Source: a virus (taxonomy: Duplodnaviria; Caudoviricetes). Taken from it: DNA of 59,711 bases. A model generated the notes under the pieces. The model worked only from the letters and a program-made list of their open reading frames with translations. It had not been told where the DNA came from and ran no database searches. Made by a program: the position numbers and the translations under genes. This document shows, in pieces, positions 1 through 59,711 of the stretch (position 1 is its first letter; the number at the start of each line of letters is the position of its first letter). The stretch lies in the IMG/VR virus record IMGVR_UViG_3300008448_000085, positions 1-59,711 of that record, one strand, 5' to 3'.

Positions 1-35
1 TGACGAATGAGAGCGTTCGCGCCGGGGGGGGAAGG
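1..35 (+). repeat. Terminal direct repeat (circular assembly overlap), left copy
   Basis: tgacgaatgagagcgttcgcgccggggggggaagg identical to 59677..59711. Confidence 0.95.
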
Positions 36-279
36 GGGTCGGCTTTGCCCGTGGCTGGCGTGGTTCCGAACGTGTCGCAAGTCTATGCCACTCATAGGGT
101 TAAGCTTTCCGACAAGTGTACCAATCGACCCGGGCCGGATTGTATACAATAGGAAAGCGAGTGTATACTAGAATAGAATGCCCGGGATCGGGCGGAATGC
201 ATCGCCCCCCTGCGCATGAAACGGCCCCGGGAAGGATTGCTCCCGCCCGGGGCCGTTCCCGCGATGGCTGCCCGGTTGC

Positions 280-1233
280 CTAGAACCGGCTGTCAGAGTA
301 ACCCGGGAGCAAATGCCGCGGGGCCGGGATTTCAGCCCACGGGACGCCAGCTGCCGCCGCTGCCGCCCGGTTGTATTCCGCTACGGCCTCGGCCTGCGCG
401 GCATCGTAGGGCAGCGTCCGAACCATTGCCCCGCCCGGGACCGCTGCCGGTATCGCGGCATGCCCCGCATACCGTGGGGCGGTATCGTCCGTGTCTGCCG
501 CATCGGCCACGGTGCAGGCCGAGTAGGTTTCCGGCTTGTGGGACTTGCGCCGTTCCATCTTCCACCCGCCCGCCATCGGGACCGCCGCGAACCGATACGC
601 TTCCCCGTCCGCCGTTACCCCGGGACGGTCCACCCACAGGGTACGGGTGGCGGTCGGGATCATCCGCCCGTCCGTCTCGGGGTATAGTGTACCCCCGTCC
701 ACGGTATACGCTTCCCCCGTCTTTTCCTCCCCGCCCGCCCCGCATAGAGCTTCCCGGGCATTCGCCCGGTCGATCTCCCGCCGGATTGCGGAAGGGTACC
801 GCGCCGCCACGGTTTCAATAGCAGCCGCCAATCGGGCCGGATTGTCCCCACCCGCCGACATGCTGGACACCCGCGGGAAGAATCGGCGGTCGCCTTGTCG
901 CCTTCCCGTACCATGCCGCCATTGTGCCCGTTCGCAGTATCGGGCTGCCCCCATGATCGCGCGCCCTACCTCATCTTCGGTTATCCCGGCTTTCGCATAG
1001 TCCCGATCCGTGAACACTTGAAGCATCATATCGGCCGCATCATCGCAGCGCGATGCCCGTACCCTGCCGGTCAACCCGTCCGCTCCCCCGGAACGAACGA
1101 ACCGACGAACCGCATAGCGGCGCAACCGTTCCAGATTGCCCGGGCATGACAGCCATACCAGCGGCTGAAAGATTGCCCCATCCTGCGATGGCGGGGCGTC
1201 AATGCGTCCGAATGTCGGGTGATAGATGGCCAT
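280..1233 (-). CDS. Hypothetical protein (317 aa), divergent from the early arm
   Basis: ATG at 1233 (MAIYHPTFG) preceded by AGGAGG RBS and an upstream promoter. Confidence 0.75.
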   Translation of the reverse strand: MAIYHPTFGRIDAPPSQDGAIFQPLVWLSCPGNLERLRRYAVRRFVRSGGADGLTGRVRASRCDDAADMMLQVFTDRDYAKAGITEDEVGRAIMGAARYCERAQWRHGTGRRQGDRRFFPRVSSMSAGGDNPARLAAAIETVAARYPSAIRREIDRANAREALCGAGGEEKTGEAYTVDGGTLYPETDGRMIPTATRTLWVDRPGVTADGEAYRFAAVPMAGGWKMERRKSHKPETYSACTVADAADTDDTAPRYAGHAAIPAAVPGGAMVRTLPYDAAQAEAVAEYNRAAAAAAGVPWAEIPAPRHLLPGYSDSRF

Positions 1234-1287
1234 GGTACTAATCCTCCTAAGATGCCCCGGGGAGCGAACGTCCCCGGCGGTCCCTTT

Positions 1288-1316
1288 ACTATCGGGGATA
1301 TCGTCCAGATAGTCAA
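1288..1316 (-). promoter_or_regulatory. Sigma70-type promoter for gene 280..1233
   Basis: Minus strand TTGACT-N17-GATAGT; overlaps inverted repeat ACTATC...GATAGT. Confidence 0.6.
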
Positions 1317-1324
1317 TAGGGCTG

Positions 1325-1511
1325 AAAAGATTTTTCCCCCCCCTCCCGCATATATACCGTTCCGATTCAAATCGGAACAAATCGACCGCCCCGATTGTAA
1401 AATCGGCCGCGGCTGGTTTGCACACTGGCCCACGGGCTAGGATATGCGGTCAGGTGGGAAAATATTCCCCCCCCCGTCCCGCATATACACCGTCGCAACT
1501 CAAATGCGGCG
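1325..1511 (+). repeat. Two imperfect ~55-bp direct repeats with internal hairpins
   Basis: C-run + TCCCGCATATA(T/C)ACCGT + hairpin with a TCAA-containing loop at ~1325-1378 and ~1458-1511. Confidence 0.65.
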
Positions 1512-1562
1512 AGGGTAACGATATTACTATCTGCGCATGCGGGCAGATCAAAGGAGGTTTCC

Positions 1563-1673
1563 ATGACGATGAGCCATGATGATTTCCAGCGTGTCTACGC
1601 CGATTTTCGATCCCGCGGTTTCGATCACTGGAAAGCGATTTGGATCACGCTCTGCTCTTCAGCGACCGTCTAG
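1563..1673 (+). CDS. 36-aa peptide MTMSHDDFQRVYADFRSRGFDHWKAIWITLCSSATV
   Basis: AAGGAGG RBS, ATG 1563, TAG 1671-1673; below the ORF track cutoff. Confidence 0.65.
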   Translation: MTMSHDDFQRVYADFRSRGFDHWKAIWITLCSSATV

Positions 1674-1724
1674 GCCGAAACCCGGGCGACCGGGTCTACC
1701 CGTGATGCGGGTACTGATGAGGCC
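1673..1724 (+). ncRNA. Hammerhead ribozyme, type II topology
   Basis: GGCC-GAAA-CCCGG(GCGA)CCGGG-UC-UACCCG(UGAUG)CGGGUA-CUGAUGA-GGCC; complete core, GUC cleavage after C1696. Confidence 0.92.
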
Positions 1725-1742
1725 AAACCCTACGGAGGCTCC

Positions 1743-2084
1743 ATGTCAAAAGTGGATCACTCCCTAGTGATCATGGCAGCGTTGGCCGAGCCACTAGCCA
1801 AGCTTCGGGAAGCCGGGAATGTTTCCGTGCCGTCCGATGAGCTGGCGGTGCGTGCGGTCAAGGGTTGTCTGAACACTAGGACGGGCGGCTGGCGGGCTAG
1901 TAAGCCTGCCGACGATGCCGCCGGATTGTTGTGGTCGCTGGTCAAGTTTCACCGCTCTGGGGGCAGTCTCTACGGCTGGCCGTGGTTTGCGGATGAGGCT
2001 ATGCGGGATCAGTTAGACACGCTGGCAGTTGTACTGCTCGGCGGGTCGCGTGCGGCCAGTGAATGGCAGCGCGTGTTGAGTTGA
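1743..2084 (+). CDS. Hypothetical early protein (113 aa)
   Basis: GGAGG RBS directly after the ribozyme. Confidence 0.75.
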   Translation: MSKVDHSLVIMAALAEPLAKLREAGNVSVPSDELAVRAVKGCLNTRTGGWRASKPADDAAGLLWSLVKFHRSGGSLYGWPWFADEAMRDQLDTLAVVLLGGSRAASEWQRVLS

Positions 2085-2087
2085 CGG

Positions 2088-2305
2088 GACCCGGGCAGGT
2101 GGCTGCGGCTAACGGGCGCTCGCCCAAGTAAGTCCGAATGCTGCCTGCCCGGGTTTGGTTGACGGTGTCCGAATAGCCCCCTCTGGGCAAAACGCATGCG
2201 ACGGCGTGCGTAGTCAACGCGGGGAGAACCGCCACTGCCTGCCCGGGCAGCTTCAGTGGCCTGCGATCCAACCGTTGGCTCAGAGGGTGCTATTCGGCTG
2301 CCGTT
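2088..2305 (+). other. Structured intergenic RNA with two long stems
   Basis: 2088-2103 pairs with 2140-2155 (16 bp incl. G-U); 2161-2188 pairs with 2278-2305 (26/28 incl. G-U). Confidence 0.7.
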
Positions 2306-2331
2306 CGGTAGTCGATCTCACGGAGGTGCAT

Positions 2332-3081
2332 ATGCGTGTTCGCTATGCACCGGCAAACGCCAAGCTCTCCCGTCTGGAGGCTCGGCTGGGCGTCAAGGTC
2401 TACTCCTTTGACATGCTCTCAGGAGTGACCTGCCCTGGTGCCAAAGACTGCAAGTCTTGGGCCGAGGAGCAGAATGACGGCTCACGCCGAATCGTAGATG
2501 GGAAGCATACGGTGTTCCGGTGCTTCTCCGCCTCGCAAGAGGCTCAGTATACGAACGTGTTCGATTTCCGAGAGGAGAACACCCAGGCTGCTCTCAGCCT
2601 TGCGGCCAGTTCTCCCATGAAATGTGCTGCCGCCCTGGTGGCAGCATTGCCCGACGATGCGGCGGTGTGCCGTCCGCATGTGGCTGGGGACTTCAAACTC
2701 CTCAACTACTTCGATGCATGGCTTGAGGTCTGCCACCGCAGGCCTGACATGCGGTTCTATGCCTACACCAAGATGCTGCCCTTCTGGGCCAAGCGACGGG
2801 ATGTCCTCCCGCCAAACTTGGCGCTGACGGCCAGCCGTGGCGGCAGATGGGATCACCTCATCGACTCTGAGGGATTCCGCGAGTCGGTGGTGGTCTACAG
2901 CGAGCAACAGGCCGACGATCTGGGCTTGGAAATCGACCATGACGATCACCACGCCTACTCGCTCACGGGTGGTTCGTTTGCCCTGCTGATCCACGGCACT
3001 CAGCCGCCGGGCAGCGAGGCCGGCAAGGCCGTGCGGGCCTTGCGTGGCAATGGTTCTTACAACCGAAAGGTCAAGGTGTGA
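2332..3081 (+). CDS. GP88-family phage protein (Cys-motif, radical-SAM-like)
   Basis: TCPGAKDC, RPHVAGDF, FYAYTK motifs; GGAGG RBS. Confidence 0.75.
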   Translation: MRVRYAPANAKLSRLEARLGVKVYSFDMLSGVTCPGAKDCKSWAEEQNDGSRRIVDGKHTVFRCFSASQEAQYTNVFDFREENTQAALSLAASSPMKCAAALVAALPDDAAVCRPHVAGDFKLLNYFDAWLEVCHRRPDMRFYAYTKMLPFWAKRRDVLPPNLALTASRGGRWDHLIDSEGFRESVVVYSEQQADDLGLEIDHDDHHAYSLTGGSFALLIHGTQPPGSEAGKAVRALRGNGSYNRKVKV

Positions 3082-3082
3082 C

Positions 3083-3301
3083 ATGCGGATTCTTTCGCAG
3101 CCCGGTCACAACGACGGGCTGATTCGCGGCTGGCTGGCTTGGGAAGGCTCGCGATGGCCGTGCGAGGTCCGGGATGGAGTCATCTGGACTCGCAGCGCCG
3201 GCCACGCCGAGCGCATTCGACGCAGGCTGGATCGCACATGGGGCGAGTGGGGCTGTGGTGCCCCGATCCCCACTGTCGATTGGCCACGGGAGGAGGTGTG
3301 A
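3083..3301 (+). CDS. Hypothetical early protein
   Basis: Coupled to upstream stop (TGACATG). Confidence 0.6.
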   Translation: MRILSQPGHNDGLIRGWLAWEGSRWPCEVRDGVIWTRSAGHAERIRRRLDRTWGEWGCGAPIPTVDWPREEV

Positions 3302-3302
3302 C

Positions 3303-3506
3303 ATGCCCGAGCTGACTGACCTGGAGGAGGGCAGGTGCTTTGTCCTCCTCAGTGACTGTGAGACATGGGATGAGGTCAAGGATTGCGTGGTGCGATTCTC
3401 AACCGAATCCCAAGAGGCAGACAGGGAATGGGGTGACCGGATCGCAGGATACCGGGACATTTCCATCGAAGAGTTGGTGCGACATTACCTTGCAACCAAG
3501 GGGTGA
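3303..3506 (+). CDS. Hypothetical early protein
   Basis: GGAGG RBS, TGACATG junction. Confidence 0.65.
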   Translation: MPELTDLEEGRCFVLLSDCETWDEVKDCVVRFSTESQEADREWGDRIAGYRDISIEELVRHYLATKG

Positions 3507-3509
3507 GAC

Positions 3510-3761
3510 ATGCGGCGACTTGATGATCCCCCGATGCAATGGCGGTACGGGATTCGTTTGCGTGGCCTGTGGCTCGCCGCCAATGGCAGGTGGCTGAGGG
3601 ACGGGGCACACCCAGACGTTCAGCACTGGCCGACCATGCAGCAGGCTCGCGATTGGCGTGAGCGGCACATGCCCGGGGAACTAGAGGCGTGGGCTGAGTC
3701 GATTGGCATATTCCGAGGCGGCGTCGATGTGACTGCCGCTGTTCACAACGGGGAGGTGTGA
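3510..3761 (+). CDS. Hypothetical early protein
   Basis: Tightly packed ORF. Confidence 0.65.
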   Translation: MRRLDDPPMQWRYGIRLRGLWLAANGRWLRDGAHPDVQHWPTMQQARDWRERHMPGELEAWAESIGIFRGGVDVTAAVHNGEV

Positions 3762-3762
3762 A

Positions 3763-3957
3763 ATGTTGAGAGTAAAGATTGAAACCGACAACGATGCGTT
3801 CGCAGGGCATGGGGAACAGGAGGTTGCCCGGTTGCTTCGGCTAGTGGCCGACCGGGTGGAAGACGGGCAACTGGACGGCCAACTAATGGACATCAACGGG
3901 AACCGCTGCGGGGCCTTTGACCTGCGGCTTGAAGCACCACAAGGCGAGGAGGTTTGA
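3763..3957 (+). CDS. Small phage protein (IETDNDAF...DINGNRCG type)
   Basis: GGAGG RBS; motif typical of phage early genes. Confidence 0.75.
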   Translation: MLRVKIETDNDAFAGHGEQEVARLLRLVADRVEDGQLDGQLMDINGNRCGAFDLRLEAPQGEEV

Positions 3958-3958
3958 C

Positions 3959-4489
3959 ATGGGCCAATACTGGAAAACGGTGAACCTAGACAAGCGTGAG
4001 TACATCTGCCCGCACAAGTTGGGAGGCGGGCTAAAGCTATGGGAGCAGGTGAACAATCCGCCCGGCACACCCGTGGCGCTGTTCATCCTGACTGCGGCCA
4101 TGCCAGTGCCAAGGGGCGGCGGCGATCTTCAGCCTCACCCCGTCATTGGCAGGTGGGCAGGCGACCGCATCGCCACCATTGGCGACTACGCCGAGGACGG
4201 CGATGTGCCGAAGTCGCGGATACCGGCAAGCATTCTCTATACGCTGTGCCGCTCACAGGAAGACCTGGACGAGCTGCGAGATGTCTATCGCCAGCGGGTG
4301 CGGGATCGCGACGTTTACACCGACAACGCACGCCAAATGCTCAAGCGCCTGCGTGGAAGGACAGCATTCACCGATGTCTCGGACATGGTGTGCGAGGCGA
4401 TTGAGCGTGAGTGCATGGGCAAGTTCGTCGGTGACGGCTGGAGAACATGGATTCCGACAGGCGCGCCAGAGGAGGCTGACTATGCGTGA
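3959..4489 (+). CDS. Phage protein (MGQY..VNLDKREY...GRWAGDRI type)
   Basis: GAGG RBS; recurrent phage motifs. Confidence 0.8.
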   Translation: MGQYWKTVNLDKREYICPHKLGGGLKLWEQVNNPPGTPVALFILTAAMPVPRGGGDLQPHPVIGRWAGDRIATIGDYAEDGDVPKSRIPASILYTLCRSQEDLDELRDVYRQRVRDRDVYTDNARQMLKRLRGRTAFTDVSDMVCEAIERECMGKFVGDGWRTWIPTGAPEEADYA

Positions 4490-4802
4490 CACCCTGTATC
4501 TCGGTGCCTGCCCATACGGTGAGGATGGTGCCTCAGTTGGGCAGGATGGCTACATGCGGCAGGCCCGCAAGGAATGTCGGGCCTACATCGGGCAACTCAA
4601 ACGGATGTTCGGTGAGCCGCCCGAGGATTGCTCCTTGGTCATACGGTCAAATCCGCATGACTTTGGAACCTACCTGTCTGTGGAGGCGCAGTTCAACACC
4701 ATGGCCGGGCAGGAGTATGCGTTGAGTTGTGACAACAAGCAGCCCAGGCACTGGGACGAGCAGGCCAGGGCAGAACTGGGACTGGAGGTGAACGATGCCT
4801 AG
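4482..4802 (+). CDS. Phage protein (NPHDFGTY motif)
   Basis: GGAGG RBS, ATG 4482. Confidence 0.75.
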   Translation: MRDTLYLGACPYGEDGASVGQDGYMRQARKECRAYIGQLKRMFGEPPEDCSLVIRSNPHDFGTYLSVEAQFNTMAGQEYALSCDNKQPRHWDEQARAELGLEVNDA

Positions 4803-5004
4803 CAAAACCAAACGCTACGCCGCGGTTTCTTGGTGTGCCGTGGACATCCAGAGCATGCGTCCGTGGTGGACGATCAAGCAATGCAACGAGTTCTTGGACG
4901 ACAACGAGGATCACATCCAAGTTGCGATGATTGAAGCCGGGGGCGATGCGATTCGCGAACTTCTTCCTACCACCGATACGGAGGTGAGCGATGCGACGAG
5001 TTGA
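4795..5004 (+). CDS. Hypothetical early protein
   Basis: GGAGG RBS, overlaps upstream stop. Confidence 0.7.
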   Translation: MPSKTKRYAAVSWCAVDIQSMRPWWTIKQCNEFLDDNEDHIQVAMIEAGGDAIRELLPTTDTEVSDATS

Positions 5005-5329
5005 AACCTACCGTGGCTCCAAGGAGTTCGTCCTTGCCTTGGAACCCGAGGACATGGAACACATGGCCCCAGAGTTCGACCGCATCCGCAAAGTCTGGGC
5101 CAACGAGTGGCACCTGCGTGGCAGAAAGGACGATGGCTCATGCTGCCTTGGCGTCGGCATCTCGGTGTACTACCTGCGACCAGGCAAGCGTAAGCCTGAG
5201 CGGCGGCAGGTCATCTCATGGACATGGACGCAGGGCGATCTGGAGGCAGATCGTACCCGCCACCTACCGCTGGGAATGCTCGCAGAGCATGGCGTGCTTG
5301 GCGTGTACGACTGTGGGCGGATGGACTAG
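4991..5329 (+). CDS. Hypothetical early protein
   Basis: GGAGG RBS. Confidence 0.7.
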   Translation: MRRVETYRGSKEFVLALEPEDMEHMAPEFDRIRKVWANEWHLRGRKDDGSCCLGVGISVYYLRPGKRKPERRQVISWTWTQGDLEADRTRHLPLGMLAEHGVLGVYDCGRMD

Positions 5330-5338
5330 GGAGCAACT

Positions 5339-5464
5339 ATGTGCCCAATGTGTGACTGCGAGGAGATGGCATGGGCCGCTCCTCTTGGATCGTTGTGGCA
5401 TGCCTGCTGTAGGGCATGCGGGTGGGTGTTTTCGTTTGAGGATTCAGAGGCATCGGACTCCTGA
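5339..5464 (+). CDS. 41-aa zinc-ribbon peptide (CPMC...CRAC)
   Basis: GGAG RBS; MCPMCDCEEMAWAAPLGSLWHACCRACGW...; below the ORF track cutoff. Confidence 0.6.
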   Translation: MCPMCDCEEMAWAAPLGSLWHACCRACGWVFSFEDSEASDS

Positions 5465-5503
5465 TGTCCACGGCATGGATGCAATCACGTTGAAGGACGA
5501 GCG

Positions 5504-5770
5504 ATGGCATCGATGCTTTACAACCCGTGCCGCCGGCTGCGGTACGAACTGCACATGAAACGACAGGAAGTGGATGTCCTGCGGCTGGTTTTACAGGTGA
5601 TTGCCACCCTACAGGAGGCCACGCCTGACATCGGCCTGACTCATCGGGCAGAGACAGTCTTCGCCCGACTTCACGCGGAGGTGGAGTGGTTCTTTAGGAA
5701 CGACGGTCACATGGAGGTGTCCAATGTGGGCGGTGCGAACAAGAAAGGAAATCCTGGCGGTGTTCGATGA
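5504..5770 (+). CDS. Hypothetical early protein
   Basis: ORF in packed array. Confidence 0.5.
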   Translation: MASMLYNPCRRLRYELHMKRQEVDVLRLVLQVIATLQEATPDIGLTHRAETVFARLHAEVEWFFRNDGHMEVSNVGGANKKGNPGGVR

Positions 5771-5853
5771 GCGCTGGGAGGCGGAAGAGTGGATGCGGAC
5801 TTGGCGTTCCATCCACGGGCATGGGTGTTACATTGCGAGAACGGAGAACTGAC

Positions 5854-5991
5854 ATGGTCACAGCCGGTGAACTGTACAAGTGGCTGGCCGACAAGCCTGC
5901 CAATACCCCGGTGTACGTGGAGGTCGATGGCGTGTCGCTGGTGTGTGGCGACCACTGGATCGATGTGGGCCGAGAGGAGGACGAGGAATGA
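5854..5991 (+). CDS. Hypothetical early protein (45 aa)
   Basis: GGAG RBS, MVTAGELYKWL. Confidence 0.6.
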   Translation: MVTAGELYKWLADKPANTPVYVEVDGVSLVCGDHWIDVGREEDEE

Positions 5992-6200
5992 GTTACCGAC
6001 CGATGGTGAAGGTGGGCAATGAGTGGGCTGGCAATGGCGTTCGGTTTGCCACCCGGGAAGAAGCCGAGGCATCGGCCCGTGATCTGTACGGGCGGTGGAC
6101 CCTGTGCGTGGACCACCGTGCCGATGAGTCCGAAGATGCGGTAAACTGCGAGTGGGACGCAGCCCGCGGCAACGTACATCTGGAGGTGGTCAATGCCTAA
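5988..6200 (+). CDS. Phage protein (WAGNGVRFATREEAE motif)
   Basis: ATGA overlap, GAGG RBS. Confidence 0.75.
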   Translation: MSYRPMVKVGNEWAGNGVRFATREEAEASARDLYGRWTLCVDHRADESEDAVNCEWDAARGNVHLEVVNA

Positions 6201-6396
6201 ACCATGCACGGTTACCCTGCACATCGACTGGGAAACGCTGCGCAATCAGAAGGGTTTCTTACTGTCGTTGACCGAGACGTACGGCGACGGCCTGCTTGGA
6301 GGTGTGATCGAACTGATCGACAGCATCCAAGATCAGGCATACCACCAGGGTTGTGATGTCAAATGGCTACGGGAGACCGCCGATGCTAATGATTGA
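6193..6396 (+). CDS. Hypothetical early protein
   Basis: GGAGG RBS; ends ETADAND. Confidence 0.7.
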   Translation: MPKPCTVTLHIDWETLRNQKGFLLSLTETYGDGLLGGVIELIDSIQDQAYHQGCDVKWLRETADAND

Positions 6397-6602
6397 ACTG
6401 ACCGACGCGCAGTACCGGGAGACTGTGCGGCTAATCAAAGATGCTATTGACCGCGAGTATTGCCGCGCTCGGAACAACTACATGTTCCCAGACGAGACAA
6501 CGGAAGAGTGGGAGTATGTTTCCCTGATGTCCGGTGCGATGGCTGCTTTCTCAAGGGTACAGGAGACTGCCGATGCCAACGATTGAGCTGACAGACGAGC
6601 AG
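6365..6602 (+). repeat. Junction repeat A (48 bp, two imperfect copies)
   Basis: 6365-6412 vs 6555-6602; contains RBS, start of downstream gene and stop of upstream gene. Confidence 0.85.
6383..6586 (+). CDS. Hypothetical early protein
   Basis: Starts in junction repeat A (MLMIELTD), ends ETADAND. Confidence 0.7.
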   Translation: MLMIELTDAQYRETVRLIKDAIDREYCRARNNYMFPDETTEEWEYVSLMSGAMAAFSRVQETADAND

Positions 6603-6752
6603 GTTGAGGAGTTGAAGAACACCATCGACTGCGAGATCGAACGGCTGGATGGGTACATCGCCAGCTATTTCCCGGGCGATCCGGATCATGTGCGATGCAC
6701 TAATGAGAGGTCTGTCTTGTCCGACATCCTTGAACTACTGGAGATTGCGTGA
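6573..6752 (+). CDS. Hypothetical early protein
   Basis: Starts in junction repeat A (MPTIELTD). Confidence 0.7.
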   Translation: MPTIELTDEQVEELKNTIDCEIERLDGYIASYFPGDPDHVRCTNERSVLSDILELLEIA

Positions 6753-6975
6753 TGCCAAAGATGGTGACGATCACACTGCCCTTGGACGATGCTTTGGACG
6801 CGGCGTACGCATGCGTCATGCGGTCCAAGGACTACCGTGAACAGGCGACCCAGACCGACTCAGGCCGCACGTTTGACATCCTCGCCGGCAAGTACGACCG
6901 CATAGGCAAGGCGCTGTACGTTGCTATCAACAATGCCAGACCCGCCACCACTCTCAAGGAGATTGCGTGATGCCA
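6740..6975 (+). repeat. Junction repeat B (18 bp, identical)
   Basis: GGAGATTGCGTGATGCCA at 6740-6757 and 6958-6975. Confidence 0.85.
6752..6970 (+). CDS. Hypothetical early protein
   Basis: Flanked by repeat B; TGATG coupling. Confidence 0.7.
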   Translation: MPKMVTITLPLDDALDAAYACVMRSKDYREQATQTDSGRTFDILAGKYDRIGKALYVAINNARPATTLKEIA

Positions 6976-7200
6976 TACTCTGACTCTGAATACCCCAGCA
7001 TCCTGCGGGGCTATGACAAGCGTGAGTCGCAGCGATTGCTGGCTGCGGCACCTGCGTTGCTGGACTGCTTGCGTCGAACAGTTTCGCTACTGAAGTACGC
7101 CTCTACAGACGGCGGAATCAGGGGCTGCAATGCAGATGAATGGTGGTCGATGGAGCATCAGTGCGATGAGGCCATCGCCAAAGCAGAAGGGAGGGACTGA
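6970..7200 (+). CDS. AAAP(D/A)LL-motif phage protein
   Basis: RLLAAAPALL...AIAKAEGR. Confidence 0.7.
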   Translation: MPYSDSEYPSILRGYDKRESQRLLAAAPALLDCLRRTVSLLKYASTDGGIRGCNADEWWSMEHQCDEAIAKAEGRD

Positions 7201-7529
7201 TGTTCTACTGGGACGAGGATCGTTACCCCATCGGAGAAGGCGAGCAGCCTACGCGGTGGGGCGTTGTAATGCTGGATGACACGTATCATTTTGGCCCGGT
7301 CTACAAGCTGGCCATCTACGAGATGCGTGAGGTTCCCGGCGTCGGCAAGAGGCCGGTTGCCATGCACGTTTGCCGTGGGTTCTGCGAGTCGGGGATCACG
7401 CCTGATGCAGCCGTTGAAAGGGCTAGGCAGTATCGGCTTGCGGAGTTCGACGGCGGCGTGGAGTTCCGCTGGGTTGGTGTGTTGCGTTGGTCGAATCCGA
7501 ATCAGGCCGTGAAGAAAGGGGGAAAGTGA
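7200..7529 (+). CDS. Hypothetical early protein
   Basis: TGATG coupling. Confidence 0.7.
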   Translation: MFYWDEDRYPIGEGEQPTRWGVVMLDDTYHFGPVYKLAIYEMREVPGVGKRPVAMHVCRGFCESGITPDAAVERARQYRLAEFDGGVEFRWVGVLRWSNPNQAVKKGGK

Positions 7530-7897
7530 TGTCAGCGATCCAAGGTGATTGGTATGCGTCTCGCAGCACACATAACGGCGAGGCATACCCGCAGGATGAT
7601 GACACAGTGCGTTTCGTATATGCCACCCAGGCAGACGGGACAAAGTTCATCGTCGCAAAGGTCTGGTCTGGCGATGACGGGGACTATGCCGGCACGGCGA
7701 AGCTGGTGGCTGCTGCACCTGACATGCTGGAGGCCCTAGACTCTATCCGCTCCAGCCTCATGGAACTAGACGATGACGGGCTCGGCCGTCCGGGCTGCGG
7801 CTGGCGTGAGATGGACGCCACCTACGTTGACGAACTTATATCGAACAGCCTTCGACGGGCCATTGACGCCATCGCCAAAGCAGAAGGGAGGGAGTGA
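7529..7897 (+). CDS. AAAPDML-motif phage protein
   Basis: AKLVAAAPDMLEAL...AIAKAEGR. Confidence 0.7.
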   Translation: MSAIQGDWYASRSTHNGEAYPQDDDTVRFVYATQADGTKFIVAKVWSGDDGDYAGTAKLVAAAPDMLEALDSIRSSLMELDDDGLGRPGCGWREMDATYVDELISNSLRRAIDAIAKAEGRE

Positions 7898-8184
7898 TGA
7901 GCCATACACCGGGGCCGTGGGAGGCCGCGTTTGGCGAGGTGTACAGCCTATCTGTTGAGAAAGATGACTGCGTTGTTGCCGAATACTATGGGCCAGACGC
8001 CAACGGGCACCTCATTGCCGCTGCCCCCGATCTACTGGCGGCATGCGAAGAGCTGCTGATCTATCTCGGTGACTGGGACGATCCCGACAACGAGACTTGC
8101 GTGAGCGCCCGGGATGCCGTGCGCCGGGCAAGGGGCTTAACCAAGGAGGGTATTACCCATGGCGAGGATCGACGGATGGACTGA
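7897..8184 (+). CDS. HTPGPW...ANGHLIAAAPDLL phage protein
   Basis: Widespread small phage motif family. Confidence 0.75.
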   Translation: MSHTPGPWEAAFGEVYSLSVEKDDCVVAEYYGPDANGHLIAAAPDLLAACEELLIYLGDWDDPDNETCVSARDAVRRARGLTKEGITHGEDRRMD

Positions 8185-8296
8185 CCAGAAGGTAGACTAC
8201 TGCATCGCCCTGCTTGTGCAGGCCGAGCGGATTGTGCGGGAGGTGGAGCCTGATCTGTACGAAAAGATCAGGCGTTTTCTTTTGGAGGAGGCATGA
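8159..8296 (+). CDS. Hypothetical 45-aa protein
   Basis: AGGAGG RBS; MARIDGWTDQKV...; fills the gap between coupled genes. Confidence 0.6.
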   Translation: MARIDGWTDQKVDYCIALLVQAERIVREVEPDLYEKIRRFLLEEA

Positions 8297-8559
8297 TGGC
8301 ACTGGGAAGAACGATCTTTGATGCCCTAGACGAATCGCAGGATAACAATCCGTTGACGAAGTACATGCGGCAACGGGCCGAAACAATGCTTGGCGAATAC
8401 GAGCTGCCGGTGACCGACTGCCTCAACGAACTCATCGTTCGGTGCTGGGAGTTGGCCGAAGACCCAACGGATGCTTACAACGACCTTCGTTATGCCGCCC
8501 GCGAACTGAACCGCGCCGCCGATGCGCTGCGTGTTTTCATGGACACGGAGGAGGCATGA
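8293..8559 (+). CDS. Hypothetical early protein
   Basis: Flanked by identical GGAGGAGGCATGAT (8284-8297, 8547-8560). Confidence 0.7.
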   Translation: MMALGRTIFDALDESQDNNPLTKYMRQRAETMLGEYELPVTDCLNELIVRCWELAEDPTDAYNDLRYAARELNRAADALRVFMDTEEA

Positions 8560-8738
8560 TCACAGTAACGCTCACCATTGATGACCTCGCCTACCTGCGA
8601 GCCGCCGTGGAGCGAGACATGGAGGATGCCCGAGACATCATTGCCTTCGGGGAAGACGAGTATGCCGAGGCTGCGTATGCCTCTGCCGTGGAAGTGCTGA
8701 AGCGCCTGCCTACTGAGGAGCAGGCAATACCGTTCTGA
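8556..8738 (+). CDS. Hypothetical early protein
   Basis: ATGA overlap. Confidence 0.65.
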   Translation: MITVTLTIDDLAYLRAAVERDMEDARDIIAFGEDEYAEAAYASAVEVLKRLPTEEQAIPF

Positions 8739-8786
8739 CAACACTGCCTGCCGGCTGATTGGGCTTCGGCCCCGAAGAAGGTCACG

Positions 8787-8823
8787 GGTGGCGGCTATGC
8801 CGGCTATGCCGCCACTCATTTTT
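8787..8823 (+). terminator. Possible intrinsic terminator within the early arm
   Basis: GGGTGGCGGC...GCCGCCACTC stem followed by ATTTTT. Confidence 0.5.
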
Positions 8824-8836
8824 ACCTGGAGGAACG

Positions 8837-9046
8837 ATGGCCGAGAAGAAACACCACCCGGACTACGAACCGGACGTTGAGTGCGGGTCGCTGTGCCTGC
8901 AGAAGGAAGTCGCCGTGCAGATGATGCTGGCGATTGCCTACTCACTCAAGCACAACGAGTCGATGGATGACCTGGATAAGCAGCGGCTGTGCGTGGCAGC
9001 CACTGTGATCAATGATGTGTTCGGCTTGGGTGCGGAGGGGAAGTGA
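8837..9046 (+). CDS. Hypothetical early protein
   Basis: GGAGG RBS. Confidence 0.65.
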   Translation: MAEKKHHPDYEPDVECGSLCLQKEVAVQMMLAIAYSLKHNESMDDLDKQRLCVAATVINDVFGLGAEGK

Positions 9047-9444
9047 TGGCAAAGAAGAAGGCAAGCAAGCAGCCGGCGGCTGCGGAGTACAGGTTTCTTG
9101 ATGACGTTCGCGACAAGGTGCCGCAGCTGCTGGAGCGGGCGGCGTCGTTGCTGCCGTTCGATGATGTGATCAGCGAGCAGTGGATCGATGTAGAGGAAGG
9201 GTGTTTCGGCGTGGGGTTTGACCTGGACGGGCGCGTCTGCCCGTCGCGCGTCTACTCCCTGCACGGCGCCCGCATCTACGCCGACCGGGTGGTCCTGTTC
9301 TCTGACATGCACACCCCGGCGGATGACACGCTGCGAGAGCAGTACGAAAGCGATATGCCCAGGCTGTGGTCGCTGCTGCGGCAGATCCCCAGGCCAGTGC
9401 ATTCGTTTGGTGTTTGGACCGCAGCATTGAATGGAGGCGAGTGA
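9046..9444 (+). CDS. Hypothetical early protein
   Basis: TGATG coupling; basic N-terminus MAKKK. Confidence 0.7.
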   Translation: MAKKKASKQPAAAEYRFLDDVRDKVPQLLERAASLLPFDDVISEQWIDVEEGCFGVGFDLDGRVCPSRVYSLHGARIYADRVVLFSDMHTPADDTLREQYESDMPRLWSLLRQIPRPVHSFGVWTAALNGGE

Positions 9445-9614
9445 TGGCTGACGATCACACAGAGGCTGCGATCTGGGCAGAAGGCACGCCCTACACGGCA
9501 GACGAGCTGCTTCATGGCTACCGCGACTGGCAGGAGTATGCGAACGACGGCAAGTCTTTTGCCTGGTGGTGCGAGAATGTGATGAATATCAAGAACGAAC
9601 CGGAGGAACGATGA
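9444..9614 (+). CDS. Hypothetical early protein
   Basis: TGATG coupling. Confidence 0.6.
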   Translation: MADDHTEAAIWAEGTPYTADELLHGYRDWQEYANDGKSFAWWCENVMNIKNEPEER

Positions 9615-9838
9615 GCGAGCACATGTTTGGCGTGGCCGAGCGCGACGGCAGGACCCCTGGCGTTGAGCGTGACAGGCGGCACGCTATCGCCAAAAAGAAT
9701 GGCGCTCAGTGGACTGAAATCTTTGTGCAATCCACCGGCAAGTGGAAGTCTTGGTTCCATTGCTGGAACATGGGGGAGCCGTTTAACAGCATGACGGCAG
9801 ACGCCGTGATGAGGGAGGTGGGCGATGGCCAAGGTTGA
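9611..9838 (+). CDS. Hypothetical early protein
   Basis: ATGA overlap, GGAGG RBS. Confidence 0.65.
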   Translation: MSEHMFGVAERDGRTPGVERDRRHAIAKKNGAQWTEIFVQSTGKWKSWFHCWNMGEPFNSMTADAVMREVGDGQG

Positions 9839-10040
9839 TAGCCCAACGCAGTACGTGGTGATCTTGCAGACACCGCAGTACGGAACGATTACCTGGGGTC
9901 CATTCCGGGACCGCCAAGCAGCCCAAGACTGGATCGCCAACGGCGGGCACAAGAACGAGATGTGGGCTGCGTACGAAACCGACAGGCCATCGGGCATGGT
10001 GTTGTTTGCGAACCCACTTTACATTCCGGAGGATGTGTGA
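9825..10040 (+). CDS. Hypothetical early protein
   Basis: GGAGG RBS. Confidence 0.65.
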   Translation: MAKVDSPTQYVVILQTPQYGTITWGPFRDRQAAQDWIANGGHKNEMWAAYETDRPSGMVLFANPLYIPEDV

Positions 10041-10372
10041 TGGCTAAGAAGAAGGAAGACGGCGATGACGGTGTTGTGATCTCAGGATTTGGCATCCTGA
10101 CGATCAGCGTAAAGCTGGAACTGCATGTCGATGAGGATGCGCTCGGTGTCCCCACCGTGCTGCAACACAAAGTACAGACGGTGATTCCTGATCCCGGGGT
10201 TGGCAAGTCGCACAATCCAGATCGCTTCATGTCGGCCGGCGAGGTGTTCGGCGCCGATCTCGGTCGCGTTGCCAACCATTTCCGAGAGGCCTTGGCTAAC
10301 CATGAGGATATGGGCAAGGGCTTCGCCCGAGAGATGCAGGACTGGGACAAGGATCATGGGAGGACTAAGTGA
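10040..10372 (+). CDS. Hypothetical early protein
   Basis: TGATG coupling; MAKKK start. Confidence 0.65.
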   Translation: MAKKKEDGDDGVVISGFGILTISVKLELHVDEDALGVPTVLQHKVQTVIPDPGVGKSHNPDRFMSAGEVFGADLGRVANHFREALANHEDMGKGFAREMQDWDKDHGRTK

Positions 10373-10620
10373 TGGCTAAGCCATATCGCGTGGCGATGAC
10401 AGAAGACGAGTTTGCTGACCGCTATGCGGAGCTGTGCCACTACATCGAAGCCATGTGGGCCAATCGAAAGGCTAAGGACTACTGGAACGTGCAGGAGAAA
10501 GACATCCCGCCCGTCGTATCCAAGCAGTCCAGGGAAGTGGCGATGCATATCGCCATGGAGATTCTTGGCATTGATTATGTTCGCCCGGCAAAGACCTCTC
10601 GCAAAACGAAAGGACCGTAA
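10372..10620 (+). CDS. Hypothetical early protein
   Basis: TGATG coupling. Confidence 0.65.
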   Translation: MAKPYRVAMTEDEFADRYAELCHYIEAMWANRKAKDYWNVQEKDIPPVVSKQSREVAMHIAMEILGIDYVRPAKTSRKTKGP

Positions 10621-10886
10621 TGGCCAGTCCTCGCAGGAAGATCAGCAAAGAGGAACGCAAGGGGCGTGATGCCCTGATGCGCGTGGTCAACTGGGTCCAC
10701 ATCCTGGTGATCAAGCGACTGTTTGACGAGGGGTGGACCACTGCCGAGGTGGCGGAGGTGTACGACAGGCTGCAGCGTGAGGCTGGCAGGATTGCGGTGG
10801 AGCATGCCATGCCTGACTGGCACTACGTGGACGAGAAGCAAGTGGCGGAGTTGGTGTACCAATCCATAACGAAGGAGGATCGATGA
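10620..10886 (+). CDS. Hypothetical early protein
   Basis: TAATG coupling. Confidence 0.65.
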   Translation: MASPRRKISKEERKGRDALMRVVNWVHILVIKRLFDEGWTTAEVAEVYDRLQREAGRIAVEHAMPDWHYVDEKQVAELVYQSITKEDR

Positions 10887-11260
10887 AGCTGGATACTGAC
10901 CTTGATATTGTGCAGTGGATTTTTGATTCCGAGTTTATGATGAACACTTTCTCTGGGCCTATCGACGCCCAAGAAATGTGTGGCCTGATGCGTGAGCTAC
11001 ACGCCATCACCAAGAAGTCGCCCGGCGATCCCGAGGAGGTTCGCGAGGCGTGGTCGGCACTTGCTAAGTGCGTCGGGCCGCGGTTCATCGGGCAGTTCTT
11101 GGCCTGCGGTACGTGGCGTGAGCTGTGTCCAGCCCCGGATGACACGGCTGTCGATGCTGATGACGTTGCTACCGTGTGGTTCCAAGACGGCAAGCGTGTT
11201 GTTGCCCGCGTTGTGTACGACGGCAAGAAGCCGGTCGGCGTGGAGTTCGGTATCCAGTAG
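10883..11260 (+). CDS. Hypothetical early protein
   Basis: ATGA overlap, GGAGG RBS. Confidence 0.7.
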   Translation: MKLDTDLDIVQWIFDSEFMMNTFSGPIDAQEMCGLMRELHAITKKSPGDPEEVREAWSALAKCVGPRFIGQFLACGTWRELCPAPDDTAVDADDVATVWFQDGKRVVARVVYDGKKPVGVEFGIQ

Positions 11261-11269
11261 GAGGCAATC

Positions 11270-11338
11270 ATGGACAAGGATGTCCTGGTGGAGCTGGTGA
11301 TTGTGGTGATCCGTGTCATCTTGGAGAACATTCGATGA
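11270..11338 (+). CDS. 22-aa hydrophobic peptide MDKDVLVELVIVVIRVILENIR
   Basis: AGGAGG RBS; ATGA-coupled to next peptide. Confidence 0.55.
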   Translation: MDKDVLVELVIVVIRVILENIR

Positions 11339-11412
11339 GTCCAGTGGCCGATTTCCTGTGCGGCTGTGCCATAATGGGGTTCGTATTCTTCTGGTCTTCC
11401 ATGAGGCAGTGA
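11335..11412 (+). CDS. 25-aa hydrophobic peptide MSPVADFLCGCAIMGFVFFWSSMRQ
   Basis: GGAG RBS; TGATG-coupled to recombinase. Confidence 0.5.
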   Translation: MSPVADFLCGCAIMGFVFFWSSMRQ

Positions 11413-12155
11413 TGCTTTACCTGTACGCCCGAGTGTCCACCGACAAGCAAGAGAACGGCCGCGATGCCCAAGTCTCCAGGCTCCAGCAATGGGCCGCAGA
11501 CAAGGGACTCGCGGTCGATGGCGTTTACGTGGACGAGGATGTGTCGGCCTTCAGCACCGCACTGTCCGACCGCAAGGAGGGCAAGCGGCTGTGGGATATC
11601 CTCAAGCAGGGCGACACGGTGGTGATGACGAAGATCGACCGCGGCTTCCGGCGATGGGCCGATGCCGCAGTCACGCATGCCAAGTGGAAAGACCTGGGGG
11701 TATCGCTCCGGTTCTCGGACATGGACTTCGATCTGTCCACGCCACAGGGAGAACTGTTCTTCTCCCAGCTGGTGGCGTTCAGCCAGTACGAATCCCGCAT
11801 GCACGGCCAACGCAAGCGGGAGGTCTATGCCCACAAACGGCAGACCGGCCAGCCCTACAACCAGCTGCGCCCGTACGGGTGGCTGGCAGTGAAGGGTGCG
11901 GCCGGCCGGCTGGAGTCCTGGGCGCCGTGCATCCCCGAGCAGGAGCTTGGACGCAGGGTGCTGCGGATGCGGTCGCAGGGAATGAGCTACCCTAAGATCG
12001 CCTTGGACCTTTGCCGCGAGAACGTGAAGAAGCCGGTGACGAAGAAGGGTTCATCGGGCTACTACCATGTGTCCGATGTGTTCCTTCTGGCGCGTGCGGC
12101 GCAAGCCGGATATCCAAAGCAGCGGCGAGATTCCGTGCCAGCTCGCGTGATCTGA
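11412..12155 (+). CDS. Serine recombinase (resolvase/invertase family)
   Basis: YARVSTDKQ catalytic Ser motif; GDTVVMTKIDRGFR; TPQGELFF. Confidence 0.92.
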   Translation: MLYLYARVSTDKQENGRDAQVSRLQQWAADKGLAVDGVYVDEDVSAFSTALSDRKEGKRLWDILKQGDTVVMTKIDRGFRRWADAAVTHAKWKDLGVSLRFSDMDFDLSTPQGELFFSQLVAFSQYESRMHGQRKREVYAHKRQTGQPYNQLRPYGWLAVKGAAGRLESWAPCIPEQELGRRVLRMRSQGMSYPKIALDLCRENVKKPVTKKGSSGYYHVSDVFLLARAAQAGYPKQRRDSVPARVI

Positions 12156-12618
12156 CCGACGCCGCCCGCAGGGAGATGTCATGCCCCTCCGCGATGGTGC
12201 GAAGCGTCTGCCCTTCTTGGAATCTGTCCGCGGCCAGCTGCTGGTGTTCGGCGGGCAGGTCTTGGATCGCCAGCCCCAGGTAGTCTGGGTTCTCTAGCAC
12301 CGGCAGTAGGTCTTCCGCCTCCTGCAGGCTGATCTTCCATTCGCCCGGCTGGCGGGTGGTCTTCTTGATCGCCTTATACATGGCGTTCAAGCAGGCACGG
12401 GCGAAGTACGCCTTGGGGTAGGGCAGTTTCTTCGGGTCGTATGTGCGGGCAGCCTTGGTGAGGGCGAGGAATCCTTCCCCCTCCAGGTCTGGAACCAGCA
12501 CGCCCTTCTGCCACGCCGGCCTGTTCTGAACAAAGAACCTCGCCAACATCCTGGCAAGGTCCACGTACTCAGCCGCTAGCTCTTGTCTTTTCTTTGAGAG
12601 CCGTAATCTCTTTTGCAT
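11992..12618 (-). CDS. Sigma-70 family RNA polymerase sigma factor
   Basis: Region 2 (DLEGEGFLALTKAARTYDP...AYFARAC) and region 4 HTH (TLRTIAEGHDIS). Confidence 0.85.
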   Translation of the reverse strand: MQKRLRLSKKRQELAAEYVDLARMLARFFVQNRPAWQKGVLVPDLEGEGFLALTKAARTYDPKKLPYPKAYFARACLNAMYKAIKKTTRQPGEWKISLQEAEDLLPVLENPDYLGLAIQDLPAEHQQLAADRFQEGQTLRTIAEGHDISLRAASVRSRELARNLAAALDIRLAPHAPEGTHRTHGSSPMNPSSSPASSRSRGKGPRRS

Positions 12619-12796
12619 GTTCGTCCAGGCGATGCTCATGTTCCAGCAAGGCCTCGCGGAGTTCCTCCACAATCTCAGGAAGGGACTCCACGCTGCTGGC
12701 AATCACTGCAACCTTGGCATGGATTGAGAACGCCCACGGGATGACAGCGCACGCGGCCGTCAGGGCGAGCATCCACACCTCAACATTAATCGTCAT
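12569..12796 (-). CDS. Small membrane-anchored coiled-coil protein
   Basis: N-terminal TM segment then heptad pattern. Confidence 0.65.
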   Translation of the reverse strand: MTINVEVWMLALTAACAVIPWAFSIHAKVAVIASSVESLPEIVEELREALLEHEHRLDEHAKEITALKEKTRASG

Positions 12797-13013
12797 CTTC
12801 CACCTCCCGAATCATCTTCACCAACATGATCCCAGCGTAGGGGTGGAGCTGGCCGTTCTCTACGTGCCACTTCACCATTCCTACACACTCTTCGGTTCGT
12901 TCGGGGAAGTACTGATAGATGTGAGTCTGTCCATCAAACTTGGCGATGACTCTGTTAAGGCGTCGAATGCCTGGCTCCGGATCGCCCGCATATCCTTCCG
13001 GTTCGTAATCCAT
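12786..13013 (-). CDS. Hypothetical protein
   Basis: MDYEPEG...; abuts next gene; overlaps upstream ORF. Confidence 0.5.
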   Translation of the reverse strand: MDYEPEGYAGDPEPGIRRLNRVIAKFDGQTHIYQYFPERTEECVGMVKWHVENGQLHPYAGIMLVKMIREVEDDD

Positions 13014-13255
13014 TTGGCGATCCAGTTGCTGACCAGTGAGATCAATACAGGCAAGACGAACATCACAAAGAACGAGCCGCACTCCGGGTGCATACGGAGG
13101 TATGTCTCCTTCATGCGCCGGCGGTAGGACCGCATGCTGATCGCACCGTCAGGCACAACCAGCAGGCCGACGAGGGCCACCTCTTTGGAGTGCTTGCTGA
13201 TTCCTCTGGCGCCTGACTCGTACAGGCAGAGGTCTGCTACTTCAGAGGCTTGCAG
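12881..13255 (-). CDS. Membrane protein (start codon uncertain)
   Basis: TM segment FFVMFVLPVLISLVSNWIAKWI. Confidence 0.55.
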   Translation of the reverse strand: MQASEVADLCLYESGARGISKHSKEVALVGLLVVPDGAISMRSYRRRMKETYLRMHPECGSFFVMFVLPVLISLVSNWIAKWITNRKDMRAIRSQAFDALTESSPSLMDRLTSISTSPNEPKSV

Positions 13256-13488
13256 TCTTTGCACTCCGGTACGAGGACAGACTTCACCTTGCACTTGCAC
13301 CCTGGCGGGCAGGGGCAGTCGGTCACATGGCCGTCCCCGTGGACGATCTTGCCGCCCTTGCACAGGCCGCAGCATTTCTCCGGGACAGGAGATGCTTGGG
13401 TGTGCAGGGTATACGCTGCGCTGACCGCGACCGTGGCGGTGCAGTCCGGTGCGGCCAGACCCAAGAGGATGAGGAGCTTACTCACCAT
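13237..13488 (-). CDS. Small exported Cys-rich protein
   Basis: Hydrophobic N-terminus; CCGLCKG...DCPCPPGCKC. Confidence 0.65.
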   Translation of the reverse strand: MVSKLLILLGLAAPDCTATVAVSAAYTLHTQASPVPEKCCGLCKGGKIVHGDGHVTDCPCPPGCKCKVKSVLVPECKDCKPLK

Positions 13489-14431
13489 GATGAAGCATCC
13501 CGATGGTGCCGAAGTCCGGAAGACGCTGCGGCGGGAACCCGTCCACTGAGCCGTAGGTCCAGCAGTCGCCGTTGTCCACGCAGACGTTGAAGTCTTCTGC
13601 GGAGGTGACGATCATGCCTGGAGGGCAGGGCGGGTAGTCCTTGGGCCAGTCCTTGATCGGCTGGTTCCATGGACCCCAGCTGTTCTGAATGAACCACACC
13701 GTGAACGGCCAGTACTCCAGCGTACTATCGTAGCCGGCAATCGCCATGTCATGGTTCCACCCCCCCGGCGTGCGGGTATGGATGTTCTTGCTGTTGGGCG
13801 ACGCTGCCCAAGATGCGTACTGCCCCGAGTGGGCGGCGTAGCCATTGAACATGGCGTCCATCAGGTCATCTTGCGTGCGCACGTTGGTGATCACGCCGAC
13901 CTTGTTCTTGCGGCAGAGTTCCTTGACGTTCTCAGGCACGCCAGAAGATCCCCATCGCGAGCCGATGGAAGAGTTGTACTTTGACAGGTCAACGACGCCT
14001 TCGTAGTTGGTTCGTACGAGGAACCCAACGTCTCGCTCAAACTGAGACGCACGGGCCGGGGCCATGCCTTCGCCGCCGTGACCTCGCGCCCCATAGGTAG
14101 GCTCGGTCGCCCCCATGGAGAACCAATCTTCTGGTTCTTTCTTGACGAGAATCTCGGTCGCCCTGGTCATGTCCCGGGCGTTGCGACTTCCGTGACTTAC
14201 GCAGTCTCCCGTCGTTTGCTTTTCAGTGAAGCATCGCTTGTCCAGCTTGGTTGCGTACTGCCAGAGCAGCGCCCGCTTGCCCTTGCCGGAACCTTTGATG
14301 TTCGGCTCATCGAAGTACTGGTACTTCTGGCTCTCAAGGAACTCCATCTTCGCACGCATGTCGAAGATGTAACCCTTCATCCCGTCTTCGTAAGCGCGGA
14401 ACAGGGAGTACGGTGTGTCTAACTCACTCAC
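13478..14431 (-). CDS. Papain-like cysteine protease (C1 family)
   Basis: Q-TTGD-C-VSHG (oxyanion Gln, catalytic Cys), N-H-DMAIAGY, IQ-N-SWG-PW. Confidence 0.88.
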   Translation of the reverse strand: MSELDTPYSLFRAYEDGMKGYIFDMRAKMEFLESQKYQYFDEPNIKGSGKGKRALLWQYATKLDKRCFTEKQTTGDCVSHGSRNARDMTRATEILVKKEPEDWFSMGATEPTYGARGHGGEGMAPARASQFERDVGFLVRTNYEGVVDLSKYNSSIGSRWGSSGVPENVKELCRKNKVGVITNVRTQDDLMDAMFNGYAAHSGQYASWAASPNSKNIHTRTPGGWNHDMAIAGYDSTLEYWPFTVWFIQNSWGPWNQPIKDWPKDYPPCPPGMIVTSAEDFNVCVDNGDCWTYGSVDGFPPQRLPDFGTIGMLHHGE

Positions 14432-14846
14432 ACTGAGCCTCCACAGCCTTCATCCCGGCGGCGATCTTGGCTGCCATGTCCTTGTCCATGGGCAGGTTTT
14501 CCAGCGGGTAGTGTTCCGCCAAGACTTTCTCCACCGCCACATCCAAGCCGGGATACTTTCCAACCAAGTCGGTTCCACCCGCGGCCAGCTGCAGAGCGTC
14601 ACGGTAGACGCTGCGCCATGCTGAAGTGGTAGTGATCAGCCGGCCCGAGTCCCTTGCAACTACATCAGCCAGCGCACGGTAGAGGCTGGCGAGCTTTGCC
14701 CGGTCGGAGGAGGAGGCCGACTGCAGGGCGGTGGCAACGGGACCCGTGGCAGCTGGCCGCGGGGAACTGACAAAGGACGCTAGGACCACCAAGGCCGCAA
14801 GCGCGAGCGGGATTAGCCGAGTAGGGCTTTGAGCAGCTGACTGCAT
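14424..14846 (-). CDS. Exported/membrane-anchored protein
   Basis: Signal/TM LIPLALAALVVLASFV. Confidence 0.7.
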   Translation of the reverse strand: MQSAAQSPTRLIPLALAALVVLASFVSSPRPAATGPVATALQSASSSDRAKLASLYRALADVVARDSGRLITTTSAWRSVYRDALQLAAGGTDLVGKYPGLDVAVEKVLAEHYPLENLPMDKDMAAKIAAGMKAVEAQCE

Positions 14847-15010
14847 GCTTCGACCACCTGGGGGTTGTTGGATGATTCCTTGATCGCCATGACCGCTTCG
14901 ATGGATTGCATGGTGTTGGTTCGCTTGGGCAGCTTGATGCTCGGCAGGACGAACTGCACCACCACCACTGCGGCGAGGATGGCAAGGGCGACGATCTGGA
15001 AGGCAGTCAT
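14813..15010 (-). CDS. Small membrane protein (holin candidate)
   Basis: 65 aa, N-terminal TM; ATGA-coupled to protease. Confidence 0.65.
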   Translation of the reverse strand: MTAFQIVALAILAAVVVVQFVLPSIKLPKRTNTMQSIEAVMAIKESSNNPQVVEACSQLLKALLG

Positions 15011-15951
15011 AGAATCTTGGCTCCCGGTATGAAGATGGTGACGCCGGCCACTGACTGAGCGACCGAGTAGTTCAGAAGACTGTGGGGATCAAGCAGCCCC
15101 CAGCCGTAGACGTTGTCTCGCCCCTTGTCCCCGGCGTCCTTGCATGTCTGGGACAGGGCCTTGATCGCAGTGGCGTGATCGATCTTCTTGCCGTCACGCT
15201 TGGCAGCGGACACATACAACGACAAGGTCCCGGCCACAAACGGTGCCGCCATGCTGGTGCCCGACACCGTGGCGTAGCCGTCGTTCAACCATGTGGAAGT
15301 GATGTCGCATCCCGGGGCCGCGACCACAATCTCCTTCCCCCTGCTGGAGAACTCACAGGCGGCGCCGGTTCGATCTACCGCACCGACGCCAATCGTTTCC
15401 GCAAACGCGGCGGGAAAGTTAACCGCACCGCCGTCGTTCCCAGCCGCACAGACAACGATCACCCCCTCTCGGCAAGCCAGCTTGATGGCCTCATGGAGCC
15501 TGGAGTCAGGCTTGGGTGAACCAAGCGACATGCAAGCAATGTCGCACTTTGTTTCGGCGGCATGGTAGACCGCTTGGGCAACGGCCTCGTTACTGCCCAT
15601 GCCGCTATGACCGAGGACCTTCAACGACAGGAGCTTGGCCTCCGGGGCGATGCCCTTGGCCAGGCCCCTGCGAGCGGCGATCACGCCTGCTACGTGTGTC
15701 CCATGTCCGACAGTATCTTCAAACGACGAGTCGGACGAGAAGTTCCGCCAGTCGGCAACCGCATCGATCAGGGCGCTGTGCTTGGAGATGCCGGTGTCGA
15801 TCACCGCCACCGTCACGCCCTCGCCCTTGGACTGCTTCCACAGTTCCGGGACGCCGTACGACTCCACACCCCAATCCACACCGTCCTTGTCGGACAACGG
15901 TATGCTGCCAAACTCAACACGGTACGGGGGGAGGTGAACGTACTCACTCAT
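15007..15951 (-). CDS. Subtilisin-like serine protease (S8)
   Basis: VAVIDTG, HGTHVAG, AAGN, SGTSMAAP catalytic motifs. Confidence 0.95.
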   Translation of the reverse strand: MSEYVHLPPYRVEFGSIPLSDKDGVDWGVESYGVPELWKQSKGEGVTVAVIDTGISKHSALIDAVADWRNFSSDSSFEDTVGHGTHVAGVIAARRGLAKGIAPEAKLLSLKVLGHSGMGSNEAVAQAVYHAAETKCDIACMSLGSPKPDSRLHEAIKLACREGVIVVCAAGNDGGAVNFPAAFAETIGVGAVDRTGAACEFSSRGKEIVVAAPGCDITSTWLNDGYATVSGTSMAAPFVAGTLSLYVSAAKRDGKKIDHATAIKALSQTCKDAGDKGRDNVYGWGLLDPHSLLNYSVAQSVAGVTIFIPGAKIL

Positions 15952-16276
15952 CGGGCGAAAGCGTCTCCAGCGCCAGGAGAATCAGGCGGAGGATTGGGAT
16001 CAGGCTGGACGCCACAAAGGCCCAGTCCAAACCGAGAGCGGAGTACTCAGCCCCCAGGGTGAAGGCGCCGATCTCGTTGTCTTCATCCCATTCGTACGCC
16101 TGCATGGCACGGAGGTCGGATTCCGACAGGACGGGGATGATCAGGCGGGCGACCTTGTCAACGATCTCCCACTTGGCAACGACCGGCAGGTCCTTGCTGT
16201 ACGCCTTCACCACCTCCAGGACTTTCGTCAGGAGGTCACGGTGAGCCAGAAGCCACTGCAGCATCCTCAGATTCAT
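15944..16276 (-). CDS. Hypothetical protein with C-terminal hydrophobic helix
   Basis: GAGG RBS; first gene after the 16345 motif. Confidence 0.7.
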   Translation of the reverse strand: MNLRMLQWLLAHRDLLTKVLEVVKAYSKDLPVVAKWEIVDKVARLIIPVLSESDLRAMQAYEWDEDNEIGAFTLGAEYSALGLDWAFVASSLIPILRLILLALETLSPDE

Positions 16277-16643
16277 GGTCTACCTCATGGTCCAAACAGG
16301 CAACGGCCACAACGGCATGGCCGGCGATGTCCATCAACGTCTCTCTTATGTCTATTGTCCGCAGGGAACCCCGGAGCCTGCGGCACTTCTCCCCCACCCG
16401 GGCGACTTGGTATTTCCACGGGATAATCCCGTCTTCCTTCACCCCAAGGGCGTTCTCCAGGGGGCTTTCCTTGCACCCGTAGTAACCCCGTTTCCGGGAG
16501 AGCAGCCGCCAGAGCTTGAGGCAGATGCCCCAGTACGGATCATCCGCCAACAGCTCTGAGAGTTCACCAAGCAATCTCTCGCAGCGCCCGCTGGATTCGG
16601 CCGTACTCAGCCCAGAAGGTGGGGTGATGGTGGGGGTCAGCAT
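16236..16643 (-). CDS. Nucleotide-modification-associated (DUF1599-like) helical protein
   Basis: KRGYYG...PLEN...RVGEKCRRL...IRETLMDIAGHAV pattern. Confidence 0.6.
   Translation of the reverse strand: MLTPTITPPSGLSTAESSGRCERLLGELSELLADDPYWGICLKLWRLLSRKRGYYGCKESPLENALGVKEDGIIPWKYQVARVGEKCRRLRGSLRTIDIRETLMDIAGHAVVAVACLDHEVDHESEDAAVASGSP
16345..16360 (-). promoter_or_regulatory. Putative late promoter motif
   Basis: GGACAAT-AGACA-TAAG upstream of the protease operon. Confidence 0.5.
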
Positions 16644-16908
16644 CGTTGTCCTCCGTGTCCACAAGGTAGTTACACCGGGCATGCGCCCACTCCTCAACAA
16701 AGCTGTCAACAAGGTTGTCCTTATCCTGGGTATTCAGCAGGCAGATGATTCCGCGGTCTTCCTCCGCGTCGAACTGGAACGTGCCCAGCGTGTTGTCCAT
16801 CTGCTTGCCCGACCGCAGGCATACCCGTACCGGAAACAGCAGGGGGAATCGGTTGTCCATCCACCGCTTCAGCCGCCGCAACAATTTCTTCCGCCAGTCT
16901 GGGTCCAT
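16564..16908 (-). CDS. SprT/zincin-like protein with EExxH variant motif
   Basis: FVEEWAH...HHHPTFW. Confidence 0.55.
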   Translation of the reverse strand: MDPDWRKKLLRRLKRWMDNRFPLLFPVRVCLRSGKQMDNTLGTFQFDAEEDRGIICLLNTQDKDNLVDSFVEEWAHARCNYLVDTEDNDADPHHHPTFWAEYGRIQRALREIAW

Positions 16909-17191
16909 CGGTGAGCCTCACAATAAGCAGCCAGTCCCTGCCGTTCCTGCGATGGAGGACAACCGGAACCTTGTCCCCGGCATCGCGAACGGCCTGATCC
17001 ATCCACCTATAGGGATTGCCTGCCTCGCACCGCTTGACCTCCAGATGTAGGTTTTCATGGGAGGAAACCACATCCGGCGACTCTGTTCCGCCAGCGAACT
17101 GCTGGCCACGCCGGGCCTGACCGCCAAAGATGGAGGCCCACTCCTTGGCTGCGTCCCTCTCGCCCCGGGCACCCTTGTCTCGGCTTCTCAT
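16721..17191 (-). CDS. Holliday junction resolvase, Hjc-like PD-(D/E)XK
   Basis: SRDKGARGER, SPDVV, LEVKR. Confidence 0.85.
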   Translation of the reverse strand: MRSRDKGARGERDAAKEWASIFGGQARRGQQFAGGTESPDVVSSHENLHLEVKRCEAGNPYRWMDQAVRDAGDKVPVVLHRRNGRDWLLIVRLTDGPRLAEEIVAAAEAVDGQPIPPAVSGTGMPAVGQADGQHAGHVPVRRGGRPRNHLPAEYPG

Positions 17192-17439
17192 CGCTTACAC
17201 CTCACGGTGATGAAGGTTCCGATGAACGCACCTGTGGCCAAGGGAAACAGGTACAGGATGTTCTTGGAGTAGGACACAACCCCAAAGGCCAAGAGGGAGT
17301 ACAGGACCGACGAGACGGCTGCCGCCTTAAGGGCGTTCCTCTCCTCCACGCAGATGATGTAGTAGGCGTAGAGCATGTCCACAACGATGTAGACCAGGAG
17401 GATCAGGGCGGCGGTTCCGAAAGAAAAATCGTCACTCAT
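17188..17439 (-). CDS. Small 3-TM membrane protein
   Basis: Hydrophobic throughout. Confidence 0.7.
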   Translation of the reverse strand: MSDDFSFGTAALILLVYIVVDMLYAYYIICVEERNALKAAAVSSVLYSLLAFGVVSYSKNILYLFPLATGAFIGTFITVRCKR

Positions 17440-17678
17440 TTATTCCACCTCGCATGCTGGAGTTGCGAGTGCCGGGCCTCTACTTCCTGGAGGTAGGGGA
17501 ACTGCTCAACGATGAGCTTCACCACCTCGCCCGACCGCTTCTTGTCCAGCACCCTGGCGTTCTGGTTGATCCACGTAGCCACGGGATTCCCCAGCTGCCG
17601 GTCGCGGCCTTCTGTCTCGGACTCCCACCAGTAGTCGATGGTGAAGGAGTTCGTCTTCACGCGGTCACCCGTCAGCAT
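17436..17678 (-). CDS. Hypothetical protein
   Basis: Coupled ORF. Confidence 0.6.
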   Translation of the reverse strand: MLTGDRVKTNSFTIDYWWESETEGRDRQLGNPVATWINQNARVLDKKRSGEVVKLIVEQFPYLQEVEARHSQLQHARWNK

Positions 17679-18048
17679 TGTCTGGCTCCCTGGAGGACAT
17701 GTAGGCGCCCATCACTTCCAGCATGTGGTGCGGCCTGTGTTTTCCGGCACCGACCGACAGGATGTAGGCCGACAGGGTTTCCCCGCTCTGGATGTCCGCG
17801 AGGTCGGCCACCAGCCGACCGTACTCGTCACGGATGCAGTCGTAGGGAATGAGCCTTAGCCGCTCGGCATCGGCGTGAATCTCGCACCAGTCAACGATGT
17901 GCTGCATGGCGTCATGGTGACACCACACGCCGGCCACGGTGACGGCCATCTCGTACCGCGACCGGGACAGGGGGCAGTACGTTTTGACCAGCAGCGTGTC
18001 ACTGCGGGTGACGCGGGAGATGGTGACTATGGGGTTCGACTCGTCCAT
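17665..18048 (-). CDS. Staphylococcal nuclease (thermonuclease)-like OB-fold protein
   Basis: DTL...VAGV...RDEYGRLVAD...ETLSAYILSVG. Confidence 0.65.
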   Translation of the reverse strand: MDESNPIVTISRVTRSDTLLVKTYCPLSRSRYEMAVTVAGVWCHHDAMQHIVDWCEIHADAERLRLIPYDCIRDEYGRLVADLADIQSGETLSAYILSVGAGKHRPHHMLEVMGAYMSSREPDNADG

Positions 18049-18425
18049 GATCCGACGTTGCGCTCTCGTTCCTTGAGGTAGAAGTCAGGCAGTGGGGCCG
18101 GCTCGTAACCGAGATGCTTCTTGTGCTTGAGGTAAGCCAGGAACTCAGGGCCATAGTTATCCGGGTCACACTCCTGCTTGAGGCCTAATAGTATACGCTT
18201 GTTCAGTTCCGGAAAGCAACCGACAATCTTGCCACTGTGGTAGATGCCGTGACAGCGGTCGCAGAGTCTCAAGTAATTCCGCACATCATGCTTGCGACCC
18301 GCGCCGCCGATGATGTGATGGACCTCCAAGCTGCGCCGGCCATCTGACTCAGGCCAGTGGCACACAGCACAACAGCGATGCTCGGCCACCCATTCCAGAA
18401 GGGCGGCACGTTCAGCCTTGTTCAT
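18027..18425 (-). CDS. HNH endonuclease
   Basis: CAVC...LEVHHI...NYLRLCDRCH. Confidence 0.85.
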   Translation of the reverse strand: MNKAERAALLEWVAEHRCCAVCHWPESDGRRSLEVHHIIGGAGRKHDVRNYLRLCDRCHGIYHSGKIVGCFPELNKRILLGLKQECDPDNYGPEFLAYLKHKKHLGYEPAPLPDFYLKERERNVGSWTSRTP

Positions 18426-18855
18426 TCTGTCTCTCCAGATCGCGAGACAGGTATTGGATGGCGCGCGACAGCCTGGACATGCACTCCCCATGCTCACCAG
18501 ACATGGCGATGTTGCAGAGGTGGCAGACAACGCCACGCACATGGCCAAGGTTGTGGCAGTGATCTATCCGAAGATCGGAACCGACTAGCGGTTTGCCGCA
18601 GCACTGGCAGTTGGGAACCTGCCAGAAAGCAAAGACCTCATCAACCGAAACCTTGTAATTGAGCGCTACCTTCTTGGCCCGATACAGAATCGGATCGGCC
18701 TTGCGCTTGCGACACTGCGACTCGCGAACCTTCCGGCACACGCATTCCTTGCAGTGCCAGTTCAATCCATCCGGGGTTTTGGCCCGCTTGCCAAACGCGC
18801 TGATCGGCTTGTCCTCGCCGCAGCTGGGGCACCTTTTCCGTGCTTCAGATATCAC
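18412..18855 (-). CDS. Endonuclease VII-like nuclease with N-terminal Zn finger
   Basis: CPSC...CKEC; CQCC...IDHCH..GHVRGVVCHLCN. Confidence 0.85.
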   Translation of the reverse strand: MISEARKRCPSCGEDKPISAFGKRAKTPDGLNWHCKECVCRKVRESQCRKRKADPILYRAKKVALNYKVSVDEVFAFWQVPNCQCCGKPLVGSDLRIDHCHNLGHVRGVVCHLCNIAMSGEHGECMSRLSRAIQYLSRDLERQNEQG

Positions 18856-18892
18856 GCTCCTTCATCGTTCCTACCTCCGTAGGGCGTGGCGT

Positions 18893-18920
18893 AGTGTACG
18901 GGCGATCACTTTTGAGTCAA
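18893..18920 (-). promoter_or_regulatory. Promoter TTGACT-N16-TACACT
   Basis: Upstream of EndoVII gene; identical boxes at 50551-50578. Confidence 0.65.
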
Positions 18921-18929
18921 CATTAGATC

Positions 18930-19240
18930 GCGAAGAGGCGCAGTGACTCCCAGCGAAAACGCCGGAAGTCAATCGCTTAGACCGCGATTTCGGCGGCAGC
19001 GACAGGATGCTGATTGTTTAACGCCGTTGTATCCTTCTCTCCCAGACACGGCGCTTGCGGTTGGCTGTGGCCCGGGGAGGGCGGAGTCACCAGTTCCCAT
19101 CCCCTCAGTCGCAAGAGTTCGGATGGATTGCCTTCCGGCGGGTCACATCCGTGTTGCCCCCTCTTGTTACATCCCATGCGGGACAGGTTGGCGGGGAGCC
19201 GATCTGCAGGCCATGTGCCCTTCCGCGGGCTATGTCGGTC
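18930..19240 (-). ncRNA. Putative ~310-nt structured non-coding RNA
   Basis: Own promoter, no credible ORF, many stems, GNRA loop, long-range 8-bp pairing. Confidence 0.6.
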
Positions 19241-19243
19241 CAA

Positions 19244-19271
19244 ATAATAACAGACTGTCTTCCTGAGTCAA
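19244..19271 (-). promoter_or_regulatory. Promoter TTGACT-N16-TATTAT
   Basis: Points into the 18930-19240 non-coding gap. Confidence 0.65.
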
Positions 19272-19960
19272 ATCGTCGCCAAGCCCTCTGGCGTGGCCCC
19301 AGAAGGCTGCATGCCTCCAGGCGGTACAGCCACCCCAGAAATAGTGGACGCCCGTCCAGCGTCACCTGCGGGCCTGTAATAGTATCTCTCGTCTTGGCTG
19401 ACATCCCACTCGCAGGACTCAGCCTGATAAATGTCCTTCTGCACCCGGTATCCGCACGCCACAGGATCGGGTGTGGCACCGCAGAAGTAGCCGTCCTTCC
19501 ATGCTATGCGATTGGTCGGCAGGGCCGCGAGGTTGCCGTCCTCCAAGGCCATGACATGGGCGCACTTGTTCTGTTCCGGCGTCAGTGTAAAGCCAGGGCG
19601 CTCTGACGAGTTGGGCAACCAATCGACTGTAAACAGGTAGCTGCCGGGGGCTTTGCCGGATCGCAGGTAGCAGTCTGCCTGATGATCTCTTAGGTACGAA
19701 AACACCGTCACAACCGGACGGTCGCTGAAGCAGTCCCAAAGCTGAACATCCCCCAGCGGTCGGCCGGCATGGCCGGTCAACGTCAGGGCATGGATTGGAA
19801 CCCCGCGGTAGTGCGCCCCTGATTTCAGCATGACATGAAAGCCCAGCGCCCTCCCGGTAATGGATTGTATGGCGAAGGCATAGGCCTCTTCATGTCCGGA
19901 GTTCTTGCTGATGAACTCTCGCCTGACGAAACAGCTCAGATACGGGATGTCAGCGTTCAT
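19268..19960 (-). CDS. Conserved hypothetical phage protein (NADIP...PIHAL...QLWDCFS...YLFTVDW)
   Basis: Motifs recurrent in aquatic phages. Confidence 0.75.
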   Translation of the reverse strand: MNADIPYLSCFVRREFISKNSGHEEAYAFAIQSITGRALGFHVMLKSGAHYRGVPIHALTLTGHAGRPLGDVQLWDCFSDRPVVTVFSYLRDHQADCYLRSGKAPGSYLFTVDWLPNSSERPGFTLTPEQNKCAHVMALEDGNLAALPTNRIAWKDGYFCGATPDPVACGYRVQKDIYQAESCEWDVSQDERYYYRPAGDAGRASTISGVAVPPGGMQPSGATPEGLATI

Positions 19961-20180
19961 CAATCTTCCACGCCTCTTCGCAGTCGAACACATTCGGCGC
20001 CCGCTCCCCGGCCTGTGACATGTCCACCACCCCCGGGTAGTGACGCATGAGCCGGCGAGCCTCATCGCGTACGTGGCGGGGGATTTTCTTGTATCCATCC
20101 GGCAGGCTGGGGTGCATCAGCCGCAGGAGAAAGCCCCTGGTGCTAAGGACTGATCGGGTTCGCTGGCTGGGAAGAGTCAT
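19950..20180 (-). CDS. BPSL0761-like small protein
   Basis: MTLPSQRTRSV...FLLRL...VRDEARRLMRHYP. Confidence 0.7.
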   Translation of the reverse strand: MTLPSQRTRSVLSTRGFLLRLMHPSLPDGYKKIPRHVRDEARRLMRHYPGVVDMSQAGERAPNVFDCEEAWKIDER

Positions 20181-20243
20181 GTGGTCACCAGAACGTATTA
20201 GAAAACGTGCGGTTTGCGTTGCTTTTCAATCATGACTGGGGTG

Positions 20244-20279
20244 TTACGCAGCAGCGTGCTGCATAATTGCTGGTTCTCA
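20244..20279 (+). mobile_element. Degenerate att half-site (left cassette boundary)
   Basis: Hairpin TTACGCAGCA/TGCTGCATAA + 6 bp + GTTCTCA (20273-20279), complementary to TGAGAAC at 20557. Confidence 0.5.
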
Positions 20280-20543
20280 GTCCCGATACTTCGCCTTGAG
20301 CGCCTTTAGCACCTTGCCTGCCGTTGTGTGTCCAGCCGCCGTCATCTCCAATCCGCCCAATAGAAAACCAGTCTGCTCGGCATACTTGCCCATCATTGTG
20401 ACCGCTTGATGCGCCGCTTCGCTCTGCCGCTTCAGCAACGCCCGAAGGGCTACGATCTCGTCGCGGGCATCATGGAGCGTCTCGCCGGCGTCTTCCGCTT
20501 CCCCGTCCTCCAGCCATCGGCTGATGCGTGTCACAACGTCCAT
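20277..20543 (-). CDS. Hypothetical protein inside putative cassette
   Basis: MDVVTRI...DARDEIVALR; stop codon lies in the GTTCTCA box. Confidence 0.7.
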   Translation of the reverse strand: MDVVTRISRWLEDGEAEDAGETLHDARDEIVALRALLKRQSEAAHQAVTMMGKYAEQTGFLLGGLEMTAAGHTTAGKVLKALKAKYRD

Positions 20544-20556
20544 GTCACTTTTCCCA

Positions 20557-20605
20557 TGAGAACCACGCGATGCAGCGGACGAGCCGCTGATCGCTGGCGT
20601 TCTCA
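20557..20605 (+). mobile_element. Integron attC-like recombination site (49 bp)
   Basis: R'' TGAGAAC-5 bp-L'' GATGCAGC (extra base)-9 nt-L' GCTGATC-6 bp-R' GTTCTCA. Confidence 0.7.
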
Positions 20606-20935
20606 TCCCCGCGTCCGCTCCAGCAAGGAGCGAAGTACGCCCGCTCTGTCTGACCACAGGCCGGCAAACGATTGCCGTCCATCGCATGCCGTGTTCAGCT
20701 CCTCCTCAACCTTGCATGCGGCAACAGCCATCTTGATGGCTGCCCGCTCCGCGTCGGTGAGCGGACTTCCCTTCACGCTCCACTCTTCGACTTCAAACTC
20801 CATGAACCCGCGACGGGCGTTCTCTTCGGCGACGTGGGCGTTTGCCGCCTCTTCGGTGGCGAAGATGTCAAACAGGTGCCACTCGTCTCCGTCCTCGCCG
20901 CTGCCGCCGTTGGTCACTAGCCATACGCTCGTCAT
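20603..20935 (-). CDS. Hypothetical protein (LTDAERAAI...LRSLLERT tail)
   Basis: Stop codon inside attC R'; shares C-terminal module with next gene. Confidence 0.7.
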   Translation of the reverse strand: MTSVWLVTNGGSGEDGDEWHLFDIFATEEAANAHVAEENARRGFMEFEVEEWSVKGSPLTDAERAAIKMAVAACKVEEELNTACDGRQSFAGLWSDRAGVLRSLLERTRG

Positions 20936-21300
20936 TTGGTTCTCTCCAGCAGTCTTCGCAGCGTGTCAGCGTACAGCCCGTCGCGCCCGTACCCGGCATA
21001 CCACTCTATGGCCTCACGCTCCTTAGCAGTGAGCGTCAAGTTTTCTTGCAAGGAATCTTGACAGTCCATCTGGATGATCACATCGCCATTGACCACTGAC
21101 AGCGTGGCGTCTTGGTCTGCGATGCGGCGGATCGCCTCCTTGAGGCTCGCGATCTCACGGCAGGCCCCGGCGCTGGAGTGGGCGTAGGTTTCGCACACCG
21201 TCACCAATCGCTCAATCTCATCGGCCGCTTCGTCGCAGAGCTTGTCTATAGCCTTGAACGAATACGCCCTATCCCGCAGGGAGTCCGTGAGTTTAGTCAT
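20932..21300 (-). CDS. Hypothetical protein (EAADEIERL; LTAKEREAI...LRRLLERT)
   Basis: ATGA coupling; recurrent phage motifs. Confidence 0.7.
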   Translation of the reverse strand: MTKLTDSLRDRAYSFKAIDKLCDEAADEIERLVTVCETYAHSSAGACREIASLKEAIRRIADQDATLSVVNGDVIIQMDCQDSLQENLTLTAKEREAIEWYAGYGRDGLYADTLRRLLERTK

Positions 21301-21378
21301 GGGTCATCATCAACAGGGAGGAAATCCAGATCAGTACTATTAGGAACAGGTCGGTCGGCATGGCGTCGATGTATTCCA

Positions 21379-21516
21379 TCACTCCCCCCAGACGTTAATG
21401 ACCTTGGCCTGGAGGCGTGTTACCTCGGCCTCCAATATCAGGATGCGTGCGCGCAACATAGCGTTCTCGCTCTTCAGTCTCTCCACCTCCTGAGAGGAAT
21501 AGTCCTGCGTCTCCAT
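21379..21516 (-). CDS. Small coiled-coil protein
   Basis: METQDYSSQEVERLKSENAMLRARI... Confidence 0.45.
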   Translation of the reverse strand: METQDYSSQEVERLKSENAMLRARILILEAEVTRLQAKVINVWGE

Positions 21517-22000
21517 CGACAAGGTCCAGATAGTGATGTGGGTATAGGAGGTCCGTGAGTTGGCTGGCCGGTCGCAAGAACTTCTTGGGGGCGACGAGCG
21601 TGGGGACATCATGCTTTCGCCCCCGGTCGTAAACCGTCTGCTCCTGCCAAGATTTGTCCCGATCAAGGGGAGTGAGCCACACCCACTCTCCGGTTGGCTT
21701 GGAGATGTAGATGTAGGCGAGGTGCTGCAGTCGCTCTCGTCCAAGACCTCGCATGTCATCAACGAAGACTGTGTCATAGGGGTAATCCTCCGGGGATGTG
21801 AATGTCAGGGACCGCTCCTTGATCTCTAGGCTGAACAGGCCAAGAGCATCGGGTGTCTCAACGTGATCCTTGTTCTTGTTGTGAACCCGCACTACCAGCT
21901 TCTTGCCGTGAGCCACCGACCGACCGGCCTCGCGAACAGACTCAACCCAGTTGCGTTCGGCTCGGTGCCCACCCTCAAGCGCTGAACGAAATGAACGCAT
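21395..22000 (-). CDS. PD-(D/E)XK nuclease-fold protein
   Basis: TPDAL...SLEIKER; GGAGGG RBS. Confidence 0.65.
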   Translation of the reverse strand: MRSFRSALEGGHRAERNWVESVREAGRSVAHGKKLVVRVHNKNKDHVETPDALGLFSLEIKERSLTFTSPEDYPYDTVFVDDMRGLGRERLQHLAYIYISKPTGEWVWLTPLDRDKSWQEQTVYDRGRKHDVPTLVAPKKFLRPASQLTDLLYPHHYLDLVDGDAGLFLSGGGETEERERYVARTHPDIGGRGNTPPGQGH

Positions 22001-22502
22001 TACCCCTCCATGAGACGGCCCGTATGGATATGGGAGATGGCGGGGTGTCCAGGTCGGACCTCCTGCCACCACCAAGCACGCGCTTGGATCGAAGCTCGGA
22101 CGCCAAGCGGTACACCTCCGCAAGGTCCGGGTCGCCGGGCTGAACGCCATCGTCCAGGTACTCCAAGTCCCAGCGGATCGGCTCGGCCTCGCGGATTTCG
22201 TCGGCCCATTCCCTTACAGTCGCAGCCCAGGTCGGCGACCGATCAAAGATTTCCGCGATGTCATCGTTGTCCAGGCCGTGATCCCGCATCACCACCAGGG
22301 CGAGGCGCTCAGGGCTTGGCACGCACGGCAAGCTCCGCAGCAGACGGGCCGCTCCGCGAATTTGCTCCCGGGGGAATCCCATCGTCCTGGCCACCTTCTC
22401 GGTCGCCTCCTTGTTCACCACAATCCGACGCCACAGGTCGGGGGCGAAAGCCAAAGCATGCCTTAACCGAATCCCACAGTCGGCTCCAAAAGCCTCGCTC
22501 AT
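21975..22502 (-). CDS. Helix-turn-helix DNA-binding protein
   Basis: EKVARTMGFPREQI and DDIAEIFDRSPTWA; GGAGG RBS. Confidence 0.6.
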   Translation of the reverse strand: MSEAFGADCGIRLRHALAFAPDLWRRIVVNKEATEKVARTMGFPREQIRGAARLLRSLPCVPSPERLALVVMRDHGLDNDDIAEIFDRSPTWAATVREWADEIREAEPIRWDLEYLDDGVQPGDPDLAEVYRLASELRSKRVLGGGRRSDLDTPPSPISIRAVSWRGNAFISFSA

Positions 22503-22614
22503 CTCTTTCCTCCTTGACGAACGTAACGGGAAAAACGTGATCAACTTCAAACTGATCCAAGATGCCTTGGAGCGTGTCATCCAACAGAGCATCAGGACGC
22601 TCTTGTGAGTCCAT
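22309..22614 (-). CDS. Hypothetical protein, overlaps next gene
   Basis: Starts at the helicase 3' end. Confidence 0.4.
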   Translation of the reverse strand: MDSQERPDALLDDTLQGILDQFEVDHVFPVTFVKEERDERGFWSRLWDSVKACFGFRPRPVASDCGEQGGDREGGQDDGIPPGANSRSGPSAAELAVRAKP

Positions 22615-23626
22615 GCCTTCGGTCCCTTTCCTTCTTGAACAAGCCTTTGACCCAGCCGTTGATGCCGGGATTGTTGACGGCCCAGTTGATGTAGTGGTCT
22701 GGCAGTTGCGACATCTTCAATCCGCCGTACTTCCCCTTGAGCGGGTTCATGTACGTGCCGACCGGCCGCTTGCCGCGCCACTGGATGTCGATGTCGCTGC
22801 CAACCACCCGTCCGGAAGCGCGGCCTTCAGTGGCCCGACGCATGGCTTCGATCTGCTGGGCAGCCAAGCGGCGCTCCAGCTCCTGCGCAGCCAGGGCATC
22901 CATCTCTTCCGGCGTCAGCGGCTCTTTGGCAGCCCGCTCGCGGATGACCTTCTTCGTCTCGCCGTCAGCCTCGCAGAACATGTCCACGGCGGTGATCAGC
23001 GAGTGGTCGATGGACCCGGTGGTGCAGTCAACAATCTTGAACCGCGTCTTCTTGCTGGCGGCAATCGCCGCCTTGCGTGACTCCGCGGTGCTGTTTGGGA
23101 AATCCACCACACCCGGGAGAGGGCGGGTCGCCCGGCCGACGCACTGCAGCCAGAACGACCTTGAGCGGGTGGGCCTGCCAAGGATCAGCGTGGCCGTAGG
23201 TGGATAGTCAAAACCCACGGCAACCACTTGGCAGTTGCACAGGACCTGCACCTCGCCCGACTTGAATCTCCGCAGCGCTTCAGCCCGCTCCTCTTCCGGC
23301 TGGGTGCCGTACACGTAGACGGCCGGCACGCCGTAGTTGTTGGTCAAATAATGAGCCACGCCCTTGGAACCGTTGACACTGGCGGTGAAGACCACGGTCT
23401 GGCCCTCACGCTCTTCGGCCGTGATCTGGCACACGCGGTGATGGGTACGTTCCTTGTCCATCTCTTCCTGCAGCGCCTTCTGCGCAAAGTCCCCGCCAAC
23501 GATCTTCACGCCCGACAAATCCAACGACTCCACCCGCGCTAGTCGGCAAACAGGGGGCACGGCCCATCCGTTGGCGATGGCCCACTGCATGTCGTATCCG
23601 CCGACGAGCTGTTCGTAGAATTGCAT
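22592..23626 (-). CDS. SF2 helicase, C-terminal (RecA2) half
   Basis: QTVVFT, NCQVVAVGFDYP (motif V), QCVGRATR (motif VI); GGAGGGAG just upstream. Confidence 0.85.
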   Translation of the reverse strand: MQFYEQLVGGYDMQWAIANGWAVPPVCRLARVESLDLSGVKIVGGDFAQKALQEEMDKERTHHRVCQITAEEREGQTVVFTASVNGSKGVAHYLTNNYGVPAVYVYGTQPEEERAEALRRFKSGEVQVLCNCQVVAVGFDYPPTATLILGRPTRSRSFWLQCVGRATRPLPGVVDFPNSTAESRKAAIAASKKTRFKIVDCTTGSIDHSLITAVDMFCEADGETKKVIRERAAKEPLTPEEMDALAAQELERRLAAQQIEAMRRATEGRASGRVVGSDIDIQWRGKRPVGTYMNPLKGKYGGLKMSQLPDHYINWAVNNPGINGWVKGLFKKERDRRHGLTRAS

Positions 23627-24129
23627 TGCTCCCTCCGAAGCATTGGTTTACCGTCCATCCGGAACGGGGTTGCCGTAAACCCGGCGACCATGGCCCCCTT
23701 CTCTTGGAAATGCCTGAGCATCTCCACCACGGGATCGCTGCACATCATGTGTGCCTCGTCCACAATCACCAGCTCAAAGTCAGTGAACCGCTCGTAGCGT
23801 TTCTGTCCTCCACGCCGAGACAGCAGCGTCTGCTTTGATGCCACCACAACCTTGGGCGTGAACCATTCGTCCGATCCCGCCCGGTACTCCGCCATCTCAA
23901 CGTCAGGGTCTTCCTCCAGAATCTCGCGGACCTTATCCACCGCCTGCCACAGCAACTCGCGCAGGGGGACGATGATCAACGTGCGGCCTGCCATGCGATT
24001 AGCGAGGCTGCAGAAGATCACCGTCTTCCCGGCGCCAGTGAACACATGATTCAACGTGGACTTCACTCCCGACCGCTTGGCCTGGAGGTTGTCTTCGATG
24101 ATCTGGTCTTGGTAGTCGCGGAGTAACAT
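23539..24129 (-). CDS. SF2 helicase, N-terminal (RecA1) half
   Basis: LRDYQ, TGAGKT, DEAH, TATP motifs. Confidence 0.88.
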   Translation of the reverse strand: MLLRDYQDQIIEDNLQAKRSGVKSTLNHVFTGAGKTVIFCSLANRMAGRTLIIVPLRELLWQAVDKVREILEEDPDVEMAEYRAGSDEWFTPKVVVASKQTLLSRRGGQKRYERFTDFELVIVDEAHMMCSDPVVEMLRHFQEKGAMVAGFTATPFRMDGKPMLRREQCNSTNSSSADTTCSGPSPTDGPCPLFAD

Positions 24130-24143
24130 CGCTCATCCTTGAG

Positions 24144-24182
24144 AGAAACCCGGGGGCTGGGAGGAGGTGCCCAACCCCCGGG
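24144..24182 (-). terminator. Intrinsic terminator after ssb
   Basis: CCCGGGGG...CCCCCGGG stem + TTTCT on minus strand. Confidence 0.55.
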
Positions 24183-24195
24183 CGGCGCGCACTTA

Positions 24196-24534
24196 TCAAC
24201 GGAAGTCGGACGCGAACTCTTCCTCCACAGCCTCGCGGCGCTTGCCACCGCAGAGCTGCACCTTCATCGCCCGGACGATCTTGCGGCTCTTCCGCTCACC
24301 GTCCTTCTCCCAGGACTGCGTCTGAATCTCCCCCTCCACCAGCACCTGAGTGCCGCGGGTGAGGTACTCCATCACGCCGCCCGGCTTCCACATCTCGCAG
24401 TCGAAGTACTCCACGGAGTCCTTGTAGCCATTGACGGCCACAGAGAACTTCGCCACCTCCGACTCGCCGGCCATCCGAGACTCGGCGTCCTTGGTCAGAT
24501 TGCCAAGGCAAATGAACCGCTGATACCCACTCAT
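24196..24534 (-). CDS. ssb: Single-stranded DNA-binding protein
   Basis: LGNLTKDAE...YLTRGTQVLVEGEI; acidic C-tail. Confidence 0.92.
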   Translation of the reverse strand: MSGYQRFICLGNLTKDAESRMAGESEVAKFSVAVNGYKDSVEYFDCEMWKPGGVMEYLTRGTQVLVEGEIQTQSWEKDGERKSRKIVRAMKVQLCGGKRREAVEEEFASDFR

Positions 24535-25223
24535 GCTTGGACCTCCGTTTCCCATACCTTCTTGAACTCGGCCTCAACCCGGTGGAACACTTCCACAGGG
24601 ACAGCCTTTTCCTTCGCACGCAGACGCACCATGTCTAGGTGCTTCTTCGCTTGATCCTTGTTGTCTGCCTCGTTGATGGCGTTGATGGCGCCTTGGAGGT
24701 AGACCATGTGCTTCGGTTCAGTCTTGACCTCTGGCTTCTTGCCGGTGGCCGACTGCTCGGCGCCCCTGCCTGACGCACGGTTGCCGTCATCGTCCTCCTC
24801 GCCAACCCAGGCGCCGACGAGGTCCAGCAACGCATATCGCTTGGCGTAGGTCTTCGCAGAGCCAAGGCCCTGCATGTCCGGTGGCTGCGTCCCGTTCTTT
24901 GTTTCTCGCGGCAGGTTGATGAGCGGCACCAGGGTGGATGTCCACTCCCCAGAGCCGTGCTTCAAAACCCCAAGGCAACACCATCCCATCTCGGGGCCAT
25001 ACCAGCCGGTGTGATACGTGGGCATCGCGAAGCCCTCTTCGGTCAGCAAGCCAACAAGCTCGTTGCAGATGGTCGCCAAGTCCGCATACTTGCTGCGGAA
25101 GTGAGGGTTGTCCTTCTTCTTGGCAATCGTTTCCATCTTCTTGTGAACATTGATCAGCGCAGCGGTGTGCTGCTTCAGCTCTGGACTAGACGACGGGCCA
25201 ACGCCCTCATGTGAATACTTCAT
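24531..25223 (-). CDS. erf: ERF-family ssDNA annealing protein
   Basis: KDNPHFRSKYADL; QGLGSAKTYAKRYAL. Confidence 0.9.
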   Translation of the reverse strand: MKYSHEGVGPSSSPELKQHTAALINVHKKMETIAKKKDNPHFRSKYADLATICNELVGLLTEEGFAMPTYHTGWYGPEMGWCCLGVLKHGSGEWTSTLVPLINLPRETKNGTQPPDMQGLGSAKTYAKRYALLDLVGAWVGEEDDDGNRASGRGAEQSATGKKPEVKTEPKHMVYLQGAINAINEADNKDQAKKHLDMVRLRAKEKAVPVEVFHRVEAEFKKVWETEVQA

Positions 25224-26080
25224 ACTTCCACGTACTCCTCTTCCTTCTGTGCCCACGCCGGGACAACGAGTTCCTTGATCTCGTTCGCGTCAGCCGGCAG
25301 ATACATGCCGGTGGAGCGGCGTAGACGAACTTCCTCCATTACGTTCCGCATCCGCCGGCCAGCAGCTTCAACGAGGGCCTCGGGCAGATGAAAGACCTTG
25401 GTCCTGTACGGCGGCGTCGTTGCGACAAAGACGAACGGCATGCGGAAGTGATCCATGCCGATGGCCTTGGCCGACTCCACGTACAGCCATTCCTGCTCGT
25501 AGTAGCCGTAGTCCTTCGCGCTGAAGAACAGCTTGTCCCACGGTTGGCTTGTGGTCTTGAGGTCCCACCACAGGTCGGCACAGCAGGCGTCGGGACGGGT
25601 CTTCAGTGCATGGCCGTCGATTTCAAAGAACACAGAGACTTGCGTCTCAACCGTCCGCTCCATCAGTGATCGGCAGGCCTCGTTCTGCTGCATGCCGTCC
25701 AGCATGTAGGCGTAGACCTGGGCCTGATCCTCAGTGGTGATGACGGTGCCATCCCGCTGATGCTCGGCAGCCCACTCCTTGTACGCCTTGGTGGAGCGAG
25801 AACCGTTGGCCCCCAGCACATCGTCAGGCGGGGTTACCACAACGTCCTTGAACAGCCTGCCGCCAAGAATCTCGGTGATGATGGTGTCGAATTCCGACCC
25901 CTTGCTGGTGGCAGAGTTACCGCCCCAGAACACCCGGCCAGAGTCAAGCCACTGCTGAACCTCGCCGCCGTACTTGGCGACCGTGTGGAGGAACGACCGC
26001 GAGTCGAACTCAGTTTCCATCCGGTACGCCTGATTGCTCATGCCGATCACCTTGGTCGGCAACTCCGTGATAGTGGTCAT
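25220..26080 (-). CDS. RecE/exonuclease VIII-like PD-(D/E)XK exonuclease
   Basis: QVSVFF...KTRPD...WDLKTT...YYEQ..Y; adjacent to erf. Confidence 0.85.
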   Translation of the reverse strand: MTTITELPTKVIGMSNQAYRMETEFDSRSFLHTVAKYGGEVQQWLDSGRVFWGGNSATSKGSEFDTIITEILGGRLFKDVVVTPPDDVLGANGSRSTKAYKEWAAEHQRDGTVITTEDQAQVYAYMLDGMQQNEACRSLMERTVETQVSVFFEIDGHALKTRPDACCADLWWDLKTTSQPWDKLFFSAKDYGYYEQEWLYVESAKAIGMDHFRMPFVFVATTPPYRTKVFHLPEALVEAAGRRMRNVMEEVRLRRSTGMYLPADANEIKELVVPAWAQKEEEYVEV

Positions 26081-26097
26081 CCGTACACCTCCAGTTA

Positions 26098-26120
26098 AAG
26101 AAAGCCCCGTCCATGGGGCA
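26098..26120 (-). terminator. Intrinsic terminator upstream of exonuclease gene
   Basis: GCCCC-ATGGAC-GGGGC-TTTCTTT on minus strand. Confidence 0.55.
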
Positions 26121-26131
26121 GGGTCGATCCA

Positions 26132-26347
26132 TCAGTCCCCGTCCGTGGGGAAGAACTCCTTGATCGCTTCGCTCAGGTGTCCAAGCACCAGAAGGGTGCA
26201 GACTGCCCCTACGCGGTTGAGCCAGAGGGCTGCGGTCAGTGCGGCGAGAAACGCCAGCCGTAAGATTCGGTGGTCCCGAAGAAACACCCAGGCTAGGGCA
26301 CTCTTGAGAGTGCTGTAGCCAATTGAGCTAGGGGTGCTTGGTCGCAT
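26132..26347 (-). CDS. Possible leaderless 71-aa membrane protein spanning attP
   Basis: ATG 7 nt below the TACAAT box; two hydrophobic segments. Confidence 0.4.
   Translation of the reverse strand: MRPSTPSSIGYSTLKSALAWVFLRDHRILRLAFLAALTAALWLNRVGAVCTLLVLGHLSEAIKEFFPTDGD
26311..26337 (-). mobile_element. Putative attP core: 5' fragment of a tRNA (probably tRNA-Arg)
   Basis: GCACCCCTAGCTCAATTGG-CTACAGCA matches acceptor 5' strand + D-arm pattern; ~95 bp upstream of integrase. Confidence 0.7.
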
Positions 26348-26353
26348 GTGCGG

Positions 26354-26382
26354 ATTGTATCGCATGCACCGGGGTGTTGAAA
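26354..26382 (-). promoter_or_regulatory. Promoter reading into the tRNA fragment
   Basis: TTTCAA-N17-TACAAT. Confidence 0.55.
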
Positions 26383-26431
26383 GACGCCCTTCTTCGGGAG
26401 ACATTACGCCGCTCTTGAGGAGGGTATAGCC

Positions 26432-27247
26432 ATGCGACTGATCGACTTCGCCCTTGACTACGCGATAAAGATTGGGGCCAGCCCCGGCTACACCGAGCAG
26501 CTCCGCGTCCTGACCAAACGGCTGCCATGGGAAACGACCGACCTCACGGTCAATCGCATCGACGGCTACCTCACACAGGCTCTCCATAGCCTCGCTCCCC
26601 AGACAGTCCAGAACCACCGCCGAATGCTCAACACGCTTCGCAGAGCGGCCCTCCGACGCGGCTTGGTGGTGGACGATTGTACAGACCCGCTGCGGCGTGT
26701 CAAGTGCAACCATCCCCTCCCCAGAGCCTGGACACATGCCGAGATACGCCGGCTCATAGAAGTCGCCAAGGAAATGCCGCGTGGCACGGCCCACTGCCCG
26801 TGGAAGATTCTCCTCCCGGCGTGGATTCTGGTGTCCTACAGCAGCGGGCTGCGGCTCGGAGATATGCTGGCGCTGACGCATGAGTCCATCCGTGGAAACA
26901 AGCTGGCGATTGTGATGGCCAAGACCCGCCGTCCGCATGTTGTCATGCTGGACGAAGCGGCCCTCCTCGCCATCGGCTCCCTCCCTCGCAGAGGCCCCCG
27001 CATCTTCGGGGACTTGGTCGGAAGGTGCGTGTTTATACGCGCGTTCCGACGATTGGTCAAACGGGCCGGGCTGTACGGCAGTGGCAAATACCTGCGTAGA
27101 AGCAGTGCCACCTATGCGGTAATCGCCGGCCAAGACCCCACTGGACACTTAGGACACGCCACGGCCGGGCTGGCCCAGAAACATTATGTAGACCCGGTCT
27201 TGGTCGCAGATGCCAAGCAGCCGGTGCCGAGCCTATCGAACCCCTAG
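26432..27247 (+). CDS. int: Tyrosine recombinase / phage integrase
   Basis: SGLRLGD (R), KT (K), KYLRRS (HxxR variant), LGH, HY (Tyr); GAGGAGG RBS. Confidence 0.88.
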   Translation: MRLIDFALDYAIKIGASPGYTEQLRVLTKRLPWETTDLTVNRIDGYLTQALHSLAPQTVQNHRRMLNTLRRAALRRGLVVDDCTDPLRRVKCNHPLPRAWTHAEIRRLIEVAKEMPRGTAHCPWKILLPAWILVSYSSGLRLGDMLALTHESIRGNKLAIVMAKTRRPHVVMLDEAALLAIGSLPRRGPRIFGDLVGRCVFIRAFRRLVKRAGLYGSGKYLRRSSATYAVIAGQDPTGHLGHATAGLAQKHYVDPVLVADAKQPVPSLSNP

Positions 27248-30200
27248 AATTTCCATGGGGGCCATCTCTGCCTTCTTCTTTTCGCGGGCACGCTGGGCTG
27301 CCTCGGACTGCAAGATTTTGTAGAGGAGGTAGAGTCGCCGCTGATCTTCCGGCATCTTCCGCAGAACATCTTCGGGCACGGTGAGGTTTTCGTACGTGCG
27401 GACGCCAGGGGTCGCGGTCAGCAACTCGTTGAGCGTGTTCCTCGCCGCAAGCTGCTTGGTCCGCTCTTGGTCGATGTCGGTGATCTTCACGCCCAGCGTG
27501 TTGTTGACGAGCAACTTCAGCGCTCGCTCGGCTGGCGTCAGCCGGTTATCCATCGCCGTGCGGGCCAAGGACATGGCCTTTGATCCGCCCGGGGCATTGA
27601 CCAACACTTGCTCGGCCGCGCGGGCAAGCGGGCCGTACTGGGGGTCTACGGCATTCTCTAGCACTGAGTACACATCCGACAGCTCGCGTCCGCTGTAGAG
27701 CTGGCGGTTCAGCACCATCTCAAGCGGCGCCTTGATCAGCGGGTTGAGCTGACCGAGCAGGTTCATGCCGGTCTTCTGTAGCGAATCCACCACACGCTGC
27801 GAGGCAGTGTTGCCGATGCCGGGCGAGAACAGGTTGATCAGGCCTTCGTAGGGAAGATCAATGTTGTTGATGACGCGCTGAAGGTTCTCGGCCGGCTGTC
27901 CTCCAAACTCTGGCGGCAGGGCAATCGCTGCCGACTGCCGCAGATGCTCGGGGAGGAACGACCCTTCTCGCGGCTGCGAGGCTCGGGTAACCGCACGGAT
28001 CGTCTGCCCCTGTAATCCGCCGGGGCGGTACAGGATGTTCTCCGCGACCAGCGGGGCAATGCCGCGCGTGTAGGAATAAAACGGCACCAGCTTCTTTAGC
28101 CGTCGCTCAAAGTCCGTAAACGCCTGCGGGCTGTAGTCCACCTGTGTCTTGAACACGGCTTGCGCCGCGGCGTCTGGCGAGTAGCCCTGGCGAAGGGCAG
28201 AGATGTAGGTGCCGAGACGATTGGCATCTTCCACTCGCCGGCCGACTCGCTCATGGAGATCGATGAGTGGGTTCAGCGTCCTAGAGGGGGCGTCTTCTCC
28301 TCGCAGCAATGCGCCCGGACCATTGACTCCGCGGATGGTTGCCCACTCACGCCATGTCCTGTCAGGGTCATACAGCAGCCCGCCGTCGCCAACCCATGGA
28401 ACGGACCTCTGAGTATCGCCGCCAGGGTAAAGAGCTTGGGCTGCTTGCTCGGGGATACCTTCGGACTCGCTGACCAGCCCGCCGCCAAGCCGGTTGCGGG
28501 CTGCCTCCATCTTGAACTTGTCGATGCGTTCTTCTGGCAACAGCGCTTCGTACCCCGGCGCCGTACTGAGGCGCTCCTCAACAGACGGCACCAGCCCGAA
28601 CAGACTTCGCTGGTCGTAGTTCCCCTTGCCCGCCTGTACGCCAACCAGCCAGTTCACAAAGTTTTGTGCTGGGTTCTGATCGCCCTGAGTCAGGCTGGAG
28701 ATGAATCCCGAATAGGCGTTCCGCGTGTGGTAGGCCGGATTGGCCAGAGCCAGAACCTTAAACAGGTTGGTGTAGGAATCGTACGACCTCCCCAGCAGCG
28801 AGTCTGCCTTCTGTTGATTCAGCGGCGATAGCTTTTTGAGGTCGGCAACGACGCTTTGGGGCACGGACGCGGCCCCGACATCCACGCCCGGCAGTCGCCG
28901 CTCTAGAACCTCTCGCAGCGCGGCCGGCTCAAAGCCCAGCTCCGCAGCCGCCTCCAGCAAGTTGACTGCGCCACCGGCCGGCATCACGTTGGCGGGAATC
29001 TGCGAGACGTTATTGATCAGTTCGTCCGCAATGACCTGAGCGTTGGCCTGCGACTTTGCGTGCCCCGACAGGTAGCGGGCCATCTCGTTGATTGGCGACT
29101 GATCGAACAGGCCAACGTTGTTCTGGGCAAACTGGTTGTCGGCCCGAATCAGCATGTCTCCGAGCTGGACCTTGAGAGAATCCTGCTGGAGCTTTGCGGC
29201 AGCGTCCGCGTCAGCCTGCTTGCGTAGTAGCGAATTGAGTCTTTGCTGCCATTCGGATCGCTCGGAGTCAAGGAGCGTCGGGTCGCTCAGAAACTCACGC
29301 AGGCTTTCGGCCGTGTGGCCATTGTCGGAAATCTGTTGGACGCCAACCTTGTTGTACGGCGCCTCCATGCCCAACTCGGTGAAGGCCTCGTCAATAATGC
29401 CCGGGGTCTGGAGGTCGTTTGCCCCGACAAGGCGAGATCGCAGGTTCTGCCCAAAGTCGCCCGACATGAGCCTGCGGAATGTCTCGGCTCGCCGCGGAAG
29501 GTCGGTCTTCAAGTCGCGGCTTCGGCCGACCACATCATCCAGGTTCAAGACCCGGGCGCCGCGGGAGTATGGGTTCTCCCTGGCCCGCACCCGACCGGGA
29601 AGATCAAGCAAGTCCGGTGCGTCAAAGTAGATCGCCTGCGACGGGAAGAACCCCACGTTCTCCAGGCTGTTGGCCACAGGGATGCTTCGGCCGACCGACG
29701 CCGCCTCGTCCCTGGCCTGAGCCAGCCGCTCCGCCATTGAGTCGCGGAACTGCTTCCATTCCGGAACTGCGTACAGCGCCGCGACGGCCTGCTGGTCTTG
29801 GAGGCCCAGCAAGTCTGTGGGCGATTCGATGGTGTCGCGAATTGCGTTTTGAATACGCGGGTCGTTGAACGTGAAGTCCGCGTGCTGCCCCTTCTCGGCG
29901 CCAAGGACCTGCTCGGCAAGCCATTGCCGAGAGTCTCTCTGGTTTTTGCCGGCTTCTGCGAACGCCTCGCGGTTACGCCACTGCTTGTCGTAATCAACTT
30001 CGCCCATCACGCTCGGATCGAACGCTGCGGTGGTGCGATTAAGGACAGGTCCAGTGAATGGGTTTCGTCTGGCCCTCTCGCCAAGCGTGTCTAGCGCCCT
30101 AGCGGCCATGTCCCCAGCCGCTCCGCCGACGACGTTGAAGCCGCGCTCAGTCCCCGGAATGCGGAAATCAAACATGCCGGCAAGTGGCTGATCCAAGAGA

Positions 30201-30838
30201 TCGTCTGGATTAAGCCCCTTGCCGCGAGCGGCGTCGGCAAACCTGCTAAACGCATCGGTGTCATCCGACATGCCGATGATCCCGCGGCCCGTGGTGGACC
30301 GCATGAACTCGCGGATGCCCTTGCCTTGCTGGCGGGCCAAGAGTGCGGCATTGTCTAGCAAGCCGGCGCGGCTGGCCGTGCGGGCCGCAGTGCTGTACGC
30401 GCCCTTGCCAAGCATGGCCCACGGCGCGAAGTACGTAGTCGGGTCAAGCGCCACCTCGGCAGCAATGCCAGCCGCGAAGTTGGACCACGTATCATCATTG
30501 CCAGTCATCCCGAACTGACGCAGCAGTTCGCGGCCCTCCACACGCTCGTCGGACGTTTGGCCGAGCGCCCGCAGCCCACGGAACGGATCGCCGTCTGCAA
30601 GCCCAGAGATTGTCCCGCGGACCATAGCCCCCGGTGTATCCAGCAACCAGCCTAAGCCGGTCAGTCCGGAAGCGCCGATATTTGACAGGGACTGCAGAAC
30701 GCTCTGACGCTCCTCCTCTGGCATGAGGTCGGAGATTTTGCGCCGGCGGCGCTCGCCCGTTAGCGGATCGACTTCGTACTGCTCGTCCAGCAGGCTGTTT
30801 GGGTCATAGATATCAAACAGCGGGGAGAGGGCCATCAA
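27233..30838 (-). CDS. Large internal virion / DNA ejection protein (1201 aa)
   Basis: Size and position at end of virion operon; VDYS...FE...LVPFYSY motif. Confidence 0.7.
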   Translation of the reverse strand: MMALSPLFDIYDPNSLLDEQYEVDPLTGERRRRKISDLMPEEERQSVLQSLSNIGASGLTGLGWLLDTPGAMVRGTISGLADGDPFRGLRALGQTSDERVEGRELLRQFGMTGNDDTWSNFAAGIAAEVALDPTTYFAPWAMLGKGAYSTAARTASRAGLLDNAALLARQQGKGIREFMRSTTGRGIIGMSDDTDAFSRFADAARGKGLNPDDLLDQPLAGMFDFRIPGTERGFNVVGGAAGDMAARALDTLGERARRNPFTGPVLNRTTAAFDPSVMGEVDYDKQWRNREAFAEAGKNQRDSRQWLAEQVLGAEKGQHADFTFNDPRIQNAIRDTIESPTDLLGLQDQQAVAALYAVPEWKQFRDSMAERLAQARDEAASVGRSIPVANSLENVGFFPSQAIYFDAPDLLDLPGRVRARENPYSRGARVLNLDDVVGRSRDLKTDLPRRAETFRRLMSGDFGQNLRSRLVGANDLQTPGIIDEAFTELGMEAPYNKVGVQQISDNGHTAESLREFLSDPTLLDSERSEWQQRLNSLLRKQADADAAAKLQQDSLKVQLGDMLIRADNQFAQNNVGLFDQSPINEMARYLSGHAKSQANAQVIADELINNVSQIPANVMPAGGAVNLLEAAAELGFEPAALREVLERRLPGVDVGAASVPQSVVADLKKLSPLNQQKADSLLGRSYDSYTNLFKVLALANPAYHTRNAYSGFISSLTQGDQNPAQNFVNWLVGVQAGKGNYDQRSLFGLVPSVEERLSTAPGYEALLPEERIDKFKMEAARNRLGGGLVSESEGIPEQAAQALYPGGDTQRSVPWVGDGGLLYDPDRTWREWATIRGVNGPGALLRGEDAPSRTLNPLIDLHERVGRRVEDANRLGTYISALRQGYSPDAAAQAVFKTQVDYSPQAFTDFERRLKKLVPFYSYTRGIAPLVAENILYRPGGLQGQTIRAVTRASQPREGSFLPEHLRQSAAIALPPEFGGQPAENLQRVINNIDLPYEGLINLFSPGIGNTASQRVVDSLQKTGMNLLGQLNPLIKAPLEMVLNRQLYSGRELSDVYSVLENAVDPQYGPLARAAEQVLVNAPGGSKAMSLARTAMDNRLTPAERALKLLVNNTLGVKITDIDQERTKQLAARNTLNELLTATPGVRTYENLTVPEDVLRKMPEDQRRLYLLYKILQSEAAQRAREKKKAEMAPMEILGVR

Positions 30839-31932
30839 TACGCGGGCGTGCCGCCTCGCGACCAGCTGCGCTGCTGGCCGTATTTGGCAACAAGCATTTG
30901 CCGGACGGCGGGGTCCTTAATACCAAGCCCAATCAGAGTGGCGTGAAGCCTGTTGGCGTCATCTGGATAGAAGCCAAGCCAAGACTTGTCCGACTCACGC
31001 GCCTTTTGTTTCATAAGCTCTTCAGCAAGCGGATGGTTGTAGTTTCCTTGCTGCAGTTGGTACGTGCCCTCGCCGCCAGGGAGAGCGCGAGCTTCAGCCT
31101 CCTTATTCGCGGCCAGTTGTTTGTCGAAAGTCTCTTGCTTCGCCTTTGCCGCAGCAAGCTCGGCATCTATCGGAAGTTTGGCCATGTCGAAGCGACGGTC
31201 CCATTCCTGGGCGCTGTTTTGACTTTCATTCCGCATCTTCTCTAGCGCCATCTCATTAGCCCATCGAATTTCTTCCATGTGCCGCTGCGCCGCGGCCTCT
31301 CTCGTCGCGGCATCCTCGGCCCTCGCCGCGCCTCTTTCGTCCATCTCAGCCCTGAACTGCCGGTCCTGCTGCGCCCGCGCGTCGGCAGCGGCTTGGTTTT
31401 GTGTTTCAATCGCCAAAATCCGCGCGTCCATCTCCGGATTGCCCCTCACTTCGGCAACGTCCACGGCAGCAGCCTGATTGCCGCCCGGCATCATGTACTG
31501 CAGCGACTTCTGCCGCTCTTCCTCTGGGAGGTCTGCGAGAGCGGCGTACATCGCTCGGTTGCCGCCGCCGAGGTTTTGAGCGCCGCCAGCCAAGTAGGTC
31601 ATCGCCGCCCACTTCTTCTTGCGATTCGCTTCGGCTTCGTCTTGGCGAGTGCCGGCCATGTCGCGGAGCGATTGCGTGGCCATGCTGAGTTGGGCGGGAG
31701 TCATGCCAACCTCCGGGTCGACCTCTGCATCCGCAAGGCCCTCCTCGTACAAGCGCCTAGCCTCTTGCCGAGACACGCCGGCCTGTTGCGCGAGCCGCTT
31801 AATCCGAAGTTCCGTTTCGTATGGGCTTGCTCGCCTGCGGGGCGCAGGGTCCAGTGCCATCGGGGAAGCGGCGGCGTTCAGATCGTCCTGCACGTTGCCT
31901 ACAAGATCGCCGCGAACATTCAAGCCTGCCAT
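30835..31932 (-). CDS. Coiled-coil internal virion protein
   Basis: A/E/R/Q-rich helical; operon context. Confidence 0.65.
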   Translation of the reverse strand: MAGLNVRGDLVGNVQDDLNAAASPMALDPAPRRRASPYETELRIKRLAQQAGVSRQEARRLYEEGLADAEVDPEVGMTPAQLSMATQSLRDMAGTRQDEAEANRKKKWAAMTYLAGGAQNLGGGNRAMYAALADLPEEERQKSLQYMMPGGNQAAAVDVAEVRGNPEMDARILAIETQNQAAADARAQQDRQFRAEMDERGAARAEDAATREAAAQRHMEEIRWANEMALEKMRNESQNSAQEWDRRFDMAKLPIDAELAAAKAKQETFDKQLAANKEAEARALPGGEGTYQLQQGNYNHPLAEELMKQKARESDKSWLGFYPDDANRLHATLIGLGIKDPAVRQMLVAKYGQQRSWSRGGTPAY

Positions 31933-31942
31933 CTACAACTCC

Positions 31943-33208
31943 TTACCTTACGTTTCGCTGACGATCACCCAATGCCTGGAGGCGACGAACCTCTGCCATA
32001 ACCTGATTCGTTTCTGGAACCTCGCCGCCAACTTCCATGCGGCGAGCGTTGAGCTTCTGCAACAAGCGCTGCGCCTCGCCGTGGTAGTCGGTCGGCATGG
32101 GCGGCTCGTAGCCAGGAGCGTTCTTCTGCTTGTTGGACAGGTCCAGCAAACGATTGATCTCCGCCATCATCGCCTTGGCCTCTGGCACCTCGCCGCCGGC
32201 AGCGCGCCGCATGGTGTTGAGCTGATCCATCAGCTCGCGAGCCTGGAACGAATAGTCCGCAGGCGCATTTCTCTTCGCTTCTCTGGCGAGGTATTGACGC
32301 TTGAAGCGATCCGCAAACTCCTGCTCATCGGGCGGAAGTTCGGAGTCAACCTTCGGCGCCGGGCGGGATTCCTCAACGAGGTCCGCATTCCCGGAGGTGT
32401 CGGTTAGGTCGCCTTGCGCCGGCTTTTCTCCAGATGGATACAGAGATGCAAGGCCAGCCCCGACACCCACCGTCGCAGCGGCAGCCCCAAGTTCTCCAAG
32501 ACCTCCGCGGATAGAGTCGGCCCGCTCTGCGTCAGCGGCACGGGCGGAGGCCGCATCGGCGTTTTTGGTGCGGATGGCGTCTCCAGCAACCCTCGCCAGC
32601 TGCGGGTCTTGGTTGCGAAGGTTTGGCGTACGCCCGCGGCGAAGGTTGTCGTTGGCCCTCCAGCCCTTGTCCAGCTGATGCCAGAGCGGGGAGCCGAGTT
32701 CAAAGTCGGGAGCGGAGTCCAGCGGACCAATGTCGATGCCAGAGAAGTCGGCCGGGCCTGTGCCGCGGGCCGAATTCAGTTGGCGTTGAGCCGCAGGGCT
32801 GAGTTGAACCTGCTTTCCGGAAACCCCGCTGTGGACCGGCCAGTTTTCCCGATAGATGTCCGGGAAGCCATCGGACTCCACCTCGCGGGCGACATGACGC
32901 CATTCCGGATCATGCCACGCGGAAGAAGCCTCTACTCCAGAAAAGTCTGGCTTACCGCGAACGTAAACCTTAACTGCTTCGGCCGCGGGGTCGCCCGCGG
33001 GAGCGTCCCGCAAAGCAGCAGCAAGGCCCGGCGACATGCCGCGAGCCGGGTCCGACCAGACCTCGGCTCCCGTCAGCTGGACAGCCTGCGGATCAAGATT
33101 GGCTGCCGCGGCCCTGGCAACGTCATCGGACACATTTATTGGGACGCCAGACGGCGCACGGCCGGCAAGGCGGCGAATTGTTTCGATTACATCGTCCACC
33201 TTCCCCAT
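31943..33208 (-). CDS. Putative internal virion protein with duplicated C-terminal module
   Basis: DY..QA..L...LN..R...GGEVPE twice. Confidence 0.65.
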   Translation of the reverse strand: MGKVDDVIETIRRLAGRAPSGVPINVSDDVARAAAANLDPQAVQLTGAEVWSDPARGMSPGLAAALRDAPAGDPAAEAVKVYVRGKPDFSGVEASSAWHDPEWRHVAREVESDGFPDIYRENWPVHSGVSGKQVQLSPAAQRQLNSARGTGPADFSGIDIGPLDSAPDFELGSPLWHQLDKGWRANDNLRRGRTPNLRNQDPQLARVAGDAIRTKNADAASARAADAERADSIRGGLGELGAAAATVGVGAGLASLYPSGEKPAQGDLTDTSGNADLVEESRPAPKVDSELPPDEQEFADRFKRQYLAREAKRNAPADYSFQARELMDQLNTMRRAAGGEVPEAKAMMAEINRLLDLSNKQKNAPGYEPPMPTDYHGEAQRLLQKLNARRMEVGGEVPETNQVMAEVRRLQALGDRQRNVR

Positions 33209-33480
33209 TACTTCTTCCCCTTCTTCTTCGGCACATCCGGCAGCTCATCGTCGCCGTCGTACGGAAGGTCATCGTCGGTCACCATCGGCGTGTTGGGCTT
33301 GCCGTGCTTCTCCTCATGGAGGTCGGCTAGGTCGTTCTTCTCTGCCTTGTCGCCCGGTTTCTTGCCAAGGCTCTTGACGAGCTTTCTCTCCTCTTCGTCA
33401 TCCGAGACAAGGAGTTGCTTCACCATCCGCTTAAGCGCGGCGTTAGTAAGATCGTCTAGATCAAAATCGATACGTGCCAT
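33208..33480 (-). CDS. Small charged protein
   Basis: MARIDFDL...; TAATG coupling. Confidence 0.65.
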   Translation of the reverse strand: MARIDFDLDDLTNAALKRMVKQLLVSDDEEERKLVKSLGKKPGDKAEKNDLADLHEEKHGKPNTPMVTDDDLPYDGDDELPDVPKKKGKK

Positions 33481-33931
33481 TGTAATTCCCGAAGGACCCG
33501 AGATTGCTTGAGTTGCCGACACTGCCCAGCAAGCCGCCAAGGGCGTTGCCTTGAAACTGCAGGATGCCTTGATTGCGTTGCAGGGCGGCTAGCGCGTTGG
33601 CGTAGTCGTTCTGCATGGCGATGGAAGAGGCCCCTTGGCCAAAATTCTCTTGATTCGTCTGGTACTGGAGCGTGTTGTTGGCGTTGGTCGCCGCATCTTG
33701 TGCAGGGATTTGGTATGCCTTGGCAATCCCATCCGCGAGGTTCTGCGCCGCTTGGATTCCGGCGGTCGCCAAGGTTCCGCTGCCACGCGAAACGCCGTTC
33801 CTGTCCATGGCCTTCATGTTAAACCGGGGGTCCGCGGACGCCTGGGCTTGGGCGAGCGCAGTGTTAAACAGGCCTTGCGTGTTTGGCACCTTCTGCGGCG
33901 CGAATGTCGAAGTAGTGGTCGCGTAGTTCAT
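33461..33931 (-). CDS. Q/A/N-rich ejection-type protein
   Basis: Low-complexity helical; coupled. Confidence 0.65.
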   Translation of the reverse strand: MNYATTTSTFAPQKVPNTQGLFNTALAQAQASADPRFNMKAMDRNGVSRGSGTLATAGIQAAQNLADGIAKAYQIPAQDAATNANNTLQYQTNQENFGQGASSIAMQNDYANALAALQRNQGILQFQGNALGGLLGSVGNSSNLGSFGNYNGTYRF

Positions 33932-34296
33932 CAGAAGATGTTTCCGAGAAGCCCGTTAAGTCCGCCCGACATTTTCCCGAGATAACTCAGCTTCATGGAC
34001 TGCTGCTGGTTGGCGAGATTGTTAGCGTTTTGCTGCGCCTGCGACATCTGCTGCAGCCCAGCCAAGGCCGTGGACTGCTGGGCCTTCTGGGCGGCGGCGA
34101 GGTACTCGTTGTTGGCAGTGGCTGCGGCACGCTCGTAATCCATCCCGGCAGCCAGGGCGCGGGCGCGGTACACATCCCCCGCCGAGCCTGGGTACTGAAG
34201 AACGCCCCGCTGGTTGGCAAGCCCAGCCAACGCCTGCTGCTGCATGCCGGGGGTGACTGGAGGATTGTTTTGAATGCCGGTGTCGTATGAGAGCAT
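33931..34296 (-). CDS. Q/A-rich ejection-type protein
   Basis: Low-complexity helical; coupled. Confidence 0.65.
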   Translation of the reverse strand: MLSYDTGIQNNPPVTPGMQQQALAGLANQRGVLQYPGSAGDVYRARALAAGMDYERAAATANNEYLAAAQKAQQSTALAGLQQMSQAQQNANNLANQQQSMKLSYLGKMSGGLNGLLGNIF

Positions 34297-34307
34297 TTAC
34301 TGCAACC

Positions 34308-36722
34308 CTATTTGCGAACGACCCGCGGCGAGTTTTGGACTTTGCCTAATGCGCTCATATACTGCTGGGCAATCTGCTTGTTGCGTGCGTTCTGCGCGTC
34401 CTGCATCTTGAATCGCATCTGCTGCTGTGCCAGCGGAGTCATAACGCCCGTGCGATCCATGACATCGCCAAGTTGGCCGATGGCATTGTTGCGGGCGGCG
34501 TCGTTGGAGTTATTGAACGACCCGTACGCGGACCCGAGCTGTGAACCCAGTGCGCCGACCTGCCCAGCGCCTTGTTGCAGGGCGGAACCAAGGAGGGCTG
34601 CGCCGTCACGCGGAACATTGGCGTAGAACTGATTCATGCCGTTGTTGAGCTGGCCATACCCGCCGGCCAAGGCGCGCCGCACATTGCCGAGGCCCGCATT
34701 CATCCAGCCGTTCAAAAGGCTGTCATTAGCGGCCATGGATGAGCCGAGCTGATTGCGGCTTGCCTGCCCGGTCTGCATCAGATAGCGGGCAATTGGCGAA
34801 GAGTTGATATCATTCCGCGACTGGTTAATCGCGTCGTAACCCTGTCCGAGCGACGAGCCAATTCCAGAACTAGACTGCGAAAAGTCGCTGTTGATTCCGC
34901 TCAGGGCGGTGTTCAGCATGCCCGGGAGTGCATTGGCCTGCCGTGCCGTAGACTGCAACGACCCAAAAGCGTTGGCTCCATCGCGGTCGATGCCCTGCAT
35001 GGCGGTGCCCATCATGCCGGGGATGTTGCTGTTAATCGACGCCAAGCCGCTGTTGAGGTTGGCGTATCCGGCATCTCCAGCGGAACGAATGCCCTGCATG
35101 CCCGAAGCGAACATGCCAGGGATGTTCGCCAGTTGATCTGACAATGTGCCGATCTGGCTGTAGGCCGAACCGCCGGCGCCGTCGATCACATTCCCGCCCG
35201 CGGCCCCGTAGCCGCCCATGGCGTTGTTGATGGATGAGGTGGTGTTGCCAATGGCGTTCCCGCCCGCGGCGCCAGTGCCGGCAAGTCCCATGAGAACGCC
35301 GCTGTCGGCTGCGCTCATCTGGCCCGCGCCAAAGGGAGCTTGGCTAGGAAACGGCGGCAGCGATTGCGGCCTTTGATACCAGGCCGGGGAAGAGGGCGGG
35401 GCGAATGCGCCCGCGGAACCAGCGCCGCCGCCGAACGAGCCGCCGCCCGATGGGGAATAGCTGCCCGAAGCGTAACCGAGCGGCTCGCCGGCAGCGGTCA
35501 TGCTCACGCCGCCACCCGACCCACCGCCGCCACCAAATGCGTTCGCTGCCACGCCGATCTGGCCAAGCCCAAGCTCCCTGGCAAGCCCGAGCTTCGCCAT
35601 GTCGGCCCGATAGCTCGCGCCGGTGTTGTAGGCCCCCAGGTCTGTGTTCGCCAGTGAGGCAAGGAGGTTTGCCCTCGCCCCCTGTGAGGCAGCACCGTAC
35701 TGCGACTGCGCGTTGCCGAGCGAGCCGTACATGCCGCCCAAGGCCGAATTGGTCGCCCCGCCGAACTGGCCGGCTGCGGTTCCAAGGGTGCCGTAGAGAT
35801 TGGCGCCGGCGTTCGCGAGGCTTCCGCCAAGGTTCGCCGCAGAGTTGCCAAGCGACCCCGCCGCGGCCCCGTACGCCTGCCCCATCGTCCCGGCCATGTT
35901 GCCGTAGGCGCCAGCGAGGTTGCCGCCGAGGGCGGCGTTGGAAGAGTTGTAGCTGTTGAGTGCCGCGCCGTAGGCAGAACCCAGTGCGCCTGCGGTATTG
36001 CCCCGAGCCGTTGACAGGCCAGTTCCAAGATTGCCGGCTGAATTCGCCAGCCCACCCAACACGCTGCCGTAAGCGGTCCCGAGCGAGCCTGCGGCGTTGG
36101 CTCTCGCCGCGGAAGTGCCGGTCCCGAGCTGACTGTAGGCGTTGGCTCCAGCGTTGCCCAGGGAGGCGGCGGACGATCCAAGGTTCGCCAGCGCGCTGTT
36201 CCGGGACGCACCGTACGAACTCATGGCCCCTTGGTTCGCAGCCTGCATGTCGGCCATGGCCTTGTAGGCCGCAGACTGATTTTGGGCTTGGGCGCCAAAC
36301 GCCCCGCCCATCATCTGGCCCATCGCGCTCAGGCCAGATGTCCCGAGATTGGCGGCAGCGATCTGCCGAGCTGTCTCGGTCTGCCCCATGGCGGCAGTCT
36401 GGTTGGAATAAAGATTTTGAAGATTGGTGCCGTAGTTGTTGTACAGCCCCGCCAACGACGAGCCGATCTGGCCAAGCCCTTGGGCGTAACTGCCATACGC
36501 ATTGGCCCCCGAGTTTGCGTAGTTGCCGTAAATATTGCCCGGCTGGCCGTACAGCGTGCCCTGAGCGCCGGCCTGGGCGGCACCGACCTGTCCTTGGGCG
36601 GCAGCTTGAGCGGCCCCGATTTGCCCCTGTGCCTTCAAATGCTCGGCGGCGGTTTTTGCGGCCGCAGCCTGCGAAACCGGATCGCCCTTAAAGGTGTAAT
36701 TCGGGACCTTGATAAATGCCAT
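34308..36722 (-). CDS. G/A/S/N-rich DNA pilot/ejection-tube protein candidate (804 aa)
   Basis: 11-residue periodicity; late motif and RBS upstream. Confidence 0.7.
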   Translation of the reverse strand: MAFIKVPNYTFKGDPVSQAAAAKTAAEHLKAQGQIGAAQAAAQGQVGAAQAGAQGTLYGQPGNIYGNYANSGANAYGSYAQGLGQIGSSLAGLYNNYGTNLQNLYSNQTAAMGQTETARQIAAANLGTSGLSAMGQMMGGAFGAQAQNQSAAYKAMADMQAANQGAMSSYGASRNSALANLGSSAASLGNAGANAYSQLGTGTSAARANAAGSLGTAYGSVLGGLANSAGNLGTGLSTARGNTAGALGSAYGAALNSYNSSNAALGGNLAGAYGNMAGTMGQAYGAAAGSLGNSAANLGGSLANAGANLYGTLGTAAGQFGGATNSALGGMYGSLGNAQSQYGAASQGARANLLASLANTDLGAYNTGASYRADMAKLGLARELGLGQIGVAANAFGGGGGSGGGVSMTAAGEPLGYASGSYSPSGGGSFGGGAGSAGAFAPPSSPAWYQRPQSLPPFPSQAPFGAGQMSAADSGVLMGLAGTGAAGGNAIGNTTSSINNAMGGYGAAGGNVIDGAGGSAYSQIGTLSDQLANIPGMFASGMQGIRSAGDAGYANLNSGLASINSNIPGMMGTAMQGIDRDGANAFGSLQSTARQANALPGMLNTALSGINSDFSQSSSGIGSSLGQGYDAINQSRNDINSSPIARYLMQTGQASRNQLGSSMAANDSLLNGWMNAGLGNVRRALAGGYGQLNNGMNQFYANVPRDGAALLGSALQQGAGQVGALGSQLGSAYGSFNNSNDAARNNAIGQLGDVMDRTGVMTPLAQQQMRFKMQDAQNARNKQIAQQYMSALGKVQNSPRVVRK

Positions 36723-36731
36723 GCGATTCTC

Positions 36732-36747
36732 CTACTGACTATTGTCC
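36732..36747 (-). promoter_or_regulatory. Putative late promoter motif
   Basis: GGACAAT-AGTCA-GTAG. Confidence 0.65.
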
Positions 36748-37770
36748 TCAAGCCACATTCTTCTCCACCTTCCCCTTGGGGGTGAACGAGATGTCTTTTG
36801 TCCCATCCTCCTCAAGTGCACAAGTTTCAGCGTTAAATTTGTATTTTGGCACCTTGATGGTTTCCTTGGTGCCGGTAAATACGTGCGTGTGCGCAAGGAG
36901 TTTGGCGGATTCCCCGGGGTCCCCCTTGTCCCCCTTGGGGCCTCGCCCCTGCATGATGTTTATCACCACGTTTGTGACATAGTCCACCAAGTTAATGGTG
37001 GTGTCGTTGTCGTTGATGAAGGTTCTGCTATCGGTGAGAAACGTATCGCCTTCATGGAAGACATCGCCCAAATGCGTGACAGTGGACTCGTTTATCACAT
37101 CGCCCTGATTGACGGTGTTGTCAAAGTAGGAGTCGCCCTCAAAGTTGTTGACCGTCTGGCTGTAGGTGTTTTGCGTGGTTTGGAGAGTTGTTGAAAAGTC
37201 GTTGTAGCTGTTGTCCGTATACTGGTTGTTGTACCAGTTGCTGATGTTGTTGTTGTTGACGGAGTTGTCGGAGTTGTTGATGGAATTGTTGTAGGTGAAA
37301 TAATCGGACTGGGAATTTAGGTTGAAGTTCTGGGCGTTGCTAAAGTTGTTGGTGGTTTGGTAGTTGTCGCCGTAGAACAAGTCGCCGCCAAAGTAGCTGC
37401 TGGCGTTGCCGCCAAACAAATTGCTGACGTTGGAGGTTAGGTAGTTGTTGTTCGTATTGCCGCCGTAGCTATTGAAGTTCCAGACGTTGGGCGGGTATTG
37501 GTTTACGGGCCGGTCGCCGTAGCCGTTGTAATAGTCTTGCAGGTTGCTGCCGCCCGCACTGCGGTTCGCTACAGAGCCAACGCCAGGCGGCGTGGTGATG
37601 ACACCGGCTCGCGGGGCTTGGCTGCCGGCGGCGGTATTGATGGATACCGGGCCGTTCTGCCGCAAGCCCTGGATGCAATTGGCAAATACTTGCAGGAGAG
37701 CCTGCGACTGCTGCTGGCCGGCGGGAAGCGCCAGAGCTGAAGCAAGGGCATTGCTTTGTTGCGTGTACAT
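36748..37770 (-). CDS. Asn-rich tail-associated protein with short collagen repeat
   Basis: N/Y/S-rich core; GPKGDKGDPG. Confidence 0.7.
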   Translation of the reverse strand: MYTQQSNALASALALPAGQQQSQALLQVFANCIQGLRQNGPVSINTAAGSQAPRAGVITTPPGVGSVANRSAGGSNLQDYYNGYGDRPVNQYPPNVWNFNSYGGNTNNNYLTSNVSNLFGGNASSYFGGDLFYGDNYQTTNNFSNAQNFNLNSQSDYFTYNNSINNSDNSVNNNNISNWYNNQYTDNSYNDFSTTLQTTQNTYSQTVNNFEGDSYFDNTVNQGDVINESTVTHLGDVFHEGDTFLTDSRTFINDNDTTINLVDYVTNVVINIMQGRGPKGDKGDPGESAKLLAHTHVFTGTKETIKVPKYKFNAETCALEEDGTKDISFTPKGKVEKNVA

Positions 37771-40136
37771 TACGCAGTGACTCCGCCGATGGTGACGCCG
37801 TGCAGCACAATCGGGGAGCCGGACTGAGAGCCAGACAAATTTACGGCGAGATGGCGGTCGGCGCCGGCGGAGCGGTCATTGGCGCGACCGGAGTAGCGGG
37901 CCGTAGAGTACCCCGTGGAGTCACCAAGCGCCGACCTCGCCGTGCGCATGTCGATGACCACGCCGGTCGGGGAGGCCACAACCCCCTCGCCGCGGTCGGA
38001 ATTGACGGCATTCTGACGGTATGTGGGCGAGTTGTTGTAGTGGACCCGAAGCGTCAAGTCAGACGTTGTCGCCGTAGGCTTGTACAAAACTCCGATCTGA
38101 CGGGTCGGCTCATCCGTGATTGTCATCGGCCCGGTGCGGAGTTCGTAGGGGATGGATGCCGTGGTGTTTCCGCTGGAGTCCACAAGCCCAGAGTTTGCCG
38201 CAAGCAGTTTCCCATCGGACGATCCGCAGACAAGGGATTGTTTGCCGTTGACGCGGATGATGGTCGATGCCCCAACGCCCTGCGGATAAACCTCTTCCCA
38301 CCAAGTCTTCGTTGCGAGGCAATAGCACAGCGCCCGCGGGGGAATGACGCCGTCCGTGGACTTGCAGTAGTGAAAGCGAATCACCCTGGCCGGCGGATCG
38401 GCCTGCACAAAGAAGTTTGCGGACTTGGAGAAGTCGATTACGCCGTCGCGCCAGTAGTCATCCACCGCAGCGGACAGTGGCTCCATGGAAGAGCCGTCGA
38501 ATCCGTACATGCCGAATGAGTCCACGCAATACAGCCCGCCTTCAAACGTCGCCCAGCACCGCTTGTTGAGAAGCCCGCGGTAACCGGCCAGCGTGATGGC
38601 GGCATCGATGACGGGCTGTGCGACATATGTGAGCCGATACATATGCCGTTCCTGAGCCACAAGCATCATGGCGCCATACGGGATCAGTGCGATGACTTTG
38701 TCTTGCGATCCCGTGTTGTTCTGAATCACCACTTCGTTCACATCGGGCACGGACTCTGGCTCGTCCACTTCGGAGAACAAGAGCGAGTTGGGCCGCGTGC
38801 CGTTTGTGTTGGCGCCGTACCACGCCCTGTCCTGGAACCAACAGGCATCCTCCATGTCTGTCGGAGGAACAACGAATCGATATGCATTGAGTTGGCCTGA
38901 CGGCAACGTGATCGGCATCAGGGCATAGCCGGATCGCGTAGAATCGATGAGCGTGGCTTCGTCCATGGTGTCGGTGTACGTGGACGGCAGGACGCCACCA
39001 GACTTTTCCAGAAGGGCGATGCGATAAAGCACCACCGCTTGGTTGGCAGACGTTCTCCACAGCTCCACGGCTGCAACGCGAGAATCGGCACCAGAGTTGG
39101 ACCAGTTCCAAACAAAAGCCGAGGCTCCGCTGGCAGCTTCTACGGTCACAAGCTCTGACAGGCTGGAGGGAACAGGCCCGCCGTCAGCGATGAGCGTGTT
39201 GTCAATGTATCTGTAGCCGCATCGGTATGAGCCACGCATCGGGGCGCGGATGAGCGCTTCGGCCCGCGCGGCAGTTCCCAAGACGCTTGCCGTGGGGATG
39301 ACCGCGTACGCGCCACGCGAGGTAATCACGGGATTGGTGGGGGCGCCAGTTTCGTCGGCAATGCAGTAGGCTGCGGCGCCAGACCCGCTAATTGAAGAGA
39401 ACTGCACGGGCACAGTGCCGGCAAATCCGGTTCCGCCAGTAACGGTCAGAGCCGTAACGGAGTACGACATTACGCACTTCACGGCAGCGGAAGTTCCGCC
39501 GCTCACGGCATAAATGGTCGCCGTAGCCGCAGCCGTTGCACCCGAGCCGGGATTGATTACCCGCACTCCGCTGACGCGGCCATCAGTGATGTCCACTTCT
39601 CCGATGGCGCCCGTGAATCCGGTGTTGCCGAAGAAACTGATGGTCGCCCCGTTTGTGTACCCCGACCCAGCGTTAGTGGGAATGACCGCGGCCACGCCAC
39701 CGTCCACCCCAACGGACACCGTGGCACCGCTACCTCGCCCGCCAGAAATGGCGACCTGCGGGCGGGAGGTGTAGTCGCGGCCGGCATTGGTGATGACTAC
39801 ATTGGCCACGCCGCCGTTCTTGAGGCGAGCGAGGCCCTGCGCATGCCGCGTGTCGCCAGAGGTCAGGCCACCTCCCGAGAACGTGACCGTGGGTGGTTGA
39901 TAATATCCCCCACCAGAAGCAATGACTTCGACTGCCGCAACGATGTTTGCTGTCGATGCGGTCGTAGTCATGGTCAGCGCAGCTGTCGGCGCCTGCATGC
40001 CGATGTACTCAGCTTCGCCCGATCCGGACCAGCGAATTCCCCTGCCTCCGCCGTTTACGCCGTAGATGTACTTGTGTCGCCCCTTGAACAGCGAAACCTT
40101 GGTCGAACCCGTCAGCGTGGCGCCGTTGATCTTCAT
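37770..40136 (-). CDS. Tail tubular/nozzle-type protein with Gly-rich repeats (788 aa)
   Basis: G.GY...PTV.F.GG repeats; C-terminal beta-rich region (LLFSEVDEPES); follows adaptor gene. Confidence 0.7.
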   Translation of the reverse strand: MKINGATLTGSTKVSLFKGRHKYIYGVNGGGRGIRWSGSGEAEYIGMQAPTAALTMTTTASTANIVAAVEVIASGGGYYQPPTVTFSGGGLTSGDTRHAQGLARLKNGGVANVVITNAGRDYTSRPQVAISGGRGSGATVSVGVDGGVAAVIPTNAGSGYTNGATISFFGNTGFTGAIGEVDITDGRVSGVRVINPGSGATAAATATIYAVSGGTSAAVKCVMSYSVTALTVTGGTGFAGTVPVQFSSISGSGAAAYCIADETGAPTNPVITSRGAYAVIPTASVLGTAARAEALIRAPMRGSYRCGYRYIDNTLIADGGPVPSSLSELVTVEAASGASAFVWNWSNSGADSRVAAVELWRTSANQAVVLYRIALLEKSGGVLPSTYTDTMDEATLIDSTRSGYALMPITLPSGQLNAYRFVVPPTDMEDACWFQDRAWYGANTNGTRPNSLLFSEVDEPESVPDVNEVVIQNNTGSQDKVIALIPYGAMMLVAQERHMYRLTYVAQPVIDAAITLAGYRGLLNKRCWATFEGGLYCVDSFGMYGFDGSSMEPLSAAVDDYWRDGVIDFSKSANFFVQADPPARVIRFHYCKSTDGVIPPRALCYCLATKTWWEEVYPQGVGASTIIRVNGKQSLVCGSSDGKLLAANSGLVDSSGNTTASIPYELRTGPMTITDEPTRQIGVLYKPTATTSDLTLRVHYNNSPTYRQNAVNSDRGEGVVASPTGVVIDMRTARSALGDSTGYSTARYSGRANDRSAGADRHLAVNLSGSQSGSPIVLHGVTIGGVTA

Positions 40137-40402
40137 GTCGGCCCCTTGGCGTAGAACAGGACCCCGGACGAATTCTGGTACACCACCGTCTCCAGCGTGC
40201 CGCTCTGAAACCTTTGAAGGGTTGTGATTGGGACGGTCGATCCGGAGTGGGTGGTCCAAGACATCGCCGCCAAGCCCTTGCGAACAGACAGCTGGCCGGG
40301 ACTCAGGCACTGCAGATTCACTTGCGTTACTGCGGCGCCGGGCGGCAGGGCGTACGGGCTTATGTTGGTAGCCAGCCCGCCCCACTTTTCAATGATGATC
40401 AT
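40133..40402 (-). CDS. Small protein resembling a nozzle N-terminus
   Basis: WGGLATNISPYALPPGAA..QVNL....GQLSVRKG; ATGA-coupled both sides. Confidence 0.6.
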   Translation of the reverse strand: MIIIEKWGGLATNISPYALPPGAAVTQVNLQCLSPGQLSVRKGLAAMSWTTHSGSTVPITTLQRFQSGTLETVVYQNSSGVLFYAKGPT

Positions 40403-41547
40403 ACGCCCTCGTCTGCCTTGAGAGGACTTCGCCAGCCACCGTCATGCCAGATTTCTCGCGTCCTGCCAGACAGCGGAGCCAGCTGATCCTGCTCCAGGGC
40501 AAGCCGAAGGTCGCGCTGGTATGCGCCAAAGGACTGCTCGGCCTTGCCGCCCCGAATCCTGTCCAGCCAATACGCCGCGCAAGAGTGCAACGCGGTCTGC
40601 ATGTGCCTCGCAACGTCTGCGGGGTCGGTTACGATGCCAGCGACACTGTCCGATGTGTGCGCGCCGACAACAACGCTGTCATTGGCGAGTTCCGCCATCT
40701 GGATATCTTGGATCAGCAACTCCTCCACGTACGGAGTGAGCGACTCCAGCGGTCCCGGGTACTGACTGACGGCGGTGCCTAGGCGAAGCACAGAGCCGAC
40801 CATGCTGGACGAGAACGAGCCATCGGCCGTGTACAGCCACAGCCCGTCCCCGGCGTTAGAGAGCTGCGCAAACCTTGCCGCAGGCTCATGGCCGCTCCAC
40901 CGCATCTGCCGCGGGTAACGGCGGTAGGTGAAGTCCAAGGTTTCCTGAGAGGTCGGATATCCAACGAGCTTGAGGATGTACCCCGATCCATTCGGGTTCT
41001 TGAGGACCGTCCAGTGCCACGGGCGACCCGATCTGTTGCCGACGCGCTCCAGCTTCATCGCCTCGTCGGGCTTCAGGTACAGGCCCGACCACCAGTTGAA
41101 CTCGTTGCTCGGCTCATCCATGTTTCGGAAGTCGGCCGGCAAGGCGTAGTCGGTCTGGTGCAGGACGTACGCCTGACCAGCCGAATAGTTGCTGGGGAAC
41201 GTGAGCGTTGGGTCCAGCGTCAGGACGGTGCTGGATGTCCGAGTGGCAACCTTGGCAATTAACCGCCCAATAGCAACCGACCCAGACTCAGCCCAGGTCG
41301 GCCATGAGCCGCCCGTGAGCGTGAGCTGGTTGTTGGAGGCGTTGAACGCCACCGTCCCAGTCTGATACTGGGGCTGGGTAATGACCCGGCCGTGCGTGTA
41401 GTAGTGCGACCACTCGTTGATTGTGGTCACTTCGCTGTACGCACGCTGCACGGCCGTGCGGATGTCACGCTGCTCGGCGTCCTGCGGGCCACCATAGGAG
41501 GAGACGATGAGGTTTTCCACCAGATCGAAATAGGTCAAATAGCTCAT
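40399..41547 (-). CDS. Head-tail adaptor (tail tubular protein A-like)
   Basis: IRTAVQRAYSEV...DYALPADFR motif; context. Confidence 0.7.
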   Translation of the reverse strand: MSYLTYFDLVENLIVSSYGGPQDAEQRDIRTAVQRAYSEVTTINEWSHYYTHGRVITQPQYQTGTVAFNASNNQLTLTGGSWPTWAESGSVAIGRLIAKVATRTSSTVLTLDPTLTFPSNYSAGQAYVLHQTDYALPADFRNMDEPSNEFNWWSGLYLKPDEAMKLERVGNRSGRPWHWTVLKNPNGSGYILKLVGYPTSQETLDFTYRRYPRQMRWSGHEPAARFAQLSNAGDGLWLYTADGSFSSSMVGSVLRLGTAVSQYPGPLESLTPYVEELLIQDIQMAELANDSVVVGAHTSDSVAGIVTDPADVARHMQTALHSCAAYWLDRIRGGKAEQSFGAYQRDLRLALEQDQLAPLSGRTREIWHDGGWRSPLKADEGV

Positions 41548-41606
41548 GCTTGAACCGTCACAGTCCGGTGGTTAGGTGGCTTGGCCGAGAAGCGAGTCAA
41601 AATAGG

Positions 41607-41900
41607 TCACGCCTCGGCAATCAGCGTCACGCCCAAGCCACCCGGCTGCTGCGGCGGGATGGTGTCTTCAGCAACAAACGACAGCGTTGCTGCCGCCGAG
41701 CGATTGCCCGCATCGTCAATGTCCACCAAGGACAGAATCACGTTGTCGCCCTGGGTGACGGTCAGGTCATCGAACTTGGAGGCTGGCCCCTCGTAGGACT
41801 TCTCCGACGATTCGCCGTTCACGGTCACGGTCAACAGGCGGGCGACAACATCGGCATCAGAGGCAGGGGCAGCGACAACGCTGTAGATCAACTGGTTCAT
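41607..41900 (-). CDS. Small Ig/Fn3-like acidic protein
   Basis: DIDDAGNRS...DTIPPQQP; AAGGA RBS. Confidence 0.65.
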   Translation of the reverse strand: MNQLIYSVVAAPASDADVVARLLTVTVNGESSEKSYEGPASKFDDLTVTQGDNVILSLVDIDDAGNRSAAATLSFVAEDTIPPQQPGGLGVTLIAEA

Positions 41901-41989
41901 GGTGCTATTCCTTTGGTAAACAGACAAACATTGAGGGACAATAAGGGCGCGGCGAAGACGTTCGATGGCGGCGGCGGTAGACCAAAACA

Positions 41990-42277
41990 TCACTCCTCCG
42001 ACGATAGCACCGCATCTCGGTACTCGGCCTCGGTGATCTCTGCTGCGGCACCGCTGCCAATCATGTAGCCAAGCATCTGCTCGGCAGCAGGGTAGGCACA
42101 GAACTCGTCATTGACTGCCAGAACAATGCGGCCGGCTGCGTCCCGTGGAGCGACGGCGGCGGGGTCAATGCACGTCTGCGTCTTCGTCTCGGCGTTCGGG
42201 TGGCCCCATGCGGCATCCAGTGCAAGCCTTGCCTGCTCGTACACCTCGTCGCCAGCCTCGCAGCGGAAGTATCTCAT
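41990..42277 (-). CDS. Hypothetical protein (possible fibre chaperone)
   Basis: ATGA-coupled to fibre gene. Confidence 0.6.
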   Translation of the reverse strand: MRYFRCEAGDEVYEQARLALDAAWGHPNAETKTQTCIDPAAVAPRDAAGRIVLAVNDEFCAYPAAEQMLGYMIGSGAAAEITEAEYRDAVLSSEE

Positions 42278-43029
42278 GCAACGCTGATCCCCCACTTCTT
42301 GCCGAGCCCACGCTCCGCCTTAGAGATATCGGACGAGGACAAGGCTGCGGCATATGCGATGCACTCGGAGAGGTACATGGATGCTCCTGCGGCCTCTGGA
42401 AATCGGAGGGCTGCGGTAGTTGCAGAAAAAACCGCACTTGCATCATTTTTAGCCGCAACGTCTACGCCGTTTCTGCGGAATCGCATCTGCGAGCCGTGTC
42501 TGTACGCTGTCAAAATAACCGGAGAAGTGTAGTCAGATGCAGTCAGGCTGAGTGGCCCCATTCTTCCGCCAGCCGATGCCGTAACAACGTCAAAAAAGAA
42601 ATTGACCCCACCAAAGAATGTTGAGAAAAACATTCTCCCGTTGCTTTGGTTATCTGATCCAAAGCTAATAGTGCCGCTACTTGCTGTTGGCGGCTGAAAC
42701 GCCGCCATTATCAGCGTAAGAGTCGGGCTTGTTGTCGGGGATAATACATAGTCGCTGATCTTTGCTGTAGTTGTAATGATGTCGTTAGTGTCAAAAAACA
42801 GCGTCGGCTTTCCGTTCGCGCCAGTCGCTTGATACGTCGGCTGGTTGTTCGCCGTGCCTTGCGTGGCATGAAACCCGTTGCCGCTCAGGTCGTTCACTTG
42901 CGAAACGGTGGAACCGTTGAATGTGAGCGATGACGTATTGGCAACGTCTAGCCACAGCTTCAGCCCGCTGATGCTCTTCGGGTTGAAGCCGCTGGCTCGC
43001 GGCCGCAGGAGTCTGGGCGACTGTGGCAT
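42274..43029 (-). CDS. Lectin/LamG-like receptor-binding protein candidate
   Basis: SISGLKLWLD...VSQVNDLSGNGFHATQ...LGKKWGI. Confidence 0.7.
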   Translation of the reverse strand: MPQSPRLLRPRASGFNPKSISGLKLWLDVANTSSLTFNGSTVSQVNDLSGNGFHATQGTANNQPTYQATGANGKPTLFFDTNDIITTTAKISDYVLSPTTSPTLTLIMAAFQPPTASSGTISFGSDNQSNGRMFFSTFFGGVNFFFDVVTASAGGRMGPLSLTASDYTSPVILTAYRHGSQMRFRRNGVDVAAKNDASAVFSATTAALRFPEAAGASMYLSECIAYAAALSSSDISKAERGLGKKWGISVA

Positions 43030-43030
43030 C

Positions 43031-43360
43031 TCAGCCCTTTGCCATGACGGTCATCGCGCAGGTGGTGGCGCCAGCAACGACGGGCACCACGTAGTTCGAT
43101 GAGAAACACGCATCCGGCACTGGGTGAATGCCGATGGTCAGGGCGGTGGTCACGGCCGAGCCGTCCGCGTAGACCTGGCGCGGGGTGACGGCGGGGTCCA
43201 CGGTGCCGTACCAGTTGATCAGCGTGGCGCCATTGGTATTGGCAACCATGACGCAAGCGCCGCCAAAGCGACCGAAGGGAAACATCCCAGAGGTGGTTGC
43301 CGCCGACGAGTTGGCGGTGACAACCATGCCGGGGGAGAAGTGACGAGCAATCTCATTCAT
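43031..43360 (-). CDS. Small virion protein
   Basis: Beta-rich, coupled. Confidence 0.65.
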   Translation of the reverse strand: MNEIARHFSPGMVVTANSSAATTSGMFPFGRFGGACVMVANTNGATLINWYGTVDPAVTPRQVYADGSAVTTALTIGIHPVPDACFSSNYVVPVVAGATTCAMTVMAKG

Positions 43361-43902
43361 CGGTTCTTGACCCTGTATGCGTGTTTCTCAATGACCTTTT
43401 CGCGGAGTTCGGAAGTCTTGGCGCCCGGGTTTTTTTTCTTTTCCCGGCGCACCAAGTCTTTGACGATGGATTCGTTGATCAGCTTTCGTTGCGGGGCGGA
43501 TGGGCCGGGGTCGTAGTTCACGCTCCCGGTCACCATCATCCGGCGTTCCTTGGCGACGTTCAGAACGTCATCGTTGGATGACACCCAAGCCTTGGGGTCG
43601 CGCCAGCCGCGGTGATCTGCGATGCCGCCGCAGTAGTACTTGCCAGAGATGTTGATGCCGGCCTGACGAGCCTCGTCCGACACGTACTTGGCCTGCCTCG
43701 CAGGCATGGCGTCCAGCTGCTGGTTGTTCATCCGGCCTTCCATGAAGGCTCGGTCAGTCCCTTGGGTCCCCGGAGGGCACTGAAGGGCGACCATGGCCGC
43801 CCATCGCTCGCCGTAGCCCATGTCAAGGACGCGCTTGTAATGTTGCTGCACCGCCGCGGAGGCAGAGGCGATCTCAAGCGGCAGAGCTGTTGACGTACTC
43901 AT
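43357..43902 (-). CDS. Hypothetical phage protein
   Basis: AAGGAG RBS; MSTSTALPLEIA. Confidence 0.7.
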   Translation of the reverse strand: MSTSTALPLEIASASAAVQQHYKRVLDMGYGERWAAMVALQCPPGTQGTDRAFMEGRMNNQQLDAMPARQAKYVSDEARQAGINISGKYYCGGIADHRGWRDPKAWVSSNDDVLNVAKERRMMVTGSVNYDPGPSAPQRKLINESIVKDLVRREKKKNPGAKTSELREKVIEKHAYRVKNR

Positions 43903-44368
43903 GGTAGCTCCTTTCGTATACCGCACTGGCCTCTTCCGCGGTTTTGAAGTGCCCTAGATAAGTGGCCCGGAACCGCGCGTAGTATCCACTGCAAGACTTA
44001 GTGACGCCGCGCGGCAACCCGTTTTTTCTATTCACAACCCTGCCACAAACATTTTGCGAACGAGTCAGAGGCCGAAGGTTTTCAATCCTGCAATCGGTGC
44101 GAATGCGGTTAATGTGATCCAGTTCGCTTGGGAGCGACCCAAACTTCTGCAGCCACACAAAACGATGCAGCGATATGGGCTTCCTGGCCACTCGCGTGTA
44201 GTAGTAGCCCTTGTCGTTCTTGCGCCACGTATACCGGCTGGCTGCGGCGACGAATTCTTGGTCAACCAAGGCGTCGGCGGGGAGGGGGCGGTCTGGCGAC
44301 CGATCCCAGCGGCACCGAGATGCCGCCTGCTTAACTGGGTTTTTGGCGATATCGAACGGAAGGTCCAT
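43874..44368 (-). CDS. HNH homing endonuclease with AP2-like domain
   Basis: LHRFV...LDHINRIRTDCRIENLR; YLGHFKTAEEA. Confidence 0.9.
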   Translation of the reverse strand: MDLPFDIAKNPVKQAASRCRWDRSPDRPLPADALVDQEFVAAASRYTWRKNDKGYYYTRVARKPISLHRFVWLQKFGSLPSELDHINRIRTDCRIENLRPLTRSQNVCGRVVNRKNGLPRGVTKSCSGYYARFRATYLGHFKTAEEASAVYERSYHEYVNSSAA

Positions 44369-44374
44369 ATAGAA

Positions 44375-46393
44375 CTACTGTCCCGGGGGCTGTGGGGGAG
44401 GGCCTTCTTGGGGAGGGCCTTGTGGCGGTCCTTCCGGCTGCGGAGGGCCTGGGGGAGGCGGAGGAGGGGGAGGAGGAACGGCAAAGTCAGCCACATCCAT
44501 CTGGTTGACCTCGCCCCACTTTGCCAGAAGGGTGTTGAACAACTGAGGCTGCCCCGCCTGCAGCATGCCCTGCGCTACTGGCATCATTACCTGCATGAGG
44601 TTGTTCATGTTCTCGGTCTTGGTGGCGATGTTGGGCTTCCGTGCCGAGCCGGCCTCAACGCGGTAGTCGTACTCCCTGACGATGGCGTCTGGGTCTTCTT
44701 GGCGAACGTGCATATCCCACGCCTGCGCAGCCATGGGACCCATCAGCGGCGCAACGTCCTGCGGCTCAATCAGCCATCGGGCAAGGAGCGACTCTTTCCT
44801 GGCCACATCCGACAGAGCGTCTTCCAACGTGTTTGCGTAATCGTCAGGCCTCACCGAGATTTGCTCGGCCTTCACGTTGGCCTCTGCGGCTGACCGGAAC
44901 TGATTTCTGGTCATGCCGTAAATTAGCTCGGTCAACCCGACGCGACGGTCGAACAGCGAGGTCACCTCCGCGATGATGCGGTACATGTCCTCGGTCACGC
45001 CCGGGAGGTTAAAAACCGAGATCACATCGTTGACCGACCGGCCGATGCCTTCGGATATCTCAACGATCTTGAATCCGCCCTCGGCCTTCTCCAGCAGCTT
45101 GCTCTTGAGATTCTCGTCCGCGGCCTTGGCGACACCGATGAGAACCTGACTGGACGCTGCGATGCGGGTAGCCAAGAAGGACATCGCCCAATTAATGAAT
45201 CGCAATTCCCCAATTCCAGGCCGGATCAAGGAGATGGGCCAGGAGTACCCAGGCTTGCCATGCCACGCCAAAAGCGTGAACGGCCATCCGCCCGGCTCGG
45301 CCCAGAAGGGGATGGGCCACTGAGTGTTGACGAACAACTGCTGCGGAATGCCAGTCTCGTCCACTTCCTCTTGGAGCATCTTGGGCGGGCAGTTCAACGG
45401 GAAGTCCACGCCCTCCGCAACGACGATGTAGCAGTTGGGTCCCATAGACTCAAACTTGCCACGGAGGTCTTTGTCGGAGTCCTTGAGCCTGTCCCCGAAA
45501 CCGATCTTGGAGTAAATCTCCCAGTAGCAAATCAAGTCGGCCGTTTTGCCGGCTCGCTGCTGTTGCTTGTAGCCACGCTGGTCTTCGTTGACTCGCGAAG
45601 TGTACGACTCTGAGTGACCCTTGAGGTCTTCAACAGACAGGCCAAACTTTGCGGCCACCTCATCCACGGGCTGCACACGCTTGCGAGCCGCCCAGCGGAT
45701 GTCTTCAAACTCGTCGGCATCGGGGTCCCAGACGAGGTTGTCGATGGAGTCGAAGAACGATCCGGCCATCTTCACATTCGACCCGGGCGGCTGGTACAGC
45801 TCATGCCACCACACGCCGGCACCCTTAATGAACGCCTCTTCAACCACCTTTCGGGAATGGCGCTTGAGGTCCAGTTCGTTGGGGGTGTAGTTGAGGTAGT
45901 CCTCCAAGAGCTTGGAGACAACCTTTCGGCGCTCGTAGGCAAACTGCTGCTGCTGCATGCCTTGCTGGTAGGCCATGATGCCGGGGTCTGGCATCATTAC
46001 CGGCCGGCCGTCCGGACCAATCACTGGGCCTTGCGGACCCATTTGGGGAACCGGGGGCTGTGGGAAAATCCCCAAGAGCTGCGGGCCAACAATGGGGAAC
46101 TGCCGCGGACTGACCACCCGATTGGGGTTGCGATGGTGGATGACCGCCGAGAACAAGCGGACGGCCTCCCACACGCGGTTGACAGTCATCCGAAACGCGG
46201 GAGGGTCGATGCCGCGGTTGTAGCCCCGCTCGCCCATGGCATAGGTGTTTTCCCACATCATCGACGGGTCGCTTGCGTAGAAGCCCATCGCTTCCTTCGC
46301 ATCGTCCGTGAATGGCTTCTTGTGGGTTTCCGCCAAACCGATGAGCTTTAGCCAGCCCTTGGCAATCGGCGCAAGCGGGTTGTCATTGCTCAT
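44375..46393 (-). CDS. Portal protein
   Basis: 672 aa, downstream of terminase, helical with Pro-rich tail. Confidence 0.8.
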   Translation of the reverse strand: MSNDNPLAPIAKGWLKLIGLAETHKKPFTDDAKEAMGFYASDPSMMWENTYAMGERGYNRGIDPPAFRMTVNRVWEAVRLFSAVIHHRNPNRVVSPRQFPIVGPQLLGIFPQPPVPQMGPQGPVIGPDGRPVMMPDPGIMAYQQGMQQQQFAYERRKVVSKLLEDYLNYTPNELDLKRHSRKVVEEAFIKGAGVWWHELYQPPGSNVKMAGSFFDSIDNLVWDPDADEFEDIRWAARKRVQPVDEVAAKFGLSVEDLKGHSESYTSRVNEDQRGYKQQQRAGKTADLICYWEIYSKIGFGDRLKDSDKDLRGKFESMGPNCYIVVAEGVDFPLNCPPKMLQEEVDETGIPQQLFVNTQWPIPFWAEPGGWPFTLLAWHGKPGYSWPISLIRPGIGELRFINWAMSFLATRIAASSQVLIGVAKAADENLKSKLLEKAEGGFKIVEISEGIGRSVNDVISVFNLPGVTEDMYRIIAEVTSLFDRRVGLTELIYGMTRNQFRSAAEANVKAEQISVRPDDYANTLEDALSDVARKESLLARWLIEPQDVAPLMGPMAAQAWDMHVRQEDPDAIVREYDYRVEAGSARKPNIATKTENMNNLMQVMMPVAQGMLQAGQPQLFNTLLAKWGEVNQMDVADFAVPPPPPPPPPGPPQPEGPPQGPPQEGPPPQPPGQ

Positions 46394-46404
46394 CCAGCGT
46401 CTCC

Positions 46405-46420
46405 CTACTGTCTATTGCCC
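46405..46420 (-). promoter_or_regulatory. Putative late promoter motif
   Basis: GGGCAAT-AGACA-GTAG before portal. Confidence 0.65.
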
Positions 46421-46423
46421 GTT

Positions 46424-46744
46424 TCACGCCTTTTTGGGGGCGACGGCGTTCAGCCGCTTTTCCAGCATGGAAACACGCTCAGAAAGGACCGCCACCCGCG
46501 GATCAGCCGGCAGGGCATCCCATACGCCGGTTTCCTTCCAGGCCGCGAATTCGGCCAAGCCGGGATCGTCTCGGTGGTGGACTGAAGTCTTCTCCACACC
46601 CCCATAACCAGGAACAACAGCCCAGAGGGTCAGGGTCCTGGCAGAGGTCTGTGTGACGAATGCCATCACCGGATCAGCGCCCTCATGGGCGTAGAACCGG
46701 ACGAGATCACCGAGCTTGGTTTCGGGCATTGAGTAATCGCTCAT
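46424..46744 (-). CDS. Hypothetical protein
   Basis: ATGA-coupled to terminase. Confidence 0.7.
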   Translation of the reverse strand: MSDYSMPETKLGDLVRFYAHEGADPVMAFVTQTSARTLTLWAVVPGYGGVEKTSVHHRDDPGLAEFAAWKETGVWDALPADPRVAVLSERVSMLEKRLNAVAPKKA

Positions 46745-48423
46745 CGCTTATTTCCTTGGGGGCCAAGAATCACGCAAGAGCCTTCGGACTCCCGCTTTCG
46801 TCGCTTGCGATCCAGGTAATCAACCCACCACGGCGCCGGGCCGTAGGTCTTGGGCGGCTTGTGGTATCTCGGCTCGTTGGCGCAGAGGTACTCTAAAACC
46901 TGACACGCATGCACCTCGCCGCGAGTCTGCGGTTCGTCGGTGACATAGACCTGACCGTTGACCGTGGTGGTCTTCTTTCTGTATCGCTTGATCTCGCGCA
47001 TCAGATTGGGGCATGCACCCTCCAAGAACTTGAGCTTGGTGGTGCCGTCGCCTCGGATGTGGAGCGCCTGCCTGACCAAGGCCGTGCGGGCTTGGATGTC
47101 ATCCGATCCGGGAATGAATTGCGTGTTCGTCAGCTGGAAGCGGAACTTGCGCTTCTTGAGTTCCTCGGAGTACAGCTCATGCGGCAGCCTGCCTGAGCCA
47201 AGGTCACGCAACGCACCGCCGTGCATGTCCATGATCCCGGTGTAGATGTTCTGCTCAATGGCCTTGGAGCAGAACTGCTCTCCCCAGATCAGCGCGTTGC
47301 AGTTGCGGATGTACAGCTCGTCATAGATAAGCCAGAACCTCTCGTCCGGAGGGACGGCAAGGAACAACGTCGCCATCACCGCGTGGCCAGGATCGATCCC
47401 CACATACCGGGTCCAGTCTGCGGGGACTTGCCCATCGGGGAGTTCCGACCGAGACAGCATGTGGACCGACGCATTGAAGGTCGGATACATGAGCGTGGAT
47501 TCAGTGGTGAACTCGCCCTCGGCACGCATGCGGAGTTCGTCCATGCCGAGAGCCGACCAGCGTTCGATGTTCTTCTTCTTCTCGTCCGAGTCGATATGCG
47601 CGTTGTCCAAAAAGCGCAGGACGAATTTCCTGATGATCGGGTCTTTGACGCCATCCTCCTCCGCCTTGTCGGCTCGGTCGCACAGCCCAAGGAGAGCGTC
47701 ATTCTTGGACCACGGCATGGCCGACCAGACGAAGCGCCCCTTGCGATCCGACAGCCGGGCCTGCATCTCACCGACCCACCGCTCCGAAGAAATATCCTCG
47801 TCGATGTGGACCAAATCGGCCTGAAAACCTTGGGGCGGTTCGCCCTCAGAGGAGAAGCAGTAGATGGTCCATCCGTTGGTTAACTCAGCCTTGTTGAGGT
47901 AGCCGGCGTTCTTCTGGACCCAAGACATGTCCTTGATCATTCTCGGGGGAATGAGCGGCGGCGCGGGCTTGGATTCTTTCTTCCGCGCCTCATCGGTGTT
48001 GGGGTTGAACGCTCGCCACTTGCCGGTGACCTCGTCTCGGATGATCCGAAATGCCCCGGCCTTGAACAGCATTGGGTAGACCACCATGCCAATGTGGGTC
48101 CACCCCTTGCCGATGATCACCAAGTTCCCGCCTTCCTTGGGATACTTGCCGTATGGGTCCTGCCCGGTGGCGGCGCGAGCGTCTTCGATGAACGTACACG
48201 CCGATTTTCCGCTGCGGTTTCCTCCGATTACCAATCGCTCGCTCGCAGTGCAGGCGTGAAACTCTTCCTGCTTTGGCATGGGCACCCACAGACGAAGAGC
48301 CTCAAGGCGACGTTCAGCCAGTTCGGCTTGAACGTCCTTCATCTGCGAAAGAGCGTGTTGCGTTAGCCCGCCGATGGGACCGTCAGGCGTCGGCGGAGGA
48401 GGTATCTTCGGGTGCTTTCGCAC
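46741..48423 (-). CDS. terL: Terminase large subunit
   Basis: Walker A GGNRSGKS, Walker B LVHIDE, nuclease GIDPG. Confidence 0.92.
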   Translation of the reverse strand: MRKHPKIPPPPTPDGPIGGLTQHALSQMKDVQAELAERRLEALRLWVPMPKQEEFHACTASERLVIGGNRSGKSACTFIEDARAATGQDPYGKYPKEGGNLVIIGKGWTHIGMVVYPMLFKAGAFRIIRDEVTGKWRAFNPNTDEARKKESKPAPPLIPPRMIKDMSWVQKNAGYLNKAELTNGWTIYCFSSEGEPPQGFQADLVHIDEDISSERWVGEMQARLSDRKGRFVWSAMPWSKNDALLGLCDRADKAEEDGVKDPIIRKFVLRFLDNAHIDSDEKKKNIERWSALGMDELRMRAEGEFTTESTLMYPTFNASVHMLSRSELPDGQVPADWTRYVGIDPGHAVMATLFLAVPPDERFWLIYDELYIRNCNALIWGEQFCSKAIEQNIYTGIMDMHGGALRDLGSGRLPHELYSEELKKRKFRFQLTNTQFIPGSDDIQARTALVRQALHIRGDGTTKLKFLEGACPNLMREIKRYRKKTTTVNGQVYVTDEPQTRGEVHACQVLEYLCANEPRYHKPPKTYGPAPWWVDYLDRKRRKRESEGSCVILGPQGNKR

Positions 48424-48580
48424 TCCATTCACCGCAGGCGTTATGGGATTCAATCACGGGGAATGCGCAAGTACTTTGGTCAGCCCACGCTGGGGGGAAC
48501 CTCTTGCACAGCCCGATGTTCAGTTGCTGGTGTTCCGGGATCGTCTGGAACCACCAACGGCAATCCTGGCACTGCATCAA
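48383..48580 (-). CDS. Small Cys-rich protein
   Basis: CQDCRWW...GLCKRFPP...CGEW. Confidence 0.7.
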   Translation of the reverse strand: MMQCQDCRWWFQTIPEHQQLNIGLCKRFPPAWADQSTCAFPVIESHNACGEWSAKAPEDTSSADA

Positions 48581-49080
48581 CCACCTCTACCTTCTGGATG
48601 TAACTCAACCCATCCCCAGTTCTTGCCGGCATGGATCAGCGAGATGGCGGTCTGGGTGACGCCGAACCATCTCGCCAGAAATCCGCATGGGCCACCGCGC
48701 TGCCCTCTCATCGGAGGATTCCTCTTTAGGAACTTCTTGATCAGCCTGGCCTCCAGCTCAGTTAGCTTGGAGTTGCTGCTTTTTTCGCCCCGCACGGATC
48801 TGCCCTTGGCCACCTTGTCCGACATATTGTCGGCTGAAGTTCCCAAGAATAGGTGCTGCGGATTGACGCAGGCCGGATTGTCGCAGTGGTGGCAGACAAG
48901 CATGCCATTGGGTATGGCGCCAACAAACTCTGAATACGACACGCGGTGAGCGTATCGCGTCTTGCCCTTGTAGCTGATCGCGCCGTAGCCGGTGTCAAAG
49001 CGGGCCGCTGTCCATTCCCAGCATCCGCTGCTACGGACGGCAACCTTACTCGCAAGTCTTTCTTTAGCTGATTGTCGCAT
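48577..49080 (-). CDS. HNH homing endonuclease
   Basis: CWEW...AHRVSY...VCHHCDNPACVNPQHLFLGT. Confidence 0.92.
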   Translation of the reverse strand: MRQSAKERLASKVAVRSSGCWEWTAARFDTGYGAISYKGKTRYAHRVSYSEFVGAIPNGMLVCHHCDNPACVNPQHLFLGTSADNMSDKVAKGRSVRGEKSSNSKLTELEARLIKKFLKRNPPMRGQRGGPCGFLARWFGVTQTAISLIHAGKNWGWVELHPEGRGG

Positions 49081-49087
49081 CAAAATC

Positions 49088-49648
49088 TCACTGCTCTTGC
49101 TGGGAAGCGGTTGGCTCTGCGGCCGGCGTCGGCAGAAGTGCGGGCGCCGCATCGACAACCTCAACCCTCTGAATGGTCATTGCGGCCTCCAGCACCTGCC
49201 GCCTGAGTTCTGCCTCAAGCTCTTCCTCGCTCATAAGCTCTAGTGGCTTCTTAGCGCCCCCCATGGCAGTGTTGCCCGTCACAAGCCGCACAACCGAATC
49301 CAGCATTTTGGTGCGAAACGCTCCTCCGACAGGCGCGTCGAAGTACTGCTTGAGAAATGCGTTGGCAAACCCACGCACGCCGCCGAAGTACTCCATGAGA
49401 ACTTCCAGCAGCTCGGACGAGTGGGGGATGTTTGCCCCGCCAATCCGTGCCGATGAGACGAAGAGGTCCACGGCCCCCTTCTCAATCTCGGCTAGCTTCT
49501 TGTTCTGCTTCTTCTGGCGAGACGATCTGCCCTGCTTGTTCCGGCACTTGCGGCACCGGGAGTGAAGACCGTCCTTGGACTTGTGGAAGTTCGCCGTGGT
49601 GGCGGGATAAGAAGTCCCGCACTCTACGCAAGCCTTGTAGTCAGACAC
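49088..49648 (-). CDS. Zn-finger protein, terminase small subunit candidate
   Basis: CVEC...CRKC; LELMSEEELEAEL tail; upstream of terL. Confidence 0.5.
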   Translation of the reverse strand: MSDYKACVECGTSYPATTANFHKSKDGLHSRCRKCRNKQGRSSRQKKQNKKLAEIEKGAVDLFVSSARIGGANIPHSSELLEVLMEYFGGVRGFANAFLKQYFDAPVGGAFRTKMLDSVVRLVTGNTAMGGAKKPLELMSEEELEAELRRQVLEAAMTIQRVEVVDAAPALLPTPAAEPTASQQEQ

Positions 49649-50525
49649 TGGCCGGCAGGCGTCTCAGAATGTCCTGGGGAGCTTTGAGGTCCACCAGCTT
49701 TACGCTGGAGTCCACGTTGGCCTCAAAGGACTGCCTCATCTTCTGGGCCACTTGGCTGGCGTCGATGAATTGTGGCTTGCCAACACACTTGGGCTTCCAG
49801 TGACCAGCCCAAGCGTCCCAGTTGCAGTAGACCGGGTTGTAGCCCAGCTTCTGTGTTCCAACGAGGGAGAGGTCGCGGGTCTGCGTCACATCTTCAGTGG
49901 AGGCCTTCTCGGCACAGAACATGTCCTTCCACTCGTAATAGAACCACGGCCTGTCTTCCGCCGTCTTTGGTTCCGTAAGTTCAAACGCCCGCATGTCGTA
50001 CATGATCAGGCCGGTCGGAAGCGCAGCACACTCTTGGATGCCGGCCAGCTTCACGGCGGTGTGCCGGTCGTACATCTCCAGCTGGAAGTCGGGATTGGGG
50101 TTCTCGGATTGCATGTGCTGCCACCGGAACACATAGACACACTCCACTGGCGGAGGCCCGCAATAGGGGGCGCCGATGACGCATGGCCCCTTGGGATAGT
50201 GATCCACCAAGAAGTCAAAGGACGAAGTGAAGAACGGCTTTGCGGCTGGGTCTTGCCCCATGAGGATGTCGGGCTTCATGTCCGAGTCCACCATCACCAG
50301 AACGTCAACGTCGTTCTGCCGGGCCATGAGGACGGCCCGGTTGCGAGTCATGGTGATTGGCGTGTCGGCCAAGTTCCAGACGCGGATGGTGCCGATCCGT
50401 TCGTCTTGAGAGGCGTTGGCAACGAGGGGAACCATCCACTCTCGGATGTCGGGAACCTCAGAGGAGATTCCGCCGTTGCCGCCGTAAGAGAAAGTGCAGA
50501 TACCGACGTTGAACTTTTGCTGCAT
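49641..50525 (-). CDS. Glycosyltransferase (GT-A fold, family 2-like)
   Basis: TRNRAV...VLVMVDSD (DxD)...PTGLIM...TED. Confidence 0.8.
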   Translation of the reverse strand: MQQKFNVGICTFSYGGNGGISSEVPDIREWMVPLVANASQDERIGTIRVWNLADTPITMTRNRAVLMARQNDVDVLVMVDSDMKPDILMGQDPAAKPFFTSSFDFLVDHYPKGPCVIGAPYCGPPPVECVYVFRWQHMQSENPNPDFQLEMYDRHTAVKLAGIQECAALPTGLIMYDMRAFELTEPKTAEDRPWFYYEWKDMFCAEKASTEDVTQTRDLSLVGTQKLGYNPVYCNWDAWAGHWKPKCVGKPQFIDASQVAQKMRQSFEANVDSSVKLVDLKAPQDILRRLPASV

Positions 50526-50550
50526 AAAACACCTCGGGGGTTGGTGTATA

Positions 50551-50578
50551 AGTGTACAGTAAACTAGAAATCAGTCAA
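50551..50578 (-). promoter_or_regulatory. Promoter TTGACT-N16-TACACT
   Basis: Upstream of glycosyltransferase. Confidence 0.65.
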
Positions 50579-50581
50579 GCG

Positions 50582-51757
50582 TTATGCGCGGACCTGCCGC
50601 GGGCGCTGCATGAGTGTCCAGCCATTGCGATCATCGCCCCGTTCCAACTCCTGCATCTTTTGCCTCGCGTTTCCGGCGGCAGGGCCTTCCGTATTCATCG
50701 CCCAATCCTTGACCCTTGGAGATGAAAGATAGTCTTTCCAGAATTGCTTAGTCTTGGCATCCATTGGCGTCTTGCCTTGCGGCGGCATGGTCGTTAATTT
50801 CTGCGATGGCGGGCTTGGCACTCCCGGCTGGTAATACGGTGGCTTGCTTGGGCCGCCTTGAGACTCAAGCCACCTGTCGTATGCCGCCGCCTCAGAGATG
50901 GACCCGAAGCCCGTGCCGTCGATCCTTGATTTCCCGATCTGCATCAGTTGAATTTCCGGATTTCCGGGCTTTCCGGCTGCGGCCCACTCGCTCAATCGGG
51001 AGCCGGACTGGGTTCCTTGCGATGGCGTCGGCTGGCCCTGGTGCGGCGAATGCCCCCAAGTGCCACCAGGATAGGCGTAGGTGGTTGAGGCGTAAGGGTC
51101 GGCAGGCTGTTGGTATGGGGTTACTGGCGGTCGGTACGCAGGGTTCGGCTGCATGGTGTCAGTGAACGGCAGCTTTGTGAGATCGGTTCCGGCGGCGTAC
51201 ATGCCAGCAAACTGCGGGGCAGACTGCGGCGCAAAAGCGAACGGGTTGCCCTGACCGCCAAACGATTGGTTCAGCCGGCTGATCATGCTGTCGCCATAGT
51301 TGGGCGACATGGAGGGGGCGCCATTACCAAGGCCCGCCTGCTGCATGGCCTTCTGGTAGTCGATTCCCGGGGTTAGGCCTGCCGCAGGGTTGGTAGCGCC
51401 ACCAGTATTGAAGGCCAGCTGGTTCTGCATCCGCTGCTGGTTGATCTGGTTGATGAACGCAGTTCGCTCAACAAACGGGTCGTTGCTTGGACCCCATGGG
51501 GTTTGTGCGGGGGCGGCTTGAAACGGCGCAGGCCTGTAGGCGCCGTATCCTCCAGTGGCTCCACCGCCCTTGGCTTGCGGCACAGAGTAGGACGGGTACG
51601 GCGTTCCTTGAGACTTGGGCGCTATGGACTGGGCCTGCCCTGGGGCTGGCTGACTAGCCGATGGCCTTTTGGAATAAGCCCAGTTGCCAGCGCCCCACTG
51701 CGAATCGTTTCGCTGATTATTGGCGGCAGATGGCTGTGGGCCAAAGGGGGTTCGCAT
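50582..51757 (-). CDS. P/Q/G-rich disordered protein
   Basis: 391 aa low complexity; GGAGG RBS. Confidence 0.7.
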   Translation of the reverse strand: MRTPFGPQPSAANNQRNDSQWGAGNWAYSKRPSASQPAPGQAQSIAPKSQGTPYPSYSVPQAKGGGATGGYGAYRPAPFQAAPAQTPWGPSNDPFVERTAFINQINQQRMQNQLAFNTGGATNPAAGLTPGIDYQKAMQQAGLGNGAPSMSPNYGDSMISRLNQSFGGQGNPFAFAPQSAPQFAGMYAAGTDLTKLPFTDTMQPNPAYRPPVTPYQQPADPYASTTYAYPGGTWGHSPHQGQPTPSQGTQSGSRLSEWAAAGKPGNPEIQLMQIGKSRIDGTGFGSISEAAAYDRWLESQGGPSKPPYYQPGVPSPPSQKLTTMPPQGKTPMDAKTKQFWKDYLSSPRVKDWAMNTEGPAAGNARQKMQELERGDDRNGWTLMQRPRQVRA

Positions 51758-51906
51758 CAGACATCCTCCTGCTTGGCGGAATCAGTTCCCATGCCCGACC
51801 CCTGCAGCATGCGCAGCTTGGCCATGTCCGCGTACGGATTCTCCTGCCGAGCCTCGGCAATGAGTTGACGCAAGAAGTCCAGGTTCTGGACGGCTGAATC
51901 GCTCAT
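51757..51906 (-). CDS. 49-aa protein MSDSAVQNLDFLRQLI...
   Basis: TGATG-coupled; alternative in-frame ATG at 51927. Confidence 0.55.
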   Translation of the reverse strand: MSDSAVQNLDFLRQLIAEARQENPYADMAKLRMLQGSGMGTDSAKQEDV

Positions 51907-51929
51907 AAGAAAAAGTAGTTCGTCCATTT

Positions 51930-51969
51930 AAAAGAAAACAGCCGGCCGGCTTGCGCCTGCACCGGCTGT
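51930..51969 (-). terminator. Intrinsic terminator after capsid genes
   Basis: ACAGCCGG...CCGGCTGT + TTTCTTTT. Confidence 0.7.
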
Positions 51970-51995
51970 CCCCCGAAAGCCCGTAAGGGCAATGC

Positions 51996-52247
51996 TCACG
52001 TTCCAATCAGGCCGTAGTTCTGAAGAGCAACCTTGAGGCTGGCGTAGTCAGTCACGGCGGCGCTTGTGGCTCGCGTGGAGCCGGTAGCACCAAAGAAACC
52101 AACAGTCCCGCCAGAGACGCCAACATTGGTGTTGGTGGCCGCAATCGTCAGGGCGTTTGTAGCGCCCGTCAGGTGCTGCAGTTCGTCCCAGATGGTGTTG
52201 GCAAGCTGCTGGTTGGCCAGCCCGATGATCAGCTGATTTCTGCTCAT
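51996..52247 (-). CDS. Small head fibre/decoration protein
   Basis: VGFFGAT...LQNYGLI. Confidence 0.65.
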   Translation of the reverse strand: MSRNQLIIGLANQQLANTIWDELQHLTGATNALTIAATNTNVGVSGGTVGFFGATGSTRATSAAVTDYASLKVALQNYGLIGT

Positions 52248-52254
52248 CAGTACC

Positions 52255-52890
52255 TCACGCGATTGGAGTGGTGATCAACGCCAGGACCGACGAGCCGTCA
52301 GCCGTGGTGCCGGCCGAGATGGCATAGCCGATGACGCCGCGGCCGGTGTTGTCGATGCCGGTCACGCCAGCCAGCGCGCTGGGCGTAGCCCGGCCCGCCG
52401 TGGTGCTGGTGGTCGCCGCTGCCGTGATGGCAGCCAAGCGGTTGCCGGCAGCGATGGCCGTTCCGGAAAGAGCAGCAACAACTTCCGTGGGGCCGTTGAC
52501 GGTCACCCAGAAGATGTCGTTCACCGCCACGCCCGACGCCGGCAGCCACTCATCCACCACGCCAACTCGCTCCTCGTTGGTCACGGCCGAGTAGCCGTTG
52601 ACTTCCGTGAAGACCTTGCCAGCGGCGGTGTTGAACGCCACCAAACGCTTCGGCAGCAGGGCGACCGTAGACGTGTTCTTCACGGCAACGCACACCTTGC
52701 GGCGGTTGGTGCGAACCTGACCGTTGATCGGATTCACATCCGTGAACTCCTTCACAACGCCAAGAAAGTTGTCGCCGTACGAGGCGGCAGACTGAAGGCC
52801 GTGGTAGCTGTCGTTCTTGAGCGTCTCGGACGGGCCGAGCGAGAACCAAGTCTGACCAAGACCGAATGGAGGATCAACCTGCAGACCCAT
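52255..52890 (-). CDS. Capsid cement/decoration protein
   Basis: Directly after MCP; GVVDEWL...DIFWVTVNGP. Confidence 0.7.
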   Translation of the reverse strand: MGLQVDPPFGLGQTWFSLGPSETLKNDSYHGLQSAASYGDNFLGVVKEFTDVNPINGQVRTNRRKVCVAVKNTSTVALLPKRLVAFNTAAGKVFTEVNGYSAVTNEERVGVVDEWLPASGVAVNDIFWVTVNGPTEVVAALSGTAIAAGNRLAAITAAATTSTTAGRATPSALAGVTGIDNTGRGVIGYAISAGTTADGSSVLALITTPIA

Positions 52891-52907
52891 AGCTATCTAT
52901 TCCTTTC

Positions 52908-54038
52908 TCAGGAGGCGATGATCTTGAAGAAGTTACGCGGCGACTTGAACTTGAGGTTGCCGAGCGTTGACACCACGTAGCGGTACTGTTGCGTGATCTC
53001 GTCGTAAAACGGACCCTCGCTGGACATCAGCTGTCCTTCCATGCACAGCAGCTCCATGTTGCCGATGCACAGGCCGTAACCCGAGTTGGCGGTGGAGGCC
53101 ACCGAGCCAATCGAATTCTCCTGCGAAATTTCGACGCCATCCAGCTCAAACACATCCGTGAAGCCGTAGCTGCGGAGGCCGTTGGTGCGACTGACGATCA
53201 CCCGCTCCTTGGCATCCAGCGTGTTCAGCATGTCGATGTAGAGGCGACGATCAAGCAGGACCATGTCGATCTGATCTTCCTTGGTGTCGTTGCGACGGGT
53301 CTGGTGAAGACCCTCGCGGATTGCCTTGACGCAGTTGTCACGCCACGTAGTCGAACCGAAGTACGATGACGCTGCGTTCACAATGACCGGGCTGAAAAAA
53401 TCGAACTCAGGATCGGCGTAACCGTTGGGCCAGTTGCCGGCACGCTGCGAACCACCGTACGCACCCAGCACAGTCGAAAGACCGGCGTAGGAGTCGTTGG
53501 GGTAGTAGAACGGGTCGGCGGCATTGGCAGTGCGGGCGGTCACCGAAGTGCCCGAATCAACCTGGATCGTCTGGGTCGCGTTGAGGAACGACTCAACGCC
53601 GTGGAACCGAAGCTCGTTGCCAGCGGCGTAACCATCCTGCAGCCACTCACGCGCGAGGTACTGCTCCATGCTCGTCAGGAGACGGCTGGCCATCTTACCG
53701 GCGACGTTTACAAGAGCCTGAGCGGAGCGGTTCTCCAGCATCTCCTTCTTGTAAATCGCGTCTGTCACTTGCGCGCCACGGTACTCCAGCTCGGCTCGCT
53801 TCCAGAGGTTCTGGCGTGCGAACACTCGCGGAGTTTCTCCGTTATTGCCGCTCGGAGTGTGATTTCTGTACTGAATTTCCCAGTCGAAACCCCTGCCCGA
53901 CATGTTAGTGCGGATGTTGCCAGACCCCTCAAGGGCGGCGAACACCTTGTACTTCCGCAACGACGCAATCTCTTCTTCCCGAAGGTGATTGACAATCGTC
54001 GTTGCAATACTGCGTGCCCAGTCAGTCGAACTGCTCAT
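52908..54038 (-). CDS. Major capsid protein
   Basis: 376 aa between scaffold and decoration genes; HK97-like pattern. Confidence 0.85.
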   Translation of the reverse strand: MSSSTDWARSIATTIVNHLREEEIASLRKYKVFAALEGSGNIRTNMSGRGFDWEIQYRNHTPSGNNGETPRVFARQNLWKRAELEYRGAQVTDAIYKKEMLENRSAQALVNVAGKMASRLLTSMEQYLAREWLQDGYAAGNELRFHGVESFLNATQTIQVDSGTSVTARTANAADPFYYPNDSYAGLSTVLGAYGGSQRAGNWPNGYADPEFDFFSPVIVNAASSYFGSTTWRDNCVKAIREGLHQTRRNDTKEDQIDMVLLDRRLYIDMLNTLDAKERVIVSRTNGLRSYGFTDVFELDGVEISQENSIGSVASTANSGYGLCIGNMELLCMEGQLMSSEGPFYDEITQQYRYVVSTLGNLKFKSPRNFFKIIAS

Positions 54039-55063
54039 CAGATCACTCCATCGTTAACGAGTTGGCCGCGAAGGCGTTCTTCAAAACTCATCCGCTGGCG
54101 AGGTGCCCGCGGCTCTGTGGTTCCTGCACTGCGATTCGGGGTACGGGTCGCACGTTCCCGGAGGAACTGCATGTTCTGTTGGGCCACCGGGTCAGCCTGC
54201 GGCTGCGGGGGCTGCTGTGGCATGGCCGGGCCGTTGAAGCCCTGAGCCTGCATCTGCTGGTAGCGCATGTTCAGAAGATCGCGCTGCAGCATGCCGGTGG
54301 CGTACTTCCAGCGGGCCTCGGGCGAGGTAATCCCGATCTCGGAAGCCTGCTGGATGTACGCCTGGATCGCCTGCCCCTCGCGGGAGATTTGTCCGTTGCC
54401 GTCGTACAGCCAGTCCGCGTTCTGTCGCTCAAGGTCCGAAACGTAGTTGGTGGCCTGATACTGGTTGAGCTGCTGCTGCACCAGTTCCTGGGCCTTCTGC
54501 ATCGCCACCTGCTCAACGAAGGGCTTGAGCGTGTTCTCGGGATCAGTGACGAACTTGCGGGCGAAGTCGGCCGTGTACGCCTGATACTCGCGGAGAGCCT
54601 GCTGGGCCTCGTACGGAGCGGAGGGGTCAATGACCTCCTTGCCCGTATTGGGGTCGCGGACGATGAAGGACTTGTAGGTGTCCTTGATGGCGGGCGGGTT
54701 CCACCACTTCGGCGTCTCGGCCGGCTTGGGCTTTGCGGCCTCGGCCTGCGAGCGCCTCCACGCCTCAAACTCCTTCTGGTTGCGAAGGTAGTCCATGCCG
54801 GCGGGAACAATCGTCTGATACTGCTGAAGCTGCTGGGTGGCGGTCTGGTAGCCGTTGAATGCCTTGTACAGGTTCTGGGCAATGGCCAGATCGTCTTGGC
54901 CTTGGAACTCGGGGAGATGCCGGAAGGCAGAGAACGGCGTGTCAAAACCGCCATTCGCATCGCCTGCCGGCGCCGATTGTTCCGAATAGCTGGCCGCGGA
55001 CTGGGGAGACTCAGGAGCCTCCGTTGCCGCCGCGCTGGTCTGTGGATCAAGTTCTTCTGACAT
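54038..55063 (-). CDS. Capsid scaffolding protein candidate
   Basis: Q/A-rich helical, TGATG-coupled to MCP. Confidence 0.75.
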   Translation of the reverse strand: MSEELDPQTSAAATEAPESPQSAASYSEQSAPAGDANGGFDTPFSAFRHLPEFQGQDDLAIAQNLYKAFNGYQTATQQLQQYQTIVPAGMDYLRNQKEFEAWRRSQAEAAKPKPAETPKWWNPPAIKDTYKSFIVRDPNTGKEVIDPSAPYEAQQALREYQAYTADFARKFVTDPENTLKPFVEQVAMQKAQELVQQQLNQYQATNYVSDLERQNADWLYDGNGQISREGQAIQAYIQQASEIGITSPEARWKYATGMLQRDLLNMRYQQMQAQGFNGPAMPQQPPQPQADPVAQQNMQFLRERATRTPNRSAGTTEPRAPRQRMSFEERLRGQLVNDGVI

Positions 55064-55091
55064 GTTTTGCTAACCTCGGGGGAAGGTGTGC

Positions 55092-55107
55092 CTACATATC
55101 AATGTTC
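55092..55107 (-). promoter_or_regulatory. Putative late promoter motif
   Basis: GAACATT-GATAT-GTAG overlapping EndoVII stop. Confidence 0.55.
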
Positions 55108-55686
55108 AATATGCGTCGTTCTTGTTACGGGGTACGCCTGCTCGCGGTAATCAACGTCCAGTGTTCTGACCAGATAGTCAGCGGCAGCACGCAGCACATC
55201 CGGCCTCTCTAGGCTGATCCCCACCAAGGAATTGCACTTACTGCACAGAACGCCGCGAACCGCACCATCCGAATGCCGATGGTCGATGTGCTGGTGTCGG
55301 CTGTCGGAGAACCGCTGACCGCAGCACTCGCACGCTTCATTGGCCGTCATCTGCGCGGCCGTTTCTCTTGGAAGTCCGTACCGGCGAGAGCGGCTGTGGA
55401 CGCTGTCACACACTCTGCAAAACCGACCAAGCCCGTCGTTTGCGGCGCGGTATACGGCAAACTCAGCGGACGGCTTAATGATGCCGCAGGACGCGCAATG
55501 CTTAGATTTGGGAACGTGCGAGGCCCCCTGGCGAGCCTGCTTTTGTTTTCTTAGCGATTGGCTGCGGGCGTACGCGCAGGGCTTGCATGTGTTAGCTCTG
55601 CCGTCCGCGTTCCGCGAGTTGTGAAACTCTTCAAGCCGCTTGACTTCCCCGCACGCCCGACACGCCTTCGCAGCCGCGATAATCAC
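55099..55686 (-). CDS. Endonuclease VII-like homing endonuclease with two Zn fingers
   Basis: CRAC..CKPC, CASC..CRVC; IDHRHSDGAVRGVLCSKCN. Confidence 0.88.
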   Translation of the reverse strand: MIIAAAKACRACGEVKRLEEFHNSRNADGRANTCKPCAYARSQSLRKQKQARQGASHVPKSKHCASCGIIKPSAEFAVYRAANDGLGRFCRVCDSVHSRSRRYGLPRETAAQMTANEACECCGQRFSDSRHQHIDHRHSDGAVRGVLCSKCNSLVGISLERPDVLRAAADYLVRTLDVDYREQAYPVTRTTHIEH

Positions 55687-55705
55687 TTGGCATTCTCCTG
55701 TATCC

Positions 55706-55722
55706 CTACAGGATCAATGCCC
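55706..55722 (-). promoter_or_regulatory. Putative late promoter motif (6-nt spacer)
   Basis: GGGCATT-GATCCT-GTAG. Confidence 0.5.
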
Positions 55723-55736
55723 GCCTGTTACGAAAC

Positions 55737-56042
55737 CTAGGTACTTATGCGCAAGGACAGAGGATTCGTAACCTTCCGGCGCCTCGGGGTGACGGGCGGC
55801 TCAGGGAGATGCATCCAGTGCATTCGGCTCTCAATCGGGATCGCCAAGTCGCCTCCCCAGTTGATTGACTTGCCATCTCGCTTGCCGACAAACGTCGGCC
55901 AAAAACTGTCGTTCGGATCACACCACAGAACGGCCACGCCATCATCTGGCAGGCTCGCGCTGGCGGGAATCCATTCCGGCCTATACGCCATGCCGCACTC
56001 GCATTCTGCGTAACCGCAGTGCTGGCAATCCTTGCCGTTCAT
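55737..56042 (-). CDS. DUF551-like protein
   Basis: EWIPASASLP...HWMHLPEPP. Confidence 0.7.
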   Translation of the reverse strand: MNGKDCQHCGYAECECGMAYRPEWIPASASLPDDGVAVLWCDPNDSFWPTFVGKRDGKSINWGGDLAIPIESRMHWMHLPEPPVTPRRRKVTNPLSLRIST

Positions 56043-56057
56043 GTGAACTTCCTTGAG

Positions 56058-56966
56058 CTACTGGCGTTGTGGGGAGCCTCCCATTGTAGCAGCCTCTGCC
56101 GCCATTACTGGCGCCAGCCATCCAAACTTTCGGAGTATTCGGATTGCATCCTCGGCCCCAGGAAAAACAACGTAGTTGCGGGTTTGCGACTCACCCGCGC
56201 CACGCGACCCAGAATCCAGATACCGGACCCCCGGGACTCCCAGGTCGAAAAGTCGGTCGGCTGCGCCACGCGGCCCGTGCATAGACACCATGGCTTGCCA
56301 TACATCCTGCCCGCTTCGGTTGCCTCGCGTTAAGCCATGGTTGTGCCACTGGGCAGCCATCTGCGGGTCTTTGTACCCACCGATGTGAAAGAATTTATGC
56401 TCGTCCGGGTTGGCGGCGCGCGACCAAGCATCGTCAAACGCAGCCAGCATTTCTTTCGATTGACTTCGGGCGGGGGCGTCCCAGTCCAGCATCGCATGCT
56501 CGGGGATGTCAATTGCCAGCTCATATCCCGTGCCAAGGTTTTTTCGCGCATCAACAAGCTCGTCGGTTGCGTCAACCCCAGACAGGCCATCGCGTTTCAT
56601 TGCAGCGCTGATGGCTTGAGAAGGGTAGTCGTACCCAAGCCAATCATTTTCATTCATTGCCTTGAGGAATCGTTGCTGCCTTGGATCGAAGGCCGCAAGG
56701 GACTCAACAACTTCATCGGGGTCGGCGTCTTGCGGAAGCGCATCCAAGAAGTCCGACTTTAGCTTGCCATAAGAAAGCGACATGCGGTAATCATCTGCGA
56801 CCGCCGGATTCTGGGCGGAATAGTGACCGTGGGCGTAGGTTTCAGCGCCCTGCCCAGTCCCAAGAAAGCCTGAATCAAACTTGCTGAAATGTTCCGGCCT
56901 TGGGCTACCGTGGTAGGCCTTGATGACAGAGCGAACGGCATTGCCCAAGTGGTCAAGTTTGCCCAT
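56058..56966 (-). CDS. ADP-ribosyltransferase-fold protein (ART-PolyVal-like)
   Basis: AYHGSP...F..FD...GTGQGA..Y.HGHY; GVRYLD...NYVVF. Confidence 0.7.
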   Translation of the reverse strand: MGKLDHLGNAVRSVIKAYHGSPRPEHFSKFDSGFLGTGQGAETYAHGHYSAQNPAVADDYRMSLSYGKLKSDFLDALPQDADPDEVVESLAAFDPRQQRFLKAMNENDWLGYDYPSQAISAAMKRDGLSGVDATDELVDARKNLGTGYELAIDIPEHAMLDWDAPARSQSKEMLAAFDDAWSRAANPDEHKFFHIGGYKDPQMAAQWHNHGLTRGNRSGQDVWQAMVSMHGPRGAADRLFDLGVPGVRYLDSGSRGAGESQTRNYVVFPGAEDAIRILRKFGWLAPVMAAEAATMGGSPQRQ

Positions 56967-57868
56967 TACTCTTCCTGCTGGCTGCGGCTGTAGGCGCCCA
57001 AGCCGGTGAACGCTGCAGGGAACGCCATCTCCTTGCCCATTAGGCCTGCGGCGCGAAGTGCGTGTTTTGCGCCGGCTCGCGACAACGGCTTGGACGCAGC
57101 TTTGGCGGCGTGGGTGATCGCATCCGTTGCGCCCGTCACGGGATCGACAATGCTCTCCAGGGCATAGCCGGCGAGGTCAGTGCCGAAAGAGTCCTTCCAC
57201 CCAAAGTCGCTCTTGAGATACTCAGGACCTTCGATGCTTCCGCGTTCCGTGTTTCCCGGCTTCAGCCCTTCGGCAAGCCCCGGATTGCCGTCAGTCAACA
57301 TCATCAGCGGCGAATAAAACGGCACCTTTCCTGCCCATTCGCGCTCGGCAGACCAAGATGGATTAGGGTCCTTGCCCTGCAAGGCGTTCCACAATCCGCC
57401 GGTCGCTTTGTTTGCAACGTACGGAGCCTCCTCCGCGGCCTTGGGCAAGTCGTACGCCGCGCGCGCCGTATTGGCGATAAGAGAGAACGGGGCCTGCAAG
57501 ACTTGGAAGGCGTTGGCTAATGGCATGCCCGGCTCAAGCATGCCACGCTGGCGGTATGGCGAAGTGTCCTGCGGGCCGACCTTGAGGTCCGATCCTCGCA
57601 CGGGATTGCCATCCCCAAAGTCTACGAACACCCGCTGGCCAAACTGATCCGGGTATTGCTGCTGAATGGCCGCGAGTCGCCGCATCAGAGAGTCGTACTT
57701 CAGCTTCTGCTGGTACTCCTCGTCGGTCAGGATTTGATGCGTCAGCGCCCCGGGGTGATTGACCGCCACATTCCACATGGATGGATATGGACGATTCGGC
57801 TCCGTGGCAACCTCGGCGTAGGCCTGTCGCACAAGATCATCGACACTTGTGGCCGGTCGGCGGTCCAT
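56966..57868 (-). CDS. Putative internal virion protein
   Basis: TAATG coupling; ESIVDP motif echoes 27233..30838. Confidence 0.6.
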   Translation of the reverse strand: MDRRPATSVDDLVRQAYAEVATEPNRPYPSMWNVAVNHPGALTHQILTDEEYQQKLKYDSLMRRLAAIQQQYPDQFGQRVFVDFGDGNPVRGSDLKVGPQDTSPYRQRGMLEPGMPLANAFQVLQAPFSLIANTARAAYDLPKAAEEAPYVANKATGGLWNALQGKDPNPSWSAEREWAGKVPFYSPLMMLTDGNPGLAEGLKPGNTERGSIEGPEYLKSDFGWKDSFGTDLAGYALESIVDPVTGATDAITHAAKAASKPLSRAGAKHALRAAGLMGKEMAFPAAFTGLGAYSRSQQEE

Positions 57869-58122
57869 TACCACTTCACCTTGTCTGCCCAGTACGCCGC
57901 GGACATCTTGCCCTTGGCGATGTTCTCTGCGTGCCGGGCCTTAAATGCTTCATTGCGCGCCGTGCCATCCGGCGAACCCTCCACTCCCTGCTGCCCAAAG
58001 CGGATCAGCTTTTCCTGGTCCCCCGACTTGGCGAGGACCATGTGGGATTTCTCCGGATGGTTGGGCGTCCTCACGGGGCGATTAGGAACAAGCCTCCGCA
58101 CAGCATCGCCGTCACGGTCCAT
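57868..58122 (-). CDS. Conserved small basic phage protein
   Basis: TPNHPEKSHMV...LIRFGQQG...FKARH...SAAYWADKVKW. Confidence 0.8.
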   Translation of the reverse strand: MDRDGDAVRRLVPNRPVRTPNHPEKSHMVLAKSGDQEKLIRFGQQGVEGSPDGTARNEAFKARHAENIAKGKMSAAYWADKVKW

Positions 58123-58164
58123 CAGTCCTCCTCCCTCTCCTCAAAGAGAAACCACCACGGGTTG

Positions 58165-58530
58165 TCATCCATTGAGCAAGGAGCGGATGATGTTGCCTTC
58201 CTGCTCCTTCTTCGCCATCTGCAGGCGAACGTGAGCTAGGTATTTCTCATGCTCCATGCGGCGGGCCTCTCGGGCCTGGGCCACCCGGGAGTCCATTTCG
58301 TCGCCAATCGCGGAGTTCACGGCCTTCATCGCATCGGCGTGCTGGCCGAAGTGCTGAGAGGCTAAGGCGCCGGGATTGGGGCCTGCGTAGCCAAATCCCT
58401 TACTCGCCGCCAGACCTCGCTCTCGGTCGCTCTTCGCCCTGGCCATACGCATCTGACGAACTTCTTCCGCTCGGCGCTTTTCGCCATCGTCGCCGTTCCA
58501 CCAATCCTGCGCATTGCTCATCAGGTCCAC
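58165..58530 (-). CDS. Coiled-coil protein
   Basis: GAGG RBS; start 58530 or 58521. Confidence 0.65.
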   Translation of the reverse strand: MDLMSNAQDWWNGDDGEKRRAEEVRQMRMARAKSDRERGLAASKGFGYAGPNPGALASQHFGQHADAMKAVNSAIGDEMDSRVAQAREARRMEHEKYLAHVRLQMAKKEQEGNIIRSLLNG

Positions 58531-58540
58531 ATGTCACCTC

Positions 58541-58556
58541 TTACTTGTTATTGCCC
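58541..58556 (-). promoter_or_regulatory. Putative late promoter motif
   Basis: GGGCAAT-AACAA-GTAA overlapping upstream stop. Confidence 0.5.
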
Positions 58557-59386
58557 TTCTTGGCCCTACGGATGGCCAAGTGAATCAATGCCTTGCCGGC
58601 CAAACGCACAAAGGGAAGTTTGCGCTTGGTCGCTTCTTCTTGGAGCCAGTCGCAGATTGTCTCCACGTTCTGCTCACACCAGTGAATGCCGTTGCGGTTC
58701 ATAACATCGGCACGCTTGTTACAAGAGCACCCCGGTGATGCGACAATGCCGATCTTGGCGAGTAGGGCCTTGAGTTCCGTGCCGGGGCCTTGAAGTACCT
58801 TGACATTCAGCCCCAAGGCCACAGCGCCAGTGCAGGGGTCAATGTCCTGCGACGGGAAGGTCTGGGGATCGTTGCATTCGTAACTGTTGTCGTAGGTGTA
58901 CGATGGGATGTTTACTAACTCAGTCCCGCGATACCAAGTGCCATTAAAAAACGACTCGCACTCCGACTGCTCCACGCCGGTTGACCAAGTCCAGATTTCG
59001 TTGTCGCAGTCATCCAGGGCTTGGTACACGCACACGGTCGGGCAAGTGTCGCACACCCCGTCGCAGCAGCAGAGGTTGGGTTCCATGGCCGACTCCGTGC
59101 CAGCCGTGCCCTCCCAGCAGCCGTGGCCGTCTTCGTAGTACGCGCCGTCCCTACAGCACCCCAGTCCAGGGAAAGCCGCCTCGGCCTCGGGGTAGTAGGT
59201 GTAGCCCGCCGTCTCGCACCCGCAGTCCGCGTTATCTTGGCAGCCGCACGGCTCGGCCTGACAGGTGCCGCTGCAGCAGTACTCGCCAGTGTCGCAGCAG
59301 GTTCCGGTGGACCCGCCACAGCAGCACTTGCCCTGCTGCCCCTCAGAGCAGTCTTGGTTGCCGCAGCAGCACTTACAGCAGGCCAT
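58541..59386 (-). CDS. Extremely Cys-rich protein (281 aa)
   Basis: MACCKCCCGNQDC...; C-terminal GPGTELK..L...CSC domain; GGGAG RBS. Confidence 0.75.
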   Translation of the reverse strand: MACCKCCCGNQDCSEGQQGKCCCGGSTGTCCDTGEYCCSGTCQAEPCGCQDNADCGCETAGYTYYPEAEAAFPGLGCCRDGAYYEDGHGCWEGTAGTESAMEPNLCCCDGVCDTCPTVCVYQALDDCDNEIWTWSTGVEQSECESFFNGTWYRGTELVNIPSYTYDNSYECNDPQTFPSQDIDPCTGAVALGLNVKVLQGPGTELKALLAKIGIVASPGCSCNKRADVMNRNGIHWCEQNVETICDWLQEEATKRKLPFVRLAGKALIHLAIRRAKKGNNK

Positions 59387-59396
59387 AGGTGTCTCC

Positions 59397-59412
59397 CTAT
59401 GGTTCAGTGCCT
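59397..59412 (-). promoter_or_regulatory. Putative late promoter motif at head of virion arm
   Basis: AGGCACT-GAACC-ATAG. Confidence 0.55.
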
Positions 59413-59442
59413 GCCGGGCGGCAGAACGCACGCCGGGGGCCT

Positions 59443-59627
59443 TGGCCGGCGTTTTGGCCGGCTGGCATCTCAGCAGGGAAGGGGAGAAGTCGCTGTTGGG
59501 GACGAAAGCTGGCCGGGAGTTTGGCCGGATGGGTAACGAAGTGAAACGCCGTGGTTTCAAGTCGTTACGGAAGGCGACACGCAGGCGTCACGGCTGGTGG
59601 GAAAGTGGGAAAGTGGGAATTGGCCGG
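59443..59627 (+). repeat. Five TGGCCGG copies and tandem GTGGGAA(A) x3
   Basis: TGGCCGG at 59443, 59455, 59510, 59522, 59621; GTGGGAAAGTGGGAAAGTGGGAA ~59597-59619. Confidence 0.6.
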
Positions 59628-59676
59628 GAAAGCGACATGTGGGGGCTAGAGGGGTGAAAAAAGTCAGGAGGGGTAT

Positions 59677-59711
59677 TGACGAATGAGAGCGTTCGCGCCG
59701 GGGGGGGAAGG
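59677..59711 (+). repeat. Terminal direct repeat, right copy
   Basis: Identical to 1..35. Confidence 0.95.

Follow-up and report, generated by a model that had tools for sequence, protein, structure and literature searches.

What lies in the long gap that precedes the nuclease genes of this phage, and what could it do there? The window, by which we mean the whole stretch of DNA analysed (59,711 nucleotides; IMG/VR record IMGVR_UViG_3300008448_000085, Caudoviricetes), contains a gap between the ORF 19268..19948(-) and the EndoVII-like ORF 18412..18855(-). This had been claimed in a sequence-only reading of the same DNA, which placed in the gap a promoter-driven, structured RNA of a class that it did not recognise. 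Our analysis bears out the gap, the promoter, most of the helices and the complement of a loop given in that reading, but not its CAAGAG/CUCUUG helix, its closing helix or its end point at 18930.

Genomic context

The locus is composed of the following features:

19244..19271 (-), sigma-70-like promoter: TTGACT, 16 nt, TG-n-TATTAT; 10/12 positions plus the extended TG; directly 5' of the element
18918..19232 (-), whole type-1 RNA element, about 315 nt: begins with a conserved UAG and closes with repeat copy X2
18893..18920 (-), second promoter-like site: TTGACT, 16 nt, TACACT; 9/12; between the RNA and the EndoVII-like gene
18412..18855 (-), EndoVII-like nuclease gene: Pfam PF02945, 5.8e-14; phrog_2633
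18027..18425 (-), core HNH endonuclease gene, 132 aa: Pfam PF01844, 8e-07; the conserved downstream neighbour

The sigma-70-like promoter is present as proposed (TTGACT-16-TATTAT, extended TG, at 19271..19244(-)), and it is one of 2 promoter-like sites, both on the minus strand, that a consensus scan returned in 18300..20300 against 0.6 expected. Transcription is predicted to start at about 19238-19236, which is 4-6 nt 5' of the conserved 5' end of the element. The promoter of the window is not a trait of the family: in 13 of 30 relatives the upstream ORF stops exactly on the first conserved triplet of the element. Sites resembling the second promoter also precede inserted nuclease genes in L002, L003 and other relatives (by eye).

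The EndoVII-like gene is an insert in only some relatives (missing from L004, L066, L037 and others), and a locus search anchored on it returned 0 relatives. The product of the core HNH gene carries PF01844/PF13391 alone in its 132 aa and has 109 relatives in IMG/VR. Among bacterial genomes this HNH was found in just 3 MAG contigs, and as these bear differing labels (Phycisphaerales, Myxococcales, Rubrivivax), no host can be inferred. The sequencing runs listed as containing the stretch comprise 20 DNA and 0 RNA runs, and ARAGORN reported 0 tRNA or tmRNA genes in the window.

An uncatalogued structured RNA

The type-1 element is very probably a real conserved structured RNA, and it is the founding member of an uncatalogued RNA family, carried by a clade of uncultured freshwater phages with ~60-kb genomes and direct terminal repeats. 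The conserved block found by blastn and nhmmer extends from 19235/19232 to 18917/18941, and the 3' end of the element lies near 18918, past the second copy of a repeated word, and not at 18930 as had been set earlier. The element comprises at least 11 helices and two pseudoknot-type pairings, and its fold is modular: a 5' domain (P1, PK1, P3, P4 and the optional arm P5) is followed by a central three-way junction (P6, P7, P8), by P9, and by a 3' domain consisting of P10 and of the long hairpin P11 flanked by two copies of a word. This fold is kept by compensating substitutions, and RNA-type tetraloops occur on the strand used by the neighbouring genes. Thermodynamically, the fold is no more stable than expected by chance (MFE -158.8 kcal/mol, z = -0.89, with 18 of 100 shuffles reaching this stability), so that the case for the RNA is evolutionary and not energetic.

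Rfam 15 gave 0 matches in the whole window at the gathering score. At E<=10 the interval 18600..19600 yielded three noise matches of 14.6-17.3 bits (mir-1250, sR38 and HIV-1_SL4), far under their gathering scores, and eight related loci of both RNA types yielded 0 matches at E<=1. The view of the sequence-only reading that the RNA belongs to no recognised class therefore holds, with covariation far above controls and no Rfam match at the gathering score or, noise aside, at E<=10. Named phages provided no DNA match to 18000..20200 and no tblastn match to the HNH protein. In the literature we found no account of such an RNA preceding HNH genes: the main text of PMC10690425 does not contain 'HNH', while its ~10,000 supplementary candidates may include the locus, and 10.64898/2026.10.21.760802 makes no mention of HNH, phage or endonuclease. 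A group I or group II intron was rejected, because the flanking genes are unrelated and vary among relatives and no Rfam intron matched.

That the region is protein-coding, through either the 88-aa ORF 18977..19243(-) or an antisense ORF of 107 aa (18943..19266(+)), has a practically negligible probability. Both ORFs exist, and long stop-free antisense frames are found in many relatives, but the lengths of the open frames equal those of dinucleotide shuffles (fraction at least as long 0.12-0.67 antisense, 0.06-0.99 sense). Moreover, relative L019, which is 83% identical, has 4-5 stops per sense frame and differs from the window by indels of 1, 3, 2, 1, 1, 1 and 2 nt. The 88-aa ORF, the conservation of which had been named as a point against a functional RNA, is not conserved and has no Pfam match.

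Architecture of the element

The 5' domain contains the following parts:

19217..19230 (-), P1: hairpin, GCCC / GGGC, 6-nt loop
19189..19213 (-), PK1: pseudoknot, UGGC (19213..19210) with GCCA (19192..19189), across the 5' strand of P3
19156..19199 (-), P3: GCUCCC (19199..19194) with GGGGGC (19161..19156); encloses P4
19171..19184 (-), P4: hairpin, GUCCC / GGGAU
19162..19167 (-), ACAAGA(G): single-stranded, nearly invariant, 5' of the 3' strand of P3
19120..19151 (-), P5: optional arm, ends in a GGAA tetraloop

Several helices that had been proposed from the single sequence are kept in relatives with compensating changes, namely P1 (GCCC/GGGC), P4 (UCCC/GGGA) and the arm P5 (CGGAUG/CAUCCG with GCC-GGAA-GGC). 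When own partner strands were swapped for foreign ones, P1 gave -5.58 vs -3.92 kcal/mol (permutation p=0.0002) and P4 p=0.001; the P4 site holds one or two hairpins in relatives. P5 is missing in 4 of 30 relatives (L005, L006, L059, L073), and its loops include 10 GNRA and 1 UNCG on the sense strand, compared to 2 GNRA on the antisense strand. PK1 is paired in 98.3% of cells of an unfitted MAFFT alignment, with covariation in 2 of its 4 pairs (CG:19 UA:8 AU:1; CG:20 UG:6 UA:4), and P3 is 97.2% paired, with changes on both sides in 4 of 6 pairs. Two earlier pairings had to be given up: in CAAGAG/CUCUUG the AAGAG is nearly invariant and its putative partner varies without rule, and the closing CGACA/UGUCG has a 5' arm that precedes the conserved start and is missing from the closest relative, L019 (by eye). 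For ACAAGA(G) no covarying partner was found. The 5' domain is exchanged or missing in L003, L048, L069 and L075. Features that the sequence-only reading did not contain are P3, PK1, P6, P8 and the 12-bp terminal hairpin P11.

The central and 3' domains are made up as follows:

19055..19114 (-), P6: UUGCG (19114..19110) with CGCAA (19059..19055); closes the junction that holds P7 and P8
19074..19104 (-), P7: GGGGA / UCCCC, 21-nt loop with the conserved word GUGACUCC (19090..19083)
19063..19072 (-), P8: small hairpin, GGC-CACA-GCC, by eye
19022..19053 (-), P9: CGCCGU / ACGGCG, apical part purine-rich; followed by a conserved AAACAA (19019..19014)
18971..18989 (-), P10 in the form of the window: AAUCGC / GCGAUU; holds repeat copy X1 (18987..18977)
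18944..18971 (-), P11: 12-bp terminal hairpin with a UUUU loop
18943..18950 (-), GGAGUCAC: forms the 3' strand of P11 and is a complement of the P7 loop as well (PK2)
18923..18933 (-), X2: repeats the 11-nt word of X1 (18987..18977); the two copies flank P11

Both sides of P6 change in 6 of 6 modelled pairs, and at least 8 different helix sequences can be counted by eye. The previously proposed helices P7 (GGGGA/UCCCC) and P9 (CGCCGU/ACGGCG) also display compensating changes: all 6 pairs of P7 covary, with 84% of cells paired, and P9 is 89-92% paired with covariation in 2-3 pairs (GC:22 CG:13; GC:22 AU:7 CG:5 UA:1). The AAUCGC/GCGAUU helix (P10) is present as proposed, but it turns out to be the window's own form of a variable hairpin, the loop of which carries GGCUCC in most relatives. 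A pairing between this GGCUCC and GGAGUC was tried and rejected: 90.5% of cells are complementary, but covariation is nil and 500 of 500 shuffles score as high.

P11 is paired in 93.0% of cells, compared to 87.9% in shuffles, none of which (0/500) reaches as high, and its outermost pair varies (CG:12 GC:9). No U-tract terminator was seen 3' of it, either by the consensus scan of the window or by eye in relatives. The earlier reading had correctly located both the loop word (19083..19090) and its complement (18943..18950). The pseudoknot suggested there (PK2) is paired in 97.6% of cells and passes the swap test (p=0.002), but this reflects mostly conservation, with one covarying pair (CG:26 UA:2 AU:1, i.e. 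a change in three sequences), and P11 is a rival helix: one 3' strand is common to both, and PK2 and P11 are mutually exclusive. In the divergent lineage L259/L271/L279/L309 PK2 shrinks to 5 bp (by eye).

The X1/X2 word is shared within phages throughout the family (mean 8.2 nt within a phage vs 4.0 nt between phages, p=0.0002). No complementary partner of the word was found in the element; when the whole element was scanned, one of 30 bins reached p=0.005, which is not significant once corrected. A decoy model for X1/X2 was dismissed, as the stretch 5' of the P10 loop is equally complementary to foreign copies (p=0.23, 0.87).

The 107-position centre of the element is covered by the model R1. 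When 35 distinct sequences were aligned by fitting to the model, 81.7% of cells are paired, compared to 60.4% in shuffles, covariation amounts to 0.508 vs 0.157 (0/500 shuffles as high; slid controls <=0.177), and both sides change in 15 of 18 pairs. Similar values were obtained from 22 metagenome sequences (84.0% vs 59.5% paired; covariation 0.562 vs 0.161), some of which come from contigs of the same phages as the IMG/VR set. PK1, P3 and PK2 taken jointly in the unfitted MAFFT alignment are 97.6% vs 90.3% paired (0/500 shuffles as high), and tests of own against foreign strands in 23 representatives gave p values of 0.0002 to 0.0036 for P1, PK1, P3, P4, P11 and PK2. Four-base loops of the GNRA or UNCG type number 22 of 64 on the sense strand vs 2 of 55 on the antisense strand. 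Counts of G.U vs A.C (22 vs 34) say nothing about the strand, as they are skewed by one non-pair column and by register slips.

Distribution and linkage to the HNH gene

Type-1 homologues were found in 37 of 69 distinct HNH loci of IMG/VR phages, and in all 37 the RNA lies upstream of the HNH gene on the same strand. A pattern search based on the RNA only gave true hits in 25 of 119 of the matches listed for metagenomes and in 16 of 119 of those listed for viral sequences, the first pattern being too loose. Whether the RNA tracks with the nuclease block, a question raised by the sequence-only reading, can be answered in the affirmative from these RNA-first loci: among the matches listed that have enough flank, the core HNH gene lies downstream of the RNA, and in the same orientation, in all 7 viral loci and in 15 of 17 from metagenomes, i.e. 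in 22 of 24. The exceptions are L259 and L271, which carry the RNA without HNH and in which the next gene is convergent and conserved.

The distance between the two is often very short. The HNH start lies 22-35 nt past the last modelled base in L034, L037, L043, L064, L066, L068, L069 and L073, about 60 nt past it in L005 and L006, and 24-63 nt past it in L229, L251 and L254; at least 9 distinct HNH-anchored loci, plus the latter three, thus have HNH close behind the RNA.

Other relatives have, in the same slot, a structured RNA unrelated to type 1; this type 2 shows compensating changes in 19 of its 47 predicted pairs. When R1 was run on the 69 sources it matched the 37 type-1 loci and zero type-2 loci, and the idea that types 1 and 2 form one family was rejected. 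R1 matched nothing in the first 50 kb of phage Seurat. L069 and L063 share 93-98% identity as far as the RNA, and their HNH genes are nearly the same, yet they carry different RNA classes. RNA class does not follow the HNH tree, which forces at least 9 changes of type 1 and at least 6 of type 2. In 15 of the 69 HNH loci neither class lies within 1.3 kb, and in 5 of the relatives concerned (4 of them >=90% complete) the type-1 core occurs nowhere in the genome.

Possible functions

Judging from sequence comparison, we tentatively prefer the interpretation that the element is a co-transcribed leader, which would gate the nuclease genes in cis. It would be transcribed at the front of a message that encodes the core HNH enzyme and, where present, the product of the EndoVII-like insert, and would act on how much of this message is extended or translated. 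Its 3' strand GGAGUCR would alternate between P11 and pairing with the conserved P7 loop (PK2), and some signal, be it a protein, a small molecule or the ribosome, would set this switch. As expected of a leader, the element has a 5' untranslated or intercistronic position on the same strand across relatives (37/37; 22/24 among the matches listed) and a structured core backed by covariation. Where HNH starts 22-35 nt behind the RNA there is no space for a promoter, and since no U-tract terminator was seen either, the HNH message must there begin with the RNA as its 5' portion. The promoter directly 5' of the element corresponds to the usual promoter-leader-gene layout, and both the mutually exclusive pairings on one strand and the replacement of type 1 by type 2 in one slot, as seen in alternative riboswitch or leader classes, support this interpretation. 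On the other hand, the window and many relatives have another promoter-like site downstream of the RNA and ahead of the next gene, so that the nucleases need not depend on a leader. P11 lacks a terminator tail, and the distance from its GGAG to the HNH start is 25-45 nt, so that neither of the classical expression platforms is evident. In L259 and L271 the convergent next gene leaves nothing downstream to regulate, and neither RNA class is near 15 of the 69 HNH loci. To our knowledge, the size and complexity of the element exceed those of any nuclease leader.

The main rival to this interpretation, which we regard as doubtful, is a stand-alone structured non-coding RNA gene that acts in trans as a scaffold or partner of a protein of the phage or the host, as a decoy against host defence or in an RNA-only assembly. 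The position beside HNH would then be mere conserved gene order. In the window such a gene would have its own strong promoter, with a second promoter after the element, and its size, two pseudoknot-type pairings, GNRA loops and invariant unpaired words are typical of RNAs that fold compactly. L259 and L271 carry the RNA between opposite-strand genes without any HNH, HNH occurs without RNA at 15 of 69 loci, and RNA class departs from the HNH tree (at least 9 and at least 6 forced changes); the complementary P7 loop and P11 strand could also pair between molecules. However, the element is not followed by a terminator, the same-strand adjacency of HNH holds in 22 of 24 RNA-first loci among the matches listed, and the upstream ORF stops on the first triplet in 13 of 30 loci, leaving no promoter space. 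In at least 8 loci with HNH 22-35 nt behind the RNA, a separate transcript is impossible unless it is processed. It appears unlikely that the element is a free-standing ornate phage RNA with a folded body, the two unrelated folds being different alleles of a determinant of specificity or competition. Such an RNA might self-associate via the P7-loop and P11 strands, or bind a nuclease or a host defence factor; its allele types would be the RNA analogue of immunity or incompatibility types, with X1/X2 as the specificity element.

The remaining explanations are all improbable. A replication element, either a priming or origin-opening transcript in the style of ColE1 RNA II or T4 oriF/G or a protein-bound DNA site, is quite improbable, even though none of the 64 window ORFs scanned matched a primase or DNA polymerase and the element lies at the end of a helicase/recombination block, directly after the helicase gene in L079, L082 and L083. 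The inverted repeat flanked by two phage-specific direct repeats and the cassette-like exchange among relatives would also suit an origin, and the alternative pairings are reminiscent of ColE1 RNA II. Nevertheless, the ColE1-like primer that had been suggested earlier finds no support: the consensus scan of 18300..20300 detected no promoter-like site for an antisense regulator on the opposite strand, GC content is 0.575-0.592 across 18001..20000, without an AT-rich unwinding stretch, and the sense-strand GNRA/UNCG loops and covariation point to selection on a folded RNA and not on protein-binding DNA. Very improbable, too, is a ribozyme, e.g. a self-cleaving or processing RNA that cuts the message between the replication and nuclease blocks. 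Its pseudoknotted core with invariant unpaired nucleotides and its position between two gene blocks, often abutting the preceding stop codon, would agree with such a role, but the ribozyme families of Rfam 15 give no match even at E<=10, and a 5' domain that is replaceable or missing (L003, L048, L069, L075), together with substitution by an unrelated class, would be unusual for a catalytic core. The least credible of these roles is that of a guide or partner RNA for the adjacent HNH nuclease in a HEARO/omega-RNA-like ribonucleoprotein. HNH adjacency is consistent and the phage-specific X1/X2 words could in principle guide, but near-identical HNH proteins follow unrelated RNA classes, and HNH without RNA and RNA without HNH both occur. 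No match of the RNA longer than 12 nt was found elsewhere in the genome (E about 1), to which its complementarity does not exceed chance, and X has one site with 1 mismatch (21147..21157) vs 1.3 expected by chance. The hypothesis of such a guide in the sequence-only reading finds no support in the lack of a match to RF02033, in the neighbour being a 132-aa, HNH-only protein and not IscB, or in the 2 loci that carry the RNA without HNH.

If the element is a leader, as we prefer to think, it would be far more elaborate than any other known control element of a phage nuclease and would imply a signal that phages sense before making the HNH enzyme. If it stands alone, it would be a tractable new member, at ~300 nt, of the small group of ornate phage RNAs whose function is unknown. 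In either case the family is a natural experiment, with ~60 diverged copies, an optional arm, a replaceable 5' domain and an unrelated fold swapped into the same slot. Because the window supplies a strong E. coli-type promoter, the element is directly testable by reporter fusions and structure probing.

Comparison with known systems

It is rare for a large RNA to combine many covarying helices with pseudoknots; of those studied, most are ribozymes, riboswitches or cores of ribonucleoproteins. The leaders of the T4 homing endonucleases I-TevI, seg and mob contain hairpins that sequester the SD sequence and have nested promoters. Like these, the type-1 element is a structured RNA that directly precedes a phage nuclease gene of the same orientation, with a nested promoter in the window, and it shares the presumed role of restraining a potentially harmful nuclease. 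In contrast to the T4 leaders, which are single hairpins of tens of nt over the RBS, it is a pseudoknotted RNA of ~315 nt and eleven helices, its GGAG strand is clear of the HNH start region, and the gene downstream is core and not mobile.

HEARO, the omega RNA of IscB (RF02033), is likewise a large structured RNA (~300 nt) beside an HNH-containing gene. IscB-type proteins combine a split RuvC with HNH in about 400-500 aa. The type-1 element differs from HEARO in that the HEARO model does not match it, RNA and protein do not co-vary, and it has no guide-like match.

ROOL and GOLLD, which occur in phages and prophages, are large ornate RNAs reported to assemble into RNA-only complexes (10.1101/2024.12.08.627333). 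They resemble the type-1 element as large ornate phage-associated RNAs of unknown function that were first known from metagenomes; the type-1 element differs in having at most about half their size, no Rfam match, no adjoining tRNAs and a tight linkage to a single gene.

With ColE1 RNA II the element has in common that a promoter drives an RNA of several hundred nt with alternative pairings, in a genome without a recognisable primase. Unlike RNA II, it has no antisense partner promoter and no evidence of an origin, and it is linked to a nuclease gene instead of an initiation site.

Riboswitch classes such as preQ1 and SAM substitute for one another before the same genes. The type-1 element is larger than almost all aptamers, and no terminator or SD-sequestering platform was recognised in it, unlike in riboswitches. 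However, it has a conserved core and a variable 3' platform with alternative pairings, as riboswitches do, and, in the manner of substituting riboswitches, types 1 and 2 share one slot before orthologous genes and have been exchanged between near-identical genomes.

A structured RNA upstream of the HNH gene

The gap 5' of the nuclease cluster holds a real, modular, structured RNA of about 315 nt (type 1; window 19232..18918, minus strand). The case for it rests on relatives, because single-sequence folding of the window's RNA does no better than shuffles (z = -0.89). The gap itself, its promoter (19271..19244) and the two mutually complementary words (19083..19090 and 18943..18950) are as the sequence-only reading had described them.

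The upstream protein as query led to 3 loci, and an alignment of four HNH proteins to 109 relatives, 80 of which were kept; together with the window these gave 69 distinct regions, each the 1.3 kb upstream of HNH, the core 132-aa endonuclease gene. Iterated nhmmer, started from the gap of the window, settled on 37 of these 69 regions (32 full length). By profile, the conserved block runs from a UAG triplet (19232..19230) to about 18941, and in a blastn comparison with L019, the closest relative at 83% identity, it reaches about 18917. A profile seeded with L002 assigned 15 of the 32 leftover regions to a second RNA (type 2), and L047 and L056 carry, by eye, a type-2-like variant; several other HNH loci have neither RNA, and a nuclease gene lies directly upstream instead. 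R1, a 107-position covariance model covering helices P6, P7 and P9, picks up 37 type-1 loci from the 69 sources and none of type 2; in five relatives that have no RNA close to HNH, it finds no match anywhere in the records.

Fold of the type-1 RNA

The order of elements was read from A3, an alignment of 30 sequences, and from the domain alignments A4 to A7.

Elements of the type-1 RNA (P, helices; PK, pseudoknot-type pairings)
5' end: conserved UAG, then hairpin P1
PK1: YGGY with RCCR, the RCCR strand lying inside P3
Between PK1 and P3: conserved CUGAAGAUCGG stretch
P3: encloses P4
After P4, before the 3' strand of P3: nearly invariant ACAAGAG
P5: optional arm with a GNRA loop
P6: closes a junction containing P7 and P8
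P7: large loop, GCUGnCGACUCC
P9: followed by GAACAAC
P10: loop usually GGCUCC
P11: long hairpin, 3' strand GGAGUCR
X1 and X2: window 18977..18987 and 18923..18933, minus strand; phage-specific 5-13-nt word either side of P11

The 5' domain of this standard form is absent from L003, L048, L069 and L075.

Pairing and covariation (observed versus shuffled alignments)
A5 (35 distinct sequences; fitted to R1 and hence biased towards the structure), P6+P7+P9: paired cells 81.7% versus 60.4%; covariation 0.508 versus 0.157; 0/500 shuffles as high
A9 (22 metagenome matches; model-fitted with the same bias, some contigs being the same phages as IMG/VR records), P6+P7+P9: paired cells 84.0% versus 59.5%; covariation 0.562 versus 0.161; 0/500 shuffles as high
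A3 (unfitted MAFFT), PK1+P3+PK2: paired cells 97.6% versus 90.3%; covariation 0.253 versus 0.108; 0/500 shuffles as high
A3 (unfitted MAFFT), P11: paired cells 93.0% versus 87.9%; covariation 0.257 versus 0.190; 0/500 shuffles as high

Slid controls reached a covariation score of at most 0.177 in A5, where 15 of 18 pairs change on both sides, and slid PK1/P3/PK2 reached no more than 52.8% paired cells in A3. An alignment-free comparison of own with foreign strands, made on 23 representatives with less than 80% identity, gave p values of 0.0002 to 0.0036 for P1, PK1, P3, P4, P11 and PK2. Loop types show the strand: of the 64 four-base loops on the sense strand, 15 are GNRA and 7 UNCG, against 2 such loops in 55 on the reverse complement.

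Some parts of the fold are weaker. No covariation supports pairing between the P10 loop and GGAGUC. PK2, in which a word of the P7 loop (19090..19083) pairs with the 3' strand of P11 (18943..18950) and which is mutually exclusive with P11, covaries at one pair, where the window, L019 and L074 show compensating changes; in a divergent lineage (L259, L271, L279, L309) the P7 loop differs and, by eye, PK2 is down to 5 bp and P11 is retained. The word shared by X1 and X2 averages 8.2 nt within a phage versus 4.0 nt between phages (p=0.0002), and the two are clearly co-maintained. Their arrangement around P11 is the same in most relatives, the copies being alike per phage and unlike across phages. 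The search for a complementary partner of X1/X2 found none, whether in the stretch 5' of the P10 loop, where p=0.23 and 0.87, or elsewhere in the element.

A second RNA in the same slot

Type 2 is a structured RNA of about 250-280 nt, unrelated to type 1, which occupies the same slot before HNH. Compensating changes affect 19 of its 47 predicted pairs (RNAalifold), a long-range helix among them, and an Rfam match was not found.

Full-length type-2 loci
L002:3716-3971
L004:3670-3938
L017, L030, L032, L038, L039, L057, L060, L062, L063 and L081

On the HNH tree (69 rows) at least 9 changes are needed for type 1 and at least 6 for type 2. Identity between L069 and L063 is 93 to 98% as far as the RNA, and their HNH proteins are almost the same; yet L063 carries type 2, whereas L069 has type 1, represented by its central and 3' domains. 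On sequence comparison, this difference is a clean cassette exchange.

Genomic setting

The window is a single complete IMG/VR virus record of 59,711 bp with direct terminal repeats (100% complete, CheckV). PHROGs and Pfam identified the terminase large subunit, portal, structural proteins, Erf, exonuclease VIII, SSB and a DEAD-box helicase, and no DNA polymerase or primase came up in a scan of 64 window ORFs. From roughly 12 kb on, almost all genes lie on the minus strand. Similar sequence was not found in named phages, and the sequencing runs containing the stretch are DNA runs labelled freshwater or 'fungus' metagenomes, with no RNA runs among them.

Nuclease genes of the window
18412..18855, minus strand: EndoVII-like gene of the nuclease cluster (PHROGs/Pfam)
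18027..18425, minus strand: HNH gene of the nuclease cluster (PHROGs/Pfam)
16721..17191: PDDEXK/RusA-like gene of the nuclease cluster (PHROGs/Pfam)
43874..44368, 48577..49164 and 55099..55686, minus strand: three extra free-standing HNH or EndoVII-type genes

The last three are dispersed among structural and packaging genes and look like homing-type inserts. The start of the EndoVII-like gene is odd: a good Shine-Dalgarno sequence, GGAGG, lies 8 nt 5' of an ATG (18865) whose frame is a mere 6 codons long (window 18840..18880, minus strand), and within that frame the long ORF begins, out of frame, at a GTG (18855). This GGAGG sits inside a small hairpin, and the leader of L024 is similar by eye. 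The helicase consists of two overlapping ORFs (22592..23626 and 23539..24129, minus strand; ResIII/DEAD, then Helicase_C); both domains share one ORF of at least 471 aa in L083, and the split could stem from a frameshift, recoding at this site or an error in sequencing.

In every HNH-anchored type-1 locus the RNA lies upstream of HNH on the same strand. HNH starts 22 to 35 nt behind it in L034, L037, L043, L064, L066, L068, L069 and L073, and about 60 nt behind it in L005 and L006; the distance is 300 to 800 nt where an extra nuclease gene is inserted, the window included. A pattern built on the RNA only gave 16 true hits among 119 matches listed in viral records, with HNH downstream in 7/7 with long flanks, and 25 among 119 listed in metagenomes; of the 17 listed true metagenome matches whose downstream flank is 700 nt or longer, 15 have HNH 24 to 940 nt away. 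In the other two, L259 and L271, a conserved convergent gene follows the element and HNH is missing. Their divergent RNAs (L259:700-1120, L271:930-1389) score 27-30 bits with R1, and about 150 nt past the element are conserved between them too.

What lies upstream of the RNA differs between loci: the window has a phrog_3704 protein, others a member of a 200-aa family or the helicase. In 13 of 30 type-1 loci the conserved UAG is the stop codon of the preceding ORF, be that the 200-aa family or the helicase, and the window's promoter is therefore not a family feature.

Possible roles of the RNA

Where HNH starts a few dozen nt behind the type-1 RNA, with no terminator between, the RNA must be part of the HNH message. 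This, together with the promoter-leader-gene layout of the window, the alternative pairings that share a strand and the second fold at the same slot, makes a leader of the nuclease genes the best explanation, if a tentative one; such a leader would act in cis on the nuclease genes behind it. A stand-alone RNA acting in trans, somewhat less probable, would fit the second, nested promoter, the pair of loci that lack HNH, the HNH loci that do without the RNA, and the complexity of the fold.

Other roles seem far less plausible: that of an origin or primer is improbable, a ribozyme slightly more so, and a guide of HNH very unlikely. A protein-coding region, the least credible reading of all, is contradicted by stop-free stretches whose length matches that of dinucleotide shuffles on both strands, and by L019, which has 4 to 5 stops per sense frame in all frames and indels relative to the window that are mostly not multiples of three.

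The sequence-only reading did not recognise the class of this RNA, and we likewise found no Rfam family and no published description; the candidate lists in the supplement of PMC10690425, which lay outside the search, may include it. The type-1 RNA belongs with the structured RNAs that precede phage nuclease genes, among which its size, pseudoknots, modularity and interchangeable second fold are unusual.

Follow-up and report, generated by a model that had tools for sequence, protein, structure and literature searches.

An attC-type hairpin and a putative reverse-polarity gene cassette in a complete phage genome

In this study, we analysed a stretch of 59,711 bp of DNA (the window), which represents a complete phage genome with terminal repeats and with terminase and portal genes, and concentrated on a short imperfect hairpin located among small genes that, like all genes in its vicinity, are encoded on the minus strand (Table 1). 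The hairpin separates two small early genes. For the ORF that follows it no Pfam or PHROG family was found; an alternative in-frame ATG at 20606 would give a protein of 109 aa instead of 88 aa. Among annotated phages, the terminase has relatives of only 27% identity, and a blastn search in distant mode with 19200-21400 found nothing. Genome searches with TIGR02249 and PF00589 found no integron integrase in the window.

Table 1. Features of the hairpin locus and the neighbouring genes (window coordinates)
Feature	Position	Strand	Basis and remarks
attC-type imperfect hairpin	20557..20605	-	R1 model match and DNA fold; minus strand is the bottom-strand-like strand
R'-like box TGAGAAC	20599..20605	-	Contains the TGA stop of the 110-aa gene (20605-20603)
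R''-like box GTTCTCA	20557..20563	-	Sequence and R1 match
Extrahelical C, position 16	20572..20572	-	C in 112/112 unique arm pairs; bulged in folds
Conserved T, position 23	20579..20579	-	Final loop base in the window; T in 106/112 unique arm pairs
Inferred gene cassette, 326 bp	20274..20599	-	Hairpin core, own ribosome-binding site and ATG, 88-aa ORF, stop, AGAA
88-aa ORF, function not assigned	20277..20543	-	ATG at 20543, preceded by GGGAAAAG
Second TGAGAAC box	20273..20279	-	Stop of the 88-aa ORF inside (20279-20277); predicted downstream cassette limit
Degenerate junction	20189..20272	-	AGAAC and GTTCT boxes 82 nt apart, as in long sites; no hairpin
Upstream 110-aa gene	20603..20935	-	Paralogue of the 122-aa gene 20932-21300; both C-termini LLERT(K/R)
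Downstream 76-aa gene	19950..20180	-	Gene list; relatives L168-L173

On the plus strand, the motif TGAGAAC at 20557-20563 has its complement GTTCTCA at 20599-20605 and again at 20273-20279. The motif is not enriched in the window, with eight matches compared to 6.65 expected, and three of the eight lie within 333 bp. As single-stranded DNA, the 49 nt fold with -17.0 kcal/mol on the minus strand (z -4.39) and -17.1 kcal/mol on the plus strand (z -4.26), and in neither case did any of 200 shuffled sequences fold as well. Read along the minus strand, a 7-nt box is followed by a 4-nt spacer, 5 bp, 6 bp and a 5-nt loop ending in T (20579), and on the way back by the same 6 bp, a bulged C (20572; G on the plus strand), the 5 bp, a 3-nt spacer and the second 7-nt box; the bulged C is position 16 when the site is numbered from its 3' end. 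We used 56 related copies to build a covariance model, R1. It covers only the attC-type family to which the window hairpin belongs and has a single significant match in the 59,711 bp, at 20557-20605, scoring 57.1 bits (E 9.7e-14) on the minus strand and 15.5 bits on the plus strand, and since the E value is of the order of 1e-13 the hairpin is beyond chance. The window copy is intact: none of its 18 stem pairs is lost, and both C16 and T23 are retained. Rfam has no family at this hairpin or at the related sites. The attC-like layout had already been recognized in a sequence-only reading, whose plus-strand description is the same structure seen on the other strand, and both the complementary GTTCTCA at 20273-20279 and the position of two TGA stops within the boxes were found as it had described them. 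The neighbouring junction between AGAAC and GTTCT neither folds (z -0.81) nor matches R1 at E<=10, and the window is therefore taken to contain one site and not two.

In the passages of Nivina (2016; PMC5027507) that deal with attC structure, the folded bottom strand carries AAC on one arm and extrahelical bases on the other, namely position 16, usually a G, and position 23 or 24, a conserved T, the two being separated by a 6-bp stem, and the extended consensus of the R boxes is RYYYAAC/GTTRRRY. In the window hairpin, AAC and GTT stand at the foot within TGAGAAC and GTTCTCA, and on the minus strand positions 16 and 23 are occupied as described and separated by 6 bp, base 16 being a C and not a G; the numbering was compared by eye with the bottom strands of attC-aadA7 and TJE1_attC1 as they appear in the supplement to PMC9892861. 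G4, A5, A6 and C7 and their partners are invariant in all 56 aligned copies, GAAC/GTTC itself having been a search criterion. The extended consensus is missed throughout, TGAGAAC failing at four of four RYYY positions and GTTCTCA at four of four RRRY positions; the commonest alternative pair in the family, ACAGAAC/GTTCTGT, has two misses per box. An attC central spacer has 5-6 unpaired nt per arm and the terminal structure is variable; here the spacer is 4 x 3 nt, or 5 x 4 in copies in which pair 12 does not form, the box-to-bulge distance as a whole is the same as in attC-aadA7, and terminal loops in the family range from 5 to about 53 nt. With 49 nt in total, the window copy falls below the quoted attC length of 57-141 bp; the earlier caveat that 49 bp is short for attC is weakened because a validated phage attC, TJE1_attC1, has about 50 nt. 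In canonical cassettes the ORF is on the top strand and attC lies 3' of it; here, ORFs are on the bottom-strand-like strand and a site lies 5' of its own ORF. Since every gene in the vicinity is encoded on the minus strand, the enclosed gene runs opposite to canonical cassette polarity, in line with the first reading.

C16 is constant and T23 nearly so among the 112 unique arm pairs (Table 1), part of the ascertainment of copies having relied on a fixed pattern for the right arm and on a filter for pairing. In the 56 long copies, 87.4% of paired cells are complementary compared with 72.1% after shuffling, 187 cells are changed on both sides compared with 67.5, and the covariation score is 0.377 compared with 0.116, values that were reached in none of 500 shuffles; with the partners slid, the score is at most 0.085. 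Changes on both sides occur in 12 of the 15 inner pairs. T23 forms a true bulge between two stems in the long copies, and the stem beyond it covaries too, including four pairs (e.g. GC17/CG13/AU11/UA10) that played no part in the selection of copies. Under symmetric selection G-T pairs outnumber A-C pairs by 19 to 5, which is strand evidence for the minus strand. The long copies also have a Shine-Dalgarno sequence and an ATG within the upper stem or the loop, and from there the ORF continues through the 3' arm.

The family, with box sequences (T/A)(G/C)AGAAC and GTTCT(C/G)(A/T), is abundant in viral sequences. At least 127 viral contig stretches match the right-arm pattern by itself; 126 of them are unique, and in roughly half of these a matching left box is present. 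Five related virus records contain 9, 2, 2, 16 and 4 co-oriented sites, the 16 lying within 5.2 kb of record G004, and no IntI-type integrase was found in these records. The flanks of the sites have been reassorted at the boxes. Where two sites share their upstream flank (25 pairs), similarity stops directly behind AAC, only one pair has a common site core, and left-arm identity is 0.52 compared with a background of 0.57. Among 23 pairs with the same downstream flank, eight have a common site core, while the other 15 cores differ up to GTTCT, so that junctions occur at the second box too, a result not expected from a single crossover point. Complementarity of the 5 nt outside the boxes is seen when the two ends of a gene unit are compared (3.13 of 5, n=63), whereas the two ends of a site show none beyond chance (1.69 of 5, n=131; 1.84 for random sequence). 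One copy, L038:1596-1684, is chimeric with unmatched arms, which shows that recombination also takes place inside sites.

Sites of the same family are located next to integron integrase genes in bacteria. On a contig titled Cyanobium (G010:C39), which also encodes PsbP, RecR and lipoyl synthase, four sites at 13070-14200 lie 2-3 kb from a bona fide intI (457 bits with TIGR02249, cut-off 265). The array (L182) includes, behind a MazEF pair, a canonical-looking attC (CTCTAAC/GTTAGAG) on the same strand and with the same pattern of bulge, 6 bp and bulge, to which R1 has no match. A further site in L182 has a hybrid left box in which CTCTAAC is joined to a phage-type core, as a crossover within AAC would be expected to give. 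The family is present in 19 of 121 genomes of the bacterial family to which G010 belongs, and intI exceeded the cut-off in all five genomes tested from this group; in G102:C17 the sites are 4-5 kb from intI. On another bacterial contig, G007:C45, a site is located 1.2 kb away from an intI whose score is above the cut-off. The window itself has no such co-oriented array beside an integrase gene. In G010:C39 and G102:C17 the sites are on the 3' side of intI, which we take to be the 'inverted integrase' layout. L182:13784-13833 is 96% identical to the window hairpin over 50 nt, and further matches of the L182 array, to viral loci, span 359 nt (92% identity), 196 nt (88%) and 149 nt (93%); entire cassettes in the array reach 88-93% identity with viral ones. 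When five bacterial assemblies were searched with the phage terminase, it was found only in G009, a bin that therefore contains related phage contigs, and it was not found in G010 or G007. By sequence similarity, near-identical sites and cassettes link a complete phage genome to bacterial chromosomal integrons. Because arrays beside integrase genes in bacteria hold the same site family and near-identical cassettes, the attC-type reading put forward from the sequence is now supported, with its limits, by the bottom-strand geometry, the stem covariation and the integrase-linked arrays.

The unit enclosed by the boxes behaves as a block in related genomes. In L002, L004, L006 and L007, identity is 76-95% inside 20274-20599 and at baseline level in the flanks, and in five genomes similarity breaks right after GAAC on both sides. 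A Shine-Dalgarno-like GGGAGAAG and an ATG/GTG-GAC-GTT start are kept in L002-L007, whereas in L002 and L007 the reading frame does not stay open across the hairpin. In metagenome data, contigs diverge at 20277-20279, breaks or joints of contigs occur at 20277-79, 20557-61, 20580-83 and 20603-05, and in three of four runs the contigs cover the hairpin about 15 to 300 times as deeply as its flanks; as the sequence between the joints is undefined, none of them counts as a precise deletion. The sequence-only reading had called for relatives that lack exactly 20274-20599, and none was present among relatives of the 110-aa gene (L012-L017) and of the 76-aa gene (L168-L173). In the closest, L168/L169, more is missing, namely a block of about 20177-20930 that ends at ATGAC and not at the boxes.

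We consider it likely that 20557-20605 belongs to a distinct sequence family of integron sites of the attC type and that it forms part of a reverse-polarity cassette. The sites would act as folded single strands, with the minus strand, which is the mRNA-sense strand, as the equivalent of the attC bottom strand. Its layout runs from an R' box ending in AAC through the spacer, the L stem and a minimal 5-nt loop to T23 and C16, opposite AAC, and on to an R'' box beginning with GTT. By analogy with attC as treated in the pertinent parts of PMC5027507, cleavage by an integron integrase would fall within AAC, between its second A and its C (20600|20599). From this predicted AA|C crossover it follows that 20274-20599 would be a self-contained cassette of reversed polarity, and these limits coincide with those that the first reading had proposed. 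The ORF would lie on the bottom strand and start just after its own hairpin, or inside the hairpin in long copies, and its stop codon would be placed at the next crossover point. Our inference is that the catalyst of exchange in phage DNA is a picocyanobacterial host's IntI, and that the window copy is still active. The phage probably trades small genes with bacterial integrons, because the same site family adjoins true intI genes in picocyanobacterial chromosomes. Several features speak against an attC reading, namely the non-consensus R boxes, a C and not a G at position 16, the 4 x 3 spacer, the length of 49 nt and the reversed ORF polarity, to which are added the presence of one site only, in a phage without IntI and beside a junction that is not itself a site, and the failure to find a box-precise empty site.

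It is rather unlikely, in our view, that the hairpin is a fossil of the attC family that arrived with its gene through ordinary or short-homology phage recombination involving ERF, SSB and an exonuclease, with no integrase acting here. The phage encodes the means for such a process, with ERF, SSB and a PDDEXK nuclease at 24196-26080 and two endonuclease VII genes, and a single site beside a decayed junction, the lack of an IntI gene, the chimeric site and the ATGAC ends of the L168/L169 difference would all be in keeping with it; the intact state of the window copy, its close match to a copy in an integrase-linked array and the exact break of the cassette flanks at GAAC in five genomes argue against it. 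Much less probable is that the sites are substrates not of a host IntI but of the phages' own small Xer-like tyrosine recombinase. The candidate, a 271-aa protein encoded at 26432-27247, has homologues in all five related virus records searched (E 4e-15 to 6e-84), but in none does its gene adjoin an array, the distance being 5.8 kb in the window and more than 10 kb in G004. With hmmscan it reaches 26.0 bits for PF00589, just below the cut-off of 27.1, and it is absent from the PF00589 genome search; its best NCBIfam matches, to XerC, XerD and XerA, are weak (24-37 bits), as are its integrase matches in a PDB sequence search (E 0.03-0.1), and it has no match to TIGR02249. These recombinases, at 271-322 aa, are shorter than or about the size of Xer, and the extra domain with which IntI binds extrahelical bases requires more length than an Xer-sized protein offers. 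Small tyrosine recombinases are common in phages, where they serve other purposes, and the bacterial arrays of the same sites adjoin true IntI genes.

It also appears improbable, if marginally less so than a role for the Xer-like protein, that the hairpin works at the mRNA level as an intercistronic stem-loop for translational coupling, gating or processing, with gene shuffling as a by-product of homologous recombination, comparable to the PeSL cassettes of T4-type phages (PMC2839356). The folding strand is the sense strand, the upstream stop codon abuts the stem, and in long copies the translation start lies within the hairpin itself, all of which such a function would explain. It would leave unexplained, however, the match at positions 16 and 23 with 6 bp between them, the invariant AAC/GTT, the complementarity outside the boxes in gene units but not in sites, and the fact that such sites lie near intI and a canonical-looking attC with the same polarity. 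As RNA in a 96-nt context the window hairpin folds unremarkably (z -0.40) and has no Rfam match, and in 19800-21500 there is no promoter-like site and only one terminator-like site, at 21267-21281, far from the hairpin. A coupling hairpin or homologous-recombination linker became less probable through the position-16/23 match, the head-to-tail complementarity and the integrase linkage. PeSLs are promoter-plus-terminator motifs of T4-type phages that act through homologous recombination (PMC2839356, PMC4122927). The present sites resemble them as repeated stem-loop modules bordering small, swappable early genes, and differ from them in that the window hairpin has no promoter or terminator signal, has attC geometry and is linked to bacterial integrases.

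Returning to the attC-type reading, integron sites in phages have been described before. According to the sections of Qi (2023; PMC9892861) on phage attC, short attC sites of virulent phages are recombined by IntI1, and attC clusters were reported in 21 phages among 10,705 genomes, using models from canonical attC. The window site is similar to these in being an imperfect hairpin with an AAC/GTT foot, an unpaired spacer, an L stem and a variable terminal loop, in having positions 16 and 23 opposite AAC and 6 bp apart, in its length, close to the ~50 nt of TJE1_attC1, and in its location among small ORFs of unassigned function in a phage without an integrase. Compared with the sites described there, the boxes of the window family are non-consensus, the first extrahelical base is C and not G, the spacer is 4 x 3 nt, the ORFs are on the bottom strand and often start in the loop, and site activity is here a prediction. 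The description of IntegronFinder 2.0 (PMC9024848), in the part that defines CALINs, gives these as attC clusters without an integrase and with at least two sites. The related virus records, with 2-16 co-oriented sites and no IntI-type integrase found, are like CALINs in this sense; the window, with a single R1 match against a default of two, is not a CALIN, and detection was by the R1 family model and not by that of IntegronFinder. The closest likeness of another kind is to the sedentary chromosomal integrons of picocyanobacteria (G010:C39, G102:C17), which have the same sites, oriented alike with respect to a canonical-looking attC, and contain homologous cassettes, whereas the window is a complete phage genome. 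In the literature searched, outside which lay bioRxiv supplements and subscription journals, we found no description of this attC-type family or of start codons in phage attC loops.

Phages have been reported to carry integron sites only rarely, yet the family described here is abundant; standard screens may under-count it because its R boxes are non-consensus and its gene polarity is reversed. The near-identical sites and cassettes offer a concrete and testable route of gene flow between phages and host integrons. A broader proposal, which we regard as close to an even call and lean slightly against, is that one pool of reverse-polarity cassettes supplies both freshwater phages and the chromosomal integrons of picocyanobacteria, and that in these cassettes the hairpin doubles as the translation start region. 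The ribosome-binding site and start codon would then sit in the variable loop and the protein would read out through the bulged arm and the GTT foot; integron recombination would be the phages' routine means of shuffling early genes and not an occasional accident of capture, and it might even re-pair N-terminal leaders with different protein bodies. The sites would in any case be a natural example of a folded recombination site embedded in, or directly before, a coding sequence.

The attC-like hairpin at 20557-20605, with its boxes TGAGAAC and GTTCTCA, is confirmed, and the sequence-only reading, which took it for an integron attC site, is supported by geometry, covariation and integrase-linked arrays. 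We regard it as a variant integron recombination site of reversed polarity and non-consensus sequence. A motif search found the boxes, including a third at 20273-20279, where that reading had placed them, and the TGA stops of the 110-aa gene and of the enclosed ORF do both lie within boxes. The box motif is not enriched in the window (8 copies observed versus 6.65 expected), and three of its copies fall inside 333 bp. Folded as ssDNA, the 49-nt stretch gives z values of -4.4 and -4.3 on the two strands (0 of 200 shuffles equally good); as RNA in 96 nt of context it is unexceptional (z -0.40). R1, a covariance model built from 56 related copies, matches the window only here, with 57.1 bits on the minus strand and 15.5 bits on the plus strand, so that the window holds one site; the junction at 20189-20272 has boxes at the spacing of the long sites but neither a fold nor an R1 score. 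The phage genome, complete at 59,711 bp, thus carries a single site with one cassette; it has direct terminal repeats and encodes a terminase, portal, helicase and endonuclease VII. No close cultured relative was found by nucleotide search of the region or by terminase comparison. All genes around the hairpin are on the minus strand.

Genes near the hairpin and recombination genes of the window phage
Feature	Position	Strand	Remark
122-aa gene	20932-21300	-	gene calls
110-aa gene	20603-20935	-	gene calls
Enclosed ORF	end 20277; 88 aa from ATG 20543 or 109 aa from ATG 20606	-	gene calls
76-aa gene	19950-20180	-	gene calls
Recombination toolkit	24196-26080; 18412-18855; 55099-55686; 11313-12155	-; -; -; +	own genes of the phage
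271-aa divergent Xer-like tyrosine recombinase	26432-27247	+	PF00589 26.0 bits, cut-off 27.1

In their account of attC structure, Nivina et al. (2016; PMC5027507) describe a recombined bottom strand with 5'-RYYYAAC in R' and a spacer of 5-6 unpaired nt. In their description the arm facing AAC carries extrahelical bases, at position 16 usually a G and at 23 or 24 a T that is conserved, with a 6-bp stem between the two; the terminal structure varies and can shrink to 3 nt, and the total length is 57-141 bp. Bottom strands of attC-aadA7 and of TJE1_attC1, the latter about 50 nt long, are printed in the supplementary primer table of Qi et al. (2023; PMC9892861), and read by eye they have the layout 7 (R') + 5 + 3 + 6, a loop or stem ending in T, and 6 + G + 3 + 5 + 7. 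The minus strand of the window site, 49 nt in all, reads 7 + 4 + 5 + 6, a loop ending in T, and 6 + C + 5 + 3 + 7. Its two unpaired bases, at 16 and 23 in a numbering fixed by eye, lie as in attC on the arm opposite AAC. It differs from attC in having C rather than G at position 16, in pairing two spacer positions and in its boxes, of which, as had been noted from the sequence, only AAC/GTT fits the consensus when set against RYYYAAC. Cassette polarity is also reversed, as had likewise been noted, since the sense strand of the enclosed gene is the bottom-strand-like strand. Phage attC clusters have been published previously (Qi et al., 2023; PMC9892861); we found no description of this non-consensus site family in the literature.

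The hairpin is one member of a large family: at 10 loci encoding relatives of the enclosed protein, its arms recur and flank loops whose length ranges from 5 to about 46 nt. A right-arm pattern search of viral contigs matched at least 127 stretches, and among the matches listed 63 of 126 unique copies had a matching left box. A second scan, which used only boxes and pairing in a fixed register, gave bimodal scores and 128 unique copies, of which 72 do not fit the ascertainment pattern. Symmetric selection, treating G-T and A-C alike, left 112 unique arm pairs, with 1060 Watson-Crick cells, 19 G-T, 5 A-C and 36 other; a bulged C on the 3' arm was present in 112/112 and a T immediately 5' of the 6-bp stem in 106/112. 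In 56 long copies, whose alignment was picked partly by pairing at ten of its pairs, pairing in a hand-written structure was 87.4% versus 72.1% shuffled (reached by 0 of 500 shuffles), 187 cells had changed on both sides versus 67.5 shuffled, and the covariation score was 0.377 versus 0.116 shuffled and at most 0.085 with partners slid. Four pairs past the T, which were not used in picking copies, covary strongly, which shows that in long copies this T is truly extrahelical. Five related virus records hold 9, 2, 2, 16 and 4 R1 sites, clustered and co-oriented. At L038:1596-1684, in a related locus, a chimeric site joins a left arm of type CAGCGG to a right arm of type CCATTC with a mispaired upper stem; its arms being of different types, it points to recombination inside a site.

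Searched against one genome per species, the pattern matched 14 bacterial stretches, 7 with a full site, and the five assemblies so found hold 3-25 R1 sites each. One 15.8-kb contig titled Cyanobium sp. (G010:C39) carries ABC-transporter, PsbP, RecR and lipoyl-synthase genes and, adjoining them, an integrase scoring 457 bits against a TIGR02249 cut-off of 265. Four minus-strand R1 sites lie 2-3 kb past the integrase 3' end, and the array also includes a MazEF pair followed by a canonical-looking attC (CTCTAAC ... GTTAGAG) that folds on the same strand with a bulge, 6 bp and a bulge on the 3' arm, as R1 sites do. One site fuses a left box CTCTAAC to a phage-type core, the exact product expected of a crossover within AAC. 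Within this array locus (L182), a MazE/MazF-like cassette is present in duplicate at positions 14129-15700, beside phage-type cassettes, and its canonical-looking attC sites are ~105 nt long. In a second assembly (G007:C45) a site lies 1.2 kb upstream of another integrase above the TIGR02249 cut-off. Sites at E<=1e-6 occur in 19 of 121 genomes of the family of G010, some on megabase contigs, with an integrase above cut-off in 5/5 of the site-bearing genomes tested. In one of these five (G102:C17) the integrase has two sites at a distance of 4-5 kb, arranged relative to it as they are in G010:C39. At the sequence level, cargo is common to the L182 array and viral contigs: matches reach 92% over 359 nt (a 128-aa ORF, 90% at the protein level), 88% over 196 nt and 93% over 149 nt, and the short site of L182 is 96% identical to the window hairpin over 50 nt. 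Shared sites and cassettes, together with the freshwater origin of the sequencing runs that contain the stretch, would link the window phage to picocyanobacteria. One metagenome bin (G009, with loci L145 and L151) contains 21 sites. Its terminase matches number four, the best two being 61-69% identical to the terminase of the window, and the bin therefore includes related-phage contigs.

When 130 site copies were paired by common flank, 25 pairs shared the upstream flank, of which only 1 also shared the site core, and left-arm identity was 0.52 versus a background of 0.57; similarity thus stops directly after AAC. The downstream flank was shared by 23 pairs, 8 of them with a common core, and right-arm identity was 0.80 versus 0.655. 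The site therefore moves mainly with its downstream gene, which fits a crossover between AA and C on the sense strand. Yet 15 of these 23 pairs differ all the way to GTTCT, so that junctions are frequent at the second box too, contrary to what one crossover point alone would predict. The window unit is 76-88% identical in the gene and 80-95% in the head to four related loci (L002, L004, L006, L007), and the 100 nt outside it are 56-71% identical (random baseline 60 +/- 3), except for the close relatives L002/L004 at 91% upstream. Identity breaks directly after GAAC at both ends, which bears out the cassette limits 20274-20599 of the sequence-only reading. The precise presence/absence at the boxes that it proposed as a check was not seen, as the relatives examined gave no box-precise empty site. 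In the nearest relative for this region (L168/L169) an LLERTK-ending gene adjoins the 76-aa gene directly through an ATGA overlap, so that everything from the 110-aa gene through the hairpin and the 88-aa gene to the degenerate junction is missing; the missing block (window 20177-20930 versus L168/L169 1440-1510) has ends that share ATGAC and do not lie at boxes. In three of four metagenome runs contig depth at 20532-20605 was about 190-2200 versus about 5-15 beside it, a summed depth over the hairpin of about 15 to 300 times the flanks, and the site is thus a high-copy repeat in those communities. Contigs break at 20277-79, 20557-61, 20580-83 and 20603-05, and no precise deletion was readable among the contig joints at the region in the four runs.

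The element was at first read as an mRNA coupling hairpin combined with a recombination linker. Just outside the boxes, however, the 5-nt stretches at the opposite ends of a gene unit are complementary to each other (3.13/5, n=63), and those flanking a single site in the array are not (1.69/5, n=131; random 1.84). Such a pattern would be expected if the ends of an excised cassette themselves form the R box, and not of an RNA hairpin, which must pair in place. L002, L004, L006 and L007 all conserve the Shine-Dalgarno-like GGGAGAAG and an ATG/GTG-GAC-GTT start, but in L002 and L007 a frame read across the hairpin is shifted and closed. Downstream of other short sites there are stops and, after them, a separate ribosome-binding site. 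For these reasons the enclosed gene likely starts at ATG 20543 (88 aa), with the hairpin non-coding here; ATG 20606, coupled through the ATGA overlap, is the less likely start. At long sites the loop holds AGGAG and an ATG (L004 1850-3400; L007 2150-3400; L009 3200-3700), from which a leader of ~20 codons (MSDDNT...SPASAGS-like) continues in frame across the 3' arm and GTTCT and is joined to protein bodies that are unrelated to one another. L002 and L007 instead encode this leader as a mini-ORF of its own, whose TGA stop overlaps the next ATG.

As to the enzyme, TIGR02249 and PF00589 genome searches found no integron integrase in the window phage. The Xer-like recombinase, which the genome-wide PF00589 search misses, has homologues in 5/5 related virus records searched, and the phage also encodes an SSB, an ERF, a PDDEXK nuclease, two endonuclease VII genes and a small serine recombinase. 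With its own recombinases, ERF/SSB/nuclease and endonuclease VII, routes other than IntI are therefore available to it. We infer that a host integrase may be used, as the sequence-only reading proposed, and that the window copy may be active at present.

The Rfam DUF3800-VIII RNA matches two related viral loci near sites, not at them (L038:2175-2240, 44.1 bits; L093:215-280, 39.6 bits; gathering score 40.2). Many of the small genes upstream of sites, including the 122-aa and 110-aa genes of the window and genes in L004, L007 and L016, are paralogues with (L)LER(T/L)(K/G) ends, whose final codons already spell AGAAC or abut it.

Follow-up and report, generated by a model that had tools for sequence, protein, structure and literature searches.

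A putative attP carrying the 5' end of tRNA-Arg(ACG) behind a promoter-like box, next to a short tyrosine integrase in a family of uncultured phages

Most integrases that target tRNA genes restore the 3' end of the gene, according to the cited passages of PMC6563490 and PMC8371274, and the same statement in the first-pass annotation of the DNA described here agrees with them. In the classical classes (anticodon loop, T-loop and 3' end; Williams 2002), as the cited text presents them, the 3' part of the gene is restored and the host promoter is left in place. Integration on the 5' side of a tRNA gene is rare but has been described, within the portions of the literature cited here, for pTN3-type archaeal elements, for the element of Zhao and Williams (2002) and for the arg2 islands of Klebsiella. 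It is regarded as a rarity, since an element inserted there has to make up for the lost promoter. In pTN3-type elements, a tRNA gene's 5' half serves as attB, and the rebuilt tRNA comes to stand under an element-borne promoter; the relevant passage calls the 5'-half arrangement 'seldomly encountered in bacteria' (PMC8371274). These elements encode archaeal 'suicidal' integrases of the SSV type, for which the same passage places the att site inside the integrase gene and has the integrase promoter drive the tRNA. A reverse-orientation tRNA element was reported by Zhao and Williams (2002; J Bacteriol 184:859, as cited in PMC6563490 and PMC1635311), and islands of Klebsiella pneumoniae have been located at the 5' end of arg2, upstream of the tRNA, with the D-loop called a novel sublocation in the excerpt available (bioRxiv 10.1101/2020.11.02.365908).

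The locus compared here with these systems lies in a complete viral contig of 59.7 kb, analysed over its whole length (the window). The habitat of the phage is freshwater.

Judged by its sequence, the segment between the integrase gene and the recombination genes is probably the attP of a temperate phage of about 60 kb, which would integrate on the 5' side of a tRNA gene, in the D-loop, and supply the promoter of that tRNA itself. Its features are as follows.

26432..27247, plus strand: tyrosine integrase, 271 aa (phrog_1; Pfam Phage_integrase)
26338..26431, divergent: control region (P arm) from the integrase start to the core, 94 nt
26376..26382, minus strand: -35-like box TTTCAA/TTCAAC, 3/6 matches to TTGACA
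26354..26359, minus strand: -10-like box TACAAT, 16 nt before tRNA +1
26132..26347, minus strand: small hydrophobic (membrane) ORF of 71 codons, whose ATG precedes the core by 10 nt and whose translation takes in the core
26319..26337, minus strand: putative attP core GCACCCCTAGCTCAATTGG, 19 nt, exact match to tRNA-Arg(ACG) positions 1-19
26311..26318, minus strand: partial tRNA likeness after the core, 6/8 matches, with family conservation to +23
26298..26313, minus strand: palindrome GCACTCT-CA-AGAGTGC with outer pairing GCTA/TAGC, -15.2 kcal/mol, z -2.0
26094..26119, minus strand: intrinsic-terminator-like hairpin GCCCCATGGACGGGGC (GCCCC-ATGGAC-GGGGC) with the T-run TTTCTTT, from scan and fold
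26080..25220, minus strand: exonuclease VIII-like PDDEXK protein, first early gene behind the terminator
25256..24531, minus strand: Erf annealing protein, early gene behind the terminator

Read along the minus strand, TTTCAA (26382..26377), a spacer of 17 nt, TACAAT (26359..26354), the ATG at 26347 and the core (26337..26319) follow one another, and every sequence element listed in the first-pass annotation was found where it had been placed. That annotation had also predicted the core to be the 5' end of a tRNA-Arg. Compared with tRNA genes, the core matches the 5' end of tRNA-Arg(ACG) exactly, at 19 of 19 positions from +1, and the match is far beyond chance. The core spans the 5' strand of the acceptor stem, positions 8-9, the D-stem's 5' strand and the D-loop. 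It contains TAGC-TCAATTG-GCTA, in which TAGC and GCTA on either side of a 7-bp TCAATTG overlap are a candidate pair of core sites. Beyond the core the tRNA likeness continues as CTACAGCA to 26311, with 25 of 27 matches overall, and the stretch 26311..26318 is likely the core-type site of the P' side. The segment thus adjoins an integrase gene and copies a tRNA end exactly, and what it holds is the tRNA's 5' part rather than its 3' part; no tRNA was called by ARAGORN in the window.

Of at least 120 genome loci, mostly from Planctomycetota, the large majority have the same 19-mer without a mismatch at +1 of tRNA-Arg(ACG), and ARAGORN called Arg(acg) in the host loci examined. The core does not single out one host: the loci point mostly to Planctomycetota, but the 19-mer also begins tRNAs of other groups, among the matches listed the tRNA-Arg(ACG) of an Opitutales MAG and a tRNA-Lys of Nocardioidaceae. 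In all five large genomes searched, the ACG anticodon arm has an exact match once per genome. Because tRNA-Arg(ACG) is single-copy in these five host-type genomes, an insertion on its 5' side that brought no promoter would be costly. tRNA-Arg(ACG) decodes most CGN codons.

Across the integrase family, a tRNA 5' end lies 45-108 nt before the integrase start in 118 of 119 loci, the remaining locus having a cut flank. Conservation steps up sharply between -1 and +1: in a set of 89 unique sequences, the share of the most frequent base does not exceed 0.57 at -40..-1, reaches 1.00 at +1, stays high to +23 and then returns to background. The order tail gene, integrase, core is kept in 22 IMG/VR contigs whose integrases are 46-99% identical to that of the window, with the exonuclease next in 21 and Erf in 20; one further contig of the same set is cut at the locus edge. 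In the Arg-type IMG/VR relatives the core is 100% identical although the flanks have diverged. A megablast of the region against GenBank phages gave no match. Other relatives carry different acceptor strands, namely GGGCAGC (26), GCGCGCG (4), GGGCAAC (2) and GGACAGC (1), and these labels cluster on the integrase tree, with 9 changes compared to a mean of 43.9 after shuffling (0 of 200 shuffles as low). The 15 IMG/VR matches to the GGGCAGC 19-mer all belong to the family and all have the attP form, and this 19-mer occurs in none of 301 Planctomycetota genomes. The GGGCAGC and GCGCGCG 5' ends gave only 1-mismatch matches in five large Planctomycetota genomes, to Val, Gly and Ile tRNAs. The core falls in frame 0 in 55 and in frame 2 in 35 of 90 unique relatives; since it is read in two frames, its conservation acts at the level of the DNA.

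The neighbouring recombinase matches the PHROG integrase family phrog_1 with E 3e-16 and Pfam PF00589 (Phage_integrase) with E 9e-6 and 26 bits, just missing the gathering score of 27.1. R141, K164, R222 (in KYLRR), H242 and Y252 do not vary among 14 aligned family integrases, and we take these to be the catalytic residues from the order of the motif rather than from a structural alignment. On profile and residues alike, the protein sequence is that of a member of the tyrosine recombinase/phage integrase superfamily. A search of its profile against PDB sequences gave no match at E <= 0.01, and its length (271 aa) gives no sign of an arm-binding N-terminal domain. So short a protein, whose NCBIfam matches are only weak, Xer-type and far below cut-off, might instead be a resolvase of Cre/Xer type whose substrate is a lox/dif-like site, for which the small inverted repeat TAGC/GCTA around a 7-nt centre in the core would serve. 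It would then resolve plasmid-prophage or replication multimers, and integration would be left to the serine recombinase, or to nothing. The phage does encode a serine recombinase as a second recombinase, which also counts against the attP reading, and a lysogen was not found in the searches. However, a resolution site has no reason to start at +1 of a tRNA or to copy a real acceptor strand, nor does it need a promoter before it or a terminator after it, and the switch to other tRNA 5' ends in step with the integrase clades would go unexplained. We regard a resolvase as improbable here and prefer an integrase acting on an attP.

The first-pass annotation had placed a promoter-like box before the core, and this box recurs across the family. 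With a threshold of at least 5/6 matches and an end at -22..-5, a -10 box is present in 37 of 89 unique relatives, compared to a mean of 2.5 and a maximum of 7 in shuffled sequences and 0 in two control windows. A TCAAC-C-rich box lies 16-17 nt before it in a number of relatives (seen by eye, not counted). In the window, the -35-like box reads TTGAAA on the plus strand and could be an element of the integrase promoter instead, and a promoter scanner called no promoter on either strand, which counts against the attP reading with its own tRNA promoter. Upstream of host tRNA-Arg genes a comparable -10 box was found in 16 of 100 regions (shuffle mean 5.1), a weak enrichment that likewise counts against that reading.

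Behind the core, an open frame of about 47-90 codons continues in most of 90 unique relatives, and many of these frames share P-I-[IL]-R, a hydrophobic stretch and LGQ[LF]G (by eye, not counted). The dN/dS of the small ORF is 0.11-0.64 in 10 pairs, and searches with it against Pfam, PHROG and NCBIfam gave no match. Taken in the window alone, the palindrome is among the weaker features (z -2.0), but at its position a stem with differing loops is kept in the four closest clade members (L175-L177 and L189). The hairpin further downstream is also weak in the window alone, with a stem of 5 bp, 1 site in the scan compared to 0.6 expected and a fold z of -1.56; comparison with relatives rescues it, as it does the -10 box. 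Of 85 unique relatives, 56 have such a terminator-like hairpin at about +200, compared to 0/85 in the control region and 3/85 in shuffled sequences, and its stem occurs in the paired variants GCCCC/GGGGC, GCCGC/GCGGC and GCCTC/GAGGC. By its GC-rich stem, T-run and paired changes, the hairpin is of the intrinsic (Rho-independent) type and presumably functions as a terminator. Only 23 nt plus GGAGG separate it from the ATG of the exonuclease (26080), with which the recombination operon of exonuclease, Erf, SSB and helicase begins; the synteny of exonuclease and Erf is kept in relatives.

A promoter-like box, an open frame under purifying selection and a terminator form a compact unit of about 250 nt throughout the family, and such a unit might be expressed for its own RNA or small protein, the tRNA-like leader acting as a decoy, a processing signal or a translational control and attP lying elsewhere. 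The 3' strand of the D-stem (raw positions 24-26) is, however, not conserved, so that the RNA could not form a D-arm, and the block of conservation stops at the point expected for the end of an att overlap; its fixed place beside the integrase fits attP. Moreover, a role as RNA or protein and a role as attP are mutually compatible. That the unit serves expression with attP elsewhere is thus very improbable, and the segment is best read as attP.

From the anatomy, its conservation across the family and the identity of the tRNA, we infer integration by the following route. Recombination by the integrase would take place between tRNA positions 1 to about 19, as carried by the phage, and the 5' part of the host tRNA-Arg(ACG), with the crossover probably in the D-loop, within the 7-bp TCAATTG between TAGC and GCTA. 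As the insertion falls on the 5' side, the host promoter would be separated from the body of the tRNA. At attR, the tRNA would be rebuilt from phage positions 1 to the crossover and the host remainder, and would be transcribed from the outward-facing putative phage promoter, with TACAAT 16 nt before +1. At attL, the small membrane ORF would be fused to the host promoter together with the displaced tRNA fragment, and the conserved terminator behind this ORF would shield the recombination operon from the tRNA promoter.

The locus shares with the classical tRNA attP sites, in the account of PMC4383910 (Islander) cited here, a tyrosine integrase beside a core that copies a tRNA end up to the gene boundary, as well as changes of tRNA identity within one integrase family at an unchanged sublocation. 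In contrast to the classical classes as cited, it is the 5' part that would be restored, and the promoter must come with the element. With the pTN3-type elements, as far as the cited passage describes them, it would share an attB in the tRNA gene's 5' half and, as proposed here, an element-borne promoter. It differs from them in its bacterial host, its intact integrase gene and its intergenic attP, the core lying 94 nt outside the integrase ORF and on the opposite strand, which is not the 'suicidal' arrangement of SSV and pTN3. Before the core there is also a separate promoter-like box, directed away from the integrase, and behind the core come an ORF and a putative terminator. The element of Zhao and Williams (2002), compared here by citation alone, is likewise bacterial, and is cited as the uncommon case of recombination with the 5'-distal part of a tRNA gene. 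The arg2 islands resemble the locus in their position upstream of the tRNA and their D-loop sublocation, a likeness by description and not by integrase sequence; they occur in Enterobacteria and, in the text cited, have long integrases with standard N- and C-terminal domains.

The first-pass annotation went further and proposed that integration may itself be the switch between lysis and lysogeny, moving the promoter to the tRNA, silencing the recombination operon and disrupting the small ORF without need of a repressor. The 23 nt between the terminator and the exonuclease ATG indeed leave no room for a separate promoter, and no HTH or CI-type Pfam match is present in 141 ORFs from 1..26200, in agreement with the earlier failure to see a CI-type repressor. 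That scan was restricted to ORFs of at least 50 aa and GC3 of at least 0.62, and dozens of small genes are unannotated, any of which could encode a repressor; with this restriction, and with most small genes lacking annotation, the negative result proves little. The claim that integration cuts the recombination operon off from its promoter fails on the same geometry, which would place the operon behind the host tRNA-Arg promoter with the terminator between, so that it is re-promoted rather than silenced. The sole limit on the operon is the terminator, present before as well as after integration. Disruption of the small ORF stands only for its ATG in this phage, which is on the P-arm side of the core and would be separated from the rest; because many relatives have no ATG upstream of the core, it is not a feature of the family. 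With the early operon receiving a different promoter rather than none, integration as the switch is unsupported and quite unlikely, and what is retained is a probable 5'-side attP with a putative tRNA promoter of its own.

The attP reading itself stands for the tRNA 5' end beside an integrase and the core-like conservation, but attL and attR were not found in the loci searched: metagenome, viral, tRNA-locus and genome searches yielded no junction of the phage family. Metagenome loci obtained by integrase alignment (best 80 of 100 relatives) were in attP form in 80 of 80 cases, none of them agreeing with the tRNA at more than 43 of 75 positions; all 38 related viral loci (23 with an Arg-type core and 15 with a GGGCAGC core) had the attP form as well. 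In tblastn searches, six window proteins gave one weak SSB match and no integrase in at least 120 loci with the 19-mer, and 401 Planctomycetota genomes held 0 integrase relatives at E <= 1e-10. When four public runs were compared with 25700-26950, three contig sets kept the attP form across the core and the raw-read run was empty. A contig of 171 nt, considered as a junction, diverges inside the P arm and not at the core, and was set aside as a relative.

Displaced 5' fragments of tRNA-Arg(ACG) are present in 4 Planctomycetota MAGs and count in favour of the attP reading. Four of five such fragments break at +19 to +23 and the fifth after the anticodon arm. In one MAG (G005) fragment and full tRNA are in direct orientation, the fragment being 5953 bp upstream, and in another (G001) a fragment allele and a full-tRNA allele have nearly identical upstream DNA. 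The islands at these fragments carry no integrase and are unrelated to the phage, which counts against it, and a strict terminator finder applied to host MAGs gave no convincing match immediately after the displaced fragments. In a viral fragment (L173), the gene of an integrase with 29% identity diverges from a complete tRNA-Arg(ACG), and this fragment was considered as an attR; the DNA after this tRNA has no match among at least 120 host loci and codes for regulators of XRE-like and CsrA-like type, so that L173 may be a phage carrying a whole tRNA rather than an attR. A literature search for a Planctomycetes prophage integrase at tRNA-Arg found no paper.

Over 100 related uncultured phage contigs share the compact unit of promoter box, tRNA 5' end, small ORF and terminator, and the tRNA target has switched several times within the family. 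They form a natural series for how a short integrase reads a D-arm and how its targets are re-programmed, and offer a handle on host prediction for a phage group that has no cultured host. Elements inserted on the 5' side will escape island and prophage finders that are tuned to 3' tRNA fragments. More speculatively, and in our estimate rather unlikely, integration may be a reciprocal promoter exchange with regulatory meaning, in which the tRNA-Arg(ACG) of the lysogen depends on the phage promoter and phage genes come under the host tRNA promoter. If so, the displaced fragment would connect the host tRNA promoter with a conserved phage membrane protein and also, beyond a gated terminator, with the phage recombination genes, so that the translation capacity of the host and the early expression of the prophage would be mutually tied. 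The exchange would then mark out a whole lineage of D-loop integrases, short and arm-less, in freshwater phages that infect PVC-type bacteria.

With 59,711 bases, direct terminal repeats and a completeness estimate of 100%, the window is an entire IMG/VR virus record of about 60% G+C, in which ARAGORN calls no tRNA gene and for which megablast returns no match among GenBank phages. The elements of the site beside its integrase gene were located by reading the minus strand of 25800..26800 and indexing each one, and all those listed in the first-pass annotation were confirmed:

26432..27247, plus strand: tyrosine recombinase, 271 aa (PHROG phrog_1 'integrase', E 3e-16)
26382..26377, minus strand: TTTCAA, −35-like box, with a 17-nt spacer before the −10-like box
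26359..26354, minus strand: TACAAT, −10-like box
26347, minus strand: ATG of the small ORF
26337..26319, minus strand: core GCACCCCTAGCTCAATTGG, then CTACAGCA
26313..26298, minus strand: palindrome GCACTCT-CA-AGAGTGC, in a region folding at −15.2 kcal/mol (z −2.0)
26132, minus strand: end of the small ORF (71 codons)
26119..26097, minus strand: hairpin GCCCCATGGACGGGGC and TTTCTTT, folding at −11.2 kcal/mol (z −1.56)
26080, minus strand: ATG of the next gene (exonuclease), 23 nt past the hairpin and shortly after GGAGG
Same strand as the core: small ORF, then exonuclease VIII-like PDDEXK protein, Erf, SSB and helicase (Pfam and PHROG matches)

The integrase ORF begins 94 nt from the core and points away from it; its match to Pfam Phage_integrase (E 9e-6) scores 26 bits against a cut-off of 27.1. 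The large ORF ending beside it (27233..30838) has no family match. The helicase (22592..24129) is read as two minus-strand ORFs, 24129..23539 (ResIII/DEAD) and 23626..22592 (Helicase_C), which lie in different frames with an 88-nt overlap; a split gene, a frameshift and an assembly error are possible explanations. Furthermore, a 280-aa serine recombinase is predicted at 11313..12155 on the plus strand (Pfam Resolvase, E 7e-29; PHROG integrase/DNA invertase families), which gives the phage a putative second site-specific recombinase besides the tyrosine integrase.

The exact 19-mer of the core occurs in 26 IMG/VR stretches, three of which are true tRNAs according to ARAGORN (two tRNA-Arg(acg), one tRNA-Lys(ttt)), while the remaining 23 are not tRNAs. 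A host scan with one genome per GTDB species returned at least 120 loci, and in the large majority of those listed the 19-mer forms positions 1–19 of a full tRNA-Arg with anticodon ACG, so that the earlier prediction of a tRNA-Arg target holds. The window is identical to this gene at 19/19 positions and at 6/8 of the next. Most of the 100 loci whose upstream DNA is distinct carry a Planctomycetota label (Pirellulales, Planctomycetales, Gimesia, Schlesneria and others), and this phylum is the best guess for the host from the at least 120 loci listed. Among the same loci, one is labelled Opitutales, with two more sharing its tRNA body, and 10 occurrences are tRNA-Lys of Aeromicrobium, Nocardioides or similar.

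The 23 non-tRNA stretches are relatives of the window: 22 contain a full integrase 46–99% identical to that of the window at equal distance and orientation, with one further integrase truncated by the edge of its locus. The same large ORF ends ahead of the integrase in 21 of the 23, and exonuclease and Erf follow next in 21 and 20, respectively, at 36–100% identity. A block of 19–23 nt is identical across these stretches, with diverged DNA on either side. Scanning metagenomes with a 14-integrase alignment yielded 100 relatives, of which the best 80 (43–99% identity) were kept; the GCACCCC-type core is present with at most three mismatches in 53 of these best 80, and the other 27 have a different tRNA-like start at the equivalent place (GGGCAGCTAGCTCAGTTGG, GCGCGCGTAGCTCAGTTG, GGGCAACTAGCTCAGTTG) or a shortened flank. 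In addition, scanning IMG/VR with the GGGCAGC 19-mer gave 15 stretches, all family members with integrases 44–52% identical to that of the window and none called as tRNA by ARAGORN. With integrase starts placed by tblastn in 119 loci (23 + 80 + 15 + the window), the motif (7 nt)TAGCTCA[AG][TC]TG is found on the opposite strand, 45–108 nt upstream of the integrase start, in 118, the other locus having a truncated flank.

When 89 unique sequences are aligned on tRNA position +1, with positions 8–18 as the anchor and therefore 100% conserved partly by construction, the majority-base fraction is 0.28–0.57 throughout −40 to −1, 1.00 at +1 and +4, 0.96 at +7, 0.99 at +21 and 0.83 at +23, and returns to background from +24. 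The step at +1 and the decay past +23 are independent of the anchoring, and the intermediate values at +2, +3, +5, +6 and +15 arise because the target tRNAs differ. The acceptor strands are GCACCCC in 56, GGGCAGC in 26, GCGCGCG in four, GGGCAAC in two and GGACAGC in one. In a fast maximum-likelihood tree built from 96 distinct integrases and rooted by midpoint only, these types cluster, with nine label changes compared to a possible minimum of five and a shuffled mean of 43.9 (none of 200 shuffles as low). Such a profile, together with retargeting that follows integrase divergence at a fixed sublocation, is the behaviour that would be expected of an attP core: it would be exact from the gene's first base onwards, as this portion enters the working tRNA, and sequence past the crossover would be free to drift.

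All 90 unique sequences have a reading frame open across the core, frame 0 in 55 (APLAQL) and frame 2 in 35 (TPSSI), and the choice differs even between phages with an identical core; conservation of the core is not for coding. Most of the 90 frames stay open past the core for some 47–90 codons, and five enter the exonuclease frame. The small ORF may be a real small membrane protein, as suggested by features common to many of the 90 frames (P-I-[IL]-R, LGQ[LF]G and a hydrophobic stretch; judged by eye, uncounted) and by dN/dS values of 0.11–0.64 in 10 pairs, first nine codons excluded. It has no match in Pfam, PHROG or NCBIfam. In the window (at −10) and in part of the family an ATG lies upstream of the core; many members lack one.

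Taken singly in the window, the −35, terminator and palindrome features are weak: TTTCAA matches the consensus at 3/6 positions, a promoter scanner makes no call on either strand, and a terminator scan finds one site where 0.6 are expected. Across the family, a −10 box (at least 5/6 to TATAAT, A2 and T6 required, hexamer end between −22 and −5) is present in 37 of 89 unique sequences, mainly as TACAAT (16) or TATACT (13), compared to a mean of 2.5 and a maximum of 7 in 200 shuffles and to none in two control windows. Many remaining sequences have TATAAC or TACAAC, outside the T6 rule, and in a number of clades a TCAAC box with a C-run behind it reappears 16–17 nt upstream of the −10 box (by eye, uncounted). 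From these family patterns we infer promoter activity before the core. Upstream regions of host tRNA-Arg genes contain a comparable box in only 16/100 (shuffle mean 5.1, maximum 12). In 56 of 85 unique relatives, a hairpin with T-run is found about 200 nt past +1 (shuffles 3/85; control inside the exonuclease gene 0/85). Its stem is usually GCCCC/GGGGC and also GCCGC/GCGGC or GCCTC/GAGGC; the changes are paired and preserve the helix. Only 23 nt with a ribosome-binding site separate it from the exonuclease ATG in the window, and therefore transcription reaching the early operon from the core side must cross it.

Integration on the 5′ side of the tRNA would create two junctions. At attR, the integrase gene and the phage promoter would be followed by phage positions from 1 up to the crossover and then by the rest of the tRNA from the host; at attL, the host promoter and host positions from 1 up to the crossover would lead into the P′ side of the phage, its small ORF, its terminator and finally the early operon. 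Because TAGC (positions 8–11) and GCTA (19–22) form inverted repeats about the 7-nt TCAATTG (12–18) of the window core, and the shortest identity run to the tRNA in AATTG-type relatives is 18 nt, we propose the D-loop as the overlap region. tRNA-Arg(ACG), with inosine, reads CGU, CGC and CGA, and its anticodon arm occurs exactly once per genome in 5/5 large Planctomycetota genomes, so a promoterless 5′ insertion would be very costly, which would account for the conserved promoter box. The terminator would stop the host tRNA promoter from driving the prophage recombination genes. The comparison supports well the first-pass reading of an attP made from the tRNA-Arg 5′ end with its own putative promoter; no junction was found in the loci and genomes searched. 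We regard this reading as likely, and go no further since no lysogen of the family was found among tRNA-Arg loci, Planctomycetota genomes, metagenome and related viral loci or public runs. Either lysogens are rare, or the hosts lie outside the genomes searched, or these phages seldom integrate.

It had also been proposed that integration itself acts as the switch. Among 141 ORFs from 1..26200 (50 aa or longer, GC3 of 0.62 or more), Pfam profiles picked up no HTH or CI-type domain, in agreement with the earlier impression of no clear CI repressor and as weak negative evidence. The switch also fails on geometry, because the early operon would gain the host tRNA promoter in place of the phage promoter rather than lose promoters altogether, and this regulatory extension is unsupported. 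Other Pfam matches in 1..26200 are subtilase, HNH and endonuclease VII. A weak sigma-70 region-2/late-sigma-factor match lies at 11992..12702 on the minus strand (Pfam E 1e-4, PHROG E 6e-4); were it genuine, the phage might steer transcription with a sigma factor of its own.

Five of the at least 120 host loci listed contain a truncated 5′ tRNA-Arg copy, and four of these break at +19 to +23, the zone where phage P′ sides diverge. In one Planctomycetota genome (G005; L159, G005:C31, 2293..8320), the 5′ fragment lies 5953 bp upstream of a full tRNA-Arg(ACG) in direct orientation, the configuration that would be expected for 5′-side integration and one that Islander (PMC4383910) also accepts. 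The 5953-bp island in between has genes for a DUF7689 protein and three RAMP-domain proteins (CRISPR type III-like); an integrase gene is not among them. In another genome (G001), the fragment contig and the full-tRNA contig are nearly identical over 50 nt upstream, which looks like occupied and empty sites within one population. These loci show that the tRNA-Arg(ACG) D-arm serves integrating elements in Planctomycetota; searching the window proteins against the at least 120 tRNA loci listed indicates that the elements at the displaced fragments are not the window's phage.

At the fifth locus (L165, G004:C210, 6303, minus strand), the truncated tRNA-Arg(ACG) copy diverges only after the anticodon arm, unlike the D-loop class, and therefore at least two sublocations of this gene appear to be used in Planctomycetota. 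Three of the displaced-fragment loci, L162, L166 and L159 (Planctomycetota MAG contigs), share repeats, ATTTG[CA]CCCT[AG]T[TC]T, about 80–110 nt past the displaced fragment, which suggests one island family using the same 5′ site; the repeats are possibly arm-type binding sites. On an 18,181-bp viral fragment (L173, 15831..18181), an integrase 29% identical to that of the window is divergent from a complete tRNA-Arg(ACG), at the equivalent position relative to the structural genes, and an XRE-type regulator and a CsrA-like ORF come after; it may represent either a prophage attR or a phage with the whole tRNA where the family has the 5′ end alone.

A literature search combining Planctomycetes, prophage, integrase and tRNA-Arg found no paper. 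According to PMC8371274, expression of bacterial recombinant tRNA genes comes from the original promoter 'with very few exceptions', and pTN3-like archaeal integrases use a tRNA gene's 5′ half, the tRNA then being expressed from the integrase promoter. A 5′-side tRNA attP is of a known but rare kind, and what is new is the cassette layout and the size of the phage family.
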